DNA from: a virus
Length of the DNA: 64,000 bases
Direction: 5' to 3' (one strand)
IMG/VR virus record: IMGVR_UViG_3300035105_000276
Span: 32,001 to 96,000 of that record
Of this stretch, positions 1 to 64,000 are shown piece by piece. A program made the translations under genes and the position numbers. Within the stretch, counting starts at the first letter, position 1, and every line of letters starts with the position of its first letter. The notes below the pieces were generated by a model. It saw only the letters and a program-made list of their open reading frames with translations. It was not told the DNA's origin and ran no database searches.

Positions 1-942
1 CGTTATATACGCATTGGTGTCTTTCTTACCGATTAAAGCCTGGTAATTGAACATGCCGAACACACCCATGTTAGAGGTGTATGGGTCTTCCACATACTGG
101 GTTTCATTTTTGGAAAACAATAACGCCCGTTTCTCCAAAGGCAGATTCAGAAAAGCCTCCGGAGTTTTCACCTGGTCAAGCACCTGCTGGTTCATGTGTC
201 GAATTTTGAACCGGGAGATGGACCCTGGAGAATCGTTATAGTAGTAACAAAGACTCCCATACGTGGAAGGGTGAATAATCTTTGCGAAATACTCTTCGTA
301 CAGGGCCTGCAGGTTCTGGGGAATGTAATGCTTCATGTGAATCGGTTTTACCCATACCCCTACCGGCAGCAGATGAATTACGCTTTTAGGCAGCTTGCGC
401 ACATTAAGCAGATAGTCCACCGCGGGTTCGCAGTATTTCAGATAATCCGCAGAGCTGTTATTCGCCAGGGTGTACATAATCTTTGACATTCCCACAGCCA
501 CTGCTTTTTTCATTTCCTGGGTTCGATTGTACAGGGTGTAGTCCTCCACAGACGTGGACAGGGCATCTCCCATATTGAACCGGTTGTATATGAACATCAG
601 TGCTTGAACATACGAGCTATTTTTCAGGCGGGCCACCAGGCTGGTGATATCCACCACTACTTTTTCACACCCGCCGCCAAAGCATTTGCCCATGCATTTG
701 TCAAAACTTAAAACAAAGCTGGGGGTTTTATCATCATGGTACGGGCACTTACCCGTAATAGTAGTCTGCCCCTTTAATTGCCATTTGTTCGAGGGTGCAA
801 TCTCAGTCAACAAAGCCAGCCAGTCCTGTGGGGGCCTGATGGTCCAGGTCTTTTTTATCGTGCCGGCATTGATTATATGTTCTTTCGCAGGGGCGTACTT
901 TGAGTGGGGTGCACCGGTTTTCTTGTTCTCAGTTTGTGCCAT
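1..942 (-). CDS. DnaG-type DNA primase, N-terminal part (runs off left edge; absent from ORF track)
   Basis: Manual translation from ATG at 942 is open to base 1: MAQTENKK...KCPYHDDKTPSFVLSFDKCMGKCFGGGC (CHC2 zinc finger). It ends ...NAYIT, just before the expected TOPRIM EG motif. Confidence 0.8.
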   Translation of the reverse strand, partial: MAQTENKKTGAPHSKYAPAKEHIINAGTIKKTWTIRPPQDWLALLTEIAPSNKWQLKGQTTITGKCPYHDDKTPSFVLSFDKCMGKCFGGGCEKVVVDITSLVARLKNSSYVQALMFIYNRFNMGDALSTSVEDYTLYNRTQEMKKAVAVGMSKIMYTLANNSSADYLKYCEPAVDYLLNVRKLPKSVIHLLPVGVWVKPIHMKHYIPQNLQALYEEYFAKIIHPSTYGSLCYYYNDSPGSISRFKIRHMNQQVLDQVKTPEAFLNLPLEKRALLFSKNETQYVEDPYTSNMGVFGMFNYQALIGKKDTNAYIT

Positions 943-954
943 AAAATGCCCCTA

Positions 955-1770
955 TTATTTTTGTTTTTTATTTCTGGATCTCTTCTTTTTCTTTGGACAC
1001 TCCAGCACCTGACACCAGGTGCAGGCATCCACCTTTCTGGATGGTATTGGGAAAATTCCCGTCTCACTTTCTGATAAATCGTGCATTGCCCGGGCCGCTG
1101 CCATAAACCTTTTCTTCCAGTACTTTTCCAACCGGGGGAAATCCGTATCCCGGTGCAGCACTTTGTTAAACTCGATTATGCCGCCCATAAGGTAGGAGCA
1201 CCCGGTTTTCAATTGAGCCAGTTCCGGGTAAGCGGCAAACAGCACCATGGCATAGAAGTTCAGTTGATGCTTCACCTTTGCAGCGTTCTTCTTGGTCTTG
1301 CTTTGAATTTTGTGGTCGATCAATATGCCACCCAAAGGGGTGTTTTTTTCCATGAACAGCACCAGGTCCAGCACTACAATCAATGGGCCCAGATCAATTT
1401 TCAGCTCGGTTCTGGGGGTTGCCTGCCAGCAGACTATGGCTGTATTCAAGCGCTGTGCCATATCTTCAGCCTGGTACTTCAAAGAGTTCACCACCCGTAC
1501 TTCCTCAAAAGTCATGTTCTGGGCTTTGAGTTCTTCTGACCAGACTTTTTGAAACTGTGCAGGATCTGTCACCGTTTTTTCCATCACAGTGTGTACAAAT
1601 ATTCCTGCTTTGGCCAGCACGGAGTGAAACTTCCCAGAGTTATCCGCTTTGAATCCTGACACCTGCTTGTTCAAATATGTGGACTGGAACAACCGAGGAC
1701 ATGCTTCTGCTACCATCAATTTACTGAACGACCACTTACCTTTACCCGGTAAATCCCAGGATATTTCCAT
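955..1770 (-). CDS. PD-(D/E)XK nuclease, Cas4/RecB-like
   Basis: WSFSKL..CPRLF, LDLV, IDHK, QLNFY and C-terminal CTWC..CP (four Cys, Fe-S-type arrangement). Confidence 0.75.
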   Translation of the reverse strand: MEISWDLPGKGKWSFSKLMVAEACPRLFQSTYLNKQVSGFKADNSGKFHSVLAKAGIFVHTVMEKTVTDPAQFQKVWSEELKAQNMTFEEVRVVNSLKYQAEDMAQRLNTAIVCWQATPRTELKIDLGPLIVVLDLVLFMEKNTPLGGILIDHKIQSKTKKNAAKVKHQLNFYAMVLFAAYPELAQLKTGCSYLMGGIIEFNKVLHRDTDFPRLEKYWKKRFMAAARAMHDLSESETGIFPIPSRKVDACTWCQVLECPKKKKRSRNKKQK

Positions 1771-1842
1771 GAAATACTCCTCCTATAAAAATGCAGAAAC
1801 CCGTACCCCTGTATATAAAGGTACGGGTTCGTGCTAAAAAAA

Positions 1843-2541
1843 TTATTTGTTGAGCCACTTTTTGGCTGTGAACACCAGATCAGGGCTGTGCACCTTCTCC
1901 TTGATAACCCATTTCAGGTAAGATTTGGGCACCAGGTCGAATGTTTTACCTTTATGCACTCCCATGGGCACCACATTCAGTTCAAACGGGTTCACAGACA
2001 GATGCATGAACTGATTCAACGCATCCTCGTAAGACCAGTCTGTTTTATGGGAAAGTATCACATTAACCAGTTTGTCAAACACAGCCTCCAGCACCAGAAT
2101 ATCGCCCATGGCATCATGAGCAGGGGCTTCCACCCCTACATCAAAGTAATACCGCAGGAACTGCAGGCTGTGGGACTCCAGTTTCGCACTCCGGTCAATC
2201 CACAGAATCACCCTTCGGGTACAGATGTGCCTGGGCACGGAAATGCCCTCTTTTTCCAGCATATCAATATCGAATTTGGCGTTGTGTGCCACCAGAATGG
2301 TGTCCGGGCCCAGCAGCTTCTGCTGCAACTCTTGTGCTATGGAACTGCCTTTGAAAACAGGGGCATGCTCCACTTTGGATGCCGTGATATGGTGTACTGC
2401 CATGGCGCCCACCTGAATAGGCACTTCCGGTTTAAACAGTGCTGTCACACCCGGGTCATCCTTTGTTTTAAACGCCACCTGTAAAAGCCGGTCTTTTAAG
2501 CTTATACCGGTGGTTTCCGTATCGAGAAATAGTAATTCGAT
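1843..2541 (-). CDS. DEDDh 3'-5' exonuclease (DnaQ/ExoX-like)
   Basis: The frame extends upstream of the track ORF to IELLFLDTETTG (ExoI). Also VAHNAKFD (ExoII), HDAMGD (ExoIII) and a C-terminal PMGVHKG..VPKSYLKW module. Apparent ATC start after AGGAGG. Confidence 0.85.
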   Translation of the reverse strand: MELLFLDTETTGISLKDRLLQVAFKTKDDPGVTALFKPEVPIQVGAMAVHHITASKVEHAPVFKGSSIAQELQQKLLGPDTILVAHNAKFDIDMLEKEGISVPRHICTRRVILWIDRSAKLESHSLQFLRYYFDVGVEAPAHDAMGDILVLEAVFDKLVNVILSHKTDWSYEDALNQFMHLSVNPFELNVVPMGVHKGKTFDLVPKSYLKWVIKEKVHSPDLVFTAKKWLNK

Positions 2542-2611
2542 GGTTGGACCTCCTTTTTTGATTTATCCGGCCCCGCAGATAAAGAATGGGGGCCGGATGT
2601 TGAAAGGTTAA

Positions 2612-3592
2612 TTACACATCAAAGTTTTCGATGGAGTCTTCTGCACTCTCTTTCATGAGAGCTTCCTCCTCGTCCGCAGTGACCGGGGCCTGGGTGGTTT
2701 TGTCAGAATTTTCAGGGGTCACATCAATAGCATCGGTGTAATCCAGCTCACCCAGCTCAGGCTTGGGCGGTTCTTTGGACAGATCCGGCAGGGAATTTGC
2801 CTGGTGCCAAGCAATAACTGGCAGAAACTTTTTCAAGTCCAGAGACTCGTCCTTGACAAAGGTGAACACCATCTGCCAGTAAGTACCCTGATCTCTCTGG
2901 GTCACTTGTACATAATAGGAGCTGGGATCCATCCCCGTTGTCAGCACCCGGTGCACCAGCGTCGGAGTAGTACGCCGCCAGGCATTGAACGTCTCATGCT
3001 GCATCCCTTTAATAGGGATTAGGATCGGCGCTTTCCGGTCAATATCAAAGAATGCATGCAGCACTGTTTCCGTGCATTCAGGGGGTACAGGCACTTTTCT
3101 GTCTCCTTTGACTTCGGTCCCCCATATGCTTTTCGGGCACAGGGATGCCGGCCGGCCGTCCTTCCACACGGTGCATTTTTCAGCTACCGGATTTTCCAGC
3201 TCCGGGCTGGGCCACACACCGTCCCGTGATTTGCATAGCGGCTGATTTTCCCCGGTACCAAACTCAGGCATCAGTGCCCGTTTGTACCCCATGTGGCCGA
3301 TATACAGAAGCCGCAACTTCTCAGAAAACATATAGGCCATGTCTTCTTCAGACACTTCCTGGGTTTCATCTTCCCGGTTGTCGAATGCCCGGAAAAAGAA
3401 CTGGCCCGTTCTGCCCTTGAACTTTTTGTTTTCTTTCACGCTGCCGGGCTGAATGAAATACACCCAGTACGGGATGTTTTCGTACAGCGGAATTTTGTAA
3501 TCGTCCACGGGCATCACTTTCATGTCACCCAGCTCCATGACCTCAAGATCCTTGATGTCACCCTCGTACCGCATAAGCTCTAAGCTACTCAT
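2612..3592 (-). CDS. Putative single-stranded DNA-binding / recombination protein
   Basis: PLCKSRDG.P..C..CP..WG..C pattern of a phage family, very acidic C-terminal tail, and location in the replication cluster. Confidence 0.45.
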   Translation of the reverse strand: MSSLELMRYEGDIKDLEVMELGDMKVMPVDDYKIPLYENIPYWVYFIQPGSVKENKKFKGRTGQFFFRAFDNREDETQEVSEEDMAYMFSEKLRLLYIGHMGYKRALMPEFGTGENQPLCKSRDGVWPSPELENPVAEKCTVWKDGRPASLCPKSIWGTEVKGDRKVPVPPECTETVLHAFFDIDRKAPILIPIKGMQHETFNAWRRTTPTLVHRVLTTGMDPSSYYVQVTQRDQGTYWQMVFTFVKDESLDLKKFLPVIAWHQANSLPDLSKEPPKPELGELDYTDAIDVTPENSDKTTQAPVTADEEEALMKESAEDSIENFDV

Positions 3593-3723
3593 ACTTTCTC
3601 CTTTAAAATAAAAATTACGGGGCACAACAGCTGTTCCCCTGGCGTTAAATTGACCTGCTCTATAATCCCGCCGCACCGGTTTACCGAATAATGGGCGGAA
3701 TCATTTAAAAGTTAATAGATGCG

Positions 3724-3795
3724 AATATTCAAAATTGAATATTTTTTGAATATTTTTGTATTTTGCTTGACTAGGCTGTATCTACGGAGTATATA
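3724..3795 (+). promoter_or_regulatory. Host-type sigma70 promoter for the XRE gene with an adjacent operator-like palindrome
   Basis: TTGACT(3767)-17 nt-TATATA(3790). Perfect inverted repeat AATATTCAA-AA-TTGAATATT at 3724-3743. Confidence 0.55.
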
Positions 3796-3801
3796 AAATT
3801 T

Positions 3802-4206
3802 ATGAATCTGGGTTCAAAAATAAAACAGCTTCGTAAAGCGGCTAAACTCACCCAGGCTGAGCTGGGGTCCAGGGCTTTTAGTATCCCTGAATCTACGGCC
3901 CAAACCCGGGTTAACCGCATAGAGCATGGGGTACGCGACATATCCAGGGACGAGCTGCAGCAGATAGCCAGAGTGCTTGGAGTTGATATTGAAAACTTCA
4001 AAGGACTGACCCCTCATCATGAAACTTTGGATATTTTGCAGTCCGTCCAGATAATTGAAGATACGTACCCGGAACTCAAATCTCTTCGCCACATCCTCGC
4101 ATTTGCACTCTCAAAAAAAGACTCTTTCCTTGTGAACCATACCTGGGGCATGGTTAAACCCTATGCAGAATCCCAGATAAAAAAGCACAGTTCCAAGGGA
4201 GGATAA
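3802..4206 (+). CDS. XRE/cI-like HTH repressor
   Basis: LGSKIKQLRKAAKLTQAELG...VNRIEHG.R.IS...LQQIARVLGV. Confidence 0.9.
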   Translation: MNLGSKIKQLRKAAKLTQAELGSRAFSIPESTAQTRVNRIEHGVRDISRDELQQIARVLGVDIENFKGLTPHHETLDILQSVQIIEDTYPELKSLRHILAFALSKKDSFLVNHTWGMVKPYAESQIKKHSSKGG

Positions 4207-4266
4207 ATCTAATTTAATCGTAAGAAGAATCCCACAAAATCTTATAACAAAAACAAGGAGATTTTT

Positions 4267-5133
4267 ATGTCGTATGTGAGTAAGATGGACACCATAGAAT
4301 TTATGAACAGGCACCTGGAAGCCACAATGGGGGCCCGGGTACCCGATAAAAAACGAGCTCAGTTCCTACACACAATTCTGACTGAATTCCATACGAGTAC
4401 CTGTACTCAGGTACGAAAGCGTGAAATAGCATCCGATGTTATACGGGAAGTGTTTTTTTTATGCGTGCGCAATGCCGGGGGTAGGACATCGCCCTCAACT
4501 TCCATTGATGATATCCTTTCTCTGATGGTGAGCAATGTGATACAGGCCATTGAAAACTACGACCCGTCCATTGAAGCCAAGTTTTCATCGTTTTTAAGGG
4601 GATACCTTAAAAACGCGATATCCACTGCTTACAAAGATACATTCCTCATTCGGCACCCTTACAGATCCAGGATGGAAACCATTAAAAAGATTAAGGCTCT
4701 GCAAGACGGGGAAACAGAAAACCGGATGACCCCCAGGGAAAAGAAAGAGATGTTCGAAGAATTTGTACAGGCTCTGACCCCCGATGTATCATTTTTTGAA
4801 GATACTGAATGGGAACCCGGGTCTGTTGTAGACTCTGCTTTGCCCACCAACTGTGCGGAGCCTGTGGATGCAATGGAGCAGTTATTGTCCGGAGAAAAAC
4901 TTTATCTCCTGGGGCATGTACTGGCATATGACCACCCACTGTTATCCCCTAAAGAAAAACTGGTGATTAAGCATAGATACGGAGTATTCGGGCACGAAAA
5001 ATTGACCCTGGAGGAGGTGGCTGAAAGATTCCACTCTCTAGATTGGCGGGCAACAAAGGAATGGGTATTTCAATTGGAAAAGCGAGCTCTAGATAAAATC
5101 AGAGCCCACTTCCAACTTTACGCTCTGGAATAG
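4267..5133 (+). CDS. Sigma-70 family RNA polymerase sigma factor
   Basis: Region 2 AIENYDPSIEAKFSSFLRGYLKNAI. Region 4 LSPKEKLVIKHRYG..LTLEEVA..TKEWVFQLEKRALDKIR. Confidence 0.85.
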   Translation: MSYVSKMDTIEFMNRHLEATMGARVPDKKRAQFLHTILTEFHTSTCTQVRKREIASDVIREVFFLCVRNAGGRTSPSTSIDDILSLMVSNVIQAIENYDPSIEAKFSSFLRGYLKNAISTAYKDTFLIRHPYRSRMETIKKIKALQDGETENRMTPREKKEMFEEFVQALTPDVSFFEDTEWEPGSVVDSALPTNCAEPVDAMEQLLSGEKLYLLGHVLAYDHPLLSPKEKLVIKHRYGVFGHEKLTLEEVAERFHSLDWRATKEWVFQLEKRALDKIRAHFQLYALE

Positions 5134-5141
5134 ACGGCCAT

Positions 5142-5474
5142 CTATTCAGAGCCTTCACCGGGTTGGGGCGATAAATCCTCATTCAACTTTCGCCTCAATC
5201 CGAGCAACATATCATACTGTAATTGATCCAGAAACAGCACCTTGCAATGAGGACACACCACTGCTGATATCTCAACGTCATGTTCAGGTATACGGGTAAC
5301 TGACTGAGGGGTCAGCATAAACCCCACAAAATCCGCTTCCACAATTTCAGAATTACAATTCGGGCATTTCAAGGGTGTTTTCACCAATTTGTCCATACAG
5401 GTATCATAGATATTTTTATCCGCTACCCTATTTGGTTTAGAGATAATTTCCCCACCACAAGAGTCACATTTCAT
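5142..5474 (-). CDS. Zinc-ribbon protein
   Basis: Three CxxC motifs (CDSC, CPNC, CPHC). Confidence 0.6.
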   Translation of the reverse strand: MKCDSCGGEIISKPNRVADKNIYDTCMDKLVKTPLKCPNCNSEIVEADFVGFMLTPQSVTRIPEHDVEISAVVCPHCKVLFLDQLQYDMLLGLRRKLNEDLSPQPGEGSE

Positions 5475-5594
5475 TTTTTAAAAATCCCATCTTTTCACAG
5501 TGTGCATACCAATTTATTATTGTGCAGCCAGAGCCCAAAATTTTCCATAGCAACCAAAAGCACACTTACAAGCGGATCTATACCAGAAAGGGTG

Positions 5595-6389
5595 TCAATT
5601 GTCCACTGTATTTTGGATACTACCTGCACCACTGGCACTATCAGTGATGTTTTTTCTGATACTACTGATATCTCGACTGGCACTCTGCTGCTTAAAAACG
5701 TATAGTTTACCTACGGCATGTTCAAACTTCACATAATGTGAGTTTGTATCACCTCCTAAATATCTAGTCAAAGCAAATTTTAAAGAATCGCCAGAATTTT
5801 GGCGTTTTCCCTGGTCCCAATAATGCGATAAAATGTACGCACCCGCTCTCATATTAATCACAGGATCGTATAAGTCCTTCAATTTACCTGCAATTCCAGC
5901 CGCCGTAAGTCCATCTTTATTATCCTCGTCAGCCAACCACACAGCCGGATTTATCTGAAGTAGCCCAACACAATCCGATTCGGAAACAGCGGCATAGTTA
6001 AAAGTTGACTCTACGAATGCCAAGGCAATCAGGTACGCTGGCGGAATGCCGAATTCTTCTCCCGCATCAACAGCAGCCTGGGCGATCATGTAGGCCAGAT
6101 CCGGAAATACCCGATAGTTAGAAACCATCACGAATCCAGCCAGCTGGTGTATTTGGTCATTTTCCTGGTCCGTGCCTGCCTCTTCTGCACCAATTTCAGG
6201 CACAATAGGTTCTGCATGTGTCTGTACAGGTTTCCATCCTTCATTTGGGAATACCTTTTGCGTTACCTGGGTAGCAGCCCCAATAGTCATTACCAGCAAA
6301 GCCAACGCCCCAAACAACGCTATTCCCCATCTTGGTAAATCAAACAATTTTAATCGCCTCCTTTTTTTCCGCCGCCAGGCGGGTTTCAT
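5595..6389 (-). CDS. Lytic transglycosylase (SLT) with N-terminal membrane anchor
   Basis: AFVESTF..AVS...VGLLQI..LYDPVIN..AGAYIL, plus a basic N-terminus followed by a hydrophobic helix. Confidence 0.85.
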   Translation of the reverse strand: MKPAWRRKKRRRLKLFDLPRWGIALFGALALLVMTIGAATQVTQKVFPNEGWKPVQTHAEPIVPEIGAEEAGTDQENDQIHQLAGFVMVSNYRVFPDLAYMIAQAAVDAGEEFGIPPAYLIALAFVESTFNYAAVSESDCVGLLQINPAVWLADEDNKDGLTAAGIAGKLKDLYDPVINMRAGAYILSHYWDQGKRQNSGDSLKFALTRYLGGDTNSHYVKFEHAVGKLYVFKQQSASRDISSIRKNITDSASGAGSIQNTVDN

Positions 6390-8298
6390 AATGAATACAA
6401 TCCTGTGCGTATGGCCATACCTGCCGTTCCAGGCACTCCATTCTTTTTGTAGTCGGGCATTTCATGCACACATTTGTGGATTGCATAAAATCCTTAACGT
6501 CCTGTTTTTTCGCAAGCATGGCCAGAATCCCATCTTCTACGGATACCGGATGCACCAGATCTTTCACCAGTGTTTTCCTGTCCTGCCCTATGCGATAGTT
6601 TCTTTCCAAAGACTGCAGCCGGTGGTCCAGATCCAGGCTGTAACTGTAATTAATCATAGATACAGCTGATGTCAGAGTCAGGCCAACCCCGGCGCTTACC
6701 TGGGATAAAAACACCAGATTACTTTTATTATCCTGAAATGCAGATTCGCACTGGGGGGTGTCCGAAGTTACGTATGGGATTTTCGCTTTATCCAGCATAT
6801 CCCCTATCAGAACCAAATCCGGTTTATACATCACCCAGATAATTGCTTTCTCCTGCTGTACAGAGTTCACCCCCAGGTCTGTGAGCAGCTCTTTCAACAG
6901 TTCCAGTTTAGGGTTCTTTTTGAAAAACAGCACCCGCCTGGCAGGTTTCCGCACAGGATGCTCTGGGTTATATTTTTGACACTCTTTGTCCCAGGGGAAT
7001 ACTTCTTTTTCACTGCCATCTTCCGGGAACATGCATTGCAGTAATGCGTCACAGGTATTGCACAGCCGGTAATCCCGTTCATGGCTTAAAATAATGAAAC
7101 CTGACAGAATCTGCCTCAGTTTATTCAGCTTAATGAGCGGCATCCCACATCGAATCTCTCCGTGAGTATCCGGTGATGGCCTTTCCAGGCTTGGCTTCAG
7201 TCCTCCTTTTAACGGCAGCCACACCGTATCATTATCTTTTATCGCATCGTATACATCCCGCTGTTCAGCAGACATTTCGTACTCTTCAATAATAAATGTC
7301 CTTTCAGGAAGATCGATGCACTCGTCCCTGTCTTTAATCAGCATGTATGGATCTATCAGCATTTTGAGATCATCCAGATTTTTATACCCTGTAATCACAT
7401 GCTTGTTGTAGGGTGAAAATTCGCAATACTTTCTACGAAATTCCCAATAATTGGATCCCAGTATTTCGCTGTCCATCACTTTGAATGGTACAAAAATATC
7501 AGTAGGTTTCCCCTTGGACAGAGTACCTGACAGCAGATATCTGTAAAATGCCCCTTCTGCTAGTTCGCATATTATTTTAGACCTTTCTTTATCGTGGCCC
7601 TGAAGCCTGGATGCTTCATCAATAATTACACAATCATATTCCAGTTTGTGGTAAAAATAATAATCCGCTTTTCCTGTTTTTGTGGGCTTGGGCCCCTCAA
7701 AATTTGATACCAGAATATCCCAGTCCTGGTCTTCGCCGTGCAGAACGCTTTCCCGTATTTTTTCCCGCTGTTTGGCAGTACCTCGATACAGAACTGCCTT
7801 CAGATTTGTGAATTTTTTAATCTCTTTCATCCAGGTGTCCATTACAATCACAGGTCCGAACACCAGAGCTCTACGCTTTGTAATGTCCAGGTAATGCACT
7901 GCAATAAATGTTTTACCCAGGCCCATTGCCAGGCCCAGGCCCAGGCGAGGGTAATTCAGCATGAACTCCAGTGCCTGAAGCTGGTGTACATAAGGGGCTA
8001 CGGAAAACGTGTACTCCAGGCCATTCACCGTAGTGAAGTTTTCCAACAGCTCCGGCACAGATTTCAGGTACTGTATCTGGTGCATAGCGGACTCAGCTGC
8101 TTTGCCTTTGGGCAACACTGCTTTGAAATCTTTCAGGCTGGTAACCCCCATAGGATAAGCCCCCAAAAAAGAGTTCACACGGCCGGCTTTAGGGAACGAT
8201 TTGTACTGAATGCGGTGAATTTTCTCCACATTAGGGTTGCGTGATTTAAAATAAAACTCCTGGCTTTTCGGAGAAAAATACAATGTTTCGTTAAGCAT
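6340..8298 (-). CDS. SNF2-family (SF2) helicase
   Basis: MGLGKT, IIDEAS, LSGT, GVGLTL, QSLERNYRIGQ. Confidence 0.9.
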   Translation of the reverse strand: MLNETLYFSPKSQEFYFKSRNPNVEKIHRIQYKSFPKAGRVNSFLGAYPMGVTSLKDFKAVLPKGKAAESAMHQIQYLKSVPELLENFTTVNGLEYTFSVAPYVHQLQALEFMLNYPRLGLGLAMGLGKTFIAVHYLDITKRRALVFGPVIVMDTWMKEIKKFTNLKAVLYRGTAKQREKIRESVLHGEDQDWDILVSNFEGPKPTKTGKADYYFYHKLEYDCVIIDEASRLQGHDKERSKIICELAEGAFYRYLLSGTLSKGKPTDIFVPFKVMDSEILGSNYWEFRRKYCEFSPYNKHVITGYKNLDDLKMLIDPYMLIKDRDECIDLPERTFIIEEYEMSAEQRDVYDAIKDNDTVWLPLKGGLKPSLERPSPDTHGEIRCGMPLIKLNKLRQILSGFIILSHERDYRLCNTCDALLQCMFPEDGSEKEVFPWDKECQKYNPEHPVRKPARRVLFFKKNPKLELLKELLTDLGVNSVQQEKAIIWVMYKPDLVLIGDMLDKAKIPYVTSDTPQCESAFQDNKSNLVFLSQVSAGVGLTLTSAVSMINYSYSLDLDHRLQSLERNYRIGQDRKTLVKDLVHPVSVEDGILAMLAKKQDVKDFMQSTNVCMKCPTTKRMECLERQVWPYAQDCIHYETRLAAEKKEAIKIV

Positions 8299-8403
8299 AC
8301 ATATGCGTCCTTTCGTTTAGTAAAAGTTGATCTTTTGAATACTGGGGGATTTCACCGAAAAGTGAAGACCACTAAACCCGGGTAAAGGGGCTACAAGTAC
8401 CTT

Positions 8404-8433
8404 CTTATACCAAAAAACCCCGGTATTTTTGAC
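8404..8433 (-). promoter_or_regulatory. Class A phage promoter (variant)
   Basis: GTCAAAA-17-TATAAG upstream of the helicase gene. Confidence 0.5.
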
Positions 8434-8509
8434 CTGAGCAACTTAATAAACACCTCGTGATCCACCACTCTTTAATAGATTTTGAACTTGAACCCCAGGG
8501 AGTGTTGGA

Positions 8510-10204
8510 ATGACAATAGATGGATTTACCGGTGACAGTTTCGGCGCCAGAACCGGTACAAAATACACGCGTCTTTATAACAACCAGTTTTTTGATTACC
8601 TTTCAGAGCAGCTGCCCAAAGATCACAGGGAGATGATGAAATGGTGCGAAGTGGTATACCACAGCTCCCCTGCCCTGGTTAACGGGATTAAGAAGCTAAT
8701 CAGTTACCCCATCACCTCGTTCCAATACGAAACCAAATCAGAGACAGTCCGGGAAGAAACCAAGGATCTTCTGGAAAACAAGCTGAACATGATCAGCCAC
8801 TTGATTCAGACGGGGTTGGACTTTTATGTGTATGGGAATGCCTTCAGGGGTATCTATTACCCGTTTGTCCGTAACCTGGTGTGTAAACACTGCAACCACG
8901 CCACCAATATCAAGTATGCGAAATACACCTTACGCAAGGGTAAATTTGTTCTGGAGGGCTGTGGCCATTGCGGGAGAAAAGGCGTGGCCATTATAAAGGA
9001 CGAATTCAATTTTAACCCCGGCGAAATACGTTTAATTAACTGGGACCCTAAGCAGATACACCTGCTGTCCAACCCTATTACCACAGACACATCATATTAC
9101 TACGACCTCCCGCCCGTGTTAAAGCAGGGGCTGGCCAAGGGCGAAGAAATTATGGCAGCCACCTTGCCCTCCGTATTTATCGATGCGTTCTCTCAAAACA
9201 AGAGGGTACGGTTCAACGATAACTTTTATCATCTGAGAACTGCCAGTGTTGCCGGGTACTCTTCCGGGTGGGGCATCCCGCCTTTGGCCCCTGCTTTGAA
9301 ATTATTTTTGTACAATAGCATTCTGCGTAAAAGCGTGGAAGCCATCAGTATGGAACACATTACCCCCCAGCGTATTTTATACCCTCAGGGCACCTCGTCG
9401 GATCCGACCCTGGTATCTTCTTTGGGGAAATGGCGGGAGCAGGTTCAAAAGGCCATTGAGCGATGGAGAATGGACCCCAACTATGTGATGCTGGCCCCCT
9501 ACCCCACGGGTGTGGCCAACGTCGGCAGCCAGGGCCGGGCCATGATGCCCACGGCTGAGATTAAGCAGGTGGACCAGGACATGCTGCTGGCCCTGGATAT
9601 TCCCATTGAGTTTGTGTACGGAGGCATGAAGCTGGAAACAGGTTCCGTTAGCTTACGCATTCTTGAGAATCAGTTACGGCCTTATGTGAATCAGCTCACC
9701 CGGTATGTGAACTGGATCATTGATAACATCAACGCCAAGTACAATAAAAATTACTGCCATGTGAAGTTCGGGGATTTCACCCTGGCAGACGATATGATGA
9801 AACGCCAGCTGCTTATGCAGATGGCCGGCAACGGAGCCTCTCTGTCCACAGTCCAGGAATCCCTGGGGTTGGATCCGGATGAAGAGATGGAGAAACAGTA
9901 CGAAGATACCGTCAAACAGTACACCCAGCAGAAACGGGTGGAAACAGCTACCCGAAAAATCGACCAGAACATTATGAACCGTGCCACAGAACGGCAGCAG
10001 GCGGATCAGGATGGGACCCTTCCCAGCTATGATCAGCAAAAGCTGGTGGCTGCTGCACAGATGCGTGCCCAGGAGTTGCTGTCTGTGCCTTACGAGGAAC
10101 GCCGCAGTCTGCTGGCTCAGCTGAGCAATGAAGACTATGTGATGTATGCCCTTGTGTCTGCACAGATGGAGAGCATGCGAAATGCTATGGAGAAAATGGA
10201 GTAG
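8510..10204 (+). CDS. Putative portal protein with inserted zinc ribbon
   Basis: Size, SPALVNGIKKLISYPI, GLDFYVYGNAF, GWGIPPL, ALDIPIEF and LRILEN resemble portal folds. CKHC/CGHC insertion. Confidence 0.55.
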   Translation: MTIDGFTGDSFGARTGTKYTRLYNNQFFDYLSEQLPKDHREMMKWCEVVYHSSPALVNGIKKLISYPITSFQYETKSETVREETKDLLENKLNMISHLIQTGLDFYVYGNAFRGIYYPFVRNLVCKHCNHATNIKYAKYTLRKGKFVLEGCGHCGRKGVAIIKDEFNFNPGEIRLINWDPKQIHLLSNPITTDTSYYYDLPPVLKQGLAKGEEIMAATLPSVFIDAFSQNKRVRFNDNFYHLRTASVAGYSSGWGIPPLAPALKLFLYNSILRKSVEAISMEHITPQRILYPQGTSSDPTLVSSLGKWREQVQKAIERWRMDPNYVMLAPYPTGVANVGSQGRAMMPTAEIKQVDQDMLLALDIPIEFVYGGMKLETGSVSLRILENQLRPYVNQLTRYVNWIIDNINAKYNKNYCHVKFGDFTLADDMMKRQLLMQMAGNGASLSTVQESLGLDPDEEMEKQYEDTVKQYTQQKRVETATRKIDQNIMNRATERQQADQDGTLPSYDQQKLVAAAQMRAQELLSVPYEERRSLLAQLSNEDYVMYALVSAQMESMRNAMEKME

Positions 10205-10213
10205 GAGGAAGTT

Positions 10214-10594
10214 ATGCCAGGTGATTCATTTGTTGATATGATAAATGGGGTTAAAGAGTCTACGGCGGAACCTGCCAGTTTTGGTAACGGCCACGCCCAG
10301 CGCAAAAAAAGTATCAAAGACATCCAGGTGCGATATTTTGTGGCCCATATGGATGATCCCGGGGATCAGGATTTTATTGAGCATTTGTTCACGAAAGCGT
10401 TGCAGTGTGAAAATTCTTTGAATGCCCCAGGCGATGTCTGCATGTTCAAGGAAGAGTCCAACTTTGACAAAACCGGGGCATATACGGTTGTGGTCAAGTA
10501 CGCAGAGTATGTAGACCCCAGTGCAGATCCTTTGGAAGAGCCTGTTCGTGGTAGAAATTCGGACCCTGACTCTGTGGAGGATTTCGATGTCTAA
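10214..10594 (+). CDS. Hypothetical protein
   Basis: ORF with AGGAGG RBS, co-oriented in the + strand operon. Confidence 0.7.
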   Translation: MPGDSFVDMINGVKESTAEPASFGNGHAQRKKSIKDIQVRYFVAHMDDPGDQDFIEHLFTKALQCENSLNAPGDVCMFKEESNFDKTGAYTVVVKYAEYVDPSADPLEEPVRGRNSDPDSVEDFDV

Positions 10595-11159
10595 CCTGTC
10601 CATGAGCGATCTTGAGTCCCAACACTATCTAATGGATCTCAAACTTCCCAAAGTACGGCCTTTGACCATGGATATGACGGGCATAGGGTTCTGGGCCCGA
10701 CTGTGGAAAATGGTGAGGTATAAACGGCTGTGGCTGATGGAGGAGCCTCTGATTTTGTATGTGCCATGGCTTAACCGGACGTTTTTTATCCCAAAAGGGT
10801 ACGTACTTGACTTTGCCTCCATACCCAAATGGTTCTGGCCGATACTGTCCCCTACAGGGTTCATGCTGCTGGGGTCTATCCCACATGATTTCGGATTTCA
10901 GTACGGGGGGTTAATTGAAATAGTGGACGGGCAGATACTGGAATTCAATGAGTGGACCAAGCATGAGTTGGACACCCTGCTGCTTGATATCACAAAGTGT
11001 GTGGCCAGATCCGCTATCCCCGGCAACCTGGCGGGTATTGGACTCTTTGCAGGCAGCTGGGTTCCATGGAAAAAGTACCGGAAACAAGGGCAGGATGTTT
11101 ATGCTGACTACCCCCAATTTTTAACCAGAACAGATACATCGGAAATGATATATGCCTGA
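10587..11159 (+). CDS. DUF1353-like protein
   Basis: IPKGYVLDFASIP..W..HDF motif. Start reassigned to ATG 10587 after GGAGG. Confidence 0.7.
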   Translation: MSNLSMSDLESQHYLMDLKLPKVRPLTMDMTGIGFWARLWKMVRYKRLWLMEEPLILYVPWLNRTFFIPKGYVLDFASIPKWFWPILSPTGFMLLGSIPHDFGFQYGGLIEIVDGQILEFNEWTKHELDTLLLDITKCVARSAIPGNLAGIGLFAGSWVPWKKYRKQGQDVYADYPQFLTRTDTSEMIYA

Positions 11160-14100
11160 TACACGCCCCATTATTACCCATCCGGAAGAGGTTCGCCAGA
11201 GTATTTTCAATAAGGTTAAAGAAGCCCTGGCTGCTAAATTTCCCATTGAAACAACTCAATTGGTGGTAGATATATCCGACATCGAGGTTGACCACAAAAT
11301 ACTTCCCCATTCAAAACAAAAGAAAATTCGGATGTCCAAGGGTAACGCGTCTTCAGGAGTGTACTGCACCTTGACGGTGAAAGATAAAGAATCCGGGCAG
11401 GTTCTTCACACTTTGAAACGCCACCGGATTATGAATATTCCGTATTATACGGACCGGTACACATTCATTGTGGACGGCAATGAGTATAACCTGGTGAACC
11501 AGCTTCGGACAAAAAGCGGAGTGTACACCCGGAAGCGGGGGAACGAGGAGCTGGAAAGTTCTTTCAACCTGGCCAAGGGTGCCAATTTTAAAATTCTGAT
11601 GGACCCTGATACCGGCATATTCAAGATGAGTATTCTGCACGCAACCCTGCCATTGCTGGCAGTTTTGAAAGTGCTGGGTGCGAACCCGGCCAGCGTGAAG
11701 GAGGCCCTGGGGGAAGAGCTATACTCGAAGAATGCGTCGTTCTCCTCTACACAGTACGGACGTACCGTGGATACCCTGTATACAAAGCTGGTGAAGTATA
11801 AAAACAACCTGGGGGACTCTGCTTCTAAAGATGAGAAAATCAAAGCCATACGGGCTTATTTCGCAGATACCCAGCTGGATCCTGAAACTACCCTGATCAC
11901 CCTGGGGGAGAGCTTCAACCGGGTTCAGGTGCAGACGATTCTTCAGGCGACTAAAAAGATGCTCCAGGTGTTCAACGAAGAAGAGGACGTGGATAACCGG
12001 GACGGCCTGGAGTTCCAAAAGGTGTTCACTCCGGAGGATATTATAAAAGAGGTACTGGAGAAAAGTACCCGGGAAGTGACAAAACTAAAAGAGAAGCTGA
12101 ACTCATTTTCTTTCTCAGGTGGTGCGAAGCCGGGTACTCCGGAAGCAGCCCAGAAGCTTAAAGCCCTGTTCTCCCCCAGCGTATTTACCCGGCCGGTACG
12201 CTCATTTCTGGCCACCAGCTCCATCAGCCGGCTACCGGATCAGATAAACCCCATGGAGATCATGGACGGTGCCTCCATTGTCACCCGCCTGGGCGAAGGG
12301 GCTATCTCTTCTGAGCAGGCAGTGCCTGACGAGACCCGTGCTGTGCAGTATTCCTATATGGGCCTTATTGACCCTGTTATGGCCCCTGAGAGCAGTAAGG
12401 TGGGAATTGATAACCGGTTCGCTGTTAGAGCCTTGAAAGGAAACCAGGATAACGAGCTGTACAAAGAGGTACTGAATTCTAAAACCGGTAAAGTGGAACA
12501 GGTACGGGCCATTGATCTTTATAATAAGAAAGTAGGGTTCCCGGATTCTCCTGGTATGAAAAAAGCAGACACAGACAAAATTTCTGCCGTGTATCAGGGG
12601 CGAATGGTTGAAGTGCCCAGATCTGAACTGGATTTCCAGATCCCAACCCCGCACCATTTGAATGCAGCCGCCACAAACAATATTCCTTTTTTAAATGCAA
12701 ACCAGGCCAACCGTATTTTAATGGCCGCCAAACATCAGTCCCAGGCCCTGCCCCTGGTTGAAAGAGAAACCAGGCTGGTGGAGTCCTCCATGACATCTAC
12801 AGGCAGCCCCAACATTGTAACCCAGCTGGGCGGTTTCCTGGTACCAAAATCCCCAGTGGACGGAGTGGTGTCTAAAATCACCGAAGACTTTATTTACATC
12901 AAAGATGCTGACGGCAAGCAGCATACGGTGGACTATGCCACTCACATGCCCCTGGCCAGCAAAACAGCGCTGCACAATACCATCACGGTTCAGGTGGGGG
13001 ATACAGTTAAAAAAGGCGAGGCTCTGGGGGATAACACCTTTACCAAAAATGGCAAGGCAGCTACCGGGGTAAATCTGAATGTGGCGTACATGCCGTATAA
13101 AGGGTATAACCATGAGGACGGAATTGTAATTTCTGAGAGTGCGGCCAAAAGACTGACATCGATTCATAGCAATACAGTCCAGGTTACTTTGGATAAAACC
13201 ACTATTCTGGATAAGAACAAGTTCAAAGGGGCTTTCCCCACTGAATTTACGACCAAACAACTGAATAAATTGGATGACAAAGGTGTAGTAAAAAAAGGCG
13301 AGGTTCTGGAAGAAGGGGATCCTGTTATTTTATTGCTCAGCGATGCATCTGAGAACAGGGTGAACCAGGTGCTGGGAAAACTACACAAGAGTCTTGTGAC
13401 ACCCTATGATAACATCAGTGAAGCGTACGACGGATCGTACCCCGCCAAGGTGGTGGAGGTTCAGAACTCAGGAAAACATATCACTGTGCTGCTGGAAGTG
13501 AATAAGCCGGCCGGCATCGGGGACAAACTGGGTGGAACTTACGGAAACAAAGGGGTTATTACCCGGATTGAGCCGGATGATAAAATTGTGAAAGATGAAG
13601 ACGGCAACCCGCTGGACCTTATTTTTACCAGTGCGGGGGTTATCGGCCGGATAAATCCATCCCAGACCCTGGAGACCGCCCTGGGCAAAATTGCAAAGAA
13701 AACGGGTAAGCCCTACCAGATAGAAAATTATTCTCATCCGGACTATGTGGATTTTGTCCGAAAAGAAATGAAAAATAATAAGGTACGGGAAACCGATACC
13801 TTGACAGACCCTGAAACTGGTAAGAAGATTCCCGGGATTTTTACGGGGGTGCAGCACATCCAGAAATTTCATAAAACCACGGACACCAACTTTTCAGGGC
13901 GAGGGGTACTGGGTGCCTATGATCAGGACGATGCCCCGGTTGGTTCAGGGATGTCCGGGCCCAAGGCCCTGGGCGGCATGGAGGTGAATGCCCTTCTGGC
14001 ACACAATGCCCGAGCTTTCCTGCGTGAAAGTACCATGCTCCGGGCTTCTAAGAACAATGAGTTCTGGAATAATTTTCAGTATGGCGGGGTGCCCCATTTT

Positions 14101-15567
14101 CCGTCTGAAAAGAAAACTTTCAACAAATTTTTAGCCACGCTGAAGCAGGCCGGCATTAACGTTGAAAAGAAAGGAGATACCTTTGTTGCCAGTCCTCTGA
14201 CAGATAAAGACGTGATGGAAATGAGTGCCGGTGAGGTACAAAACGCTTTGCGTGTGGATGCCAAGACTGTACAGCCTGAAAAAGGTGGGTTGTTTGACCC
14301 TGTGATCACAGGGGGGCTGAAAGGTGAAAGATGGAGCCACATAACCTTGGCAGAGCCTGTGATAAATCCTGTGTTTGAGGACTGTGCATCTGCCCTGCTG
14401 GAAGTGACTAAAAAAGATTTGCAGACCATGTTCGAGGTAAAAGGTGGGGACTACATTAAAGGGGAGTTGAATAAAATTGATGTGGCCAAAGCCCTGGCAG
14501 AGAGTGAGAAAAAACTGAACGACACCCGGGTAAAGGGGGCTGCCCTTGATAAACTGGTGAGAAAGGTGAAGTACCTGCGGGTGTTGAAAGAACGTAATTT
14601 AAAGGCAGGTGATGCGTATGTGCTGTCTGTGGTTCCCGTAACGCCCCCTGTGATGCGCTCTATTTCTGTGAGCAAAACCGGGGATTTGATGCCCAATGAC
14701 AGCAATGAGTTTTACAAGAATCTGATTCTGAACAACCAGGCGTTCAAGGACATAAAAAAAGAACAGGGGTTTGACGATGCCAAACGGGAGAACAGAGCTG
14801 CCCTGCAGCAGAGCGTTAAAGAATTGACTGGGGTAGTGAGTCCCAGCTCTCCCCACCTTAAAAATAGAGGGGCTAAAGGGGCCATACGGTTCATTGCCGG
14901 AGACCAGCCCAAGTACGGGTACTTTCAGCGGAAAGCCATATACTCGAAGATGAACTTGACCGGCCGGGCCACTATTGCTCCGGATGAAACCCTGGAGCTG
15001 GACGAGGTAGGACTGCCGGAAGAGATGGCCTGGGAGATGTACACTCCATTTATTTTGCGGCAGTTGACTCAAAGAGGGTTTACGGCAAAAGAGGCCAAGG
15101 ACGAGGTGGAGAATCGGACAGCCAAGGCCAAGGAAGTGCTGATGAAGGAGCTGGACAAGCGGCCGGTGATTGTGAACCGGGCACCTACTTTGTGGAAGCA
15201 TAGTATGGTGGCTGCTAAGCCGAAGTTGCGGTCGGGTAAGACGTTGATGATGAACACTCTGTGGGAGTCATCGTTGGGCAGTGATTTTGATGGTGACACG
15301 ATGCAGATACACCTGCCTATCACGGACGAGGCCATCCAGGAAAGTAAAAATATGTTTGCTTCCAGTCAGGTTCTCAGTGACAAAAAGCGGGACCAGATTT
15401 TAATGTCACCCTCCCAGGAACCCATTGTCGGGCTTTACGAAGTGACAAAGAATCTTGGTAAGTTCACCGGAGGTGCTGTGAAAAGGTACAAGACCGAAGC
15501 CGAGGCATGGGATGCTTACTACAAAGGAACTTTGAAAATGACAGATACAGTGGAGATTCGAGCATGA
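11152..15567 (+). CDS. Phage multisubunit-type RNA polymerase, beta fused to N-terminal half of beta'
   Basis: Beta motifs: PESSKVG, NQANRILMAAKHQSQA, GYNHEDGIVIS, GDKL..GNKGVI, GGMEVNALLAH. Beta' motifs: GGLFDP, HITLAEP, VPVTPPVMR, NRAPTL, catalytic DFDGD, PSQEPIVGLY. Confidence 0.93.
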   Translation: MPDTRPIITHPEEVRQSIFNKVKEALAAKFPIETTQLVVDISDIEVDHKILPHSKQKKIRMSKGNASSGVYCTLTVKDKESGQVLHTLKRHRIMNIPYYTDRYTFIVDGNEYNLVNQLRTKSGVYTRKRGNEELESSFNLAKGANFKILMDPDTGIFKMSILHATLPLLAVLKVLGANPASVKEALGEELYSKNASFSSTQYGRTVDTLYTKLVKYKNNLGDSASKDEKIKAIRAYFADTQLDPETTLITLGESFNRVQVQTILQATKKMLQVFNEEEDVDNRDGLEFQKVFTPEDIIKEVLEKSTREVTKLKEKLNSFSFSGGAKPGTPEAAQKLKALFSPSVFTRPVRSFLATSSISRLPDQINPMEIMDGASIVTRLGEGAISSEQAVPDETRAVQYSYMGLIDPVMAPESSKVGIDNRFAVRALKGNQDNELYKEVLNSKTGKVEQVRAIDLYNKKVGFPDSPGMKKADTDKISAVYQGRMVEVPRSELDFQIPTPHHLNAAATNNIPFLNANQANRILMAAKHQSQALPLVERETRLVESSMTSTGSPNIVTQLGGFLVPKSPVDGVVSKITEDFIYIKDADGKQHTVDYATHMPLASKTALHNTITVQVGDTVKKGEALGDNTFTKNGKAATGVNLNVAYMPYKGYNHEDGIVISESAAKRLTSIHSNTVQVTLDKTTILDKNKFKGAFPTEFTTKQLNKLDDKGVVKKGEVLEEGDPVILLLSDASENRVNQVLGKLHKSLVTPYDNISEAYDGSYPAKVVEVQNSGKHITVLLEVNKPAGIGDKLGGTYGNKGVITRIEPDDKIVKDEDGNPLDLIFTSAGVIGRINPSQTLETALGKIAKKTGKPYQIENYSHPDYVDFVRKEMKNNKVRETDTLTDPETGKKIPGIFTGVQHIQKFHKTTDTNFSGRGVLGAYDQDDAPVGSGMSGPKALGGMEVNALLAHNARAFLRESTMLRASKNNEFWNNFQYGGVPHFPSEKKTFNKFLATLKQAGINVEKKGDTFVASPLTDKDVMEMSAGEVQNALRVDAKTVQPEKGGLFDPVITGGLKGERWSHITLAEPVINPVFEDCASALLEVTKKDLQTMFEVKGGDYIKGELNKIDVAKALAESEKKLNDTRVKGAALDKLVRKVKYLRVLKERNLKAGDAYVLSVVPVTPPVMRSISVSKTGDLMPNDSNEFYKNLILNNQAFKDIKKEQGFDDAKRENRAALQQSVKELTGVVSPSSPHLKNRGAKGAIRFIAGDQPKYGYFQRKAIYSKMNLTGRATIAPDETLELDEVGLPEEMAWEMYTPFILRQLTQRGFTAKEAKDEVENRTAKAKEVLMKELDKRPVIVNRAPTLWKHSMVAAKPKLRSGKTLMMNTLWESSLGSDFDGDTMQIHLPITDEAIQESKNMFASSQVLSDKKRDQILMSPSQEPIVGLYEVTKNLGKFTGGAVKRYKTEAEAWDAYYKGTLKMTDTVEIRA

Positions 15568-16145
15568 AGCGACCAAATAAAAACCCGGTGCCCCCCATCC
15601 TCGAATGGGTAGTGCTCCTGATGGCACTCACTATTCTCATTACCAACTCCTTCGCTCACGCCGGCGACTACGACAGATCTCGGTTCAAGCACTGGATCGA
15701 TGCAGACAGTGACTGTCAGGATACCCGAGTGGAATGCCTCCTGGAACACACCCTGGCCCCTGCCACCTTTCGCACGGAACGTAAGTGTTACGTTACATCC
15801 GGGATGTGGGAATGCCCCTACACCGGCAAAGTTTTTACAAACCCACGCAGGCTGGACGTGGACCACATTGTACCCTTGCAGCACGCCTGGCTGCACGGAG
15901 CTGCCGGCTGGGATGATGCCACACGTGAAAAGTTCGCCAATGATATGGAAAACCTTTTACCAGTGTATGCTGGTGCAAACAGATCAAAAGGGGCCCGGGG
16001 GCCTGATGAGTGGGTACCACCCTCTTCGAATTTTTTAAAAGATTACGCCGTACTCTGGATTTACGTAAAAGTGAAATACGGCCTTGAATTTACTGACGCT
16101 GAATACACTGCTTTGGGGAGACTGCTGCAGCATGACGATAAGTGA
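15564..16145 (+). CDS. Secreted HNH nuclease (DUF1524-like)
   Basis: Signal peptide ending in AHA; WIDADSDCQDTR, DVDHIVPL, FAND..NL, NRSKG. ATGA overlap with the RNAP stop. Confidence 0.8.
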   Translation: MKRPNKNPVPPILEWVVLLMALTILITNSFAHAGDYDRSRFKHWIDADSDCQDTRVECLLEHTLAPATFRTERKCYVTSGMWECPYTGKVFTNPRRLDVDHIVPLQHAWLHGAAGWDDATREKFANDMENLLPVYAGANRSKGARGPDEWVPPSSNFLKDYAVLWIYVKVKYGLEFTDAEYTALGRLLQHDDK

Positions 16146-16628
16146 CATCCTCCCGGGGTGTAAAACCCCGGGCATCCCATTAAGGCTTACGCCTCAACAG
16201 GACACGGTTCCTGCTTCTTTGAGTCAACTTGGACTGATCCATTGAGATCAGAACAGCGGTTGTTCTCTCCACAGGCGTTGATTCGGGCGTAGTCCCGCCC
16301 TATCTTCAATATGTTCTTTGCAGCGTTGATATCCCGGTCATGGAAAGTGCCGCACTCAAGGCAAATCCACTCTCTTTCGGACAGGTTCAAGTCGGATTTA
16401 ATGTAAGTACAACCAGGAGTTGAACACATCACGCCGATACTTGGTTGACCAGACAATATGATACCCGGTATTATACACAACTGTTCGGGCATGAACCAAA
16501 TTATTTTTTATTGCCTTATCCATACATATAGTTTATCAGAATAATAATTATTATGTCAAATTATTATCATTTAGGGTAAACATATAGTGCATTCATCCCG
16601 GGGTTAAAACGCCCGGGGATTCTGCTTG
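16142..16628 (-). mobile_element. Internally deleted IS200/IS605 mini-element (tnpA 5' stub joined to tnpB 3' stub)
   Basis: Both subterminal hairpins present (16151-16172, ~16598-16618). TnpA N-terminus [22 protein letters not shown] from 16523. TnpB C-terminus [23 protein letters not shown]. Confidence 0.8.
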
Positions 16629-16644
16629 ATTGATCCCAAAAAAA

Positions 16645-16685
16645 ATACCTATGCAACCCTGTGGGAGAGTCACGTAGGTATTCTT
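16645..16685 (-). terminator. Intrinsic terminator (probably bidirectional)
   Basis: Stem AATACCTA..TAGGTATT with T-runs on both sides. Confidence 0.6.
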
Positions 16686-16786
16686 TTAGTTTTAGGAAGG
16701 AATACCCTGTGGCAGGGCCGATTTCAAAGAATAATTCCAGGTGCCACGGTCCGGAATAACAGAAGCTACAACACTTCCATTATATT

Positions 16787-16817
16787 CTTATAACAAAAAC
16801 AGGCCCTTGGTTTTGAA
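16787..16817 (-). promoter_or_regulatory. Class A phage promoter
   Basis: TTCAAAA-18-TATAAG with TTGT before the -10. Confidence 0.6.
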
Positions 16818-16819
16818 AT

Positions 16820-17134
16820 TCAGGCATCCTCGATCATGTTCGGGAAATATTTTTCAGCCACCTCTTCCCCGCCATGAGACGTCAGCCATTCGAAAGCCTC
16901 TTTCTCTGTCATAGGAGACAGGATCTCACCCCCACCTTTTGCTCCGTTCCCCAGGTTCTGGGAGTATGGACCCATTGGGCCGCTGGTGCCATGGACAAAG
17001 TAAGCACCCTTCTCCGTTTTGTACAAGGCTTCATCATGCTGCTTAAAATCTCCTCCATAGATGCCATTATCCCACTCATGGAGCTTCTCTGCCGTTTCGG
17101 TGTCATACCGCTTTCCATCGATGATTCTTTTCAT
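16820..17134 (-). CDS. Conserved phage hypothetical protein
   Basis: MKRIIDGKRYDTETA..LYKT.KG.YF pattern; RBS present. Confidence 0.75.
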   Translation of the reverse strand: MKRIIDGKRYDTETAEKLHEWDNGIYGGDFKQHDEALYKTEKGAYFVHGTSGPMGPYSQNLGNGAKGGGEILSPMTEKEAFEWLTSHGGEEVAEKYFPNMIEDA

Positions 17135-17186
17135 CTTTCTCTCCTTGTTTAATGGGGAGTTTGTAAGCTACTCCCTTGGTTTTAGG

Positions 17187-17696
17187 TTATTTTGCCTCGT
17201 ACAAAGGCTGTTTCTCCTGTTCAGTCTCTTTACCATCCACCTCAAAATCAAACACCTGGCAGGTATATTTCCCTCCTCGAAACTCGAACTCTTCCTGCAC
17301 AAGCTTCTTGGCCTTTTCCAAGGTGAAGCACACCCCTACGATGTAAGAGTATGAGTCCCAGTTGCCATAGCGCAAAGCTTTAACAATGTAATAGGCTGAG
17401 TCAGCAACAGCAACTTCCATACTGTATTTCTTATTCCACAACCTGACCATCTCTTTGTACACAGCTCCAACCATCTCCGTCCAGGCTTTTGGTTCAAATT
17501 GTACCCATCTTTCTGAGTATAATCTGGCCCTGAACTCTGGAGGCAGACACCTGCTTGTAATAGGCTGTGGCACGTCCCCTCTCATGGTGAATTCAACGCA
17601 AGGCACTTCTTGCCCTACTTCAGCAAAGATCTCCTTACCCGTGCCAGGTATATCCGAATAATATAACTTAATTTTTGATATGTCTATTTTTTCCAT
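17187..17696 (-). CDS. Hypothetical protein
   Basis: ORF tightly packed in the operon. Confidence 0.6.
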   Translation of the reverse strand: MEKIDISKIKLYYSDIPGTGKEIFAEVGQEVPCVEFTMRGDVPQPITSRCLPPEFRARLYSERWVQFEPKAWTEMVGAVYKEMVRLWNKKYSMEVAVADSAYYIVKALRYGNWDSYSYIVGVCFTLEKAKKLVQEEFEFRGGKYTCQVFDFEVDGKETEQEKQPLYEAK

Positions 17697-17953
17697 TGTC
17701 CTCTCCCTGTTATAGTGCCTGAGTTTCTCACCTGCTCCTCTTCGTCCTCACCCTCCTCGAAGTCATCACTCCAACTTCGAAATCTCCTGGAATAAAGACT
17801 TATCACCTCAATTTTATACGCACCCCGGGTCATTTCCATTTCCATCCTGGCCATGAGTTCTGCTCTCCCAGAGGTCACATAAGGTCCAAGTGTGTACACC
17901 TTGTGCCCTTTTTTACGCCCGCGACCTACCCGGGTCGCTTTAATCAAGTACAT
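17684..17953 (-). CDS. Hypothetical protein
   Basis: ORF overlapping its neighbours. Confidence 0.55.
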   Translation of the reverse strand: MYLIKATRVGRGRKKGHKVYTLGPYVTSGRAELMARMEMEMTRGAYKIEVISLYSRRFRSWSDDFEEGEDEEEQVRNSGTITGRGQWKK

Positions 17954-18513
17954 GGCATGGACTCCGTACTATCCCGGTATTTCTGAAACCTCTCCTGGTA
18001 CACCCTGGGAAGATAATCCCAGACATCCACCCAATCAAAGGTCCACATTTCCCGGCAGTACTTACACTCCACTGTAGGTAAAACAGCGTAATCCCGGGTC
18101 AGCTTCAAAAACCGCAAATGCAGGAAATAAGGATCTCTCCCGTCCCAGTAAACCTTGGTATCAGGGCCTAAATCCGGCAGCCTGGCACCATGATGGCACG
18201 GAACTGAAAACAATGTGCCACACTCGTGCTTCATTTGCAAGGACCCAGGGGTCAACCCATCCGGCTGGAAAGCTTTTCCGTTTATTTTACGTAAACGGAT
18301 AGATTTTGTATGGTCCACATTTTGAAAATCAAACATACCCAGGTGGTCCTCTTCGATGAACGGGGGCCGGAAAAATATGTTTGTGTCCTTCTGAGGGTTA
18401 ACGTTATTTTCCAAGGGCGTGACCTTATCCCTGTCCTCAAACCGAAGGTAATACAGGAGTTCACACACCCCTATTTTTATGCGAGCACCGTTGTACTTTG
18501 CAAACTCACCCAT
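17944..18513 (-). CDS. Hypothetical protein (Cys-containing)
   Basis: Start reassigned to MGEFAKYNG after AGGAGG. Confidence 0.65.
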   Translation of the reverse strand: MGEFAKYNGARIKIGVCELLYYLRFEDRDKVTPLENNVNPQKDTNIFFRPPFIEEDHLGMFDFQNVDHTKSIRLRKINGKAFQPDGLTPGSLQMKHECGTLFSVPCHHGARLPDLGPDTKVYWDGRDPYFLHLRFLKLTRDYAVLPTVECKYCREMWTFDWVDVWDYLPRVYQERFQKYRDSTESMPCT

Positions 18514-18739
18514 TCTTTGCCTCCTTCCTTGGTTTGAAATACCGTAAAAACACCTCCTGGCCACATGTTTCATAGTACTCTGGGTGTGTATCTGCTGAGG
18601 GGTACACTCTGTAGTAGGTACCCTCACCTGGTGTACCCACCCTTTCAAAAGGGTAACTGTCTCCGAAGCAGTACCCCTCTAGCCCATGTCTCCCCATTGG
18701 AGCTTCAGTACACTCTGCTATTTTTAATTTCTTTGCCAT
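18506..18739 (-). CDS. Hypothetical protein
   Basis: MAKKLKIA.. after GGGAGG. Confidence 0.6.
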   Translation of the reverse strand: MAKKLKIAECTEAPMGRHGLEGYCFGDSYPFERVGTPGEGTYYRVYPSADTHPEYYETCGQEVFLRYFKPRKEAKNG

Positions 18740-18872
18740 AATTCTGTCTCCTCCCTTAAAAGAAAACCCAAGCACGAAGCCTGGATTTTCTTTTTGCAAT
18801 TTTATTTTAAATAAACCAGGGCCCAGGCCACATATGCATCACCTCCTTAATGAGTGCCTCCTTTTGGTTAGA

Positions 18873-19067
18873 TTAAGCTTCAATCCCCTCTTCTTCGGGA
18901 TTTCCAATCGCAACCTTCTCCCCACAACAGGGGCACACGTAGCCACACTCTTTTGTGTGCAGCCTGTAGTATCCGACCGCACACATCCGGCAAACTCCCG
19001 CTCCGCACGTAGGGCAGGAATGAACATCGTAAATTTCATGTTGACACGGGTTGGTCTCTTCGGTCAT
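18873..19067 (-). CDS. Small Cys-rich zinc-finger protein
   Basis: CxH..CxxC..CxxC..CxxC; AGGAG RBS. Confidence 0.6.
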   Translation of the reverse strand: MTEETNPCQHEIYDVHSCPTCGAGVCRMCAVGYYRLHTKECGYVCPCCGEKVAIGNPEEEGIEA

Positions 19068-19878
19068 AATGATCTCCTTATCGGGCCAAAGCCCGTTGCA
19101 TTAGGGTTACCTGCCTGTAGGTGGCAGGGAAAAAAGCATGAGCACAGCCTTTTTCGGCAAGGAGAGAGGCTGTGCTTTTTTCTTTTTGGGTCAAAGTTTC
19201 TTTCAGTTTTCTGGATGCAACGACCAGCAGAACCAGCCCAATCAGATTGATGAGTGGGGGCAAGGTGTTGTCGTTGCAGGCCATGGCCAGGCCGAGCATA
19301 CAAAGAATTGCAAAAATATTTTTCACGTATAATCTCCTTTCCAAATCAATGGGCACTCCTCAATCGGAATCAATCCAGTAAATTTCCCAACCCCGTACCC
19401 AATCAGTATACCCCCGGCTTTCCTGATTTCTTCCTGCTCTTTAGTCAGCAGGGCCTTGAAATCGATGTTCGGGCAAGGTGATACCACGAATGTTGGGACT
19501 ACTCTAGTGGAACCGTCTTCGTATTGGATTTGAATAATGCCCGGGTCAACCGGGGTAGGTACTCCGAGAATGGTGACATCTGGAGAAGCTTACCTGGAGG
19601 GTACGGGCGAATTGGGACTGGGACATTTTTAATGTCTTTCTGAGTGATTTCATCGCTACATCCTATTTTATCTAAAAACCGTATTGGCATAACAATGCCG
19701 GAAAAGCCAGCACCAACCAAACCACAGTATGTGCACCCCGATGCAAGTATAGCTAAACACAATCTTACGTGTGCTTGCTGCTTACTGGGTACATCATACT
19801 ACAGTTCTATCAGTGCCGGCTTTTCCGGCGACCCGTCCAATTTGTATAGCCCTGGCAGGTGGTCAGGGCTTGGTGCGG

Positions 19879-20592
19879 TTATTCTTTCGGGGCCACTTTT
19901 CGCGGTCCCGGGGCCGGCTGAGGCCCCTCTACAATCGGGCGGCGAGGTGGCTTCGGGTGTCCGAAACAGCCTGGCCAGTACTTCCATATGGCGGTAGTCC
20001 TCTGCCGCCATTGGGTAAATTCCCCCGGTGGGACAACTGCCCACCAGATGGCCCCGTCGTCGTCCAGGACGATGGATAATAATGCCCTGCCTACACTGGC
20101 CTGTAGATCCCGCTGGGTAGCGGGGTTGGATCCGTCGAAGCGAACTTCGACTGGAAATGGCAGCCTGGCAACAGCTTTCCGCAGCTGAGGGAGCGGATTT
20201 AAGCGGAGGCGATATGCAGCCTCGGCATCTTCAAAGATGTCGAGGACTGAGTCTGCACCGAAGAAAGTGCAGAGACGGTTTTCAATGGAGTCATTTTCCA
20301 CGGCTCCGTTGAAAATAACCTCTCCGTCCCGGAGGACGGATTCGAGGTCGTCGCCATACCATACGGCCTCGTAAAACGAGCCGTGGCAAAACCACAGCTC
20401 GGAAAATATGTCGGGGTCTGACCCCATAGTAGGGGTTACCACACCCCCAGAATTTCCAACCCACCAGTTGTTTTCTATGGTAGGGCAGAAAGAGTGAGTC
20501 GGATGATACTGAAAATATGTGGCGGCAGCTATAGAAATTGGGTGCTCAGATCCGAATGTCTTGATAATGGCAGTAAGTTCTGGATGTCTCAT
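19879..20592 (-). CDS. Hypothetical protein
   Basis: Long ORF with AAGGA RBS; C-terminal frame uncertain. Confidence 0.55.
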   Translation of the reverse strand: MRHPELTAIIKTFGSEHPISIAAATYFQYHPTHSFCPTIENNWWVGNSGGVVTPTMGSDPDIFSELWFCHGSFYEAVWYGDDLESVLRDGEVIFNGAVENDSIENRLCTFFGADSVLDIFEDAEAAYRLRLNPLPQLRKAVARLPFPVEVRFDGSNPATQRDLQASVGRALLSIVLDDDGAIWWAVVPPGEFTQWRQRTTAIWKYWPGCFGHPKPPRRPIVEGPQPAPGPRKVAPKE

Positions 20593-20729
20593 AATAAATC
20601 CTTTCGTCCAGCTCAATTCCCGGCTGGTACGGGTGCCTGGCTTAGGCGGTTGGTAATTCAGATTCAGCGTTCCCCTTGATCTGTCTCTATAGCTTTCTTT
20701 ATTGCCCCGGCGGACCGGGGCGGGTTGGG

Positions 20730-20909
20730 TTAAACGTCAAACTCCTGCCCACATTCACGGCAGCGCATGAAAGCGTTGTCATGGGCTGGGTCAGGTCTGC
20801 TGTCAAAGCGACAGCAGTTGTGACAATTATCTGTCCCGCAATGGGGACAGGTAACTTCAGCATAATCATGAGCATGGGGATGGTATTCCCCGTTCCATTC
20901 AAAACACAT
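20730..20909 (-). CDS. Small Cys-rich zinc-finger protein (59 aa; not in ORF track)
   Basis: MCFEWNGEYHPHAHDYAEVTCPHCGTDNCHNCC..RCRECGQEFDV; AAGGAGG RBS; first gene after a class A promoter. Confidence 0.7.
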   Translation of the reverse strand: MCFEWNGEYHPHAHDYAEVTCPHCGTDNCHNCCRFDSRPDPAHDNAFMRCRECGQEFDV

Positions 20910-21000
20910 ATTTCCTCCTTATTTGCCCCGGTGGTGTGCCGGGGCGGTGGGGTTCTATCGTTTCATATAAGTTAAAAGACGTAAATATCTTTATCATAAT

Positions 21001-21031
21001 CTTATAACAAATTCCGGCATTGGGTTTTGAA
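21001..21031 (-). promoter_or_regulatory. Class A phage promoter
   Basis: TTCAAAA-18-TATAAG. Confidence 0.6.
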
Positions 21032-21133
21032 TATTTAAAAAAAGCCAGGCACCTACAAAGCAAGTGGCCCGGCCCTTTCTACCCAATTACATTCAGCAGC
21101 ACTCCCTTATTCTTTAAGTGGGTTACCCTGCAT

Positions 21134-21466
21134 CTATTTACGTCTGTCCCATAGTTCCCAGAGGGTAGATTCCGTAGATGGATGACAATAAAGTTTTTTG
21201 TTTGCCTGGTCCAGCAGGAATACCTTCATTGGTCGCAGACAAGAATATTTCTTCCAGTACTTTTTATCCCATCTTCGATTCTTTTTCTTACGGGGTTTTT
21301 TGTACAGCACGCGCTCTACCATCAGACTATTGGTGATAATCTCTGGAAATGGTTGGGAAGCTCTAGCCTCTATAATCTTATACATCGCATCACGGATAAT
21401 AGCCATGCTGATGCTGGATGCTGTACACGAACTAGTATCAAAAGCTGTAAAATCCATATTTTCCAT
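21134..21466 (-). CDS. Hypothetical protein
   Basis: ORF directly after rtcB. Confidence 0.55.
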   Translation of the reverse strand: MENMDFTAFDTSSCTASSISMAIIRDAMYKIIEARASQPFPEIITNSLMVERVLYKKPRKKKNRRWDKKYWKKYSCLRPMKVFLLDQANKKLYCHPSTESTLWELWDRRK

Positions 21467-21469
21467 CTT

Positions 21470-22636
21470 TTACCCTTTCAAAACCCCTAAGGGAGTAAGT
21501 TTTACCTCGATTTCCACCAGGTCATCCTGGTTGGCCATCACTGTGTCAATATCCTTGTATGCTCCAATAGCCTCACTAAGGCTGCTTTTGCCCTTAATAC
21601 TATGCACAATCTTCCCCATCCGTGCAATCTCTACATCTAAATTCAGGCTCTCTCTGGCTTTTGTACTACTCATAGCCCTGCCGGCACCATGTGAGCACGA
21701 ATTGAAACTATCACGATCCCCCTTGCCAAAACCAAGGTATGAGGGAGTGCCCTGGGATCCAGGGATCACAACTATGTCACCTTCGGCTGCTTTTACGGCC
21801 CCCTTGCGATGAACCCAAACATCTTGGCCAAAGTGGTTCTCCAGGCTGGCATAATTGTGGGTCACATCAACTGTATGGCAAATTTCAGCCCCCATAAAGC
21901 CCTGGCCCATGAAAACCTTTATGCAATTTTTGAGTATCAGGGCCCTGGATACTTTGGCGAAACCAATGCAATAATTCATCTCTTTGAGGTACACTTGGCC
22001 TTCATCAGAATCCACAGGTAAAAATGCCAGCCCATTATCCATGAACTGGAGATTGTACCATTTTGCATTCATCTCTTTTGCGATCCAGTTATAATGGTTG
22101 GCAACCTTATACCCCAGATTCCTGGACCCTGAATGAATCATCAGATAAATAAACCCATCAGACCCTTTCTGGATTTCAATGAAATGGTTGCCGCCCCCGA
22201 GAGTCCCCAATTGTTTCAAAGCAGACTGAAATTGGGACTCTACAACAGGCAGATAATCCGTAGGGTGCTCGGTACTTGGCATTAAACTGTCAGATTGAGG
22301 GTAGGAATGGTGATTTTTACCAACCGGTACCCTCTCCCTGATCCCCTCAAATACTGATCTGATCTGTTCCGCAGAGATTTCTTTTAAGGGTAATTGATAG
22401 CATGTAACTCCACAGCCAATATCTGATCCTACAGCGTATGGTACAATCACCCCATGGGTTGCGAGGACACCACCAATTGGCATTCCGTAGCCCATGTGGG
22501 CGTCAGGCATCAAAGCAATGTGCTTGAAAGCAAAAGGTAAATTGGCCAGGTTATGGGCCTGCTTCAAGGCTGATTTCTCCAGGTCGTCCAACCACATTTT
22601 GATTGGAAGTTTCTGAGAAGTGTCAACTTTTTTCAT
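21470..22636 (-). CDS. rtcB: RtcB 3'-phosphate/5'-OH RNA ligase
   Basis: MPDAH.GYG.PIG, DIGCG, GTLGGGNHFIE, IHSGSR, HN, HRKGA, IPGS.G, SHGAGR, AYKDI. Start taken at MKKVDT. Confidence 0.95.
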   Translation of the reverse strand: MKKVDTSQKLPIKMWLDDLEKSALKQAHNLANLPFAFKHIALMPDAHMGYGMPIGGVLATHGVIVPYAVGSDIGCGVTCYQLPLKEISAEQIRSVFEGIRERVPVGKNHHSYPQSDSLMPSTEHPTDYLPVVESQFQSALKQLGTLGGGNHFIEIQKGSDGFIYLMIHSGSRNLGYKVANHYNWIAKEMNAKWYNLQFMDNGLAFLPVDSDEGQVYLKEMNYCIGFAKVSRALILKNCIKVFMGQGFMGAEICHTVDVTHNYASLENHFGQDVWVHRKGAVKAAEGDIVVIPGSQGTPSYLGFGKGDRDSFNSCSHGAGRAMSSTKARESLNLDVEIARMGKIVHSIKGKSSLSEAIGAYKDIDTVMANQDDLVEIEVKLTPLGVLKG

Positions 22637-22637
22637 A

Positions 22638-22997
22638 CTATTCCTCTCCCTGTACATACCTAAGATTTTCGCGGGTAATAACAAATGAATAATGCTTAAT
22701 CTCCCCTGTATTGAAAGATACCAGAGCGTCCTCACCTCTTTTTTGTGTAGGCTTTACCCACATATCTCCCCCGAGGTACACCTTATCCCCAGGTTTCATA
22801 TCTATATAAAATCTTGTAACATCTTCCCACGTAGTATCCCCCTTCTCCTCTTTTTCCAGGGTAGCCGCGATACTCAGGCGGGTAACCTGCTCTTCGTCGA
22901 ATGGGATAGGATCTGGGCAAAGGTCTCCCAGAATTTTCAGAGGGGCTTCGTGGATATCCCCGTATAAAATTAAATGTATTCGTTCTTCGTGGGTCAT
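22638..22997 (-). CDS. Hypothetical protein
   Basis: ORF in the operon. Confidence 0.55.
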   Translation of the reverse strand: MTHEERIHLILYGDIHEAPLKILGDLCPDPIPFDEEQVTRLSIAATLEKEEKGDTTWEDVTRFYIDMKPGDKVYLGGDMWVKPTQKRGEDALVSFNTGEIKHYSFVITRENLRYVQGEE

Positions 22998-23794
22998 GAT
23001 CCACCCTCCACAATCTTATTCACTTCTTCCAACGCCGGCAGAGCCTGCAAATAATCCACCACAGACTCCATCCAGAACATCTGCGTCACAGCAGCACCAT
23101 CCTTTTCTTTTTCCCGGTGTCCTTTATTACGCAGAACTCTCTGCCTTTTTCTGTCGGAGACCACGTCAGCTTCTTTTTACCGTTCCTGTGAGCAACCTGT
23201 AATCCACAAGTCTCCAGCAGTTTATTTGTTTTCTGCCCAGAAATGCCAAGACGTTTTCCCAGGTCCGTAGCATTCAAATGGATCTCCTGCTCTTCCTGCA
23301 CCAGGGCCGGTAACTGGAAAGTTTCCCTGCAATCCACCCCATAAATCCGGTGCACTGCCTGGTTTGCGGAAAGCCTGGCCTGGTTCTCGTTCAAACCCCA
23401 GAATTTGGCTATCCTGGCTGCTCCGTTGAGTTCTGAAGCCAGCTTTGAAAGAGTAGGAGCTTTGAGCTTTTTGGGTTCCGCTTTTTCGGCAAGCAGGGCT
23501 TTGCCTTTCTTTTCCCAGGCGATGAAATACTTTCTGGCCTGTCTGCCTTTTCCAGTTTGTTCGATCATGGAAAGTTCCTTAGCCATGTCGATGGTGAGTT
23601 CGTACTCAGTTCGTGCTTTAGATTCTGATTCCACCGTTTGGTGGAATTGAATAAAATCAGTGCCTTGTATAAACTTATACTTCTTTATACGTCTTTTCAT
23701 CCATGTTGAAAAGTCCTGTTTACTCTCCAAAAAATTCATGCAACTTCCTGGCATCCACTGTGTTGTTCTCATTGATTTTAATCAAATCTGTCAT
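22994..23794 (-). pseudogene. AntA/AntB-type antirepressor with two apparent frameshifts
   Basis: VDARKLHEF|LESKQDFSTW, EYELTIDMAKELSM, GRQARKYFI, DTGKK|DG..VTQ..W. Shifts near 23730 and 23105. Confidence 0.7.
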
Positions 23795-24186
23795 TTTTCA
23801 TTCTCCGTTTTTGTGTAAATTTTGCGTACCAACTAAGACACATGATGTCCAAGATCCATTCGCAACTGCGTAGATTATGTTCGCATTCCAACCAATTAAA
23901 ATTAGGTCCCCATTATTACTCACCTAGATCTCAAAGGCTTCTTTGGTTACCCAGCCAGAAGGGAATAACGCTATAGTGTATAGATCCATGGCCTACCTCC
24001 ATCTTATCGTTTGGTCTGCTTGAGTAAGGTAAAATCGCACAGCCCGGGCCTGATCTTCAACGCTACAGGGCATCATCCCGCATACTTCGCATCTAACAGG
24101 CCAGGGGCCGCGCTTCCCACTCAGGTGCCTCAACGTGTGATGCGCACGTGTTGGCACCCTGTGGGCTCTAAGGGTTGCTGGTTCGT

Positions 24187-25458
24187 CTACCCTGCTATCA
24201 ATAATGTTTTACTCGCCCGGGTCACCCCCGTATAAAACCACCGTGTATACTCCTCCTCACTTTGCCCATACAGCCTCTGATTAATCAGAAACACAGCATC
24301 CCACTCTGACCCCTGGGCCTTGTGAACAGTCAGAGCGTACCCAAAGTCAAAGAACTGCCGATCTTTGAAAATGTTCATATCCATTTTGGACAAATCAGAT
24401 CCGAAGCAGGAGGTATGGCATTTAACTTTTATCGGGTTCCCACCATGAACCGGGAGAACCTGCATCTTACCTCTGGAATACCGAGTCTCTTTTTTCGAGT
24501 CACCATCCAGAACACAAGGTGTCAGCACTTTGCACAGTGTCCCATTTTTCAAACCAGTTTCCCGGTCATTTTTCAAGCACACCACCAGCTCACCCTCTTT
24601 AGGCATTGTCCCTTTAAATCCCAGCTGATCCCTGGCTTTTTTATTATAGAAATGACGGGTTTTATTTTTCCCGCACAGAATCACCCCGGTGCCTTCCTCT
24701 TTGCGAAAATACTTATCAATGAATCTCCCCAGCAATGCATTCAGCTCAGTTTTGGTGGGGCGAAATCTGATCAGCGATTTGTCCAGCTGTCCGAATCCGA
24801 GATTTTTTCCGGTACGTACGAATGTCGCAGCTTTTATAATCGGGTTATCCAGAGCCTGCCGATGAACTGTTATTAGCTCTGTGTTTGCCTGCAATAATCG
24901 AGGGTGCGTCCCACCATTCACTGGAGGAACCTGATAATGATCCCCGCAAAATAGAATCGGAATATCGAAATGAGTAAGGTCTCTGAACATTTCATCGTGA
25001 ATCATAGACAACTCATCCACAATGAGAAATTTTATGTTCACCGTGTACCAGTTTCCGTCCCGGCTCATGAAAGGGAGCTTAATCCCATCAGTATCCACAA
25101 ATCTCTTAGACTGTTTTAAATCGAATGTAATATCCCCGGTGGTATTGTCTTCCCCAGACGGAACATAGAACAAAGAATGAATAGTCCCGACATATCCTGG
25201 ACGTGCCCCTGAATCGCTCAATTTCTGTGCCAGAACATCGCTGGCCTTTCCGGTATATGTTACCATGGCTGTGTCAAGCAACGCTTCCTGGGGCATACTT
25301 TTAAGCATCTCTGTGACCAGTGTTGTCTTACCCGTGCCGGCCCACCCGGCCAGCACATACACATCAGTGAACCTGGACCCCTTTCCTCCTGATTTCCAAT
25401 TTTTCAGCCATGCAAAAATGTCTTTCATGGTTGTGGTCTGTTCTTTTGATAACTCCAC
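24187..25458 (-). CDS. Dda/RecD2-like SF1B helicase
   Basis: GWAGTGKTT, VDELSM, GDHYQVPPV, HRQA, YALTVHKAQGSEW, YTGVTRA. Confidence 0.92.
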   Translation of the reverse strand: MELSKEQTTTMKDIFAWLKNWKSGGKGSRFTDVYVLAGWAGTGKTTLVTEMLKSMPQEALLDTAMVTYTGKASDVLAQKLSDSGARPGYVGTIHSLFYVPSGEDNTTGDITFDLKQSKRFVDTDGIKLPFMSRDGNWYTVNIKFLIVDELSMIHDEMFRDLTHFDIPILFCGDHYQVPPVNGGTHPRLLQANTELITVHRQALDNPIIKAATFVRTGKNLGFGQLDKSLIRFRPTKTELNALLGRFIDKYFRKEEGTGVILCGKNKTRHFYNKKARDQLGFKGTMPKEGELVVCLKNDRETGLKNGTLCKVLTPCVLDGDSKKETRYSRGKMQVLPVHGGNPIKVKCHTSCFGSDLSKMDMNIFKDRQFFDFGYALTVHKAQGSEWDAVFLINQRLYGQSEEEYTRWFYTGVTRASKTLLIAG

Positions 25459-25556
25459 CCCGTAACACCTCCTTTAAAGAAAAAAGGGGCGGCCACCCGT
25501 AATGACCGCCCCCCGCTCAAACTAATTTGATCTCACCTGCCGGCCGGCTGGCCGGG

Positions 25557-25844
25557 CTACTGAATGGAGTCTTTCAAGAACTTGGAGGCTGTGAATTTCA
25601 CCCTGTTTTTCTCAGGGATATCAATTCTTTCACCCGTCTGTGGATTGTGCCCCACACGGGCCTCGCTGACCACCGTTTTGAAGGACCCAAATCCCTGGAG
25701 AGTACAACCCTCACCATCAACCAGAGACCCGGAAATCGTAGAAAAAATAGAGTCTACCACAGAAACGCAATCAGCTTTGGTAGCCTTTCCATTGAGTTCA
25801 CTGTACACTGCATTCACCAGGTTTGCTTTTGTCACTGTTGCCAT
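25557..25844 (-). CDS. HU/IHF family DNA-binding protein
   Basis: TKANLV, LQGFGSF, ARVGHNPQTGERIDIP, VKFTASK. Confidence 0.92.
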   Translation of the reverse strand: MATVTKANLVNAVYSELNGKATKADCVSVVDSIFSTISGSLVDGEGCTLQGFGSFKTVVSEARVGHNPQTGERIDIPEKNRVKFTASKFLKDSIQ

Positions 25845-25925
25845 AAAGATAATCCTCTCTTTAAAATGAAATTAGGTTGAACCAAAAATGAAAAAACCTG
25901 TACACCAGACCATTTCTAGGCAATA

Positions 25926-25951
25926 CTGCGCCAAAAATCGAATTTGTGAAG
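25926..25951 (-). promoter_or_regulatory. Class B motif (variant) upstream of HU
   Basis: CTTCAC-12-TGGCGCAG. Confidence 0.4.
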
Positions 25952-26038
25952 TACAGGTTTTAATGAAAAACTAATTTTTTAAGAAAAATAATGAAGGCAT
26001 ACCAGAAAGGTATGCCAGGTACTGCAAGCTATTTCAGA

Positions 26039-26320
26039 TCAGAAGGTCCGCATTCGCTGGTATTTATGGGCCTCTTCACTTGTGGGCCGGTAAGTTAGGT
26101 ACCCACCGGTTTTATCAATCCAGACAATCCTTGGGAAATCCGGCTTATGCACCCGTGTATACCCTTTCGGAAATGATATTTCACACGTGTCCATCATCTC
26201 TTCCAGCTCACTCTGGTTGAAACAGCTGTCCAGAGCGTCATTCAAAAGAATGCTATGCAGCTCGTCCACTGTCTTGATATCAAAGTGCAAATCAAATGAG
26301 TACGGCAATTTCTCACTCAC
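26039..26320 (-). CDS. Hypothetical protein
   Basis: ORF overlapping the upstream stop. Confidence 0.5.
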   Translation of the reverse strand: MSEKLPYSFDLHFDIKTVDELHSILLNDALDSCFNQSELEEMMDTCEISFPKGYTRVHKPDFPRIVWIDKTGGYLTYRPTSEEAHKYQRMRTF

Positions 26321-26705
26321 GCAAAAACCCCTTTCTCAGGGCCTGTTTCAGCATCTCACTGACCACCCCTGTTTCTCGATATTTCACCACAATCGCCCGC
26401 TTCTTCGGGGTCATAAAATTTTTCTCTATCTCCTGCACCAGGGCCTCCACCTGAGTAGAGTCTTTTAAAGTTTCTTCAAACAACTGCTTCTCCTCCTCAG
26501 CCAGCATCTCAGCTTCCGCCTTTTCCCGGGCTTCCCGGGCTTCCCGTGAAATACGGGCCTGCCGTTCCTGCGGAAGTTCATACCCTGCCGGCCGTGACAC
26601 CCCGCCTTTTTTCAGGCAGGAGACGCAGGTCATTGTTTTGCCCACGCCTCCCTTGTAGTTGGATATTGCCCCAACAAACCCTCTGCCAGTTTCTTTTGTA
26701 AGCAT
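26313..26705 (-). pseudogene. Chimeric remnant: ParA Walker-A stub fused to an unrelated C-terminal segment
   Basis: AISNYKGGVGKT followed abruptly by GYELPQERQARISRE and a coiled coil. Confidence 0.5.
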
Positions 26706-26796
26706 GACAGTACCTATTCAATTATTGGTTAACCAGCTTTTCCCCAGTTATCACCAAGAATACCAGCTGTCAAGCATTTTCATGCTACAGTTTGAT

Positions 26797-27399
26797 TCAC
26801 ATATACTTTTTAATTTCCTTTTCTATCTTGGAAACATCCATGGGAATCCCACGTACAAGCAGATTTACATGAGATCTTCTACCCCTTTGATACATTTCAA
26901 CTCCCAGCACTTTGTTATCTACCATCGTCCTCAAAGTGACACACAGACCAACCAGTTCAATAGTTTTAGCCTCCCAACTTGCCTTTTCCAGCCGGGATTC
27001 CACCTTCACCTTGTACCGTGTGTACACGTCGAGCCCTTCCGATGCAAAGTCCTTGATATAAATCTGGGATAAAAGCCGCTGCACCCTTCTACCGAATCTG
27101 AGATAAATCTCATCAGATGTACAGTCCAGGCTGTACGGGAACCAGTACAGCCACCCTGCAATCACCATGTCTTTGGTGCACCCGGGAATAGATTTTAGAA
27201 TATGGGGTATCGCCGCTAATTCGAACCGGTAATTGTACAGGAAAAATTCAGGGTTTGCTTTTTCCCTTACAAAATCCTCCGCAGCTTTTTCAAGATGCTT
27301 TAAGATATCACACATGCCAGTTCCCCGGCATACCGGGCAGATAGTTCCGTAAGCAACCCCATCACCAGTACCGTCACAGAATTCACATTTATTTTTCAT
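26797..27399 (-). CDS. DnaJ-type zinc finger fused to a degenerate HD (SpoT/Mesh1-like) domain
   Basis: CEFCDGTG/CPVCRGTG. VIAGWLY..T.DEI...FG.RV..L..ASWEAKTIELV follows HD-hydrolase spacing but lacks the H-D residues. Confidence 0.5.
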   Translation of the reverse strand: MKNKCEFCDGTGDGVAYGTICPVCRGTGMCDILKHLEKAAEDFVREKANPEFFLYNYRFELAAIPHILKSIPGCTKDMVIAGWLYWFPYSLDCTSDEIYLRFGRRVQRLLSQIYIKDFASEGLDVYTRYKVKVESRLEKASWEAKTIELVGLCVTLRTMVDNKVLGVEMYQRGRRSHVNLLVRGIPMDVSKIEKEIKKYM

Positions 27400-29206
27400 G
27401 GGAAATGCCCTGGTAATCTGCCAGAGCTTTGGCCAGAAATTTTATGAAATCGGGCAGCTTTTCTGCACCGGCCAGGCTGATGGACAGGTTGAGGTTGATG
27501 GTCTGAGTCTGGGCTGACTGATCTGGTGTAGGTGTGGTCTCAGTTACCGTCCCAGAATCTTGCACAGGCATTTCAACCCTTTGCGGACTCTCATCCGTAC
27601 TAAAATCAGGTACCGCTTTGATGTCTGTTGTACAAGACTCACACTGGGGTGGACACTCTGAACCCACTTCCGCTTTTACCCCTAATGCTGCCTGGACTTT
27701 TTCCGGGGTCGCTGGCGTCTCTTTACCTGGAGAAAACCAAGCTATTTCAGGGAAATAACGCCATGTTGCAGGGTATTTTTTCAGAGTTCGAAAAATATCA
27801 TGACTGGATCTTCTTCTGGATAAATACACGAGATCCGCAGTAGGTATGTCCCTTGCCTCTTTTACCAGAAAGTACGTACTAAAAGTAGTTCCCTCGTCTG
27901 CTTTCATATCTGCCAGTATTAATTTACCGAGGGGGTTTTTCCGTCGATCTGACCTTAATTCCCTTACTTTCTGGGTCAATAGGTATACTGATGCGAGCTT
28001 TGAACTTTGTTTTTTTGCGTACCGAGCAATGGTTGATGCAGAAGAAGGTTCCGTCAACTGCTTCATTACATCCAATACCATTTCAAACAACTCCGCAGTA
28101 CCAGGGCGGGGCATCTGCAGCTTACAGCTTAGCTCAGCATATGGGCCGATAAAATTTTGTACTTCAGGCATCTCCTGGTACAACTTCTCTGCAGAACGAG
28201 TGCTGCTGTCAACAATGATGCCTGATAGGATTTCATAATCAACGGCACCAAAAATGCTGGATAATCGGTGCATTTTTTTATTTACTTGGGGCTCCCACTG
28301 ATGCAGGAGGCTACCCTGAAATATTTTTTCATTTACTTCCGTAATCTCATCTACAGCCAATGCTGCTGTAGAAGAGCTCATTTTTAAAAGCCTACTTATA
28401 TCATACGCTGAAACAAAATCCGGGCTATACAGCACTGACAGTACTTTTCTTATACTATCTGCACGTCCTGTGGTCTTCCCTGCAGGAGCTTTATCCCTGG
28501 CATCCATATATTTTTTCTTCCGAACCTTTTCCCATTCCAATACGTGGCCTTCGGGTTTAGGTATTTCTGCCTGTAAATCAGGTGGTAAACAGCTGTACAG
28601 ACTAGGGTACCTGGGGGCTATACCTTTCAAGAAATTCACATCTAATTTCTTAGAATGCCTTAGAAATAGGGATATCATGCTCAAAGGGGCAAATGCCATG
28701 GTATCCGTGAGAAATACCCCATAGAAAGAATTTTTGGCCTCTTTAATCTGTAAAATGCCCTGCCAGTCGTCACTTGACGCATTGTTAAAGATGTCCCTGT
28801 ACACTTCGACTGTATAAAATTTAGTGCCGAAAGCATCCCGTAGAATCTCCCTAATACCCTCCTCAGTATGTGGCTCAGGCAGGATGAGTACCGCGGCAAT
28901 CAGGTCTGCTACACTGAATTTTTTAACCGAATCCTTCATTTCCTGAATAATTTCTCTGTGCCTGCGAATACGTCTTTCCATCAGCACCTTTTCCTCAGAG
29001 TACACTATCGGCTTACTGCTCAATTCCACGTGGTCCGGTTCCAGCCTGTCCCGGTACTTGTTTATTCTCTTTCTAAGCTTATCCTTCTCTCTTAGTTCAT
29101 CCCGGCGTACAGCCGCAATCTCACTCCCGTGTGTCCTGTCTAAAAAATCCGATATAGGATCCCCTTCAAGAGTAACCCCTTGAAGGTCTTTTCGAGCCAA
29201 TGTCAT
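27389..29206 (-). CDS. Hypothetical protein (605 aa, possibly multiple HTH)
   Basis: Long ORF coupled to its neighbours. Confidence 0.7.
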   Translation of the reverse strand: MTLARKDLQGVTLEGDPISDFLDRTHGSEIAAVRRDELREKDKLRKRINKYRDRLEPDHVELSSKPIVYSEEKVLMERRIRRHREIIQEMKDSVKKFSVADLIAAVLILPEPHTEEGIREILRDAFGTKFYTVEVYRDIFNNASSDDWQGILQIKEAKNSFYGVFLTDTMAFAPLSMISLFLRHSKKLDVNFLKGIAPRYPSLYSCLPPDLQAEIPKPEGHVLEWEKVRKKKYMDARDKAPAGKTTGRADSIRKVLSVLYSPDFVSAYDISRLLKMSSSTAALAVDEITEVNEKIFQGSLLHQWEPQVNKKMHRLSSIFGAVDYEILSGIIVDSSTRSAEKLYQEMPEVQNFIGPYAELSCKLQMPRPGTAELFEMVLDVMKQLTEPSSASTIARYAKKQSSKLASVYLLTQKVRELRSDRRKNPLGKLILADMKADEGTTFSTYFLVKEARDIPTADLVYLSRRRSSHDIFRTLKKYPATWRYFPEIAWFSPGKETPATPEKVQAALGVKAEVGSECPPQCESCTTDIKAVPDFSTDESPQRVEMPVQDSGTVTETTPTPDQSAQTQTINLNLSISLAGAEKLPDFIKFLAKALADYQGISHEK

Positions 29207-29772
29207 TCTGAATTCTCCCTTTCTTTACATGCCCTGTGAATGGTCGCCCGGCTTACATTGAATTCCTGGGCCAACCTGTTTTTTGAGTATCCATCGTTCC
29301 ACATATTTACAACGGCAATTTTATCGTCATCGGACAATGCCCTGGGACGACCCCAGACTTTGCCCTTTTTCTTACTCAAAGCGATGCCCTCTCTTTGCCT
29401 CTCCCGAATCAGTTCCCGCTCAAACTCTGCCACTGCACCAATTACATGTAGCAGCAAAGTAGAGAGTGGGTCCTGGGCGCTTTTCGAAAAAAGCAGATTT
29501 TCCTTATGAAATTTTACATCAATCCCCTGGTCAGTAAGAGAATCCACAATCTGTCGCAAATCCAATACACTTCTGGCTAGACGATCCATAGAATGCACAT
29601 GGAGTACATCCCCGTCCCGTATATAGTCCAGGCATGCCAGCCACCCGGGCCTGTCCTGCTGATTTACCCCAGACATTTTATCGGTGAATACTTTATCCAG
29701 TGCTACACCTTCCAACTGCCTGTCCGGATTCTGATCCACGCTGCTCACTCTCCGATATCCAATGTTTGCCAT
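29203..29772 (-). CDS. Small serine recombinase (resolvase/invertase)
   Basis: GYRRVSS..Q..RQ, DKMSG, RPG, MDRLARS, AEFERELI.ERQ, C-terminal HTH. Confidence 0.95.
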   Translation of the reverse strand: MANIGYRRVSSVDQNPDRQLEGVALDKVFTDKMSGVNQQDRPGWLACLDYIRDGDVLHVHSMDRLARSVLDLRQIVDSLTDQGIDVKFHKENLLFSKSAQDPLSTLLLHVIGAVAEFERELIRERQREGIALSKKKGKVWGRPRALSDDDKIAVVNMWNDGYSKNRLAQEFNVSRATIHRACKERENSE

Positions 29773-29913
29773 GGCTGGGTTCTCCCTATCAAAAGGTTAA
29801 AGTCTTTTTGATATACCATGAGTCAAAAACCGGTTCAACACTTTTGGACAGTATTGCCCGGGTGAGCCTGGCCCTTCTAGCTTTGGGTGTACCTTTTGGG
29901 CCCCCCCGGGGTG

Positions 29914-30306
29914 TTAGATATCAAAGGCATCATAGCCAGGTGGATCGGGTAACTGGCTCTCTACTACCTGCTTTTGCCTCGGCCTCTGAAGTTTTGAAGA
30001 AGACCCGTCCTCCTCAGAATGCCTCAACCCATCGGTTGAATCCGACTGACCCTCCCCTGGCAGTAGTGGAATCATTTCCAGCATCTGCTCCAGCTCATGC
30101 CTGAGAACACGTGTAGCCAGATTCTTGGCCTCAATCTCAGTCTTGGCGGATAGGACCCTGTTTTTTATCCTCAACCCCTGGCATTCAAGTTTGTACTCTT
30201 TTGTTTCTTCATAGAACACAAGCTCCACCAGGATAGGGAAGTCCCTGAAAATCCAGGAAGCTCCCTGCCCAGGCACAGAAGGGCCCACAGACCACACACC
30301 TGTCAT
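29914..30306 (-). CDS. Hypothetical protein
   Basis: ATGA-coupled to the upstream gene. Confidence 0.5.
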   Translation of the reverse strand: MTGVWSVGPSVPGQGASWIFRDFPILVELVFYEETKEYKLECQGLRIKNRVLSAKTEIEAKNLATRVLRHELEQMLEMIPLLPGEGQSDSTDGLRHSEEDGSSSKLQRPRQKQVVESQLPDPPGYDAFDI

Positions 30307-31280
30307 GCTGTACATTGAACTCTCTCCAAAGTAGTGACAAGGTGGCCGTACCTGTCAGAAATTTCCCCAGCATCCGGCCAGTTAAACACTGAGAGAAAGC
30401 CTGGCAGATTTACCCTGCAAAGCCTTTCACTTTCTTCAGCTGTTTTTCGCAAAATGGAATCGTGGATCTCAGGAGGTATATAGTCAAAATCAATCAACAT
30501 CCGGTTTCTTCTGTACCTGTGACACAGGCCCTGCTTTTTTACGAAATCCTGAAGAGTCCCTTTGTCCAGAAGTTTCTGAGCTGTTTTAACACCGAATGGG
30601 GGTTTTCGCCTCCCAGTCCAATCTTCACTCGCCGCGGTTTTGATATTGAAAACATTATCCTTCCCGCCCTGGCCAGTCAAAACTGACAGCTCAAGGAAAT
30701 GCTCCACATCCTGGCACATTGTATTACACCCGGCAATTTTGAGTTCTTTCGGAAAAGTAACAAAACCCGGAGTAGGGGGCCGGCTGACATGAACATTTGG
30801 GTATTTCAACAGCTGCAGATAATCTGCATCAGCACTTTGGATATACACAGACTGTCCCCTCTCGGCGGACTGGGCTGTTAACACTGCAATAATATCGTCT
30901 GCTTCAGCCCCATGCACCTCCAGTATGTTGAGCGGGAGAAAAGCCCGCACTCTTTGTTTAAACTCATCCAGAGTGTAAAGCACTTTTTCCCAGGGTACAT
31001 TCGGATTCGGAACTCTGTCCGCTTTATATAAAGGATACTGGAATTTTCGCCAGTTAGGAGTTTTCATGTCACACGCCAGAATCACTTCTGCATGCACATT
31101 TTTCCATTCATGAATCATGGCCTCCAGTGCAAAATCCAAAACTCCCAGCAGTATCTCCTTCTGCCACGTAGACAGATCGATGAACCGGTAATCGGTGGCA
31201 TTAATCTTGGGTTTGAAAAGAGACCGCATGTACAGCCAGTTGAAGTCAATTAAAATCCTGGTTTTCAAATCAGTGGTCAT
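30303..31280 (-). CDS. 5'-3' exonuclease / flap endonuclease (T4 RNase H-like)
   Basis: LIDFN, ACD, NWRK..YPLYKADR, GAEADDIIA, SADADYLQL, G..KDNV, RNRMLIDF..IP. Confidence 0.9.
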   Translation of the reverse strand: MTTDLKTRILIDFNWLYMRSLFKPKINATDYRFIDLSTWQKEILLGVLDFALEAMIHEWKNVHAEVILACDMKTPNWRKFQYPLYKADRVPNPNVPWEKVLYTLDEFKQRVRAFLPLNILEVHGAEADDIIAVLTAQSAERGQSVYIQSADADYLQLLKYPNVHVSRPPTPGFVTFPKELKIAGCNTMCQDVEHFLELSVLTGQGGKDNVFNIKTAASEDWTGRRKPPFGVKTAQKLLDKGTLQDFVKKQGLCHRYRRNRMLIDFDYIPPEIHDSILRKTAEESERLCRVNLPGFLSVFNWPDAGEISDRYGHLVTTLERVQCTA

Positions 31281-32301
31281 AGACTTTCCCCTTGGTTCGC
31301 GTACACCTCAAGCCATATACACTTTGCTCAAGCCTGTCTACCCTCCTTGCAAGGTCAGACACATAGCTATACATGTCCTGTAGAAAGTCAGCTGAACTTT
31401 CACGGATGAGATCTTTCTCAGCCTCGGAATCGCCTTCGCTTTCGTCTGTTTCTGCCCACATCTCCTCTCCCGTGAAATATGCTTTGCAAACTTCCAGTGC
31501 ACCGGAAAGGGTATTTCCACGTTCAGGATCCACAAATGGGGCAGCACTGTCGATTACATCCACAAGAGTAGGTACCCCCTCGTGAGGAATAGAGATCACC
31601 CCATCTAACAGCAGGTACTCACATTGTTCTGCGTCTTCGAGTAGACTCACAATAATATTGTGCCCCTGATTCAAAGTATCTGCATGCCATGCGATATCCT
31701 TAAAATAATAGGTTATTGCCGGCTCATTGGCATTTGGGCCAAGCAGATACTCTGTGATACTCCGAACAGACCACCAAACCTTTTTGGATACCGTATTGAA
31801 GTACCCCTCGATTAAACATGAGTTTTCAAGTACTGTCGTACTAAACGGTACCCATGGCCCATCACCTACGGAAGGCGAAGTTCTGTTAACGGCAGGTTCC
31901 TCATCTTCGTTTTCGCCTTTTAAGTACGAAGAGGTCTGACTTATAGCATCAACCCAGGCAATATGCTCCACAAGGTTGTAAGCTCTGGGGGTACCCATAC
32001 GTTTCAGAGCCTCTATCAGACAATCTGATCTCCCCATGCGGCAGGTTAAAACCTTTGTGGTAAATTTAGGGGTATCACCCCCATCAAAATCTGCAAGAAG
32101 TCTCTTAATCCTTGCATTTTTATTGTTTCGTACATTGTAGGTCAGTTCTGCATTGTACCGGCTGCACCCCATTGCTCTTGTGATATCACGTAGTACCCAC
32201 CATGCCTGGTCGTCACCATGGAAGTATACCCCTTGGATATAGTGCCCATTGAACATTATTTGATACGTAGATCGCATGTCCATGCTCGTGCTCTCGGTCA
32301 T
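31270..32301 (-). CDS. Hypothetical protein with two Bro-N-like repeats
   Basis: F.G..I.G....AWWVLRDI and I.GYF..VWWSVRSI. Confidence 0.5.
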   Translation of the reverse strand: MTESTSMDMRSTYQIMFNGHYIQGVYFHGDDQAWWVLRDITRAMGCSRYNAELTYNVRNNKNARIKRLLADFDGGDTPKFTTKVLTCRMGRSDCLIEALKRMGTPRAYNLVEHIAWVDAISQTSSYLKGENEDEEPAVNRTSPSVGDGPWVPFSTTVLENSCLIEGYFNTVSKKVWWSVRSITEYLLGPNANEPAITYYFKDIAWHADTLNQGHNIIVSLLEDAEQCEYLLLDGVISIPHEGVPTLVDVIDSAAPFVDPERGNTLSGALEVCKAYFTGEEMWAETDESEGDSEAEKDLIRESSADFLQDMYSYVSDLARRVDRLEQSVYGLRCTRTKGKVYDH

Positions 32302-32654
32302 TAAATTTCTCCTTCAGTGAGTAATCGGACTGTTGGTAAAGGTACGCCTGACACAGGGAACGGGTCTCTCCCATTGGACCAGGCGTGTTTGACAACTGAC
32401 ATTATTTCATACGCCAATTTAGCTTTAACTTCCGTATCGTCGTGAGCTATCCCCGGCCCTCCGTTTTCAGGGTGCTCTTTGAATATGTATCTTCTGGTAA
32501 AGCTGTGAATCGCTCTTCGTTCTTTCCAGGTCAATTCCCTGAAATTTTCCATAACAGCATCGATCTGACCCAGATGCAGCCGAGTATAGGTCTCCAGGGC
32601 TTGGCATAGGGCTTGGGCCTGCTGCTTATCTATGGTTAATTGTAATTTTTCCAT
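32301..32654 (-). CDS. Hypothetical protein
   Basis: AGGAGG RBS; ALETYTRLHLGQ. Confidence 0.65.
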   Translation of the reverse strand: MEKLQLTIDKQQAQALCQALETYTRLHLGQIDAVMENFRELTWKERRAIHSFTRRYIFKEHPENGGPGIAHDDTEVKAKLAYEIMSVVKHAWSNGRDPFPVSGVPLPTVRLLTEGEI

Positions 32655-32681
32655 TGGTAAAAATCCTCCTTTTGATAGAGA

Positions 32682-32707
32682 ATGCGCGGTTTTTCAGATT
32701 AGTGAAG
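32682..32707 (-). promoter_or_regulatory. Class B phage promoter motif
   Basis: CTTCAC-12-CCGCGCAT. Confidence 0.55.
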
Positions 32708-32763
32708 TGTTGGATTGACTGGAATTTGAATTTTTTTGAGATTAATCGTTTTTGAGTATTTTC

Positions 32764-33243
32764 TCAGGCCACTCCTGTGTGCCCGAATCCGTTGTTTCCT
32801 CGATCAGATTGAAAAGCTGAAAAAGCGTCTTCATTTAATTCAGGGAAAAAATGGGGGGCACAAATATCCAATAATTTCCTAACCGGAACAGTTAACGAGA
32901 AATCGAACACAATCTGTGCTACCCTGTCCCCAATCAAAATCTGCATCGCTTTGTCAGAGTGATTATAAAGGCGCACCTTCACCTCCCCCATGTATCCATG
33001 GTCAATTACCCCAGCGTTGGATGCTTCGATAGTGTAATTCATGGCCATTCCAGATCTGCTCTGAATAACTCCCTTAAACCCGGCCGGGATCACAATATGC
33101 AGGCCGGTGCTCAAAACTTCTGAGGTTCTCGGGTACAAAACAGTTGCCTGGCCGGATCGGATATCCCAGCCGGCATCGTGAGGATACTTTTTGATGAGGT
33201 TATTGCCTTTGTGCTCAGGGATTTCATTGAATTGGTAGAACAT
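32764..33243 (-). CDS. dut: Trimeric dUTPase
   Basis: DAGWD, RSG, GVIDHGYMGE, GDRVAQ, RG.NGFGHTG. Confidence 0.93.
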   Translation of the reverse strand: MFYQFNEIPEHKGNNLIKKYPHDAGWDIRSGQATVLYPRTSEVLSTGLHIVIPAGFKGVIQSRSGMAMNYTIEASNAGVIDHGYMGEVKVRLYNHSDKAMQILIGDRVAQIVFDFSLTVPVRKLLDICAPHFFPELNEDAFSAFQSDRGNNGFGHTGVA

Positions 33244-33275
33244 GCTTATTTTTTCCTTTCGTGAGTTTTAGTTTT

Positions 33276-33818
33276 TCAAATCGGCCCAGATGAGTTTGAC
33301 AAAAATCCAGAACCTTCCCATTCTTCCTCCTCCGTTTCTTGTGAGTCACCTGGTATTTCTGATATAGTATCAATGGGGAGTACTTCTCCCTCAATCGACC
33401 CCGTTGTGATCTCCTCCCGCATGATTGCGTAAAACACATTTTTGGCCAGAGCATAAAGATCAATAAAATCCTCTGCTGGATCCAAATTGGTACCTTCAGA
33501 TATGAATATAATCGGATCTTCGCTGACCCTTTTAGGGGTACTTAGCTTGCACATGCATGGCAGGTTGGACCAACCCCCTCTCACAATCTTCTGGTGAAGC
33601 TCCTGGTATGTACACCGTACAGGTACTTCGTTTTTACCAGGGAATTGGTCTTTGAAATATCTGTCCAGCTCCTGGAGCACCCTGGTAATGTATGGGACCT
33701 CATACGGGCTCTGCTTCACGATCCAATATGCAAAAGCCGCAATAATGTCAGACCTGTAAAGCCAGAAAGCACAGCCCTGGTAGCCCTGGGATATGTCTCT
33801 GTTACACAGTAACGACAT
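33276..33818 (-). CDS. Hypothetical protein
   Basis: Start at MSLLCNR after AGGAGG. Confidence 0.6.
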   Translation of the reverse strand: MSLLCNRDISQGYQGCAFWLYRSDIIAAFAYWIVKQSPYEVPYITRVLQELDRYFKDQFPGKNEVPVRCTYQELHQKIVRGGWSNLPCMCKLSTPKRVSEDPIIFISEGTNLDPAEDFIDLYALAKNVFYAIMREEITTGSIEGEVLPIDTISEIPGDSQETEEEEWEGSGFLSNSSGPI

Positions 33819-33837
33819 AGCACCTCCTTTTAACAAA

Positions 33838-34134
33838 TTAATAAAGGTTCTCTGAATAAAGTTTCTTACCATCCCCGCCAACACGGCGGAGTATCTGTCT
33901 GTTTTTCTCCGCCAATACCCAAGCCTCTTCCCGGGTATAAAATTTTCCGAACTGGTCCACAAATCCTTGAATCGCCTGGCCGCCCTCTGGGTAAGTATCT
34001 CTGATGGAGGCTAACATAAACTCATCAAAGTGCCTGATAGATACCACAATGCGTCCACTGGGTAACATACAGGCAGCACAGACTATTCTTGGCCCTATCA
34101 CTGTATCAATTTGAGCCATATCCGAATTAATCAT
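33838..34134 (-). CDS. Conserved phage hypothetical protein
   Basis: IVCAA..RHFD..QGFVDQFG.FYTREEA..LYSENLY. Confidence 0.7.
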   Translation of the reverse strand: MINSDMAQIDTVIGPRIVCAACMLPSGRIVVSIRHFDEFMLASIRDTYPEGGQAIQGFVDQFGKFYTREEAWVLAEKNRQILRRVGGDGKKLYSENLY

Positions 34135-34411
34135 CGAATTCCCTGTCCTCTCCCCTTGATACACCCTCAGGGTACTTGATTTTAAATGGGAAATCCTCCT
34201 GAAATCTGTACTCAAATTCCGGGCCCAAACACCTCTTAGGGATGAACATTGGCCTGGGGGGTCTGCAATACTCGTACTTAATGCACGCGAACATTGCAGC
34301 CTCCCGTACCTCAGACGGGGTAAACTCTGCCTGGTGAATCAAATTCTCCATAGTGTCAACCAGCATTCGATACTTTGGGTCGTTTTGATATTTTTCTTGG
34401 GGTGTTTTCAT
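34127..34411 (-). CDS. Hypothetical protein
   Basis: Coupled ORF. Confidence 0.6.
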   Translation of the reverse strand: MKTPQEKYQNDPKYRMLVDTMENLIHQAEFTPSEVREAAMFACIKYEYCRPPRPMFIPKRCLGPEFEYRFQEDFPFKIKYPEGVSRGEDREFDD

Positions 34412-35562
34412 AGCAGAGCCTTTGCAATTGCACACCTCAAAGCCCACTTCTTGCGATCTTTCGGTGGTAATTTTTCAAATGGTATACTGACACTTACGAA
34501 CGGCAGAGCAATCCACTTTTTGTAGAGTTGCTTCGGAGTAATACTAGGGACGTCAATTACACTGGCAGCCAGGTACATCTCAGTCTGTCTGTTTATCCCA
34601 TGCTGATCCTCCCAGGTTCCTGGATCCGATTCACTGTATACTTTGCACCCCATTGCACGTAAAGCTTCATGGGTAGTTAACGCAGTGAGTTCTACAGGCC
34701 CGGTAGGGTCTGATGTTGCTTCTGTAACATGAGTTTCATCCCTAGACTCCAGTATAATTGAGTCATGCAAAACTTCCATTTTAAGGTTAAGTTTTTTTGC
34801 GAGATTTGCCATATCATTCATATAAGTCTCTGCACAGAACTCAGCGAGCCTGGCTTGCTTTTCCATATTGCTTAATGCCCTGGCACTGGGGGTTCCCTGC
34901 TTCTCCGTTTCGTCCCCCTCCCCCTTCGCCGGCTGAATCCCCTGGGAATTATCCACCTGCACAAATGTGCCTTTCCCATAGCTGATGAATAATTTGTCTT
35001 TCCGACGGTAGGACACTTCTTCAAGCCAGATAGGCATTGATGTGCACACCCCCCACGGGCTACTACCCCTCCTACACTCCCACAATTCCCACGGTTCTTT
35101 GCATATCGCGGCATCTTCTGCGAATTTTTTCATAGCCTCTGCGTGGATATGGGTTTCAGTCTCATCAGGCATAGGGTAACTGGTAAAGGATTTGTCCTTT
35201 TTGCGGTACACTGTATCTGGCAGAAATCGGGGCCCGGATATTAAAGAAATATCCTCCCAACCCTTGCCTTCAACATAGTACTCCCACTGGGCAGGGGGTG
35301 TATTAAAAACCATATTATCCGCAGCATACACGAATTTTGCGATTGTATGAGGTTTGAGTCCTGAATGCGGATTCGCCGGATCTGACTCAAAAGACAGATC
35401 TTTTTTTCTATATTTTGTAGCTCTGTTCCACGCAGGTTTCGCAGTCACAAGTTCCCATGCATCTCTAACCCAGAACTCCCATTGGGTCCACGGATTGTCG
35501 AGGTACAATTCTTCGATGGCGTACAGAACTTTTGCAATTGCATGTGGTGTTTTATTTTTCAT
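34408..35562 (-). CDS. Hypothetical protein with three tandem ~60-aa Trp-rich repeats
   Basis: H..A....PW..WE..W...P.W...YR(K/R)KD three times. Confidence 0.7.
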   Translation of the reverse strand: MKNKTPHAIAKVLYAIEELYLDNPWTQWEFWVRDAWELVTAKPAWNRATKYRKKDLSFESDPANPHSGLKPHTIAKFVYAADNMVFNTPPAQWEYYVEGKGWEDISLISGPRFLPDTVYRKKDKSFTSYPMPDETETHIHAEAMKKFAEDAAICKEPWELWECRRGSSPWGVCTSMPIWLEEVSYRRKDKLFISYGKGTFVQVDNSQGIQPAKGEGDETEKQGTPSARALSNMEKQARLAEFCAETYMNDMANLAKKLNLKMEVLHDSIILESRDETHVTEATSDPTGPVELTALTTHEALRAMGCKVYSESDPGTWEDQHGINRQTEMYLAASVIDVPSITPKQLYKKWIALPFVSVSIPFEKLPPKDRKKWALRCAIAKALL

Positions 35563-36140
35563 TTCATTTTCCCTTTCTCTTTTATAATGGTTTCACATTT
35601 TTCCCAGCACACCTTTATCACCTGAGCATCCCATAACGCATTATGCTTCTCAACACCACATCCCAGATCCAGCCCGGAGTACTCTTCTCTGTTGATATCC
35701 GGGTCTACACCCACTGCATAGAGCAGCGTGCATAGATCAAAAGGTATGTAATGCACTTGGTCGGGTATATTGAAGGCATGCCCCCACATTTGATTGAACA
35801 GAACCCAGTCATAAGACAGGCAGTCAGATATTATCTGAACAAAGTCATATGGCTCAATGAACCTTTCAAATTCTGCGCGGATACGCTCAGTACCCCCAAG
35901 GACTTCAACGTTGCCTAGTGGTGAGGATGCTGTGAAAGGCTCGGGCCCCTGCATAATTAATCTCATATGAGGTACAACATTAGCCTCGAACCAGACATTG
36001 TCTTCAGTTGTGGCAAATCCGTCTCTGAACCCGGGGCATTCTGCATAGAATGTTTTGTTATCTTCTGTTACAGCGCCCAGGCTTACCAGTTTGGTGTGTT
36101 GGTGCAGACCGGTGAATTCTGTGTCTATGAAAATTTTCAT
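35559..36140 (-). CDS. DEDD 3'-5' exoribonuclease (Rv2179c-like)
   Basis: IFIDTEFTGL, SLGAV..FYAE, YDWV, HNALWDA. Confidence 0.8.
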   Translation of the reverse strand: MKIFIDTEFTGLHQHTKLVSLGAVTEDNKTFYAECPGFRDGFATTEDNVWFEANVVPHMRLIMQGPEPFTASSPLGNVEVLGGTERIRAEFERFIEPYDFVQIISDCLSYDWVLFNQMWGHAFNIPDQVHYIPFDLCTLLYAVGVDPDINREEYSGLDLGCGVEKHNALWDAQVIKVCWEKCETIIKEKGKMK

Positions 36141-36351
36141 TTCTTGGCCTCCTCCGCTCGGTCCTTCCAAAGGATAAACCGCTCGTTGGCCTCAATGTAT
36201 TTTCTGGTCAATTCTTCTTGAGTGAATTGGTGCCACTCTGCTGAGCTGGAGTACCGGCAGCATAGAATTCCATCTATAACTTTTTCCTCGTAATACATTA
36301 TGTCATTACCCTCTTTTGTTTATGGTGGTATGTGGAAAGCAAAGTAATTCC

Positions 36352-36942
36352 TTACCAATCGCTCTCTGCGTCAGTCATCCTGGGAGAACCTATTGCAACC
36401 TGTGAAAAGCAGGCTGCCTTCACAACGTTACCACAGTGCCTGCACCGGAAATTTTTAATTCCACCCCCATACACTTCTGTGTGTCGGTACACTACCCTAG
36501 GTATGAAGTTACGCCCATGGCAATAGGGGCATTCCAGTGGGTCTTGTGCTTTGTTATCCTCTTGCTTTTCAGCTTCCCTTTCAGGCCAACCAGCGCTCAG
36601 AGCATCTACCTCAATTTCCATGGAGATAACGTCTCCCTCTGTGAAGTAACATACGCAGAACCCATGGTGCTGTAACTGTGTGGTTGCCAAGACGCGCTGC
36701 CCATGATATTTGTGGAACTTCTGCAGACCTGACGGCTGATTTACCCAATATCTTTGCATTCTGTGCCCCTCCTTATTGGGGGTTGAGTCTCTTTTTTCCA
36801 ATTCTTTAGCGTGATCCCCATAGATATCCAAACCGCTGATACCATACTCTGTCATTATATACCTAGGAGTTTCTCTAAACTTTTTACACCTGCGTTCGTA
36901 CATACTTTCGTCATAGGCTATTGCAGCCATCATATCTGACAT
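36352..36942 (-). CDS. Hypothetical protein with C-terminal zinc ribbon
   Basis: CPYC..CRHC. Confidence 0.55.
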   Translation of the reverse strand: MSDMMAAIAYDESMYERRCKKFRETPRYIMTEYGISGLDIYGDHAKELEKRDSTPNKEGHRMQRYWVNQPSGLQKFHKYHGQRVLATTQLQHHGFCVCYFTEGDVISMEIEVDALSAGWPEREAEKQEDNKAQDPLECPYCHGRNFIPRVVYRHTEVYGGGIKNFRCRHCGNVVKAACFSQVAIGSPRMTDAESDW

Positions 36943-37441
36943 ACTCTTTCTCCTTTATTGCGAACCCACGTAATCTATTACTCAGATCAGTCCCCCCTAA
37001 CCTCCCATAAGGTGAAGCCCAATTGTCTGCTACCGCCTGTCTCCATTCTTCTGGAGTTATACTGTCCACTTTGTCCAGGAACAATTTTAATAACCATATA
37101 GGAGGTAGGAGCCAGGAATAATCATCGGGTGCTTCTAATTTGGACAGGGGAAGATTATGCTGTTCAGCATCTTTTCTGGAATGCCCAACAATAAAATTAA
37201 AAGCTTTTTGTCCAAATAATCGCTTCCCTATTTTAGCTCCCAGGAGGCTATGGCCTAAATTTGTACCGTCAGTTATGTGGTTCATCCCTATGTACCCAAC
37301 ATCGTGCACCAAAATGCATATAAACTGCCAGAATTTAGGCCACTCCCTGTACAATTTAACCCACGCAATTATGACAAATACGGAGTGCAAAACGGAATGA
37401 GATCCGAATAAGACTGATTTTGTACCCTCTGATAATCTCAT
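36911..37441 (-). CDS. HD-domain-like protein
   Basis: H..H..VHDVGY..H..GA..GHSR..D. Confidence 0.6.
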   Translation of the reverse strand: MRLSEGTKSVLFGSHSVLHSVFVIIAWVKLYREWPKFWQFICILVHDVGYIGMNHITDGTNLGHSLLGAKIGKRLFGQKAFNFIVGHSRKDAEQHNLPLSKLEAPDDYSWLLPPIWLLKLFLDKVDSITPEEWRQAVADNWASPYGRLGGTDLSNRLRGFAIKEKEYVRYDGCNSL

Positions 37442-37968
37442 GATACCTTCTCCCCCTTCTTCCTTGCAGTTTTACAGACATAATTCTGCCACCAGTCCCT
37501 CCACTGAAGTACGCGACTCTGTGTCAGGTGTACCACACCGTCACTGAGCCAACCCAACTCCATGTCTGAGTTTTGCCATGAAAACTCTGGGAAAATTTTG
37601 CACCCTGGTTTCCATCTCCGGTACTTTGTGCCGATTTGAGGTGCGTTCACTTCCGGCATTGGCAGCTTCACTCCACCGATATTGATAGTAGGGTGCAGAG
37701 TTTCAAATGTTTCCGGGCAAGTACGCGCGAAAGGGTACCATTTACAGTTTGCCAAAAATCTGTGAACTATATCTTTACCTTTGGCCACCCTCCTGATCCT
37801 ATGGGGACCTTCCCAAGTATCCCCCATTGTTGAGACCTCAACCGGTTTATCAATAAAGGGTGAAATTTCTCTCCAGTTAAGCGCTGAGAAGTACTTAGGT
37901 TCAAACTCCTGCTTTTTATGGTGATACTCGTGCTCTTCACTTAAAGACTTTTCTTTTTCATGTGCCAT
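37438..37968 (-). CDS. Hypothetical protein, paralog of 40077..40925
   Basis: Shares FEP.YFS.LN, HPT...GG.KLPMPEV.AP and G.VHLT..W..WW. Confidence 0.65.
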   Translation of the reverse strand: MAHEKEKSLSEEHEYHHKKQEFEPKYFSALNWREISPFIDKPVEVSTMGDTWEGPHRIRRVAKGKDIVHRFLANCKWYPFARTCPETFETLHPTINIGGVKLPMPEVNAPQIGTKYRRWKPGCKIFPEFSWQNSDMELGWLSDGVVHLTQSRVLQWRDWWQNYVCKTARKKGEKVS

Positions 37969-38247
37969 TCTTCGTTACCTCCTGTATTATTAGAACTGTC
38001 AAAGTCCCTTCCGATTAATGAACCCCTTCAAACCTACGCATAGGGACTACAATCTGTTCCAGGCACTCAACTGGAACGATAGGGTGTCCGGTACCAGAAT
38101 CCTGTTAGGCAATTCAAGCCAGGTCCAGTAACCTCGGGGTGACTCTCCTTGTGCTTCAAAAGAACGTATCTTCGTTCTGAAAAAAACCTTTAGTTTCCGT
38201 TGTGATTACTGTGCGTCCATCTATTTCTTCTTTTGAGACCATTTTCA

Positions 38248-38652
38248 TCATGATTCCCTCTCCTTTTCACAAATACCCTGTTTGACATTTCGTACCATGG
38301 CCCATGCACAGAGATCCCGTTTCATATAAAATACCGGAATGCCCAGTTCCTCAGCTCTGGCTATCTCTTTTAACGTACCATCCGACTTTTCCCATCCAGG
38401 TAGCACCAGCACGCAGTCAGAAACCTCCAGCCAGGCCAGGGAGTACTCATAGAACTGCTGCACAGTGAACTCATCATCCGGACGGTCTGTGATAAACGTA
38501 TGGTCATGCCATGGGCAGAATGGGGCGAATCCCATAGAAAACAGCAGGGCACAGGCTTGCTGTCCGTGTCCGATATTGCGCAGAACATCGAGCACGTTAT
38601 CTGCCGAGTAACAGCCGGCTACGTATACCCGTGTTTTGTTAGCCATTGTCAT
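38248..38652 (-). CDS. DUF4406 / nucleoside deoxyribosyltransferase-like protein
   Basis: VYVAGCYS, PFCP, LPGWEKS.G..E..A..LGIPV. Confidence 0.75.
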   Translation of the reverse strand: MTMANKTRVYVAGCYSADNVLDVLRNIGHGQQACALLFSMGFAPFCPWHDHTFITDRPDDEFTVQQFYEYSLAWLEVSDCVLVLPGWEKSDGTLKEIARAEELGIPVFYMKRDLCAWAMVRNVKQGICEKERES

Positions 38653-38683
38653 TGGTGTATTTCTCCTAAGTTAAGTCTATTTC

Positions 38684-39103
38684 TCAGTTTATCCTGGAAA
38701 GCTTGGCTTTCTTCATCTGTAACTCGTTAAACATCTGATGCCGTAGCCCTTTATTATTAAGGGCTTTATTCACAGTTTTCACGAATATCGATTCGGATCG
38801 CTTTGGTAAGAAACTCCGCACGACAGAGTCAACGATACTCAGGTCTGCTTCACACCTGTATACGAGTTCCCTGCACAACCGTCTCTCAGCATTTAATGTG
38901 CGCCATGCGAATTTTCTTTCAAAGTCAACAAAGTCCGGGACATCTGGTTTTGATTGTGCGAGTGCTTTATTCATGGCGTATGAGTACATCATACCAATTA
39001 AGATACCTATCCCATAGAATAGGGCTAGCTCCAAATCTAAGAATAGTACACACAAGACGTATTGAGTCAAAAAAGCCAACCACCCTATAATAGCCAATTT
39101 CAT
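38684..39103 (-). CDS. Membrane protein
   Basis: Two N-terminal hydrophobic segments. Confidence 0.55.
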   Translation of the reverse strand: MKLAIIGWLAFLTQYVLCVLFLDLELALFYGIGILIGMMYSYAMNKALAQSKPDVPDFVDFERKFAWRTLNAERRLCRELVYRCEADLSIVDSVVRSFLPKRSESIFVKTVNKALNNKGLRHQMFNELQMKKAKLSRIN

Positions 39104-39447
39104 ACTACCTTACCTCCCTCCCCACAAGCAGCTTCTTTCTTAGTAAAACCAGGATCAGCGAATGAAAATTTCAAGGTATTTCCAAGGAACTCTCTCACCT
39201 GTTTCTCCGCTTCATTGAAAATGGCTGTTCGAACGGGATTAACCTCATACTGATTATTCTTTGCCTGATTGATAAGTCCACTGGCCACCTCATCTTCGAT
39301 TGTCCTTTGTATAACCCCGTCCTGGTTCAAATATTTATTCACGGTTTCCCGGACAATGGATTTGACTTCATCCCGGATTGACTCCCTGGTGAGGCCCAGT
39401 TCGTTCATTAAAATTTGCCTAACCTGATTTGTCGTCTTTTTGTCCAT
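39100..39447 (-). CDS. Hypothetical protein
   Basis: MDKKTTNQVRQILMNELGLTRE. Confidence 0.55.
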   Translation of the reverse strand: MDKKTTNQVRQILMNELGLTRESIRDEVKSIVRETVNKYLNQDGVIQRTIEDEVASGLINQAKNNQYEVNPVRTAIFNEAEKQVREFLGNTLKFSFADPGFTKKEAACGEGGKVV

Positions 39448-40076
39448 TTTATTTCCCTCATTATTAATATTCCTGATTACAGCATGTCCCTCCGATCCCA
39501 AATCAATTAAATAATTTCCAAACTTTCTCTCTGAATCATTAACATTCATTGGCACTACAATTTACCCCTTTTTTATACCCTTTTTCCTATTAAAAATTAG
39601 ACCCGATCCAATAAAATAAAGGAGCGGCAAAAGATACCCCAAAGATAAAACCAACCATTACCGCTTGTGTCTGTCCACCCATCATCATTCACCATCACTT
39701 TTCTATTTATGTTTCAGTTGTCGGCTTAACTTCTTGTATTCAAGTTTTGGCTGATTTTTCCAAAACTCAAGCTTTTCATAGCCTCCTCATCAAGTGTTTC
39801 ATTGAAAACACTTTTCAAAGACCGTTTATAGTCATCTTACAAATTATTCCGGATGGTATCGAACTCTTACCCCTTTGATCCAATTATAAAAGATATCCAT
39901 CCAACCATATGCATATCGCCATTGCTGCATTCCATCCTGTAATGGCCACGGTTCGTTTATCTGAAATTTTCTATAAAATGGATACTTCATCATTCACTCC
40001 TTTTTTTCCATAGGTACTTTTGAATATCGAGCACAAATCCTGCTGTCTTTCCGTTATCCGCAGGACATGTGGTATT

Positions 40077-40925
40077 TCACTTTTTTACCTCCGCCATGAT
40101 GTCGTTTCTCCACCATGAGGCCCATGCCTGAGCACTGTCTTCGGTGAGGTGAACACATCCTTTTTCAAGGGCAATTTGCTCAATTGCGTATCCCTGCCAA
40201 ACAGACTTAATATATCCGTTGCGGTGGGATGGTGTGACGATCCATACGGTGGCTCCATGCCTGGGGGCCTTAACTTCTGGCATTGGCAGCTTCCATCCTC
40301 CTGCAAGAGTACTTGTTGGATGGGTAGAAGAATCTATCTTTCGTAACTGAGCCTCATGTACCCACACGGTACTGCACCCTTTTGGATAATCCCTGTGGTT
40401 TGATTCATGCAACAAAAGCCTAACTCCATCATTCACAGAAGAGAACTCAACTATTTCTGCTTTGAGTGGGATTGCGAACCTATATCGATCATAAACCATA
40501 ACGATATTATGGAGTTTAAACCCGTGTCTCGCTGTTAATTCGTGAGTACCTTGGTAGGTTTCTGGAATCGTTTTGAGGTAATTGACCCAAAACCTGGAAT
40601 GTGTGTTTGTCGAGATAATCTCGAATGGCGTTCCTGTTTCATCTACAAGCTTTAAAACACCCTTTTCCCATTTAAAACCCTCATATGAATATTCAACTTT
40701 TTTCCCGTAATACGGGATAGCTTTCTTCCTGTTCAGTCCGGAGAAGTATTCCGGTTCAAATACAGGTTCCTTGCGGCGGTATTTTTTATATGGGTGCCAA
40801 CTGGGTTCAGACGAACAAGGGTACCATCTAATACCCTCGTAAAAGCTAAATTCCCATAAATCCCAGGGGCGGTCAAAGTGTTTACAGTCTTCTTCATATT
40901 GTTTTTTCAGTTCTTCGTGTGCCAT
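40077..40925 (-). CDS. Hypothetical modular protein (Trp-rich repeat plus LPMPEV module)
   Basis: N-terminus matches the repeat of 34408..35562; C-terminus matches 37438..37968. Confidence 0.7.
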   Translation of the reverse strand: MAHEELKKQYEEDCKHFDRPWDLWEFSFYEGIRWYPCSSEPSWHPYKKYRRKEPVFEPEYFSGLNRKKAIPYYGKKVEYSYEGFKWEKGVLKLVDETGTPFEIISTNTHSRFWVNYLKTIPETYQGTHELTARHGFKLHNIVMVYDRYRFAIPLKAEIVEFSSVNDGVRLLLHESNHRDYPKGCSTVWVHEAQLRKIDSSTHPTSTLAGGWKLPMPEVKAPRHGATVWIVTPSHRNGYIKSVWQGYAIEQIALEKGCVHLTEDSAQAWASWWRNDIMAEVKK

Positions 40926-41079
40926 TACTTACCTCCTCCAGTTCCTTTTATATTACTTCGTGGTATGAATATTTGTCGATGTTCATCATTCACTCTCCTA
41001 TATCACACTTAATTCCAGGCCAATCAGGTTCAGCAAGCATGTAGGTTTTTCCGCATTCACCACCCCTCCTTCCCCCTGG

Positions 41080-41847
41080 TCATTTTGCTGCCGGAAAGAT
41101 ATCATCAAACACCACAGGTACTTTTTGTTTCAACTCCGCCAGCAGCGGCAGCATCAGTGCCCTGATCTGGGGATGGGCCTTTTTGGAACATCGCAACGTG
41201 AACATGTGACGCCACTCACGGATATTTCCCTTGACCACAATTTCTGTCTTCAGGGAGTTGGGAAGCATCTCCCTGGCCTGTTCAGGCCGCCATTTATGCT
41301 TTATCAGGTATTTGTAATCATTTTCAGCTTTACAGCAATTATCAAAGAAAACCCATTCGGGAGAAAGAAGATCATGAAATGCAGGTGTATTTGCTTCTGA
41401 TTCAGGATTATCAAAATCCCACAGTCCGATAAGTTTTTCAGAGCACCATACAGGACGGATGAACTCCATTCCGCCATCGTACCGCACATACCGAGTGGAT
41501 TCTTGAGCAAAGGAGCATAACCTATGCCTGACCAGTTCATGGGTTACACCTCGATTGGTAACAAACCGGACAATAATATCGCCGAATTCGATCATGTCAT
41601 GGTGGCCCCGGTCCAGTAACATTTTGACAAACTTTTGAGAAGAGTGATACTGACAAGCCGTATAAGTACAATTTTGATTAATTTTATTACTGGGGAATAC
41701 CTCTGGATGCTCACAAAATTCCCCCCATTTTTTAGTGCATCCAATTTTGTCTTCAGATTTGTAATAGGTACGGCCAGCCAACTCGATTGTTTATAGCAAA
41801 TTGGCTGGTAGGCTAATTATGCTGTGGCTTTGGTCTATGATTTTCAT
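41080..41847 (-). CDS. thyX: Flavin-dependent thymidylate synthase with an in-frame TAA at codon 19
   Basis: THELVRHR..SFAQESTRY, EQAR..LP, REWRH...LR...AHPQIR. The natural start MKIIDQ (41847) is in frame but interrupted by TAA at 41791-41793. Confidence 0.88.
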
Positions 41848-42172
41848 TCTTCTTCTCCTTTGTTAAGAATCTTCGCATACTCAATCAATGCCTGCTTTGC
41901 ATCTTGTTTTGTAACAAAACATCCAATTTGGTATGCTCCAGTCTCATCCCAGGCAATGTAGCCCGGCGTTATATGACGGTCGGTCCAATGAGATTCAGTA
42001 AATTTGTCTTTCATTTTGATTCCTTTTGATTGGCTAATCCTGAGAAATTTCCAATACCACAAGAACACTATGCAGTACCCTATAGGGGCTAATATCAGTA
42101 AGACTCCCATAGGAATCGTCACCTCCCCACCCCCACCTTTTCATCCAGTTCTCCAAGTGGAAACCCCGGTCT

Positions 42173-43543
42173 TCAGGCCGGGGAGGAAACTTGGCTTGCA
42201 CCCTGAAGGGCATAAACAAAATTATATCCGTTCTGACGGGATATGAGTTTGCAATACTTCCAGGATATTCCCTGGACGGTTTCCGTATTAGTTTGGATAT
42301 TAAAGCTGCCGGACTTCCGGACAGCCACTCTGCCAATATACGTTCCTTTCTTCTTACCAGTAGGAACGATCGCTTTAACCATATCCCCGGTGGCAAAACC
42401 GTGAACTGTTTTCTGATCCATCAGGTATCCCCGGGGGAAGCCGTATTTGTCCACACGGGTTCTTTGATAACTGCCACGGCCCATGGCCTTTATCAGGAAC
42501 ACGTTTTGTTTCCAGCCGGATACCGAATCCACTTTGCCGGTGCAGGCAGCATCCAGACAATGGGTTTTGGGTATATCCAGCCGGGACCGGTTGTATTTGG
42601 TCCTGCCACCGGTTGAGCATTCTACCGGCAGGCCCAGGCCCCTGAATTCAAAAAAGATAGCGTTCCTGGTGGCGTTTACCGCTGCGGTTGATGTAAGGGA
42701 GGGTCTTTTACCTTCCAGGAACCTGGTGGCATTTTTGACCCGGACCTGATCTATCTTTTTTTGTGACCTGGATAAAAGGCGGATCCAGTCTGTCGGCTGC
42801 AGGTTCTTTTTTGATTCCTGATTACAGGCTTTACAGGCAATGGCCAGGTTACTGATCCGGTTTGATCCTTTATCCCCTTTTGAGGGATTGCGGGGGATGA
42901 AATGCTCAATTTCCAAGACCGGATCCTTGCTCAAGCCATTGCAATAAACACATTTTCTGCCATATCGTTCCAACAGATATTCCCGAAGCTCGTATCCGAA
43001 CAGGGTCCCTTGCTGATACTCAATCCCTGAAATATCCGGGTTCTGCAACTTCTGAGCATCGAACCGGACCCGTTCAAGGACAATGCCTGTGACCGGGCAG
43101 AGCCTTTGATACTTTTTCACCCAGGATAAAGTGTTATCCACCCGTGATCTGAGACTTGGCGGAAGCCACCCTTTGGGCCGGGTTCTGTTATCGAACCGGG
43201 GCTTTCTGTGCCAGAGGTTTGCGGTCCTTCGCCTTCTCCGGTAATTGGATCTTTGATCCAGTTTCTTCCGGATGGCAGCGCCCCGATGGGTCAGTTCCGA
43301 CAGGTGCAGTATCTGGGCATGACCGCCATCCTGTCTCACCACGGCCATGCCGGTTGTTTTGGCTCCGGGATCAATTTTAACATTAACCGGCTGCACATCA
43401 CTGTCCTCCCGGATCCGGTCAACGAGTCTAATGGTGAATGGAAACATATGGTGAACCCGGGCCCGGCCCTGTGCAAGAAACTTTCTTGCCCTGGCCGGAT
43501 GGCACGGCATCAACGGATCACCGTTCTTGTCAATTACAAACAC
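42173..43543 (-). CDS. iscB: IscB RNA-guided endonuclease
   Basis: PLMP domain (PLMPCHPARAR), RuvC-I IDPG, Arg-rich bridge helix, HNH (CVYC..EHFIP..N..C..CN), RuvC-III THCLDA. Start probably GTG 43543. Confidence 0.92.
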   Translation of the reverse strand: MFVIDKNGDPLMPCHPARARKFLAQGRARVHHMFPFTIRLVDRIREDSDVQPVNVKIDPGAKTTGMAVVRQDGGHAQILHLSELTHRGAAIRKKLDQRSNYRRRRRTANLWHRKPRFDNRTRPKGWLPPSLRSRVDNTLSWVKKYQRLCPVTGIVLERVRFDAQKLQNPDISGIEYQQGTLFGYELREYLLERYGRKCVYCNGLSKDPVLEIEHFIPRNPSKGDKGSNRISNLAIACKACNQESKKNLQPTDWIRLLSRSQKKIDQVRVKNATRFLEGKRPSLTSTAAVNATRNAIFFEFRGLGLPVECSTGGRTKYNRSRLDIPKTHCLDAACTGKVDSVSGWKQNVFLIKAMGRGSYQRTRVDKYGFPRGYLMDQKTVHGFATGDMVKAIVPTGKKKGTYIGRVAVRKSGSFNIQTNTETVQGISWKYCKLISRQNGYNFVYALQGASQVSSPA

Positions 43544-43544
43544 A

Positions 43545-43864
43545 CGGCTTACGCCGTTCTCCGCCGAAGCACCCATAGAGCACACGGCGGGTGACGGTTC
43601 AACCCTGGCATCGGTTGAACTCTCCCCTCGGGATTGTTGCACAGCGGCATTCTGCCCGGACCCGTTTCGTCCATACCCCTGTAGGTTTTCTGCAACCCGG
43701 GCTTCAAGTGGGCGGGACTGAGGAAGCATCCCGCCGTTGGTCTTTAGCTCTCTATGCAACTTTTAATGTTCTCCTTTTTTGTATTTGCCATTAAACTTTG
43801 AACATTTCCCTGGTCAACCATGGAGCCTTTTACAAGCTCCGGCCTTTAGGCCGGGGTAGTTGAC
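43545..43864 (-). ncRNA. omegaRNA / HEARO-type RNA of IscB element 1
   Basis: Conserved GTCAACTACCC...GTTGACCAG 5' stem upstream of iscB. Confidence 0.75.
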
Positions 43865-43890
43865 TTGGCCTTACCTTGAACATTGCCATG

Positions 43891-44208
43891 CTATTTCTCC
43901 TTATTCAAAACCTCATGCCGCGCGATCTCCTCCAACAGCACCTTCTGGTCTTTCCCTGTTTTTTCCGCCAGAAACTCCCGAGAAGACTGCTTCGCCTTGG
44001 CCAGTGTAGTCTGCAGCTCAACGTTTACCCCCATACCAGTGGTCATTTCATGAATCCACCAGTGGTTCTCGTCCTTGTATGCAATGAACCGGGCCTTGCT
44101 GTAACCTTTGAGTTTAATCTCCTCGGCTTTGACCGTTTCAATCTCCTGGGTTTCGGGGCACCGTACTTTGTATCGTTTCAGAGTCGTCTCTGTTTTTTTC
44201 TTTGGCAT
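43891..44208 (-). CDS. Hypothetical protein
   Basis: AGGAGG RBS. Confidence 0.6.
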   Translation of the reverse strand: MPKKKTETTLKRYKVRCPETQEIETVKAEEIKLKGYSKARFIAYKDENHWWIHEMTTGMGVNVELQTTLAKAKQSSREFLAEKTGKDQKVLLEEIARHEVLNKEK

Positions 44209-44431
44209 GCAAATTCCTCCTTATTCGTTGTCGTTCCTTTTTTTTCCAAATTCTGCGAGTCTCCCGGCGTTTTCTGGAAGACCTCGTGTAGCTCTTGTAC
44301 TCTCCACCTGCAGCATCTTCTGGGAGTTTTCTTCCCACTACAGATTTTCTGGCAAATTCTTGAATGTCCAGTATATCCGGGTAATCTCCCAGCCCATTTC
44401 CAGGTACTCTGGGTATTCCGTATGGTTTCAT
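44138..44431 (-). CDS. Small basic phage protein
   Basis: MKPYG..YPD..DIQ..A.KS pattern. Confidence 0.55.
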   Translation of the reverse strand: MKPYGIPRVPGNGLGDYPDILDIQEFARKSVVGRKLPEDAAGGEYKSYTRSSRKRRETRRIWKKKERQRIRRNLHAKEKNRDDSETIQSTVPRNPGD

Positions 44432-44700
44432 TCTTCGGACTCCTTGGATAAATCTTCAAGGCAGGATGAATCCTTCAGCACCATAAACCCTATCTTTGCC
44501 AGAGGAGAAGGCTCTTCACCCAAAGCTTCAGACATCAGCACTTTCTTTTTAAAATCCTCGATACATTCTTTGATTACAGAATGAGATACGTAAGTTGCGG
44601 GTTTTAGGGTAATGTGAACCAGATCCGATGTGCCCTGGGGGGATAACATACGCTCCATGTGACCTATCATGTCTTGTAAAGTGGGTCTCTCTTTGGGCAT
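44428..44700 (-). CDS. Hypothetical protein
   Basis: GGGAGG RBS. Confidence 0.55.
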   Translation of the reverse strand: MPKERPTLQDMIGHMERMLSPQGTSDLVHITLKPATYVSHSVIKECIEDFKKKVLMSEALGEEPSPLAKIGFMVLKDSSCLEDLSKESEE

Positions 44701-44711
44701 GGTGGCCTCCC

Positions 44712-45080
44712 TTATTCTTCGTCAGATTTATGCCCCTGGATCGATACCTTGGGAAGGGCAGCATCCATTTTGGTAAATATCCGAAAGACTCCACCTAAAA
44801 TGAATCTGAAGAATAATTTCATAAAACAAAAGAAAGCCAGAATGCAAAGTAAGGCAGGCCAGAAAATTAAAACGCACAAAAAGTGACCCACTACACTGAA
44901 CCGAAAGTACACTTCGCCACCAAAATGATAGTCACCATCTGAATCTTTGTAAGCCCGCCCTAACAGGACTTCGTACCTTTTCTTATCAAAAAATCTGCAA
45001 AAATAAACGTAGAATACCAGGCCAAAACAGACATAGAACACACAGAATACTAAGCTGAACACCCAACTGATCAAAAACAT
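44712..45080 (-). CDS. Membrane protein
   Basis: Two hydrophobic helices; start MFLISW after AGGAG. Confidence 0.6.
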   Translation of the reverse strand: MFLISWVFSLVFCVFYVCFGLVFYVYFCRFFDKKRYEVLLGRAYKDSDGDYHFGGEVYFRFSVVGHFLCVLIFWPALLCILAFFCFMKLFFRFILGGVFRIFTKMDAALPKVSIQGHKSDEE

Positions 45081-45111
45081 ATTTTTCTCCTTTTTGTATA
45101 AAATTGTAGAA

Positions 45112-45247
45112 TCGGAGGGGCAGTGATTTGAACACTGCATGCCTTATTGTGGTGCCGGTTACGGTCTGCGGACTTACACCATCTTACCCGACCTTTGCTC
45201 CTTATAATCAAGGACAACCCTGCGTCTACCCATTCCGCCACCCCCCG
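45112..45247 (-). ncRNA. tRNA-like RNA with a non-canonical central insert
   Basis: Acceptor stem CGGGGGG/CCCTCCG+A, D-arm TGGCGGAATGGGTAGACGC, T-arm GCAGTG-TTCAAAT-CACTGC. No clean anticodon arm. Confidence 0.6.
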
Positions 45248-45271
45248 ATTTTTATACCTATAATTTAAATT

Positions 45272-48200
45272 TTAACCACACGTGGTAAATCCACATTCTC
45301 TGCACATAGCACATCCGCCCTCATGAAACAAAGCCATCTGTTTACACTCCGGGCACTTTGCTCCGCGCACACCTTCAGATCCATCACCCTCGTCTAGTTC
45401 ATCAGGTAAAGCAGAAGGGCGATATTTCGCCAATACCCGCTTCAGCACGCTGGCAACATCCACCATGGTGTACGCACTTTTCTGAAGCTGCTCCAGTACC
45501 TCTTCCAAGGGTATTCCATACCGCAGCAGCATGCTGATCAGACGACAGGCCAGGTCCCAGTTACTGGTGCGCTCCTGCCATAGTGTCGGATTGAATTGGC
45601 CATCACCGTTTGCACCGGCTTCTACCGGCAACTTGGCAAATACCTCAATGGGCATCTCATCCCCATCTGTGGAGACAATCACATACAGTTTGGCCTTTTT
45701 CCAGAATACCCGGTACCTGGTGGCCTCCTCCACATCGAACAAGCCCCGTTTAATCAGAGTGCCCGGGGCGGGGAGGGGTAGTGCAGAAGTCTTCTGTTTT
45801 TCAGAAATAGCCCCCAGTACCCCTACCTTGCAGTTTTCACGGAATACAGTCACACCTTTCAGCCCCAGTTCATAAGCTTCCAGGTAAATTTTTGAAATCT
45901 CCTGTGGGGTTGTGTTCTCAGGCAGGTTCAAAGTAGAGCTGATGGACGCGTCCGTGTACTCCTGCAGCGCACTTTGCATACGCAGCCTATCCATAGGGTC
46001 AACCTCATTGGCTTCTACATAGCCCAACATAACTTTGGCTTCTTCCAAGGTTTTACCTTTAAACCGGTTGAAGTCCTCAAGCATGCGAACCACTGCCGGC
46101 CGGTGAATCATTTCATAGGTTTTTCCGTCAATTTTATTCTTCCGGGCGTATGCGAATTTGTATAAGGGTTCGCCCCCCGATGTAAGGTTTCCGGAAATAA
46201 TGCTGATGCTCCCGCACGGGCCCATAGTGTTGAAGGCTGTATTTGCCAAACCTGTATCCAATATCGCGTTGGTGAGGATGTCTCTGCATTCGTACCCGTC
46301 CACCAGGTTTGTGTAATAATTACATTCAACAAAGCGTTCCCTGGCCTCTCTTGGCTCAAGAGCCGGGGCTACACCGAATTTGGCCACCGCCTCCACACTG
46401 GCTTCAAGCTCAGCAATGGCTTTTCTTTTGGCCAGATCTGACAAAAACTGCACAGCTTCCGTGCTGCCGTAGGTCATACCCAGGGCTGCCAGAACATCAC
46501 CAATTCCTGTCATTTCAATGCCAATTCGCCGGCTGAACTCGTCCATCTCTCTCTGCGGCTGCAAAGGATGTCTCTCACGGTTCATTTCGGAGAACACATT
46601 TAAAATGTACACTGCCGTTTTGACATCTGTGAGAAATCTGGTGTAATCAAATGTACCATCAGGTGTGCTGTATTTTGTGAGTACCATACAGCCCAGAAGG
46701 CAATTAGCCCAGTTAGGCAGCATCTGTTCCCCACAGTTCAGAGTAGCGATACCATTAAACATACCCATTCCGCGTTTAGGGTCGGTAAAGCAATAAACTT
46801 TTTCCGCTATCTCACCTGTTCTTTCTACGCTTTTTACACGGACTATTTTAGAGCATCTAGCCTTAACCCAACCCTGTTTTACTTTAAGCCTTTTCGGAGA
46901 AAATCCACACTCCAGGCTTAGTATTGAAACACTATGTGCAGGTATCAGAAGTCTGTATGAGGTAGCACAGGCGTACTCTTTTTCCCCCCCTCTACCATCA
47001 GGCATAGGCTTAACACATTCTTCTTTCATAAGGCTTACAGAGGATTGACATCCCATAGTGCACAGTAATAACTGTATATCACGCAGAAACTGCTCATTTA
47101 TACTGGTTATGCCAATAGAGCTCCAAGTGCTTTCTCCCTTCTTTGCCTGGCAGCCGCCATCCGCATCACAGATACCTTCAAGCCAAGCTATCTTTGATGG
47201 GAGATCGTACTGAAATGGGATAAAGAGTTTATCCCAAAATTTATCCTTATCCAGAGTGACCATAACTTTACCCGAGGGGGGGTACGGCCCACACGAATGT
47301 GAATACTCCAGAGAATCCAGTAATTTAATTTTCTCATCATAAAGGGTTATCCCGTAATGAGGATACTTACCCTTTTTTAGAGAATAATATCCGTCACCCG
47401 CAAAAAAACCCAAAGTATACGCGTACTTTTTATCTACGGATTCCCCTTCTTTAATTATAGGGTAAGAAAACTTTATCAGAGGATCATTTTCCTGGAGAGA
47501 ACCAGCTTCCACAGACTTTTGCTGGTGCAGTGAGTTACCTGCCCTTAAACGAAACCCGTGGTAAAGAGTTGGTTTTAGGACTAAACCATTATTGAATTCT
47601 ACCCGCAGTACCTCTTGATTTTCACCAGTAACTCTTGGGATCACAGTAGTCCATTCAAATCCATTCCAGATTATTGTTTCTTGGCCCACACAATCCTGAA
47701 TTGGTTTATGGCCCTTATCGGTTAAGATTAGAGTATCCCCAGTGACACAAGGGTTAGAGCCACGGGGAGTTAACTTTTCATTGATATATGTACCAAACGT
47801 CCACCCTTCCACAGTATCCTTGAAAATCAGTCCAGGATCCCCACAGGCATGGGCAGCCTCCGCAATCATCTGAATTAACTCTCGTGCTTTTAGTACCTGG
47901 TACACTTTTTTAGGCAGACCCGCTTTTTCCCAGGCATCAAAGTCCCCATCCCACTTTTCGTTGTACACTTCCTTTCCTGTGGCTTCGATATCCGGGAACC
48001 ACAACTCGAAATACTTGTCGTCAAACACAGCCTTAATGAACTCAGAATTTACCATGAGAGAAAGGTTAGCCCCTTCAATGTTTGGTAAAGACCCAGTGAT
48101 TGCATCCCTCTCAAAAACCTGTTCCGGCTTGTGTTTTGACAAAATGAACTTCGGAGAATCCGGGTGGCGAATGTCCATGGACATCAACAAAGCACCTCTA

Positions 48201-48703
48201 CGTCCATTCTGGCCGATACTCCTCACACATTCGTTGAAGCTCGGCATAAAACTTACAGCTCCGGAGCTCTCTTTTGCCGCATTGTTCACCAGGGCGGTTT
48301 CGGGGCGCAGAATATTCAAAGATATCCCGGACCCTCCACGGTAGCTGAAAGTACGGGCCAAATGCTTCTGGGCATCAAAAATACCTTCAAGGCTATCTTC
48401 CAGAATCGGAGTGTAATAGCAGTTGGATAAACTGCATGTCCCGGTGGCCCCCAGACCGTATAAAATACTGCCAGCAGGTATGAATCCTCCGGACATAATC
48501 AAGGTATCCACGTAGTCGGTGATAGCGTGAAATCCAATCTTGTGCAGGTGGGCCCGGATCAACTTGGATACCCGGGTCCGTATATTCAACAAATATGTTT
48601 CCTGGCCATGGGTGTATTTATTCTGCACTATCATCTGAGCGAAATCGTCGCTCTCGTTCAAACTATCAAGCAGCAGGTTTCTTGTAATTACTGTTGTCTT
48701 CAT
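45272..48703 (-). CDS. nrdJ: Class II (B12-dependent) ribonucleotide reductase with intein
   Basis: LSNCY, GGSG, RRGA, GDPG, NP[intein]CGEQ, CLLG, SISSTLN, LKGVTVFR, and C-terminal CPEC..EGGC..C..CG. Confidence 0.9.
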   Translation of the reverse strand: MKTTVITRNLLLDSLNESDDFAQMIVQNKYTHGQETYLLNIRTRVSKLIRAHLHKIGFHAITDYVDTLIMSGGFIPAGSILYGLGATGTCSLSNCYYTPILEDSLEGIFDAQKHLARTFSYRGGSGISLNILRPETALVNNAAKESSGAVSFMPSFNECVRSIGQNGRRGALLMSMDIRHPDSPKFILSKHKPEQVFERDAITGSLPNIEGANLSLMVNSEFIKAVFDDKYFELWFPDIEATGKEVYNEKWDGDFDAWEKAGLPKKVYQVLKARELIQMIAEAAHACGDPGLIFKDTVEGWTFGTYINEKLTPRGSNPCVTGDTLILTDKGHKPIQDCVGQETIIWNGFEWTTVIPRVTGENQEVLRVEFNNGLVLKPTLYHGFRLRAGNSLHQQKSVEAGSLQENDPLIKFSYPIIKEGESVDKKYAYTLGFFAGDGYYSLKKGKYPHYGITLYDEKIKLLDSLEYSHSCGPYPPSGKVMVTLDKDKFWDKLFIPFQYDLPSKIAWLEGICDADGGCQAKKGESTWSSIGITSINEQFLRDIQLLLCTMGCQSSVSLMKEECVKPMPDGRGGEKEYACATSYRLLIPAHSVSILSLECGFSPKRLKVKQGWVKARCSKIVRVKSVERTGEIAEKVYCFTDPKRGMGMFNGIATLNCGEQMLPNWANCLLGCMVLTKYSTPDGTFDYTRFLTDVKTAVYILNVFSEMNRERHPLQPQREMDEFSRRIGIEMTGIGDVLAALGMTYGSTEAVQFLSDLAKRKAIAELEASVEAVAKFGVAPALEPREARERFVECNYYTNLVDGYECRDILTNAILDTGLANTAFNTMGPCGSISIISGNLTSGGEPLYKFAYARKNKIDGKTYEMIHRPAVVRMLEDFNRFKGKTLEEAKVMLGYVEANEVDPMDRLRMQSALQEYTDASISSTLNLPENTTPQEISKIYLEAYELGLKGVTVFRENCKVGVLGAISEKQKTSALPLPAPGTLIKRGLFDVEEATRYRVFWKKAKLYVIVSTDGDEMPIEVFAKLPVEAGANGDGQFNPTLWQERTSNWDLACRLISMLLRYGIPLEEVLEQLQKSAYTMVDVASVLKRVLAKYRPSALPDELDEGDGSEGVRGAKCPECKQMALFHEGGCAMCRECGFTTCG
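46736..47749 (-). mobile_element. Intein with LAGLIDADG homing endonuclease (338 aa)
   Basis: Starts CVTGDT, ends GIATLN/C. LGFFAGDG and LEGICDADG blocks. Confidence 0.9.
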
Positions 48704-48716
48704 TGCTATTTTCCTT

Positions 48717-49295
48717 TCAAAGCAAATTTCTGATTAATGCAGGGTTGCTGGCATAGATAAAAACGTCATTCCTGGGCGAGTGCATGTGAATGTCCTTGTA
48801 GCTCACACAGGCACGATTATTCAGCCTGTTGTCCACACAGCAGGGTACCGTGATGTACACCCAGGTTCTCAATTTCTGAATCAGTACAGACACTTCTTTT
48901 TTTGATACATGGGAGTGGTTGGCCAGAACTAATGTGGGTACATTTAATATTTGATGCTTGGTGCCCGCCGACTCCCGCAGATAATCCCCCAGCGTAGCAC
49001 TATACTTGAATAGCCTCAGGATGCTTTCTGCGGCTGTCAAGTCCAGCTGAGGATCAATACACACCACTTTTTTCTTATAGTTCAGCGCCATCAGTGCCCC
49101 CAGAGTAGGGCGCCGGCCGCAGCCTACATCATAGATCACATCAGGATCAAAAGTCCGCAAAAGGTTGCGGCACAGGTTGAACACACCCCCTGTTTCAGAC
49201 CATTCTTTGATATCCACCACATGATTCATGGCTTTTAAAAAATCGGGAAAGCTTTTTCTTTCCATAACGTGTTGAAGGTTTTTAATGCTTTTCAT
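48717..49295 (-). CDS. Putative SAM-dependent methyltransferase
   Basis: IYDVGCG, IDP, H and PCC motifs. Confidence 0.55.
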   Translation of the reverse strand: MKSIKNLQHVMERKSFPDFLKAMNHVVDIKEWSETGGVFNLCRNLLRTFDPDVIYDVGCGRRPTLGALMALNYKKKVVCIDPQLDLTAAESILRLFKYSATLGDYLRESAGTKHQILNVPTLVLANHSHVSKKEVSVLIQKLRTWVYITVPCCVDNRLNNRACVSYKDIHMHSPRNDVFIYASNPALIRNLL

Positions 49296-49326
49296 ACATG
49301 GTTTCTCCTTTAATATTTGTGAAAGT

Positions 49327-49352
49327 ATGTGCGGAAAGCGAAATTCGTGAAG
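49327..49352 (-). promoter_or_regulatory. Class B phage promoter motif
   Basis: CTTCAC-12-CCGCACAT upstream of the MTase-nrdJ unit. Confidence 0.55.
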
Positions 49353-49373
49353 AGGCCAAATAGTTAAAAAAAT

Positions 49374-49411
49374 AAAAAAGCCCCACGCAGAGAAGGCAGT
49401 CTGCGTGGGGT
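49374..49411 (-). terminator. Intrinsic terminator
   Basis: CCCCACGCAGA..TCTGCGTGGGG followed by CTTTTT. Confidence 0.7.
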
Positions 49412-49416
49412 TGGCA

Positions 49417-49509
49417 CTAAAGCCCCGCCAGGTATGCCCGGAGGCGGGCTCTGGCTTCGGTTAAGGTACGGCCTGAAAAGACCATCCCTTGAAATGTAAT
49501 ATGGGCCAT
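49417..49509 (-). CDS. 30-aa microprotein (not in ORF track)
   Basis: MAHITFQGMVFSGRTLTEARARLRAYLAGL; AAGGAGG RBS; own promoter and terminator. Confidence 0.65.
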   Translation of the reverse strand: MAHITFQGMVFSGRTLTEARARLRAYLAGL

Positions 49510-49575
49510 GTGGCCCTCCTTTCTCCCGCTGCAGCGGGGATTAAATTACCTGGATTTATACCATCCAGTTATAAT

Positions 49576-49606
49576 CTTATAACAAAGAAAGAAGGGCTTT
49601 TTTGAA
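49576..49606 (-). promoter_or_regulatory. Class A phage promoter
   Basis: TTCAAAA-18-TATAAG. Confidence 0.6.
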
Positions 49607-49607
49607 T

Positions 49608-50195
49608 CTACACAGCCGGCTCCAGGTCCATCCCGAGAATCACACTTTTAAAGTGCTCCCGGGTACCTACGTTCCACAGGTGAATGTCATATTTGAAATC
49701 AAATACCGACTCATCCGCATGGTTATCCGGAATATTCGCCTCCGCAGCCTCTCTGCGAACCAGTACCGATTTCACCGGAATGGTGCACTCTTCAAAGTGG
49801 TCCTGAAACTGAGCCAGATGCTTGGGCTCCCTGGCCACCACGCACACTATTACCGGTTTATCCGGAATACCGTGAATGCTTATTGGGTCTTTGTCCAGCA
49901 TGTTGGTGTATAAAAGGTCTGTCAGTTGCTGCTCTACCACATCAATGGTTTTTTGAAACGGGAACCCATTAAAGTCATCCAGTAAAGTGGCAAGGTCCGC
50001 CAGAAATTTACGACTCCTGTTATCTTTGGCCCCAGACCACCCAACAGCCTCCGCAATCAATTTTACCGGATTTATAATACTGGTTCGAATCACATGATAC
50101 CGGTTCGATTCAATCAGAGTGTCAATGAAAAGGTCTTTACCTGTACCTGCTACACCGTTTATCAAAAGGGCCATTATCTTTGCATTCTTTTGCAT
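49608..50195 (-). CDS. P-loop kinase (dNMP-kinase-like)
   Basis: INGVAGTGKD, K..A..GW.G.KD..RKFL, REP, NHAD. Confidence 0.7.
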   Translation of the reverse strand: MQKNAKIMALLINGVAGTGKDLFIDTLIESNRYHVIRTSIINPVKLIAEAVGWSGAKDNRSRKFLADLATLLDDFNGFPFQKTIDVVEQQLTDLLYTNMLDKDPISIHGIPDKPVIVCVVAREPKHLAQFQDHFEECTIPVKSVLVRREAAEANIPDNHADESVFDFKYDIHLWNVGTREHFKSVILGMDLEPAV

Positions 50196-50231
50196 ACATC
50201 TAATCCTTTATGTCTTTTTCAACAATCCGGC

Positions 50232-50699
50232 CTAATGGCCTAAAACATCCACAATCCTTTGCCGGGCAATCTTGGAGTACCGAATGCACTTCCAAGGATT
50301 CCTCCCGGTATCCTCCTTGATCTTATTTAAGATATGGAGTCTTTTCTTATGAATGTGAAGTAGCCTTTTTTCCTTTATGGTATAGACACCCTTTATCTGC
50401 CGAATTGTCAGCTCGCTGTCACTTCTGATAATAGCTACATTCTTCGGATTTTTCAAAATGCCGGACCCCAGTATCCAACCCAGCAATTTATTCACAGACA
50501 TCGACTCCGCTGTGTTACAGGTTTGGCGGAACTTGGCTACTAAAGGGAAACGGGTATCCTCTTTCACCAGCTCCTTGTCGTTTTTAAATACTTTGAAACT
50601 GCCGTAAGCGGCGGCGTCTACAGCACCATTCCTGTAGCAGCCACCGTCTACGTAACATATGTACTCAGTTATGGAAGTATCTGTTGCACTATACTCCAT
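50232..50699 (-). CDS. RNase H (HI family)
   Basis: YVDGGC, TCNTAE, IRSDSEL..QI.G.Y. Confidence 0.75.
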   Translation of the reverse strand: MEYSATDTSITEYICYVDGGCYRNGAVDAAAYGSFKVFKNDKELVKEDTRFPLVAKFRQTCNTAESMSVNKLLGWILGSGILKNPKNVAIIRSDSELTIRQIKGVYTIKEKRLLHIHKKRLHILNKIKEDTGRNPWKCIRYSKIARQRIVDVLGH

Positions 50700-50701
50700 A
50701 C

Positions 50702-52411
50702 CTACCCCTCCCATTTTTGAAAATCGGAAGGATCATCAATAATGCTGGTGATACGCCGCCCAAAATCCTCCTGAGAGGTTGCATGGATAGGGTTACCCTC
50801 GTCACTCAGAAAAACCCAGCCTTCGTCTTCGTAATAATAAACTTCAGCTCTAACTCCACCGTGCAACAGTACTCTGGTCCGTACAGGTACAAGCATCCCA
50901 TTCCATACATTTACGGGTGCATCAGGCTCAAGCTCAGAAGTTTGTTCATTTTCGGACTCGTCTTCTGCTTCTGGTATGGCATGTTTTACATCCAGAATGT
51001 GAAACCCTTCAGCCAGCCAATACACCAGCCTACGTACCCCATCTGACATGATAGAGTCTTCAGGTCTGCGTACCATTACCTCGTACCCCAAGGCTTCACC
51101 CCCCACGACAAGATGTAGCACACCCCCCGGAGAGGGTATAACTGTTAAAGCATTATGCTTGCCATTGTCATTAATGGTGTAAACCGTAGTTCCCGGGGAT
51201 ACCAGAACAAGCTGTCTAACACCGTTTATCTCTGCACGTAAAAACACAGAATTTTCCTGGCAGCCCTTTACCATCAAATCAATAGTTTCTCTAGATAGTA
51301 CTTTGTATTTTGGAAACTGCTTTGCATATTCCAACAGCTGAAATTTTACCTCATTCAGGTGTTTTATATCTTCCTTCCTCTCTTCTTCCAGGCTGGCCAC
51401 TGTACGCATCAGATGAGCCTTTTCCTGTTTCAGCTTTTCCTTGAACGGATCAGCCATTGTGCTCACAAAGTTTCTGGCATCAAATCCCGCCTTCCACTTC
51501 ATCTGGCATAAATCCTTCCCGGGCACAGTGGTATCCAGGAACAGACTCATAGCGGCTTTGTTGTTTTCATCGTTCAACGGCTGGTGCCGTACCCAGAAAT
51601 CAACCAGAGAACTCACATATGCAGCCACATTTTCCCCAGTGTACCCAAGAGCTCTGGCGGTACAAGGTTCCTGAACAGCTTCTTCCTGCTCAAATAAAGC
51701 TTCATCTATGTATTCTCTGACAACTGCAGGGTAGTCAGTATACATACTCACTAAATACAGTACTGGCAAAGCAAATACATGCCACAGACCCAGGCTCATT
51801 CTGCAATCAATGTACAGAGCAGGGGTATTGTCTATAGTCGGGCAGTAATCCCCGTTTTCGTCCCACTCAATTTTACGCAGCAAATCTGAACCCAGGTCGT
51901 TTCTGAACTCCATGTTATCCACACAACCCACCAGCACATCAATTTTTACCCCTTCTCCAAGCAGTTCGTATAAATGGAAAAGATTCGTAACCCGGTCTTT
52001 AATAGTTGTGATGCGCACAAAATACCGGTCCATCATATCCTGCTGTAAGGCTTCAACTTTAGACATGCCCAGGTTTGTCACTTTGTGAAACTGGGTGCCA
52101 ATGTTCTGAATCTCCACATCGTCATCATCAATTACCGTGATATTCCTGGCCCCCATGGCCACCAGATTTTTCACAACCGGGGATCCTATCCCACCGGCCC
52201 CCACCACTACAAAATGCATGGTCTGCAATCTGCGCAAGGGTATGGCATCAGAGAACCGGGTTGTAATCTGCTCCTGCACATTAACTCCAACGGTTTCCCG
52301 GCTCTCCGTTGCTTTTTGAACCACCCAGTCAGCGTACAGCTCCCTTTTTTCTTCAAAAGACTGCGGAGCTGCCTGTGAATTGGCTTGGTCTCCTACTATA
52401 GCTTCAAACAT
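50702..52411 (-). CDS. E1-like ThiF-family Ubl-activating enzyme with C-terminal extension
   Basis: VVGAGGIGS, DDDDVE.QN..Q, KVEAL, CVDN..R, IDCRM, and candidate catalytic Cys in EPCT. Confidence 0.88.
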   Translation of the reverse strand: MFEAIVGDQANSQAAPQSFEEKRELYADWVVQKATESRETVGVNVQEQITTRFSDAIPLRRLQTMHFVVVGAGGIGSPVVKNLVAMGARNITVIDDDDVEIQNIGTQFHKVTNLGMSKVEALQQDMMDRYFVRITTIKDRVTNLFHLYELLGEGVKIDVLVGCVDNMEFRNDLGSDLLRKIEWDENGDYCPTIDNTPALYIDCRMSLGLWHVFALPVLYLVSMYTDYPAVVREYIDEALFEQEEAVQEPCTARALGYTGENVAAYVSSLVDFWVRHQPLNDENNKAAMSLFLDTTVPGKDLCQMKWKAGFDARNFVSTMADPFKEKLKQEKAHLMRTVASLEEERKEDIKHLNEVKFQLLEYAKQFPKYKVLSRETIDLMVKGCQENSVFLRAEINGVRQLVLVSPGTTVYTINDNGKHNALTVIPSPGGVLHLVVGGEALGYEVMVRRPEDSIMSDGVRRLVYWLAEGFHILDVKHAIPEAEDESENEQTSELEPDAPVNVWNGMLVPVRTRVLLHGGVRAEVYYYEDEGWVFLSDEGNPIHATSQEDFGRRITSIIDDPSDFQKWEG

Positions 52412-52452
52412 ATTTGGTACCTCTTGATTAAGGTTTAAGGTGTCTCTCTAAC

Positions 52453-54150
52453 TTACTTTGGAAAATTGTGCCCAATTACAACTTTTTCTTTCCCTGATAC
52501 TTTACCATTTTTCCCATCTGCTTTTTCTTCCTTAGTAAACAGGTACTCTGTCCATTCTTCCTGGGGCACCAGGTCAACCACTTCGGCGGACAGCCACTCC
52601 CATAAGCTCATGCACCCCTCAGGTATTAAGTTATCCGGCCATTGCCCTGTACTGTTTGCTTCTGCTTCAATGGTTTCCCAGAAAATGGTGTCCACCAATA
52701 AACTTGTCTCATTAATCAGAACTCTCACGTTATCCAGCACAATGGGTAGCACTGTACTCAAGGGGGGCGCGTCTTCCCCATACCCATTATCCAGGCACCC
52801 CATATAAAATGCATATGAAATAGATGAGATGAAATCCCCCTGAGTTATTGAGTTAAAAAACCCAATACCCCTCAAATCATGAAGCAAGCTTTTAATCTCC
52901 TCATCCTCGGGATTGGCTCTCAGGTATTCGGTAAGTTCATCCAGCCGCCATGCCAGGTAATCGTCATCGGCTTCCATTTTACTTTCATAGTTAGACAGCT
53001 CGGCTTCCAGAAGATCTGTTACAAAAGTAACTGCCGCTTCCTGAATATCCTGCTCTCTCTCAACACTTCTATCAGCCGGTTTGTTTTCAATGGCCGCCTG
53101 CCGTCCCTGGGGGGTTGACAAATCAGAGCTACGCCAGTCTTCTCCCCAGCATGGGCCCCACATATCGTCACGGTCATAATCAAGGTAGTCCGGGACATCC
53201 CTTAAATTGTTACCGGCCCTGGGGTCACCCTGGTTATTAAGGTAGTGAGACCACCCCCTGTTAGCCGCCCTGTGCTGCCCCCAGTTAAGGGGGTTGTTAT
53301 GAAAAAATACAGATACTGGCTTTTTAATCAATTTGTCAATCTGCTCATCCAGGGTTTTCTTCTCTGCCCGGGTGAGCTCAGTTTCTTTGTTCACGCCATC
53401 TCCAGTGTAAATACCTACCGGAATATCATCAATCCTGAAAAACACCGGGTAATACATAACCAGGCTGGCGAACACCTGTTTGGCTTTGTTAAATACCAGG
53501 AAAATACGGTAGTCATTCTGGTATCCCAGCTCTGTTTTCTTTTCCTGCTGGTTTTTGTCTGTGGAAGACCAAAACACGCCCAGGTTTCCATGACTGTGCC
53601 CATGGTGCAGGTTGGCAGCAACCCCATCCGGGAATTTTTCAGGCCAGTTCTCTTTCAGGTAATTTGAGTACCTGGCCACATCCTCTAAGTCCAGATCCAC
53701 ATGAGCCTGAGTGGCATCCTGGGCTGCAATAAACATGTCGTACATCAGAAAATGCCGGCTCTTTCCCTGCAGGGGCTGTCCCAGAAGCATGAAAGCACAT
53801 TCCCCGGTTTTATCCGCGGCTTTGTCCACCACATACTGAACTTTTTTCAGTACCTTGGGAGTCAGAAATACGGCAGGTGTTTTCGGATCCTTTAAAGGGT
53901 CTTCCACCTTGGTACCATTTTTAGAAGTTTCACCTGAGTTGCAACCCAGCAGTAGGTAATCACTACCAGTGAAAGCAGCATCTCCCTCCCAATTGGGGAA
54001 ATCCGGAGTGAACGGGTAAAACGGAACCTCAGCCTGAGTTGTAGTCTGGGATGTGGTAATACCCATGTCTACAGTGTTTACCGGCTGCGCATTAATCTGC
54101 TGTGCCGTATTAAAATGATTTGAAACAATCTGACGAATACGAGAAGTCAT
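52453..54150 (-). CDS. JAB/MPN+ (JAMM) metallopeptidase with long extension
   Basis: GE(CAF)...HSHGNLGVFWSSTD matches E...HxH-x7-S-x2-D. Confidence 0.85.
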   Translation of the reverse strand: MTSRIRQIVSNHFNTAQQINAQPVNTVDMGITTSQTTTQAEVPFYPFTPDFPNWEGDAAFTGSDYLLLGCNSGETSKNGTKVEDPLKDPKTPAVFLTPKVLKKVQYVVDKAADKTGECAFMLLGQPLQGKSRHFLMYDMFIAAQDATQAHVDLDLEDVARYSNYLKENWPEKFPDGVAANLHHGHSHGNLGVFWSSTDKNQQEKKTELGYQNDYRIFLVFNKAKQVFASLVMYYPVFFRIDDIPVGIYTGDGVNKETELTRAEKKTLDEQIDKLIKKPVSVFFHNNPLNWGQHRAANRGWSHYLNNQGDPRAGNNLRDVPDYLDYDRDDMWGPCWGEDWRSSDLSTPQGRQAAIENKPADRSVEREQDIQEAAVTFVTDLLEAELSNYESKMEADDDYLAWRLDELTEYLRANPEDEEIKSLLHDLRGIGFFNSITQGDFISSISYAFYMGCLDNGYGEDAPPLSTVLPIVLDNVRVLINETSLLVDTIFWETIEAEANSTGQWPDNLIPEGCMSLWEWLSAEVVDLVPQEEWTEYLFTKEEKADGKNGKVSGKEKVVIGHNFPK

Positions 54151-54161
54151 GGGTACGTCTC

Positions 54162-55694
54162 CTATAAAAGTTTGGCAAGCAGTTTGCCTACTATTTTGTT
54201 TGAAGTTTTCGAAGATGCCGGCAGCACAAAATCCAGGTTCTTAATGCATTCGGTGTACTCAGGCATCACGGTAGTTGGGTGCAAATCTTTATCAGTGATA
54301 TGGGGCTGTCTAGCCTTCCACAGATACTGATCTAAATAATACTTATTGAGCAGCAACCCCGATTCAGATTTTTCTATAGCCGGGGCCACCATGTCACGCA
54401 GCAAAAGGCCCATGGCATGGTCTCTCCCAATAATACGCAGGTCATCATTGATACAGCACTGAAATAATAAGGTTGCATACAACGTTTTGAATGTAGTAAG
54501 CACCTGGAACCATGCTGCCAGATAGGGTATTACAAGGGCTTTCCAGTGTCTTGCATGTGTACCTACTTGCGCCTTATTGATAAAGAAAGAATCCAGTGCA
54601 ATCTCATTCCAAATGTCGTCTGTGGTACTGCAGCCGTTAGCCCGTATAACACCATGCTGCATTTTTACAGCGACTGCCGTCAGCCCGGACAATATCGGAA
54701 ATGCTAAGCCGTCATGTCGAGGTATGTGCTTTGTGGTCAAAAGCTCCAGCTTTGCCCACTCATCATTAATTTCAGGTGACCACAATTCACCTATAGTATC
54801 CGGCATTTTCTCAGTCATAGGTGCTTTCAGGAAATTGTACGTTACCTGGGTCAGGTTGATTAGTGAGGTAATGTACTGACTTTCAGTAATCCCTGACTCA
54901 GCCATCAAGTTGGACAGTATATCTATCATGCTGGCACTTGAACGAGTGGGCACGCATCTCCACGGGGTGAATCCACCGTATGCGTCGTTTACGTTATAGG
55001 TTCTCATCCAGTCCAGCGCCAGGCGTATTCCGCGTTTAAAATCACCTATTACTTTTACCTTGTTTCCGGTCAGGTACTCTCTGAAAGGGTTATCCATTCC
55101 GGTACAAATATTATTAAACATTCGGCCAGGGGTCTCAGAAGAGGCATGCGGATGGGTGGTTGCTGTCAAAAACTCCCGTAGATCGTCTTTACGGTAGTTC
55201 AGCGTGTTGCTCAGCACCAGTTCAGGGGGTGAAGCAACCGCAGGATCTCCTTCATCTTTTACAATGCACACATTCGGAGTTGTGTTTTTGAAGGCGTAAT
55301 ACCCTTCCCGGGAGAACGTCATCTCATATCTCAGGCAAGGTTCCGTAATATAAAAAGGATGAGTCCCGTTATACACCCAGATCATGGGAGCATTCGTGGT
55401 TTCTAAAACAGACTGTTCACTCGAATTCAAAGCGGGTACTGTCAGCCTTGAAAACTCCGGATATTTTGGCTTTACCACTGTGTCCAGCCAGTCAACTCCC
55501 AGGGTTATGTCTTTTTCAGACCAGTTGGAAATCTCCTGGTATTTTTTTATCAGAGAGTTCAGCTGCTTTTGCATTCTTTGGATGTTACGCTCCAAAGCCG
55601 ATGCTTCTCCCTGGGAACTGCTGATCTTCAAATATTGGTTAAGAACTCGCTCCTGTAGTGAAGCAGGGTCATAGTTCAGGTGAGTTATTGTCAT
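54162..55694 (-). CDS. Prokaryotic E2-like (UBC-fold) protein
   Basis: HPHAS....NNICTG (cf. E2 HPN..IC), downstream YN..DAY, and position between Ubl and JAB. Confidence 0.6.
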   Translation of the reverse strand: MTITHLNYDPASLQERVLNQYLKISSSQGEASALERNIQRMQKQLNSLIKKYQEISNWSEKDITLGVDWLDTVVKPKYPEFSRLTVPALNSSEQSVLETTNAPMIWVYNGTHPFYITEPCLRYEMTFSREGYYAFKNTTPNVCIVKDEGDPAVASPPELVLSNTLNYRKDDLREFLTATTHPHASSETPGRMFNNICTGMDNPFREYLTGNKVKVIGDFKRGIRLALDWMRTYNVNDAYGGFTPWRCVPTRSSASMIDILSNLMAESGITESQYITSLINLTQVTYNFLKAPMTEKMPDTIGELWSPEINDEWAKLELLTTKHIPRHDGLAFPILSGLTAVAVKMQHGVIRANGCSTTDDIWNEIALDSFFINKAQVGTHARHWKALVIPYLAAWFQVLTTFKTLYATLLFQCCINDDLRIIGRDHAMGLLLRDMVAPAIEKSESGLLLNKYYLDQYLWKARQPHITDKDLHPTTVMPEYTECIKNLDFVLPASSKTSNKIVGKLLAKLL

Positions 55695-57493
55695 TCGTCC
55701 TCCTTATATAAGTTGGGAAACATGTAGGTATTTTTCAGGATTGAGCCCAAGTAGGTTGATGAAACATTGATACTGGCGGATATCACGTAAAACATGTTTG
55801 AAGGGTGGTTAACATTTTGCCCAGCTGCCGGCTCAGTATCCAGGATAGAGTATATAGACTCCATCCTGGATGCTGCGAATGTCAGTACATGTGGATAAGT
55901 ATCTATCACCCAGTGAGAAGGTGCAGACCCTTTGGAGCCAATTGTGTGTGTCAAGCACTGAGATAGCAAACCCTGCCCAATCTCTGTGGACAACGATAAA
56001 ACAGCGTCAATCTCCACAGGGTACTGAATCAGGTAATCGTTTTTCTTTACCCCGTAAGAGTCCAGTATAAAATTTGTGGTGTTTTTATCTGCTGGAAAGC
56101 AAATATCCAGAGTCAGGGGGGACGCATGCTTGATAAAGAACGGCAGGGCAGGTTTTGCCGGATGCATCAATGTAATTACCCCCAGTATCTCCGGGAAATT
56201 CCGTAAAACATTATCATTCTTCAGCCGTGCGTACTTAGTTAAAGCATCATACCCCCATAACCGGGTACCCTGACCTTGAAAGCTTATACCAGGGCTTGCA
56301 AATTCTGAGACACAATCCTCGAAAATAAAGGGTTTGAACTCTCCTAACATTTCCGGAGTTTCTTTTTGCAAATATGATACCGATGTTTTCTTTTCTTTCA
56401 AGCACTCCCGGATGTGAGATTCAATGAAAATTGGGAGATGGTTGCTGGTATCGGTTAAAATATGAACTTTATTAAAAAGAACTTCGGACATCCTTGTTTT
56501 GGGTGGGAAACTTGAACGGTTGAAAACATCGGTGTAATGGTTTCGTACCGCTGGTGCAAAAGAATATACCAGATTGAGCATCCGGTGCACTGCGGATACG
56601 GCGAAAGCATACATGGTGGCAAAAGATTCCCGGGCTGACAGTTCTGGGTCAGGTACGGATAATATCCTTGCCATAATGTCTATACAGAAAAATGCATTGA
56701 CATCAGCACCCAGCTTATCTTCATCAGACGGGAACAGCTGATCTGCAATAGAGCAGAATGTTTCCAGATTGTATATTCTTGACAACAGAACGTACTTATA
56801 GAATTCCCGGATATGGAATATAAAGTACCCTGGGTCTTTAGACTCAAATATGCTGGCCTGGTAGTTTTTACAGGACAAAGAGGTGTCTACCCATTGAAAG
56901 AAGATCCCCATGTGGCCGAGGGTGTAGTTGTTTTTTTGGTGCAGTGTTGTAAAAAGTACAAGCTGCCGGATATGCAAGTTTAAATCGTTCCTGGAATGCA
57001 GGGCTGTATCAGCCAGGGACTCAGCAAATTGAGTACCTGAAATTAAATCAGAAGTTTCCTTGTCCTTCATAGCCCGGTACTTTAAAACTTTTCGATGGGC
57101 TTCCATCCTCAATATGGTTTGAATGTAGTTGAGAATACATTCATAAACGGGTGTTTTTTCCAATTTATCAAACTCTGAAGAGAAGTTCGTATAGGCCAAT
57201 TCAGACTCAGAGCATGCAAGGCGGGTTGTACCTATACCATAGGTAATGGTGGGGAGCAGGGTGTCGAAGGTCTCCTGGACGAATTCTTTGGGAGGCAGAG
57301 CAGGCTTCAATCTTGAGGATAGGAGCTGCAGTATGGATAACCCGATAGTTTCACGGGTAGCCTTTAGCATATCCCACTCCGAGTGTAATAACAGATGAGT
57401 CAGGCTGCTCCCGGGTGAATACTTGGGGTCGTGCTGCAGCCCATACTCCAATGCCGATTCCTGGTCGGTGGATGGGGCAAAATCTAAGAGCAT
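55691..57493 (-). CDS. Uncharacterised 600-aa protein in the Ubl operon
   Basis: Long ORF with AGGAG RBS, ATGA-coupled to the E2-like gene. Confidence 0.75.
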   Translation of the reverse strand: MLLDFAPSTDQESALEYGLQHDPKYSPGSSLTHLLLHSEWDMLKATRETIGLSILQLLSSRLKPALPPKEFVQETFDTLLPTITYGIGTTRLACSESELAYTNFSSEFDKLEKTPVYECILNYIQTILRMEAHRKVLKYRAMKDKETSDLISGTQFAESLADTALHSRNDLNLHIRQLVLFTTLHQKNNYTLGHMGIFFQWVDTSLSCKNYQASIFESKDPGYFIFHIREFYKYVLLSRIYNLETFCSIADQLFPSDEDKLGADVNAFFCIDIMARILSVPDPELSARESFATMYAFAVSAVHRMLNLVYSFAPAVRNHYTDVFNRSSFPPKTRMSEVLFNKVHILTDTSNHLPIFIESHIRECLKEKKTSVSYLQKETPEMLGEFKPFIFEDCVSEFASPGISFQGQGTRLWGYDALTKYARLKNDNVLRNFPEILGVITLMHPAKPALPFFIKHASPLTLDICFPADKNTTNFILDSYGVKKNDYLIQYPVEIDAVLSLSTEIGQGLLSQCLTHTIGSKGSAPSHWVIDTYPHVLTFAASRMESIYSILDTEPAAGQNVNHPSNMFYVISASINVSSTYLGSILKNTYMFPNLYKEDE

Positions 57494-57519
57494 TTGAGGT
57501 AAATCTCCTTTGTAGGGGT

Positions 57520-57561
57520 TAAAAAAAATCCCGGGAACACCTGATAGGCATTCCCGGGATT
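57520..57561 (-). terminator. Strong intrinsic terminator between Ubl and the enzyme genes
   Basis: ATCCCGGGAATGCCT-ATC-AGGTGTTCCCGGGAT followed by a long T-run. Confidence 0.75.
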
Positions 57562-57718
57562 ACTAGAGCCTTAAATTCCGGGAAAATAGCTCCACAGTAT
57601 AGGAGCAAAGCATCCGGAAAGCGGGCCAGGGCGGAGTGAGGCACTTATCATTTTTCTGCATTACTCCACCCGGCGAGGGCTCAGAGGCGTCAGGTAAAAG
57701 TTCTGGCACCGGCAGGCG

Positions 57719-57949
57719 TTAAACGCAGCCGGACGCAGTCTTTTTCTGGGCCAGGGTGATTGTGTCGCCGTCTTCGACGGCGGCATTCAGGTTGGCGGCC
57801 TCGCCATTAACCTCGACGGTCACGTTGCTCAAGCTGGTAATGCCTTCAACCTCTTCGAGGTATTCACCCACGGACAGGCCGTCCTGGATGTAACGGGTTT
57901 CGGGGGTTGAGGACGGGGATGCTGCGAATCTGACTTTCGAAAGTGCCAT
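57719..57949 (-). CDS. Ubiquitin-like beta-grasp protein (76 aa, ThiS/MoaD-like) ending ..TASG-CV
   Basis: SVGEYL, VEVNG, V.DGDTITL and a near-terminal Gly. AAGGAGG RBS before ATG 57949. Confidence 0.85.
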   Translation of the reverse strand: MALSKVRFAASPSSTPETRYIQDGLSVGEYLEEVEGITSLSNVTVEVNGEAANLNAAVEDGDTITLAQKKTASGCV

Positions 57950-58062
57950 TATGGCCTCCTTAAATAAATGGTCGCCGGCGTTCATGTGGCCGGCATGGTT
58001 AAAAGGTTGGTCGGGGACGTCCCGGGACCAATGATCAATCAATAAAAACCCTTAATCGATCT

Positions 58063-58101
58063 CTTCTAACAAGAAATGTGCGGTTTTTTGAATTTGTGAA
58101 G
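58063..58101 (-). promoter_or_regulatory. Overlapping class A and class B promoter of the Ubl operon
   Basis: CTTCAC-12-CCGCACAT overlapping TTCAAAA-17-TAGAAG. Confidence 0.55.
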
Positions 58102-58109
58102 AGTGGGTT

Positions 58110-60900
58110 TCAACGAAAAGTGGCTAGTTTGTGCATTTTTTATAAAATATCCGATTTTTAAAGGTTTGGGAGCATATAATAGGGTAGAGTTTTGGGTATT
58201 TGAGGTTTTGGGTAAAATTTTTAGTAAGGTGTGGCTAATTTCTCTGTTTGTTGTACCTAACTATTTGTGAGGTGAGGCTAACTTTATAAAATATTGGTGA
58301 AATCTTGGAAAAATTACGACTGTAGAAGTGTAAAAATCGATTGGTAAAACAGGGCAAAATAGGGCAAAATACTATCACCAGGGTTAAAGGCTTGCCTGGA
58401 GAGGGTTTTTGCGCTTAGTAGTAGTGATACTGAATTAGGATTTTCTGAAAAGGGCACGGGCTGCTGGTTTTCCGGTAAAGGGTTTTCGAGACTTTTAAGG
58501 GAGAATGTCGTTTCTAAACGACAGTTTTATGTGGTGTGCACTTTAAGATTAGATAAGTAAAATATGTGCGAAGTAAACAGAGAGTGTGGTATTGCATTTT
58601 CGAAGATCGGGAAGATCTACAGAAAACTTTTGAGTTGGGATGTGCCGGAGGGCAAAAGGGGCTTCGGTAGATCTTAGCGATAAAGTTAGGTTTAACTAAT
58701 AACGTAGTTATGCAGCTCTTGGTGGTTGCATGAATTGGATTCATTTATAAGAATTGGATTCAGTTTACCTTCAACAGTAGATGATAGCGAGGTAAAAAAT
58801 GGAATATTCTGTAAAAGTGTGTTAGAACCATGTGAAATGATCGATTTTTTGAGATTTCACGGAATATATGACGGTGGTTTTTTACTGATTTTGGTTGCCT
58901 GTTTAAAGAGTGGCTGAAAACCCGTGCAGACACTGGATAGGCACTTGCACATCTACTGAAACTTTAAATCCTTGAGAATGCAACAGGGACGGGGATTTCA
59001 TTAATTTGTTCAAATTTAAGGAAAAAGTAAGTAGAATTTGGTAGTAAAACTCCAAAATCGAGCACATCTACAGAAATGTCGTTTTTAGCCATAAAATAGC
59101 TGTGGTATAGCTGTGTAAAAATGTGATGTTCCTGGAGGGTCGATCACATCTACAGCAAAAGTACGATTGGTATAAGATTTAGACCTTTCAAGACCGTTAA
59201 CCCCCAAGGGCTTCAGTAGATCTTAGCGATTTTTTCTGGTTTTTTGGATTTGTGAAACGATTTTTGTTTCACACGCAAAAAATTCATATCTTAAGATCAT
59301 AGCGAAAAAATGGTGATAGTGCTGCTGGGCTGACTCTAAAGAGTAACTGCCTGATTTGACAGGGGGAAAACGTGGATATGCCATGGTGAGCTGTAGGTAA
59401 ATACACTCTCACCACCCCTTGAAAATTCTTTTCTTAAAAAGTGTAAGACTAAGAATTTGAGAAAATAACTGTAAAAGTGTAAAACCCTTGGTATCTAATG
59501 CTTTAAAGTATTTGGTATTTGGAATTTTAAGTAAGAACGAGCCACCCCTTGTGCCAATTCTTATCTTAAGAAGTTAGCAGTGACCTTAAAACAGGCTTGA
59601 AACCCACATCAGCACTGGCTGTAATTCTTTCTTAAGATCTCAGCGATTTTTAGCCCAAACACATAGACTATTACTGGGGATCCCCCTAGGGCCCTATATA
59701 TCTAAGTAGGTTTAAGAGGGTTAGTATATATTATGTATATTAAAATGATTTTTTATATAATAATACCCTAAGAGGACGTAGTACATCACATATTCTTCTA
59801 AAGTCCCTTACGCGTTTATAGTCTATGATTTTTGGCCAAAAATCGGTGAGAACTTAAGAAAAAAACTTAGCCAGGCATAGCAAGGGTTTTGGTAGGGGTC
59901 GCTAAGATCTTAAGAAAGCTTTTACCGCCTTTTTTGAGTACCCCCTGATTCACGAAGCATTAAAGCTACCATATCCCTTTTAATATCAAAGCTTTATCAC
60001 ATCTTAAGATAAGAATTTGAAAAGCCAAATTTCACATCTTAAGAATTGATTAAAAAAGATCCAGTGATAGTCCTCCAGTAAATCCGCCAGGCTGTGGCCT
60101 TTTCCCAGAAAAAGCCTCAAAAAATGACCTAAAAGTGTTTTAAAATTCAGCATACCCCCACCCCCTATCTGGAACCCCACCACCCGGGCATCTCACCCTC
60201 CTCTCATTTTTTTAATCTGTTCTTGCAACCCAAAGTACTGGTGATAGTTTTCGTAGGTATTGACATATTCTGATGCAACCTCCTATTTTTATTGAAGATA
60301 CCTCTCTCTTTAGATCTTAGCGGCCCTATTTCCCAAATTCCCCTAACCATTTGATTCTTAAACAGATTGGCTCTACTTACTCCCCCAAAATAGTAAAATT
60401 TTACAAACAGACCCTCTCGCAAATCTAAAAAAACCCACTGGTGAAAACCTCAAAATATGATCTTTATTTTGAGGTTTTCACCAAATATCACATTCTCTTA
60501 TGTAGATCTTCCCTTTCAAATTCCGTGCCTGGCTATGTAAAAATTCATCAAAAGCTTTCTAAGCCCTCTAAGATCTTAAGAAATGGTTTTTAAGCCCTTT
60601 TCAGGGATGTGATAGTGCAAAGATACGTAATAAAATCCATCTTTTACACTCGTTCATTTCACGTTTGGTATTGGACCAACTCAATATTTTTTAATCGCAT
60701 ACCCCCCTTACTACATCCATAATCTTTGAAACCACACTCCATACCTGCCATTTCACCCATAAGGGTTTTTACCCACAGGGACGTATTCTTTGGCTTTTCC
60801 TCCCTTTAAGCACTTAAGTAATACCTCTGTAAAACCCCAATACACAAGGATATGCTAAAAAAATATCACTGAATTTCCATAGATCTTACCGATATTTTTA
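58110..60900. repeat. Non-coding, origin-like region with iteron-like repeats and a central inverted repeat
   Basis: AGATCTTAGCGA-like units and CTTAAG cores; ~44-bp inverted arms (59628-59671, 59818-59861) around an AT-rich core; base-skew switch. Confidence 0.6.
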
Positions 60901-60963
60901 CAAACAAAAAACCGGTGCCATTTCTGACACCGGTCTCTGGCCCAACACATTTCTGGTAACGGG

Positions 60964-61755
60964 TTACACAGGCATCTGATTCTCCAGTGTGATTTTATGG
61001 CGTTCCACATCGTCCTCAATACCCATGTAATCCACAGATTTGTACCCGAGGATGCGTACCCCCTTCTGCTCATTGTTCATGAGTTTCTTGGAATTTTCAA
61101 TGACAGCATCCAGGGTTATACCCCCCGTAAAGATGGCTGTGTTTGTAATACGGGAGACTTCTTTCTTGACAGAGTCTGTATTGCAATACTTACTCTTCGG
61201 GTACCAGGGGTCTTTATACATAACAGCCGGCACGCCATACACCAGGTACTTGGTTTCCGGCACCACGAACAACTGGTGGTATAGTTTGGTACCCCTCCCC
61301 GGTACATACTTCTCCACGAGTATCAGCATTCTGGCGGCACCCTTCATAATCCAGGTATCTTCCTTGAGGACATCCTCCCAGAAGTTTACCAGGGTATTTC
61401 CCCCTATTTTCCCGATACCGTCTATCATATTCTCAACCCAGGGAGATCTGAGCGTCGGGTAATCCTTTTCCCGGTATTTTTTCTGGTACCTGTACCAGGT
61501 GGGTGCTGCGAATACCGTGGACCCCTTTGCGGCCCCACCAAGCTCATTGAGCAGCTTTCCATGCTCGAATATTTTCATAAAGAACCTTTTGGCAAACTTC
61601 TCTTTGCTGTGCATGCTGTCCAGCACACCCATTTTCACCTGGAACATGGTCCATTCTTTCATGGAAACGGCAAAGTACCTGTTTTTCTGTTGAAGGGCTG
61701 TAATCAGCTCCTCTGCCACCCTGTCCGGGTGGGTCGCTTTGTCAAAAAAGAACAT
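60964..61755 (-). CDS. Hypothetical protein
   Basis: 263-aa ORF; may start at ATG 61773 with a T-run frameshift. Confidence 0.65.
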   Translation of the reverse strand: MFFFDKATHPDRVAEELITALQQKNRYFAVSMKEWTMFQVKMGVLDSMHSKEKFAKRFFMKIFEHGKLLNELGGAAKGSTVFAAPTWYRYQKKYREKDYPTLRSPWVENMIDGIGKIGGNTLVNFWEDVLKEDTWIMKGAARMLILVEKYVPGRGTKLYHQLFVVPETKYLVYGVPAVMYKDPWYPKSKYCNTDSVKKEVSRITNTAIFTGGITLDAVIENSKKLMNNEQKGVRILGYKSVDYMGIEDDVERHKITLENQMPV

Positions 61756-61854
61756 CTTCTGGTAATCCTTTCATGATATTGCTTTTAGGTCGTGGAACCA
61801 AACCCTTCAGGTTTGGGGTATGAGTTCTGCTTTAGCAGGCCACGGCCATTAAAT

Positions 61855-63138
61855 TTAGTGTCCATATGTGTATCCATCAGCTGCATGTAGAAGTCTGCAA
61901 CACCTCCAGCCAACCCCCTGTACAATCTCGGCCCTGGTTTTAATATTGAAACTCCCGCTTGCCCTAACGGCAACTCTACCAACGTAACAACCAATTTTCT
62001 TACCAGTTGTTACAACAGCTTGTACTATGTCTCCAGTTTGGAAACCGTGCACTTTTTTAACTGTAGATTTTGATCCAGTACGTGGAAATCCATACTTGTC
62101 AGACCGGCACATCTGCCTGCTGCCATGTCCCATGGCCTGCACCTGTAAAACTTGCTTATGCACCTGGAATACTGTGTCGGGTGTGCTTCTGCCAACACAG
62201 GCAGCATCTAGCCAGTGTGTTTTGGGTAAATCTCTGGTGGTTCGATTGAACTTGGTTAAGCCTCCGGACCCTACTTCAACTGGGTAACCATACTTCATCA
62301 GCCTATGATACAGGTGCCAGCGTGTAGCGTTTACAGCTGCTGCTTCTTTTAATGGTGCTTTAGCCTTTCTTAATATTTTGGCCAGAAGCTCAGGTTTGTT
62401 CTGCAGAAACTGCTCAACCGGCTGGTTGTTCTTCAACTGGTTACACCTATTGCAGGCCAATGTGAGATTGCTCACCCTGTCAGACCCACCTCTGGACCTC
62501 GGCACTATGTGCTCAATTTCCAATGGAACATTTGTTTCCCCACAATAAGCACATGTTCTGCCCCATTTTTTTAACAGGTACTCGCGCACTTCGTAGCCGG
62601 CAAGTACTCCCTGCTGGTACTGCACACCTGATATCTCTGGGTCCTGCATAAGTTGAGTATCAAACCTTACCAGCTCCATTGAGATACTTGTGATGTTGCA
62701 GTATTTCTGTAGTCGGCTTACCCATGTCTCAATATTATGCACACGGCTTTTTAGAGATGGGGGCAGCCAGCCTTTCGGACGCGAACGGTTTTCAAATCTG
62801 GGCTCTCTGTACCTGGTTTTACGAGCTCTCCTACTCCTGCGGCTGGCTCTTCTGGAGTCCAAAAGCTTTTTTATGCGTTGCTCCCTGTGGGTCAACTCCA
62901 TAGCAAAAACAATCTCACCTGAGTCTTTTAGTACAACTATGCCAGTTGTTCTGCTACCGGGATCAATCTTTACTCTCAGTGGTTCTGGCTGCACCTCTGA
63001 GTGAGCCTCTTTCAGTATAATAGTGAACGGATACTTCCTGAACACAGCAGCTTTCTGCTGGTTCAACATTAGTCTGGCCTCCGCCGGGTGCACCGGTTCT
63101 AAAGGCTTTTTGTTTGTATCAATTACAAATACTTTCAA
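61855..63138 (-). CDS. iscB: IscB RNA-guided endonuclease
   Basis: PLEPVHPAEAR, IDPGS, RRASRRSRR, CAYC..EHIVPRS.GGSDRVSNLTLAC..CN, THWLDA. TTG start at 63138 after GGAGG. Confidence 0.93.
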   Translation of the reverse strand: MKVFVIDTNKKPLEPVHPAEARLMLNQQKAAVFRKYPFTIILKEAHSEVQPEPLRVKIDPGSRTTGIVVLKDSGEIVFAMELTHREQRIKKLLDSRRASRRSRRARKTRYREPRFENRSRPKGWLPPSLKSRVHNIETWVSRLQKYCNITSISMELVRFDTQLMQDPEISGVQYQQGVLAGYEVREYLLKKWGRTCAYCGETNVPLEIEHIVPRSRGGSDRVSNLTLACNRCNQLKNNQPVEQFLQNKPELLAKILRKAKAPLKEAAAVNATRWHLYHRLMKYGYPVEVGSGGLTKFNRTTRDLPKTHWLDAACVGRSTPDTVFQVHKQVLQVQAMGHGSRQMCRSDKYGFPRTGSKSTVKKVHGFQTGDIVQAVVTTGKKIGCYVGRVAVRASGSFNIKTRAEIVQGVGWRCCRLLHAADGYTYGH

Positions 63139-63149
63139 ATGTAAAACCT

Positions 63150-63369
63150 CCCTGTTAAAGGGTAATGTTTGCCTCGCCAAAGTTAGCACCAGGTTTGACG
63201 TAAGTAGCACTGGCTTAACCCCTTAGACCTGTTTAACCACTTACCGTAGAGCAGCAGGCTGGCAAGCACCTGCTGGTACCTATTTCTGGTGTAACGTAGT
63301 GCATGTGCACTAAGGCTGGTCAGCGTGGGGCTTTTGCAAGCCCACATGGTTTAGCTGTGGGTAGCTGAC
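63150..63369 (-). ncRNA. omegaRNA of IscB element 2
   Basis: Typical GACCAGCCTTAGT..ACTACGTT and GGCGAGGCAAACATTACC blocks. Confidence 0.75.
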
Positions 63370-63440
63370 TAAAATTAACGTTAATCCTTTCTCCCCCCGG
63401 ATCGGCCAAATCCGGGCAGCCAGCAACAGCCAGCCATAAA

Positions 63441-63479
63441 CTTTTAACAAACTATGTGGGGTTTTTTGATTTCGTGAAG
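63441..63479 (-). promoter_or_regulatory. Overlapping class A and class B promoter
   Basis: CTTCAC-12-CCCCACAT overlapping ATCAAAA-17-TAAAAG. Confidence 0.5.
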
Positions 63480-64000
63480 ATTTTAGGGCAGTGCCTTCCA
63501 AAACACCCTCTAATTTCCACGTAGAACTCTCCCTGAATACAGTCCTAGTCACTCAACCCTGAAACTTAAAATTTGACCCCTTCCTGGGGCTCACTTATGC
63601 ATATTCACCTCCATGCCAAGGCTGGTTTTACCCAAAGATTTCTGCCAGAGATTTTTTAATCACATTTTTTTCCGTCCGGAACTACAAACTCAATGCGTAC
63701 ACACCCATTCTTTGTATGAAAATATAAAAATGGTGGATAGGTTCCCCGGTGCAGAACCGAAAAGTCCGTGCCCCTCCTTCACGGACTTCCACCTCAAACC
63801 TTTGAACCAGGATAGGTATGGCACAGACATTTGCACAGTATTTGATCAACAAGGGTCTCCCCGGGGATCTGCACGTTACAGAGCCTTTGGATAAAAAGGC
63901 ACTCGAAGCCCTCCTCATAAAAGCCCACCAAAGACACCCGGGGAGATACCCTTCCATTGTCATGCATCTCAAACGTCTGGGGAACAAGTTTGCCACCTAT

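What the first reader, a model, noticed from the sequence alone, without database searches (positions are those of the whole stretch)
11152..15567. Minimal beta-beta'N fused phage RNA polymerase lacking the bridge-helix/trigger-loop half
Seen: one 1471-aa chain carries beta regions through GGMEVNAL, then beta' regions up to DFDGD and PSQEPIVGLY, and stops. Beta' regions F, G and H are absent, and the N-terminal beta' zinc finger is deleted. Conserved residues are altered (RHGNKG>TYGNKG, NADFDGD>GSDFDGD, HARS>SGRG). Established: phiKZ-like phages split RNAP subunits, and mReC Caudovirales encode deep-branching beta/beta'. Inference: the C-terminal half is a separate gene outside this window, and the enzyme may pair with the sigma factor at 4267 without alpha subunits.
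Basis: partly seen in the sequence, partly recalled or inferred. Interest (0 to 1): 0.7.

Follow-up and report, generated by a model that had tools for sequence, protein, structure and literature searches.

The report
Split phage RNA polymerase, beta-beta'N fusion
This phage gene encodes the whole beta subunit of a bacterial-type RNA polymerase fused to the first half of beta', the second half is a separate gene 48 kb away, and the same layout already exists in a cultured phage, so it is a real but not unprecedented enzyme.

Summary
ORF 11152-15567 (+) is an intact 1471-aa chain: complete beta (about residues 1-1008) runs directly into beta' (about 1009-1471) and stops about 90 residues after the DFDGD Mg2+ loop.

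The inference is also right. A 628-aa beta'C gene with bridge helix, trigger loop and second Zn site starts at window 63818 and runs off the window end.

The enzyme is not a truncated host copy. It belongs to a large phage family (441 IMG/VR stretches) whose RNAP gene follows the portal gene. In my trees the family lies outside all sampled Bacteria.

Relatives show three layouts: one about 2050-2120-aa beta-beta' chain, the two-piece form seen here, and a three-piece form. All split forms make one clade, so one fission of an intact beta' is the likeliest history.

Salmonella phage Arash has the same two-piece layout (gp206 and gp216). Its paper found both proteins and a sigma factor in particles.

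No alpha or omega homologue was detected. Sigma pairing and virion packaging remain inferred for this phage.

The scan met this family before on other DNA (e1-5344837, e1-5851480, e1-5954984).

The parts
11152..15567 (+). beta::beta'N fusion gene (1471 aa, P0001)
   Evidence: Single ORF. Pfam Rpb2_3, Rpb2_6, Rpb1_1 and Rpb1_2. PDB alignments to beta and beta'.
11152..14175 (+). beta portion, residues 1 to about 1008, ending ...LKQAGINVEKKG
   Evidence: The multiple alignment with bacterial rpoB places the bacterial beta C-terminus here. Coordinates.
13534..13554 (+). beta double-psi-barrel motif GTYGNKG (bacterial GRHGNKG)
   Evidence: G(S/T)YGNKG is found in 62 of the 121 related proteins scanned.
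12205..12303 (+). Counterpart of the rifampicin-pocket segment of beta, strongly altered
   Evidence: One search aligns FLATSSISRLPDQINPMEIMDGASIVTRLGEGA with bacterial [33 protein letters not shown]. That this segment is the Rif pocket is recalled, not tested.
14176..15564 (+). beta' N-terminal half, residues about 1009-1471, fused to beta without a linker
14308..14334 (+). Site of the deleted beta' zinc finger (TGGLKGERW)
   Evidence: The deletion is family-wide in the A1 consensus.
15277..15297 (+). Catalytic Mg2+ loop GSDFDGD (bacterial NADFDGD); the Asp triad is kept
   Evidence: (D1378, D1380, G1381, D1382 invariant).
63818..64000 (+). Start of the separate beta'C gene (628 aa; continues to G000 97704, about 1.7 kb beyond the window end)
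   Evidence: AGGA lies 6 nt before the ATG.
4267..5133 (+). Phage sigma-70-family factor (288 aa), candidate specificity subunit
   Evidence: Pfam Sigma70_r2 and r4. PHROG sigma factor. Weak PDB matches to SigA regions 2-4.
8510..10204 (+). Portal protein gene, conserved just upstream of the RNAP gene across the family
   Evidence: PHROG portal, E 5.7e-6. Homologue upstream of the RNAP gene in 42 family loci, including the annotated Arash portal.
15564..16145 (+). HNH / GmrSD_C-type nuclease ORF whose ATG overlaps the RNAP stop codon (ATGA); lineage-specific insert at the fission point
   Evidence: No homologue in the family loci searched.

Best explanation
The ORF is the larger of two catalytic polypeptides of a phage-encoded, bacterial-type RNA polymerase.

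The 1471-aa chain carries all of beta and, tethered directly to it, the beta' half. That half holds the clamp core, lid, clamp helices and the DFDGD Mg2+ site, so both double-psi barrels of the active centre sit in one chain. A separate 628-aa protein, beta'C, encoded 48 kb downstream, supplies the bridge helix, the trigger loop and the second zinc site. It must dock non-covalently to complete the enzyme, much as cyanobacterial RpoC2 docks to RpoC1.

The layout arose by one fission of an otherwise continuous beta' within a family that has beta fused to beta'. Nothing was lost at the break.

Inferred, not shown:
- The covalent beta-beta' tether replaces the alpha-dimer assembly platform.
- The phage sigma factor at 4267 gives promoter specificity.
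- The enzyme is packaged in the virion and injected to transcribe early genes independently of the host polymerase, as suggested for phage Arash.
- It is probably insensitive to rifampicin.
For: Shown here:
- Intact ORF with ordered beta then beta' domains.
- One beta'C gene in the record, aligning to beta' from just after the point where P0001 stops.
- In 26 examined junctions of relatives, 25 read through in frame with no stop, for example ...NDQIKVGG LSSTTGRFLIAGALPE... The window's two termini (...TDTVEIRA* and MAQTFAQYLINKGLPGDL) align flush to that sequence. The 26th (L059) reads through if TGA is taken as Trp.
- Census of the first IMG/VR scan plus 3 MAG contigs: 26 full fusions by the script, plus L021 and L049 by reading, 12 two-piece, 16 three-piece. 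Second scan of 79 loci: 61 two-piece, 8 full, 10 cut or partial.
- Trees: all split forms make one clade (FastTree 99; IQ-TREE SH-aLRT 98*, one change of state). Bacteria fall on one side (100*).
- The break lies about 15-20 aligned residues before the rpoC1/rpoC2 break of Melainabacteria.
- Catalytic Asp triad and GNKG lysine are invariant.
- One beta' barrel per genome in 4 of 4 genomes.
- No alpha or omega Pfam match in G000 or in the complete Arash genome, with 14 of 14 control genomes positive.
- A Sigma70_r4 gene in 3 of 4 family genomes, and a sigma annotated in the fourth.
- A portal homologue upstream in 42 loci.

From the Arash paper (PMC10585845, passages read): gp206 was the most abundant protein in purified particles, and gp216 and sigma gp10 were also detected.
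Against: - No experiment bears on this phage.
- Arash is only 33.6% identical. Its authors note that abundant enzymes might merely co-purify with particles.
- The window's sigma shows no BLAST-level similarity to Arash gp10.
- The record is 71% complete, so an alpha-like gene could lie in the missing part or be too divergent for Pfam. Use of host alpha and omega cannot be excluded.
- In the IQ-TREE tree, full and split forms are sister clades (full side only 87). The polarity (fission rather than re-fusion) therefore rests on outgroup comparison, not on nesting. The FastTree nesting (L012/L057 as sister) was not reproduced.
- The window deviates from the family consensus at NA>GS beside the Asp triad.
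- Bacterial sampling in the trees was biased by the search pattern and included no Archaea.
Confidence: 0.8

Rival explanations
1. It is a decaying or truncated polymerase gene, a pseudogene remnant or a fragment of a host rpoBC, with no function of its own.
For: The chain stops in the middle of beta'. Two residues beside the catalytic loop and two in the GRHGNKG motif differ from bacteria.
Against: - The ORF is intact over 1471 codons.
- Dozens of protein clusters of 1448-1502 aa end at the same place, as do 61 of 79 loci.
- The missing half is an intact gene in the same genome.
- Catalytic residues are invariant.
- The family lies outside sampled Bacteria.
- The neighbours are phage genes.
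Confidence: 0.02
2. The two pieces are rejoined after expression by a split intein or by RNA trans-splicing, so the working enzyme is a single beta-beta' chain as in the full-fusion relatives.
For: Close relatives carry inteins in this gene (Pfam intein and LAGLIDADG domains; insertion points). A nuclease ORF abuts the 3' end.
Against: The two termini align flush with the continuous sequence of full-length relatives. That leaves no room for an intein N-half (about 100 aa) or C-half (about 35 aa). The two genes are 48 kb apart here, and 0.5-5 kb apart in 45 relatives, each with its own start codon.
Confidence: 0.03
3. The enzyme is a real polymerase but works as a hybrid. The phage beta-beta'N and beta'C assemble on host alpha2 and omega, and the phage sigma redirects the host polymerase as well. 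It serves as a middle or late, non-virion enzyme rather than an injected one.
For: No phage alpha or omega was detected. Bacterial core assembly normally needs alpha2 (established knowledge, recalled). Virion detection in Arash could be carry-over, as its authors say.
Against: - Natural and engineered beta-beta' fusions lessen the need for an assembly scaffold (recalled, not tested).
- The conserved position next to the portal gene in 42 loci and the top spectral count in Arash particles favour packaging.
- There is only one polymerase per genome, so the same enzyme would have to serve all stages if host RNAP is not used.
Confidence: 0.15

Closest known systems
Salmonella phage Arash gp206 + gp216 (OQ632216.1; PMC10585845), and Vibrio phages D69, D181, D148
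   Same: - gp206 matches P0001 over 100% of its length at 33.6% identity, with the same beta::beta'N architecture (1525-codon open frame, stop to stop).
- There is a separate beta'C gene (gp216).
- The portal gene lies just upstream.
- A sigma factor is encoded.

   Different: - In Arash beta'C lies 4.7 kb downstream; here it lies 48 kb downstream.
- Arash has no HNH gene at the break.
- The sigmas are not alignable by BLAST.
- The Arash record and paper label the proteins beta and beta'. In the passages I read the paper does not remark on the fusion.
Full-length single-chain beta-beta' RNAPs of the same phage family (IMG/VR, about 2050-2120 aa)
   Same: Same family at 33-38% identity, the same zinc-finger deletion, the same portal adjacency and the same beta-to-beta' junction.
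   Different: They read through the point where the window's gene stops. The window belongs to the single clade that has the break.
Cyanobacterial, melainabacterial and plastid split beta' (RpoC1/gamma + RpoC2)
   Same: Beta' is divided in the same inter-domain stretch, after the catalytic loop and before the bridge helix. rpoC1 frames match P0001 up to residues 1432-1470, and rpoC2 frames match from beta'C residues 19-24.
   Different: - The break is about 15-20 aligned residues earlier in the phage.
- The origin is independent, since those sequences group with Bacteria.
- There, beta is not fused to RpoC1, and alpha and omega are present (established knowledge, recalled).
mReC, multisubunit-RNAP-encoding Caudovirales (Weinheimer and Aylward 2020, PMC7481178)
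   Same: Metagenomic tailed-phage contigs with beta and beta' recognisable by cellular HMMs, placed outside cellular clades (sections 6, 7, 12, 13 read). Sibling metagenome ids of their named examples occur among my family loci (L187, L191, L228, L229).
   Different: In the parts I read, the paper does not mention a fusion or split in mReC (one search found 'fused' and 'fusion' only for crAssphage). Its filter demands NADxDGD, which this protein lacks. Whether mReC equals this family, the unfused L061-L070 type, or both could not be checked because the supplements were closed.
phiKZ / AR9-type jumbo-phage multisubunit RNAPs
   Same: Phage-encoded two-barrel polymerases with a split beta'. One of their enzyme sets is virion-packaged (PMC7598289 and PMC7824862, passages read).
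   Different: Those have beta split into 2-3 pieces, two enzyme sets per genome and no sigma factor, and they are highly divergent. Here beta is whole and fused, there is one enzyme per genome, a sigma is present, and similarity to bacterial subunits is easily detected (E about 1e-56).
Cellular RpoBC fusions (two Patescibacteria MAG contigs here; Helicobacter and Wolbachia by recall)
   Same: Beta and beta' in one reading frame: L088 at 2284 aa and L146 at 2300 aa.
   Different: Those keep the zinc finger (L088) and group with Bacteria. They are independent fusions.

Membership tests
Bacterial-type multisubunit RNAP large subunits (beta + beta') | Beta double-psi barrel with the GNKG lysine motif | tested here: met
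   PF00562, E 3.9e-41. GTYGNKG aligned to GRHGNKG. G798 and K800 invariant.
Bacterial-type multisubunit RNAP large subunits (beta + beta') | Beta' double-psi barrel with the DxDGD Mg2+ triad | tested here: met
   PF00623, E 1.1e-21. GSDFDGD aligned to NADFDGD. D1378, D1380 and D1382 invariant.
Bacterial-type multisubunit RNAP large subunits (beta + beta') | Bridge helix and trigger loop in the same beta' chain | tested here: not met
   Absent from P0001. Present in the separate 628-aa gene (PF04998; alignment).
Bacterial-type multisubunit RNAP large subunits (beta + beta') | Beta' N-terminal zinc-binding domain | tested here: not met
   The Cys-rich stretch is replaced by GLK-GE. One Cys in residues 1012-1100.
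Bacterial-type multisubunit RNAP large subunits (beta + beta') | Genome-encoded alpha and omega subunits | tested here: not met
   PF01000, PF01193 and PF01192 give 0 of 2 records at E <= 10, with controls 14 of 14. G000 is 71% complete. Use of host subunits is not testable here.
Arash-like portal-adjacent fused phage RNAP family | Full-length homology to the beta::beta'N chain of a cultured member | tested here: met
   Arash gp206: 33.6% identity over residues 6-1469.
Arash-like portal-adjacent fused phage RNAP family | Portal gene directly upstream | tested here: met
   Window 8510-10204 matches the upstream ORF in 42 loci, including the annotated Arash portal.
Arash-like portal-adjacent fused phage RNAP family | Presence of the enzyme and a sigma factor in virions | not testable with these tools
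   Known only for Arash by mass spectrometry (PMC10585845).
mReC (as filtered in PMC7481178) | NADxDGD motif in the COG0086 match | tested here: not met
   The window has GSDFDGD. 75 of the 121 related proteins have NA before the triad. Filter text read.
mReC (as filtered in PMC7481178) | Placement in their deep-branching clade | not testable with these tools
   The contig lists are in closed supplements. My trees show only that the family is outside the sampled Bacteria.
phiKZ/AR9-type split RNAP | Fragmented beta, two enzyme sets, no sigma | tested here: not met
   Beta is whole and fused. One beta' barrel per genome. A sigma is present.
Cyanobacterial-type split beta' (RpoC1/RpoC2) | Same break point and common descent | tested here: not met
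   The break is about 15-20 aligned residues apart. Melainabacterial sequences group with Bacteria, not with the phage family. This is a functional analogy only.
Split-intein trans-spliced protein | Intein halves at the two new termini | tested here: not met
   The termini align flush with the continuous relatives.

The most novel reading that the evidence does not exclude
This family is a self-sufficient, alpha-less, sigma-dependent bacterial-type RNA polymerase that is carried in the phage particle. The covalent beta-beta' tether replaces the alpha-dimer scaffold. The series of full fusion, two pieces (this window) and three pieces would then be a living record of how a tethered polymerase can be cut at permissive hinges. 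One such hinge is the one that cyanobacteria and plastids use. Cutting may ease passage of the enzyme through the tail, and it suggests a route toward the highly fragmented polymerases of phiKZ-like phages.
Probability: 0.3. Interest if true: 0.75.

Novelty: new member of a known kind. Interest (0 to 1): 0.5.

Why it matters
Bacterial RNA polymerase is thought to need the alpha dimer to assemble beta and beta'. Its beta' zinc finger is close to universal.

This phage family lacks any detectable alpha, omega or zinc finger, yet keeps a sigma factor and every catalytic residue. It offers natural one-, two- and three-chain versions of the same enzyme. That makes three questions directly testable with a few recombinant proteins:
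- what a minimal sigma-dependent two-barrel polymerase needs;
- where beta' may be cut;
- how a 230-kDa enzyme could be delivered by a phage.

The altered rifampicin-pocket segment also predicts drug-insensitive transcription during infection. For this window alone the gain is modest, because a cultured phage already shows the same layout.

Tried and rejected
- **Homing-endonuclease origin of the split.** The window has an HNH ORF fused to the RNAP stop codon. However, 0 of 10 gap ORFs and 0 of 9 from other split relatives had a nuclease domain. One was ferritin-like and two had weak DnaJ-like hits. The HNH ORF has no homologue in the family loci. I found no support for the idea, and it is not excluded for the original event.
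- **Conserved gene between the two pieces as a hidden subunit.** One ORF cluster occurs in 29 of 45 two-piece loci. It has no Pfam hit and no match in G000. I left it open.
- **Sigma docking on beta'N.** Complex prediction used residues 1018-1471 of A1 against sigma alignment A2. It scored 0.00 in both runs against a mark of 0.32, and the tool's verdict was no answer. This is not evidence either way.
- **Sigma orthology with Arash gp10.** There was no significant BLASTP match.
- **Literature.** Supplements were closed and could hold such information.
- **MAFFT run.** The --auto run timed out and was redone with FFT-NS-2.
- **Rows left out of the trees.** Loci with under 1400 aa of sequence were left out of the first tree. 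The second tree used 52 hand-picked rows out of about 230 held.
Full report
**What is there**

The window is bases 32001-96000 of a 127,133-bp IMG/VR virus record that CheckV rates 71% complete. ORF 11152-15567 (+) is open for 1471 codons.

Pfam finds Rpb2 domain 3, Rpb2 domain 6 (residues 570-914, E 3.9e-41), Rpb1 domain 1 and Rpb1 domain 2, in that order. Against solved structures the protein matches bacterial beta over about residues 66-1027 (best E 3.4e-56). It matches bacterial beta' positions of about 144-556 over residues 1049-1471 (E about 1e-39).

A multiple alignment with bacterial rpoB-rpoC loci puts the end of beta at about residue 1008 (...LKQAGINVEKKG). Beta' starts at about residue 1009 (DTFVASPLTD...), with no linker between them.

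All of them are present:
- GTYGNKG at 795-801
- SGRG at 915-918
- GGMEVNAL at 941-948
- GSDFDGD at 1376-1382
- PSQEPIVGLY at 1420-1429

HMMER alignments to solved chains show them opposite GRHGNKG, HARS, GEMEVWAL and NADFDGD.

The beta' zinc finger is deleted. Bacteria have a Cys-rich stretch of about 32 residues after ...GLF..(I/V)FGP. This protein has GLK-GE there, and residues 1012-1100 hold a single Cys. The deletion is family-wide (consensus GGLFDPxxTGGxxGxxWSHIxLAEPV).

The motif changes are not signs of decay. G(S/T)YGNKG occurs in 62 of the 121 related proteins scanned. The Asp triad and the GNKG lysine are invariant. The two residues before the triad vary across the family: NA in 75, NS in 12, NL in 12, GS in 3.

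**The missing half**

Pfam Rpb1 domain 5 matches once in the record, at G000 96316-97272. The ORF is G000 95818-97704, which is window 63818 onward, so only 183 nt lie inside the window. It encodes 628 aa.

It aligns to C. difficile beta' 576-1058 and to E. coli beta' 722-941. The alignment includes the bridge helix (GRKAYQDVQLSTASPGEMSKVM) and the trigger loop (QLALSAKH opposite QLTMRTFH). Four Cys occupy the place of the second zinc site. An AGGA lies 6 nt before its ATG.

Together the two genes give 2099 aa. That is a near-complete beta and beta' without lineage-specific inserts, not a drastically reduced enzyme.

**Relatives and layouts**

Cultured phages:
- tblastn against deposited phage genomes finds Salmonella phage Arash gp206 (33.6% identity over residues 6-1469).
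- It also finds Vibrio phages D69, D181 and D148 (33.2% identity, 97% coverage).
- In Arash the order is portal gp204, gp205, gp206. A second 'RNA polymerase' gene, gp216, lies 4.7 kb downstream and matches the window's beta'C.

Uncultured relatives:
- The protein database holds over 100 clusters of about 1450-1500 aa with the same domains.
- 441 IMG/VR stretches encode a relative.

Reading the loci frame by frame gave three layouts:
- **One chain.** A single beta-beta' ORF of about 2050-2120 aa: 26 loci by script in the first set, plus L021 and L049 with an insert, and 8 in the second set.
- **Two pieces**, as in the window: 12 loci in the first set and 61 of 79 in the second. In 45 of those 61, beta'C lies 0.5-5.2 kb downstream.
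- **Three pieces**: 16 loci, with an extra break near P0001 residue 1095. These pieces lie about 3 kb and 8 kb apart in a complete 181-kb genome.

At the point where the window's gene stops, 25 of 26 examined relatives continue in the same frame with no stop codon. The 26th (L059) does so if TGA is read as Trp, which its two other in-frame TGAs support. The window's two termini align flush with that continuous sequence. Nothing was lost at the break, and there is no room for split-intein halves.

In the window's own subclade (54-57% identity) no beta'C lies within 5.3-7 kb downstream (L157, L160, L161, L223). In one 92%-complete relative of another split subclade the distance is about 51 kb.

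A more distant phage type (L061-L070) has separate beta' (about 1000 aa) and beta (about 1360-1400 aa) genes in the reverse order.

**Trees**

The FastTree tree used 161 rows and 1913 columns. The 69 bacterial sequences fall on one side of a branch (100*). The fused family is one group (100). All split forms fall in a single clade (99), with the three-piece forms nested beside Arash.

The IQ-TREE (LG+G4, short search) tree used 52 chosen rows and 1909 columns. Split forms again form one clade (18 rows, SH-aLRT 98*). One change of state separates them from the 21 full forms.

In this second tree full and split forms are sisters (87). The direction of change therefore rests on the outgroups. Bacteria (mostly) and the distant phage type have an unbroken beta', which makes fission the parsimonious reading.

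Caveats:
- The bacterial sample came from one pattern scan: Patescibacteria, Actinomycetota, Melainabacteria, Thermotogota, Spirochaetota, Bacteroidota, Bacillota and Gammaproteobacteria.
- No Archaea were included.
- Many rows have unusual amino-acid composition.

**Comparison with known splits**

Melainabacterial rpoC1 frames match P0001 up to residues 1432-1470, and rpoC2 frames match beta'C from residues 19-24. In the alignment the phage break lies about 15-20 residues before theirs. The same hinge has therefore been cut independently.

Two Patescibacteria contigs have fused rpoBC genes of 2284 and 2300 aa. These keep the zinc finger (L088) and group with Bacteria.

**How it probably works**

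The steps that are shown: both barrels and all catalytic residues are present, and the two genes together cover beta and beta'.

Further observations:
- There is one beta' barrel per genome in 4 of 4 genomes examined.
- No alpha (PF01000, PF01193) or omega (PF01192) match appears in this record or in the complete Arash genome, with 14 of 14 control genomes positive.
- A sigma-70-family gene is in the window. Sigma70_r4 matches 3 of 4 family genomes, and the fourth has an annotated sigma.
- A portal homologue lies just upstream of the polymerase gene in 42 family loci.
- The Arash paper (PMC10585845, passages read) reports gp206 as the protein with the most spectra in purified particles. It also detected gp216 and sigma gp10. 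The authors caution that abundant enzymes may co-purify.

From these I infer a sigma-dependent enzyme whose beta-beta' tether stands in for the alpha scaffold, carried in the particle for early transcription.

The segment that aligns to the bacterial [26 protein letters not shown] stretch reads FLATSSISRLPDQ..DGASIVTRLGEGA. By recall this is the rifampicin pocket, so insensitivity to the drug is likely but untested.

**What is known in print**

The mReC paper (PMC7481178; abstract and sections 6, 7, 12 and 13 read) describes phage contigs with beta and beta' that branch outside cells. In the parts I read it does not mention a fusion or a split. Its filter requires NADxDGD, which this protein fails.

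Its three named examples come from metagenome ids whose sibling ids occur among my family loci. The contig lists are in closed supplements, so identity with this family is unproven.

Two reviews of jumbo-phage polymerases (PMC7824862 and PMC7598289, passages read) do not cover this type. Searches found no description of the fusion and fission series.

The scan itself has met the family before: a full-length chain (e1-5344837, followed up), two other beta-beta'N chains (e1-5851480, e1-5954984), and the beta'C gene of this same genome (e1-6143797).

**Verdict**

The object is a new member of a known but barely studied kind. The same two-piece layout is deposited and detected by proteomics in phage Arash.

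The added value here is fourfold:
- the family-wide series of one, two and three chains;
- the single fission;
- the coincidence with the cyanobacterial hinge;
- the far displacement of beta'C in this lineage.

Noticed in passing
relatives P0003, P0004, P0007, P0010, P0028, P0112 (P0001 position about 1383) and P0005, P0010, P0019 (position about 793-795): Close relatives carry large inserts exactly at the two catalytic motifs of the polymerase. One sits right after DFDGD, beginning with Ser or Cys and carrying LAGLIDADG/Hom_end/intein Pfam domains. The other sits inside GDK|LGG..GNKG. The window's copy has neither.
   Followed up: partly
relatives P0075, P0090, P0098 (P0001 position about 584-593): An insert of about 120-270 residues in beta. 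Pfam lists GNAT acetyltransferase domains for P0098, and one source names P0075 as RNAP beta subunit / GNAT family acetyltransferase.
   Followed up: no
L059 (IMG/VR contig of 210 kb), 9962-16018: The polymerase frame holds three in-frame TGAs, one at a conserved Trp. With table 4 it becomes one 2019-aa beta-beta' chain, so this phage probably reads TGA as Trp.
   Followed up: partly
window 15564-16145 (+): An HNH / GmrSD_C-type nuclease ORF of 193 aa. Its ATG overlaps the polymerase stop codon (ATGA). No homologue was found in the related loci searched.
   Followed up: partly
window 42173-43759 (-) and 61855-63210 (-): ORF 42173-43759 combines RRXRR and HNH domains (IscB-like) by Pfam. ORF 61855-63210 lies about 600 nt upstream of the beta'C gene. 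Its N-terminal sequence looked RRXRR-like to me by eye, but I ran no Pfam scan on it (for the ORF).
   Followed up: no
window 45272-48703 (-): Ribonucleotide reductase large subunit interrupted by a LAGLIDADG-type insert, with a TSCPD domain at the end.
   Followed up: no
window 21470-22735 (-) and 6340-8298 (-): An RtcB RNA ligase gene and an SNF2-family helicase gene. The helicase lies next to the portal-polymerase block, as it does in Arash and 17 other loci.
   Followed up: no
L088 and L146 (Patescibacteria-type MAG contigs): Cellular rpoB and rpoC fused in one frame of 2284 and 2300 aa. L088 was seen to keep the zinc finger.
   Followed up: no
gaps between the two polymerase genes in 45 two-piece IMG/VR loci (for example L168:6228-6797, L165:9622-10047): One family of co-directional ORFs (median 163 aa) occupies the gap in 29 of 45 loci. 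It has no Pfam match and no counterpart in the window's genome.
   Followed up: partly
Vibrio phages D181 and D148 (OZ196140.1, OZ196545.1): Their polymerase match comes in two pieces about 1 kb further apart than in D69, with an annotated homing endonuclease under the match.
   Followed up: no
window 63762-63790 (+): A 9-bp hairpin (AAGTCCGTG...CACGGACTT) lies about 30 nt before the beta'C start codon. It is not followed by a T run.
   Followed up: no

Follow-up and report, generated by a model that had tools for sequence, protein, structure and literature searches.

Gene organization of the cluster

Five co-oriented open reading frames, in the order Ubl-A-B-JAB-E1, were found in the ORF listing on the minus strand at positions 50702-57949 of the window, which is the whole 64,000-nucleotide stretch of viral DNA analyzed here. 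The ubiquitin-like (Ubl) gene (57719-57949) encodes 76 aa from the ATG at 57949 and ends in KKTASGCV. It is followed by gene A (55691-57493, 600 aa), gene B (54162-55694, 510 aa, with HPH...ICTG), the JAMM gene (52453-54150, 565 aa, containing HGHSHGNLGVFWSSTD) and the E1 gene (50702-52411, 569 aa, with GAGGIG, DDDDVEIQNIGTQ and EPCT). The same five genes had been proposed in an initial annotation, and their positions and orientation were borne out, as was the absence of a CxxC site from the 569-aa sequence. Relatives of four of the five products are encoded in the same order in other phage contigs, and the ThiS, JAMM and ThiF assignments were confirmed by Pfam or profile searches; both observations argue that these ORFs are not due to chance. 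A phage-type promoter had also been proposed, but no minus-strand site upstream of the Ubl gene was returned by a sigma-70-type scan, whose model may not be the phage's own. None of the RNA runs searched contains the window sequence.

The Ubl precursor and the JAMM peptidase

Database and profile tests upheld the separate identities of the Ubl, JAMM and E1 proteins. The Ubl protein matches the Pfam family ThiS with an E-value of 7.9e-5 (23.6 bits, cut-off 22.5). Its start is supported by the aligned N-termini of its relatives, and AAGGAGG lies seven bases upstream of the ATG. The precursor ends in Gly74-Cys-Val. All 9 aligned relatives retain Gly74, after which come 0-7 residues that are not conserved. 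The prediction of a ubiquitin-like beta-grasp protein with a C-terminal Gly usable for adenylation is thus well supported. An invariant Gly with variable tails also fits the trimming of a capped Ubl precursor by the JAMM protein; cleavage of Ubl pre-proteins by JAB/JAMM peptidases, exposing the Gly, is described for bacterial operons in the part of PMC11601596 that deals with them.

A terminator-like hairpin (57519..57561, minus strand), with a 16-bp stem, a 3-nt loop and a run of 8 T, separates the Ubl gene from the enzyme genes. The 225-nt spacer after the Ubl gene has a folding z of -5.25, and an equally good fold was reached in none of 200 shuffles. Strong hairpins were also found 3' of the Ubl gene in five of the seven relatives folded. 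The hairpin and its T-run would allow the Ubl to be made in excess of the enzymes.

The 565-aa protein (52453..54150, minus strand) consists of a catalytic domain at about residues 80-280 and a C-terminal extension. A total of 321 relatives were found; across 102 sequences, E117, Q144, H185, H187, S195 and D198 never vary. Its profile retrieves PSMD14/Rpn11 at 4.7e-10 and CSN5 at 2e-4. The Pfam family Prok-JAB is matched by 21 of the 102 family members, the window protein itself being unmatched. Its assignment as a JAMM/MPN+ metallopeptidase with the full E..HxH..S..D motif is well supported by these sequence comparisons.

The E1-like enzyme

The 569-aa protein (50702..52411, minus strand) possesses a single ThiF domain at about residues 50-300 and a C-terminal extension, and is well supported as a ThiF/E1 adenylating enzyme. 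Pfam ThiF matches one stretch, residues 58-173, at 6e-23, and the PADLOC E1-E2 models match the Rossmann region only, at 8e-15. The best solved relative in profile searches is UBA5 (4.9e-16), followed by UBA6, MccB and MoeB. Invariant residues include the GxGGIG glycines, G162, D165, R170, N171, D202 and R204, and Thr replaces the Arg of the usual N..RQ motif. C250 of the EPCT motif is invariant in 9 of 9 sequences; it lies beyond profile positions 50-188, the only region to which solved E1s align. No recognizable catalytic-Cys domain is present, and residues 300-569 gave no match to anything.

Gene B encodes a candidate E2-like protein

The initial annotation had proposed the 510-aa product of gene B (54162..55694, minus strand) as an E2. 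This proposal found favor in the fold matches of a domain model, at modest Z-scores, and none in sequence matches to E2 families. An N-terminal helix is followed by a predicted UBC/UEV/RWD-like domain, which occupies about residues 71-250 (54945-55484 in the window), and the C-terminal half is helical. The domain holds H181-P-H183 and C197, and H181, H183, C197, G199, W229, D237, Y239 and P249 are invariant in all eight sequences. UQ_con and Prok-E2 were matched neither by eight family members (Pfam, E up to 5) nor by four distant homologues (Pfam, E up to 1). Profile searches of the PDB, run to an E-value of 10, yielded no E2 chain, and PADLOC gave no match. At other Ubl loci in phages, proteins with an HP[HN]..C.G motif align to gene B at an hhalign E-value of 2e-5. 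Between the HPH motif and C197 lie 13 residues, a longer spacing than that between HPN and Cys in canonical E2s.

The full-length model (pLDDT 37) was unusable, and the fold was analyzed from a domain model of the homologue L026, which is not the window protein (pLDDT 61.8, pTM 0.61; residues 83-103, the loop with the His motif, pLDDT below 50). The model displays one helix, a beta-sheet, a loop with the His and Cys residues and then two helices, so that the His motif and the Cys come after the final strands and ahead of the first long helix. Its fold matches are mainly UEV, RWD and E2 domains at Z 4-5.6, below the Z 7-8 that unrelated models often reach. Among the best 50 rows from 48,161 chains, 23 are titled E2, UEV or RWD, and about 16 further rows are what we take to be RWD-type. 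The matches listed include the TSG101 UEV domain (Z 5.5), CdnG-E2 (Z 4.7), Cap2 and a bacterial E1-E2-Ubl complex (both Z 4.4) and BubB (Z 4.2). Foldseek, suggested earlier as a check for a UBC fold, gave no match at E <= 0.001. Taken together, the assignment of gene B as a candidate E2-like carrier is moderately supported.

Gene A

Gene A overlaps gene B by 4 nt and has no family in Pfam, PHROG or NCBIfam. In all 7 loci examined, the equivalent position is occupied by a homologue whose C-terminal similarity is weak. Tyr and Pro are the only invariant residues, and conserved catalytic residues are absent among the homologues. The ESM Atlas gave HEAT/ARM-like leads only, every score being below 0.9. 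Gene A probably encodes an alpha-helical partner of gene B, be it an adaptor, a scaffold or a substrate.

Distribution and genomic neighborhood

A synteny search, as the initial annotation had recommended, recovered the full Ubl-A-B-JAB-E1 order in eight related phage loci. In all 17 loci where 1.3 kb or more of sequence is available ahead of E1, the gene immediately upstream of E1 is a JAB gene. A Ubl, an HP[HN]/HSH..C.G protein, a JAMM protein and an E1 are encoded together in five further phage loci and in crAss001, and di-Ubl forms are present in related phage loci. The cultured Salmonella phage Arash carries a reduced form of the set. Judged from sequence, the Ubl cassette is widespread in phages, crAss001 included. 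The window phage encodes a bacterial-type RNA polymerase with a beta-beta' fusion and is therefore not crAss-like. When 185,579 species-representative prokaryotic genomes were searched with two peptide patterns, no member of the E1 subfamily was detected. Our literature search found no paper on a phage-encoded Ubl cassette.

Pfam identifies a ribonucleotide reductase with an intein, ThyX, an RNase H-like protein, helicases and RtcB among the neighbors of the cassette, and a nucleoside deoxyribosyltransferase-like gene is also near. The RNase H-like gene (50232..50714, minus strand; weak Pfam RNase_H match, E 0.015) overlaps the E1 stop by 13 nt. In 20 of the 27 related loci a homologue either adjoins E1 or lies within the cassette; in L011, L012 and L014 it is located between gene B and the JAB gene. 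It is a constant neighbor and a putative member of the system.

Comparison with known systems

A counterpart with the same gene order is gp79-gp76 of crAss001, which are arranged in the replication module as a Ubl-like protein, an HSH..CTG protein, a JAMM protein and an E1, and whose annotations go no further than hypothetical, 'metalloprotease domain' and 'thiamine biosynthesis protein ThiF'. The JAB proteins of crAss001 and the window are homologous (hhalign probability 90.7%, E 1.3e-6), and the E1 proteins are related (tblastn 2e-8; profile 1.7e-18), whereas gp78 and protein B share a motif match only (hhalign E 0.02). crAss001 represents another phage lineage with shorter proteins than in the window; its Ubl-like domain is extended at the C-terminus by 135 aa, and a separate gene A was not seen.

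The UFM1 pathway comprises pro-UFM1, UBA5, UFC1 and UfSP, and the single Gly of pro-UFM1 is capped by two residues that a Cys protease removes. The phage Ubl likewise ends in a single Gly with two capping residues, UBA5 is the best solved relative of the phage E1, and UFC1 is among the fold matches listed for gene B (Z 4.6). However, a JAMM metalloprotease takes the place of the Cys protease here, and we found no sequence relation of the phage Ubl or protein B to UFM1 or UFC1. Type II CBASS resembles the proposed phage pathway in combining E1 and E2 activities with a JAB peptidase (Cap2/Cap3). In that system E1 and E2 are fused and a Ubl is absent, since the target's own C-terminus is activated. 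A cyclase or effector gene, in contrast, is absent from the phage locus.

Among bacterial operons, BilABCD, in the parts of PMC11601596 and PMC10557695 that describe it, also consists of four separate genes for Ubl, E2 (protein B being the phage candidate), JAB and E1 in the same order and requires a free C-terminal Gly on the Ubl, and an E3 is recognized neither in those descriptions nor in the phage set. According to the same descriptions, Bil is host-encoded and its E1 has an IAD-AAD-CYS layout, whereas the phage E1 has one adenylation domain and a C-terminal half without matches, the 510-aa E2-like protein is undetectable by sequence, and the coupled 600-aa gene A is additional. Type I Bub (6E.1: BubAB, BubCD, BubE), as outlined in the corresponding part of PMC11601596, shares with the phage set a small UBA5-like E1, a divergent E2 that, as in the candidate protein B, is without the C-terminal helices of canonical UBCs, and a JAB that exposes the Gly of the Ubl precursor, as is proposed for the phage JAMM protein. 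The same outline gives Ubl-E2 and JAB-E1 fusions where the phage genes are separate, a catalytic Ser in E2 and no Cys in E1 where the phage E1 and protein B each have an invariant Cys, and a DUF6527 protease, which Pfam scans did not find in the five phage proteins.

Proposed pathway and alternative explanations

The Ubl, JAMM and E1 identities, the conserved gene order and the invariant catalytic-type residues lead us to propose that the cassette encodes a phage pathway for ubiquitin-like protein conjugation, with a probability of roughly 0.6. From these observations we infer its trimming, thioester and transfer steps, as well as the role of gene A, the targets and the biological purpose. The cassette would be expressed alongside the replication and nucleotide-metabolism genes. 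The JAMM protein would strip Cys-Val from the 76-aa precursor and expose Gly74, which the single-domain E1, probably a homodimer of UBA5/MoeB type, would adenylate. The Ubl may be held on Cys250 of E1 before being handed to Cys197 of the E2-like protein B. Protein B and the translationally coupled protein A, likely an adaptor or scaffold, would then attach it to host or phage proteins, and the JAMM protein may also undo the tagging.

A sulfur-carrier function deserves the most attention among the alternatives. E1 would adenylate the trimmed beta-grasp protein for conversion to a thiocarboxylate, which would donate sulfur for modifying small molecules, nucleotides, tRNA or DNA. In that case protein B, rather than being an E2, would have a persulfide or sulfur-transfer role. 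In QbsE/QbsD and CysO/Mec+ a JAMM peptidase likewise trims two residues from a sulfur carrier; these precedents favor such a function, as do ThiS being the sole Pfam match of the Ubl and the location of the cassette among nucleotide-metabolism genes (RNR, ThyX and the nucleoside deoxyribosyltransferase-like gene). The NCBIfam matches of E1 are likewise to ThiF and MoeB models, but all of them fall well short of the equivalog cut-offs (one reaches 63 bits where 275 are required). Moreover, E1 has no rhodanese domain, and Pfam scans of 28 window proteins found no cysteine desulfurase or sulfur-insertion enzyme, though the host could supply the sulfur; families for thiamine, molybdopterin and tRNA thiolation were likewise missing from these 28 proteins, in line with the initial annotation. 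The domain of protein B models as UBC/UEV/RWD-like, and a single Gly followed by 0-7 further residues, like the di-Ubl forms of related loci, is reminiscent of conjugation systems. We give the sulfur carrier a small but appreciable probability.

Conjugation might also proceed with two enzymes, protein B being a non-catalytic UEV/RWD-like or metal-binding adaptor while E1 transfers the Ubl to targets or to itself. The best fold matches of the L026 model are indeed to UEV and RWD domains, which are non-catalytic, and not to active E2s, and the invariant H, H, C and D of protein B could equally form a metal site, such as one for zinc. Against this, the model places the invariant Cys between sheet and long helix, where E2s have theirs, and in the distant homologue L008 the motif is HPN-x7-C; HPN, as in canonical E2s, in place of HPH disfavors the second His as a metal ligand. 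We regard such an adaptor as having only a small chance. Counter-defense by deconjugation or decoy as the main role is very improbable in our judgment. According to the Bil part of PMC11601596, phage tail proteins are tagged by Bil systems, which include JAB peptidases; the phage JAMM protein could reverse such tags, with the phage Ubl and E1 acting as decoys in competition with the host's own pathway. However, a decoy leaves unexplained the strict co-conservation of Ubl, E1 and B in at least three phage lineages with their catalytic-type residues intact, and the window JAB has no PADLOC match to defense JAB models at E up to 0.1.

Significance

To our knowledge, ubiquitin-type conjugation in prokaryotes has until now been characterized as a function of cells, the most recent examples being anti-phage defense (Bil, Bub and type II CBASS). 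More tentatively than the conjugation pathway itself, we suggest that a virus-specific machinery of ubiquitin type, ancient in origin, is common to at least two deep phage lineages, namely the crAss-like phages and the large phages that have a bacterial-type RNA polymerase. It would have its own E2 family and, in the window lineage, the dedicated adaptor A, and may covalently tag host or phage proteins during replication in a mirror image of Bil. The window adds to the cassette a second host lineage, the large phages with a bacterial-type RNA polymerase, together with much longer enzymes and the coupled fifth gene, A, which could select substrates. The E2-like family is invisible to sequence searches and hence may have eluded similarity-based surveys. 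The pathway is directly testable because phages with related sets are in culture, crAss001 growing on Bacteroides and Arash, whose set is reduced, on Salmonella. If phages do carry a complete and conserved kit for conjugation, bacterial viruses also write protein tags, and such tagging may serve host takeover, replication control or counter-defense.

Organization of the cassette and its genomic setting

The ORF listing reproduces the five co-oriented minus-strand genes of the initial annotation at the same positions. They encode Ubl (57719-57949, 76 aa), protein A (55691-57493, 600 aa), protein B (54162-55694, 510 aa), a JAB/JAMM peptidase (52453-54150, 565 aa) and E1 (50702-52411, 569 aa). 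The coding regions of A and B share 4 nt, and gaps of 11 and 41 nt separate B from JAB and JAB from E1. Beyond E1 comes an RNase H-like ORF (50232-50714, minus strand), with a 13-nt overlap at the E1 stop.

The Ubl start (57949) is preceded by AAGGAGG at a distance of seven bases. The 225-nt spacer that separates the Ubl gene from gene A contains a 16-bp hairpin with a run of eight T behind it, and folds far better than its shuffles (z -5.25). Comparable hairpins were found behind the Ubl gene in five of seven relatives, with a U-rich tail in three or four as judged by eye. This arrangement would fit production of Ubl in excess over the enzymes. A 12-nt motif that precedes gene A in relatives occurs in the window no more often than expected (8 matches versus 9.6).

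The window corresponds to positions 32001-96000 of a virus record of 127 kb with an estimated completeness of 71%. It encodes a fused beta-beta'(N-terminal) multisubunit RNA polymerase of 1471 aa (11152-15567, plus strand; Rpb2 domain 6 at 4e-41, Rpb1 domain 2 at 1e-21). The closest deposited relatives of this polymerase are Salmonella phage Arash gp206 and proteins of Vibrio phages D69, D181 and D148, which are 33% identical to it across 97-100% of the length; the phage thereby falls into an Arash-like lineage with genomes of about 180 kb. The early-gene arm carries an RtcB RNA ligase (21470-22735, minus strand, 5e-100), a ThyX thymidylate synthase (41080-41781, minus strand, 3e-39) and a nucleoside 2-deoxyribosyltransferase-like protein (38248-38652, minus strand). 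A ribonucleotide reductase of 1143 aa (45272-48703, minus strand) has a LAGLIDADG-type insert (Pfam LAGLIDADG_3, residues 504-568) that is probably an intein, and two RRXRR-HNH proteins (42173-43759 and 61855-63210, both minus strand; RRXRR E about 1e-71 each) are likely homing-type endonucleases. A search of sequencing runs with the cassette sequence (50200-58200) returned 22 runs, none of them an RNA run containing the cassette; 11 DNA runs, all annotated as oil field metagenome, contained at least half of the sampled words, and six of them may stem from the source sample.

Ubl, JAMM peptidase and E1

Three components of the cassette are of secure identity. With an E value of 7.9e-5, the match of the Ubl to Pfam ThiS exceeds the curated threshold. 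When the protein is aligned to eight relatives encoded on other phage contigs, invariance is confined to two columns, one of them the C-terminal Gly74. Between zero and seven unconserved residues follow this glycine: CV in the window, none in the related locus L003 and, at most, TARLAAA in L011. An invariant glycine with variable tails is the hallmark of a modifier synthesized as a capped precursor.

The JAB of the window has no Pfam match of its own, and neither phmmer against PDB sequences (0 matches) nor tblastn against 50,697 phage records (E <= 1e-3) returned any match for it. An exhaustive HMMER search collected 321 relatives. Among 102 aligned members, the residues E117, Q144, H185, H187, S195 and D198 are invariant, and 21 members match Pfam Prok-JAB. 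With the family profile, PSMD14/Rpn11 is matched at 4.7e-10 and CSN5 more weakly, at about 2e-4.

E1 matches ThiF at 6e-23 over residues 58-173, and the E1-E2 models of the PADLOC defence set match it at 8e-15 in the Rossmann part only. A profile built from nine family members finds UBA5 as the best match (4.9e-16), followed by UBA6, MccB, MoeB and Uba4. The GxGGIG glycines, D165, R170, N171, D202, R204 and a single cysteine, C250 in EPCT, are among the invariant residues. One adenylation domain is detectable, and residues 300-569 are without any match. The assignments of a beta-grasp Ubl, a JAMM peptidase and a ThiF/E1 proposed from the sequence alone were all sustained.

Protein B and its putative partner gene

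Sequence searches gave no E2 link for protein B, the candidate E2-like carrier. Pfam detected no E2 family in eight members (E up to 5), nor was such a link found in PADLOC, NCBIfam or the ESM Atlas. The Atlas offered no usable lead, with scores all below 0.9 and its own models at pLDDT 0.30. No match was obtained by phmmer against PDB sequences, and profiles A8 and A9 detected no E2 in PDB. In an index of 5.8 billion proteins, B retrieves only itself, and its profile adds one 218-aa fragment with 98% identity.

Positional homologues of B in seven other loci align over the N-terminal domain of roughly 160-200 residues. H181, H183, C197, G199, W229, D237, Y239 and P249 are invariant across the window and these loci. 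The full-length AlphaFold model of B was discarded (pLDDT 37), and the domain was instead modelled from the compact homologue of locus L026 (pLDDT 61.8, pTM 0.61). In this model an N-terminal helix leads into a sheet, and a loop with the HPH motif and the cysteine precedes two long helices; residues 83-103, the part of the loop including HPH, are below pLDDT 50. Foldseek against PDB and BFVD gave no match at E <= 0.001; the BFVD entry of highest probability, a type II CBASS E2 (0.28), was too weak to count. When the L026 model was aligned against 48,161 representative chains, 23 of the top 50 were titled E2, UEV or RWD, including Tsg101, Vps23, UFC1, Ube2W, UbcH5, Ubc9, Cap2, a bacterial E1-E2-Ubl complex and BubB. 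About 16 further chains in the top 50 (kinetochore, FANCL and Listerin domains) we take to be RWD as well. The Z values are all 4.0-5.6, under the 7-8 that unrelated models can reach according to the tool's warning. A second comparison gave Z 5.5 for the TSG101 UEV domain (rmsd 3.7, 106 residues aligned) and 4.7 for CdnG-E2. From the homologue model and the invariant HPH and C197, the B domain probably adopts a UBC/UEV/RWD-type fold with the cysteine at the E2 position. The E2-like protein of the initial annotation stands in part: the UBC-type fold is probable, but no sequence method returns an E2, and Foldseek returns none at E <= 0.001.

Gene A has no family match in Pfam, PHROG or NCBIfam. 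Positional homologues were found in all seven loci examined, with weak and mostly C-terminal similarity in which all invariant residues are Tyr or Pro. The 4-nt A/B overlap recurs in three of seven cassettes compared (window, L003 and L022). ESM Atlas leads are HEAT/ARM-like helical repeats, all scoring below 0.9. We tentatively regard the product as a non-catalytic partner of B. A relationship to gp75 of the crAss-like phage crAss001 was rejected (hhalign E 0.44).

Distribution of related loci

Scanning IMG/VR with B, E1 or JAB singly revealed no close relatives, and megablast of the cassette against the 50,697 phage records gave no match. The E1 profile recovered 7 loci from IMG/VR and 20 from metagenomes. 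The JAB gene lies directly upstream of E1 in all 17 loci with at least 1.3 kb upstream of E1, and the complete Ubl-A-B-JAB-E1 order occurs in eight (L002, L003, L011, L012, L014, L019, L022 and L026). Of 27 loci, 20 have an RNase H-like gene after E1 or within the cassette; in L011, L012 and L014 it is located between gene B and JAB (7749-8216). Several related contigs have other genes in common with the window phage, and the RNA polymerase beta' C-terminal subunit of L022 is 48% identical to its counterpart. The E1 profile found no relative among GTDB genomes, in a scan based on two peptide patterns only.

Five more distant IMG/VR loci recovered with the E1 profile (L004-L008) encode, side by side, a JAMM protein (192-315 aa), a short E1 (213-226 aa), a ThiS-type Ubl ending in GG or GGR, and a large His/Cys protein. 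In L004-L006 the Ubl is 136 aa long with two ThiS stretches and may be a di-Ubl. The large proteins contain HPH-x8-C-x-G, replaced by HPN-x7-C-x-G in L008, and hhalign relates them to the B family over this motif and the next helix (E 2e-5, probability 77%).

A total of 45 phage records, mostly crAss-like, were matched by E1 in tblastn. In crAss001 (locus L029), the Ubl-like N-terminal part of gp79 (2298-2975) closes with KKIKSG at around residue 90, beyond which the protein continues for another 135 aa. Its neighbours are gp78 with HSH..CTG, gp77 with a JAMM motif and gp76, a ThiF protein. The E1 profile matches gp76 at 1.7e-18, and hhalign pairs the window JAB with gp77 (90.7% probability, E 1.3e-6) and, weakly, the Ubl profile with gp79 (E 0.019). 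If the JAMM protein cuts after the glycine of gp79, a second polypeptide would be released.

Profile searches found adjacent E1-like and JAMM genes also in D69 and in the cultured phage Arash (L042; OQ632216.1 176281-179301), where gp246c is E1-like, gp247c has a JAMM motif and the neighbouring gp248c includes the sequence DGNMCVG; a clear Ubl is missing from gp246c-gp248c. GenBank labels gp246c and gp248c 'structural protein'. In the text of the Arash paper, this term denotes proteins that LC-MS detected in purified particles, the table numbering is apparently offset from GenBank, and neither ThiF nor ubiquitin is mentioned (PMC10585845).

Proposed function and comparison with known systems

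The most likely reading, to which we give a probability of about 0.6, is that the five genes form a conjugation cascade, in which the JAMM peptidase would trim the Ubl to Gly74 for transfer through E1 and Cys197 of B to targets, with A as partner. The main rival is a sulfur-carrier pathway. In its favour, the named families closest to the set are ThiS and ThiF, and sulfur carriers trimmed by JAMM peptidases exist, but no sulfur donor or acceptor appeared among the 28 window proteins scanned with Pfam and B looks UBC-like. We consider this pathway unlikely. Slightly less probable still, B may be a non-catalytic or metal-binding adaptor; the HPN variant of L008 speaks against the second His of the motif as a metal ligand. 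A purely counter-defence role in deconjugation appears quite improbable.

Among bacterial Ubl systems, Bil is closest to the cassette in proposed function and gene order, but its E1 architecture differs from that of the cassette E1. The cassette resembles Bub in the small UBA5-like E1 and divergent candidate E2, and lacks the fusions, Ser-type E2 and DUF6527 protease described for Bub (PMC11601596). E1-like genes have been noted in Asgard-archaeal viruses in a preprint (10.1101/2021.07.29.454249). We found no published account of a phage Ubl-E2-JAB-E1 set, and supplementary lists (544 Bub operons in PMC11601596 Table S1, and those of the Bil papers) might include phage-borne cases. Distinctive features of the set are that a phage carries it, that sequence methods miss its E2-like family, and that it has an additional coupled gene.
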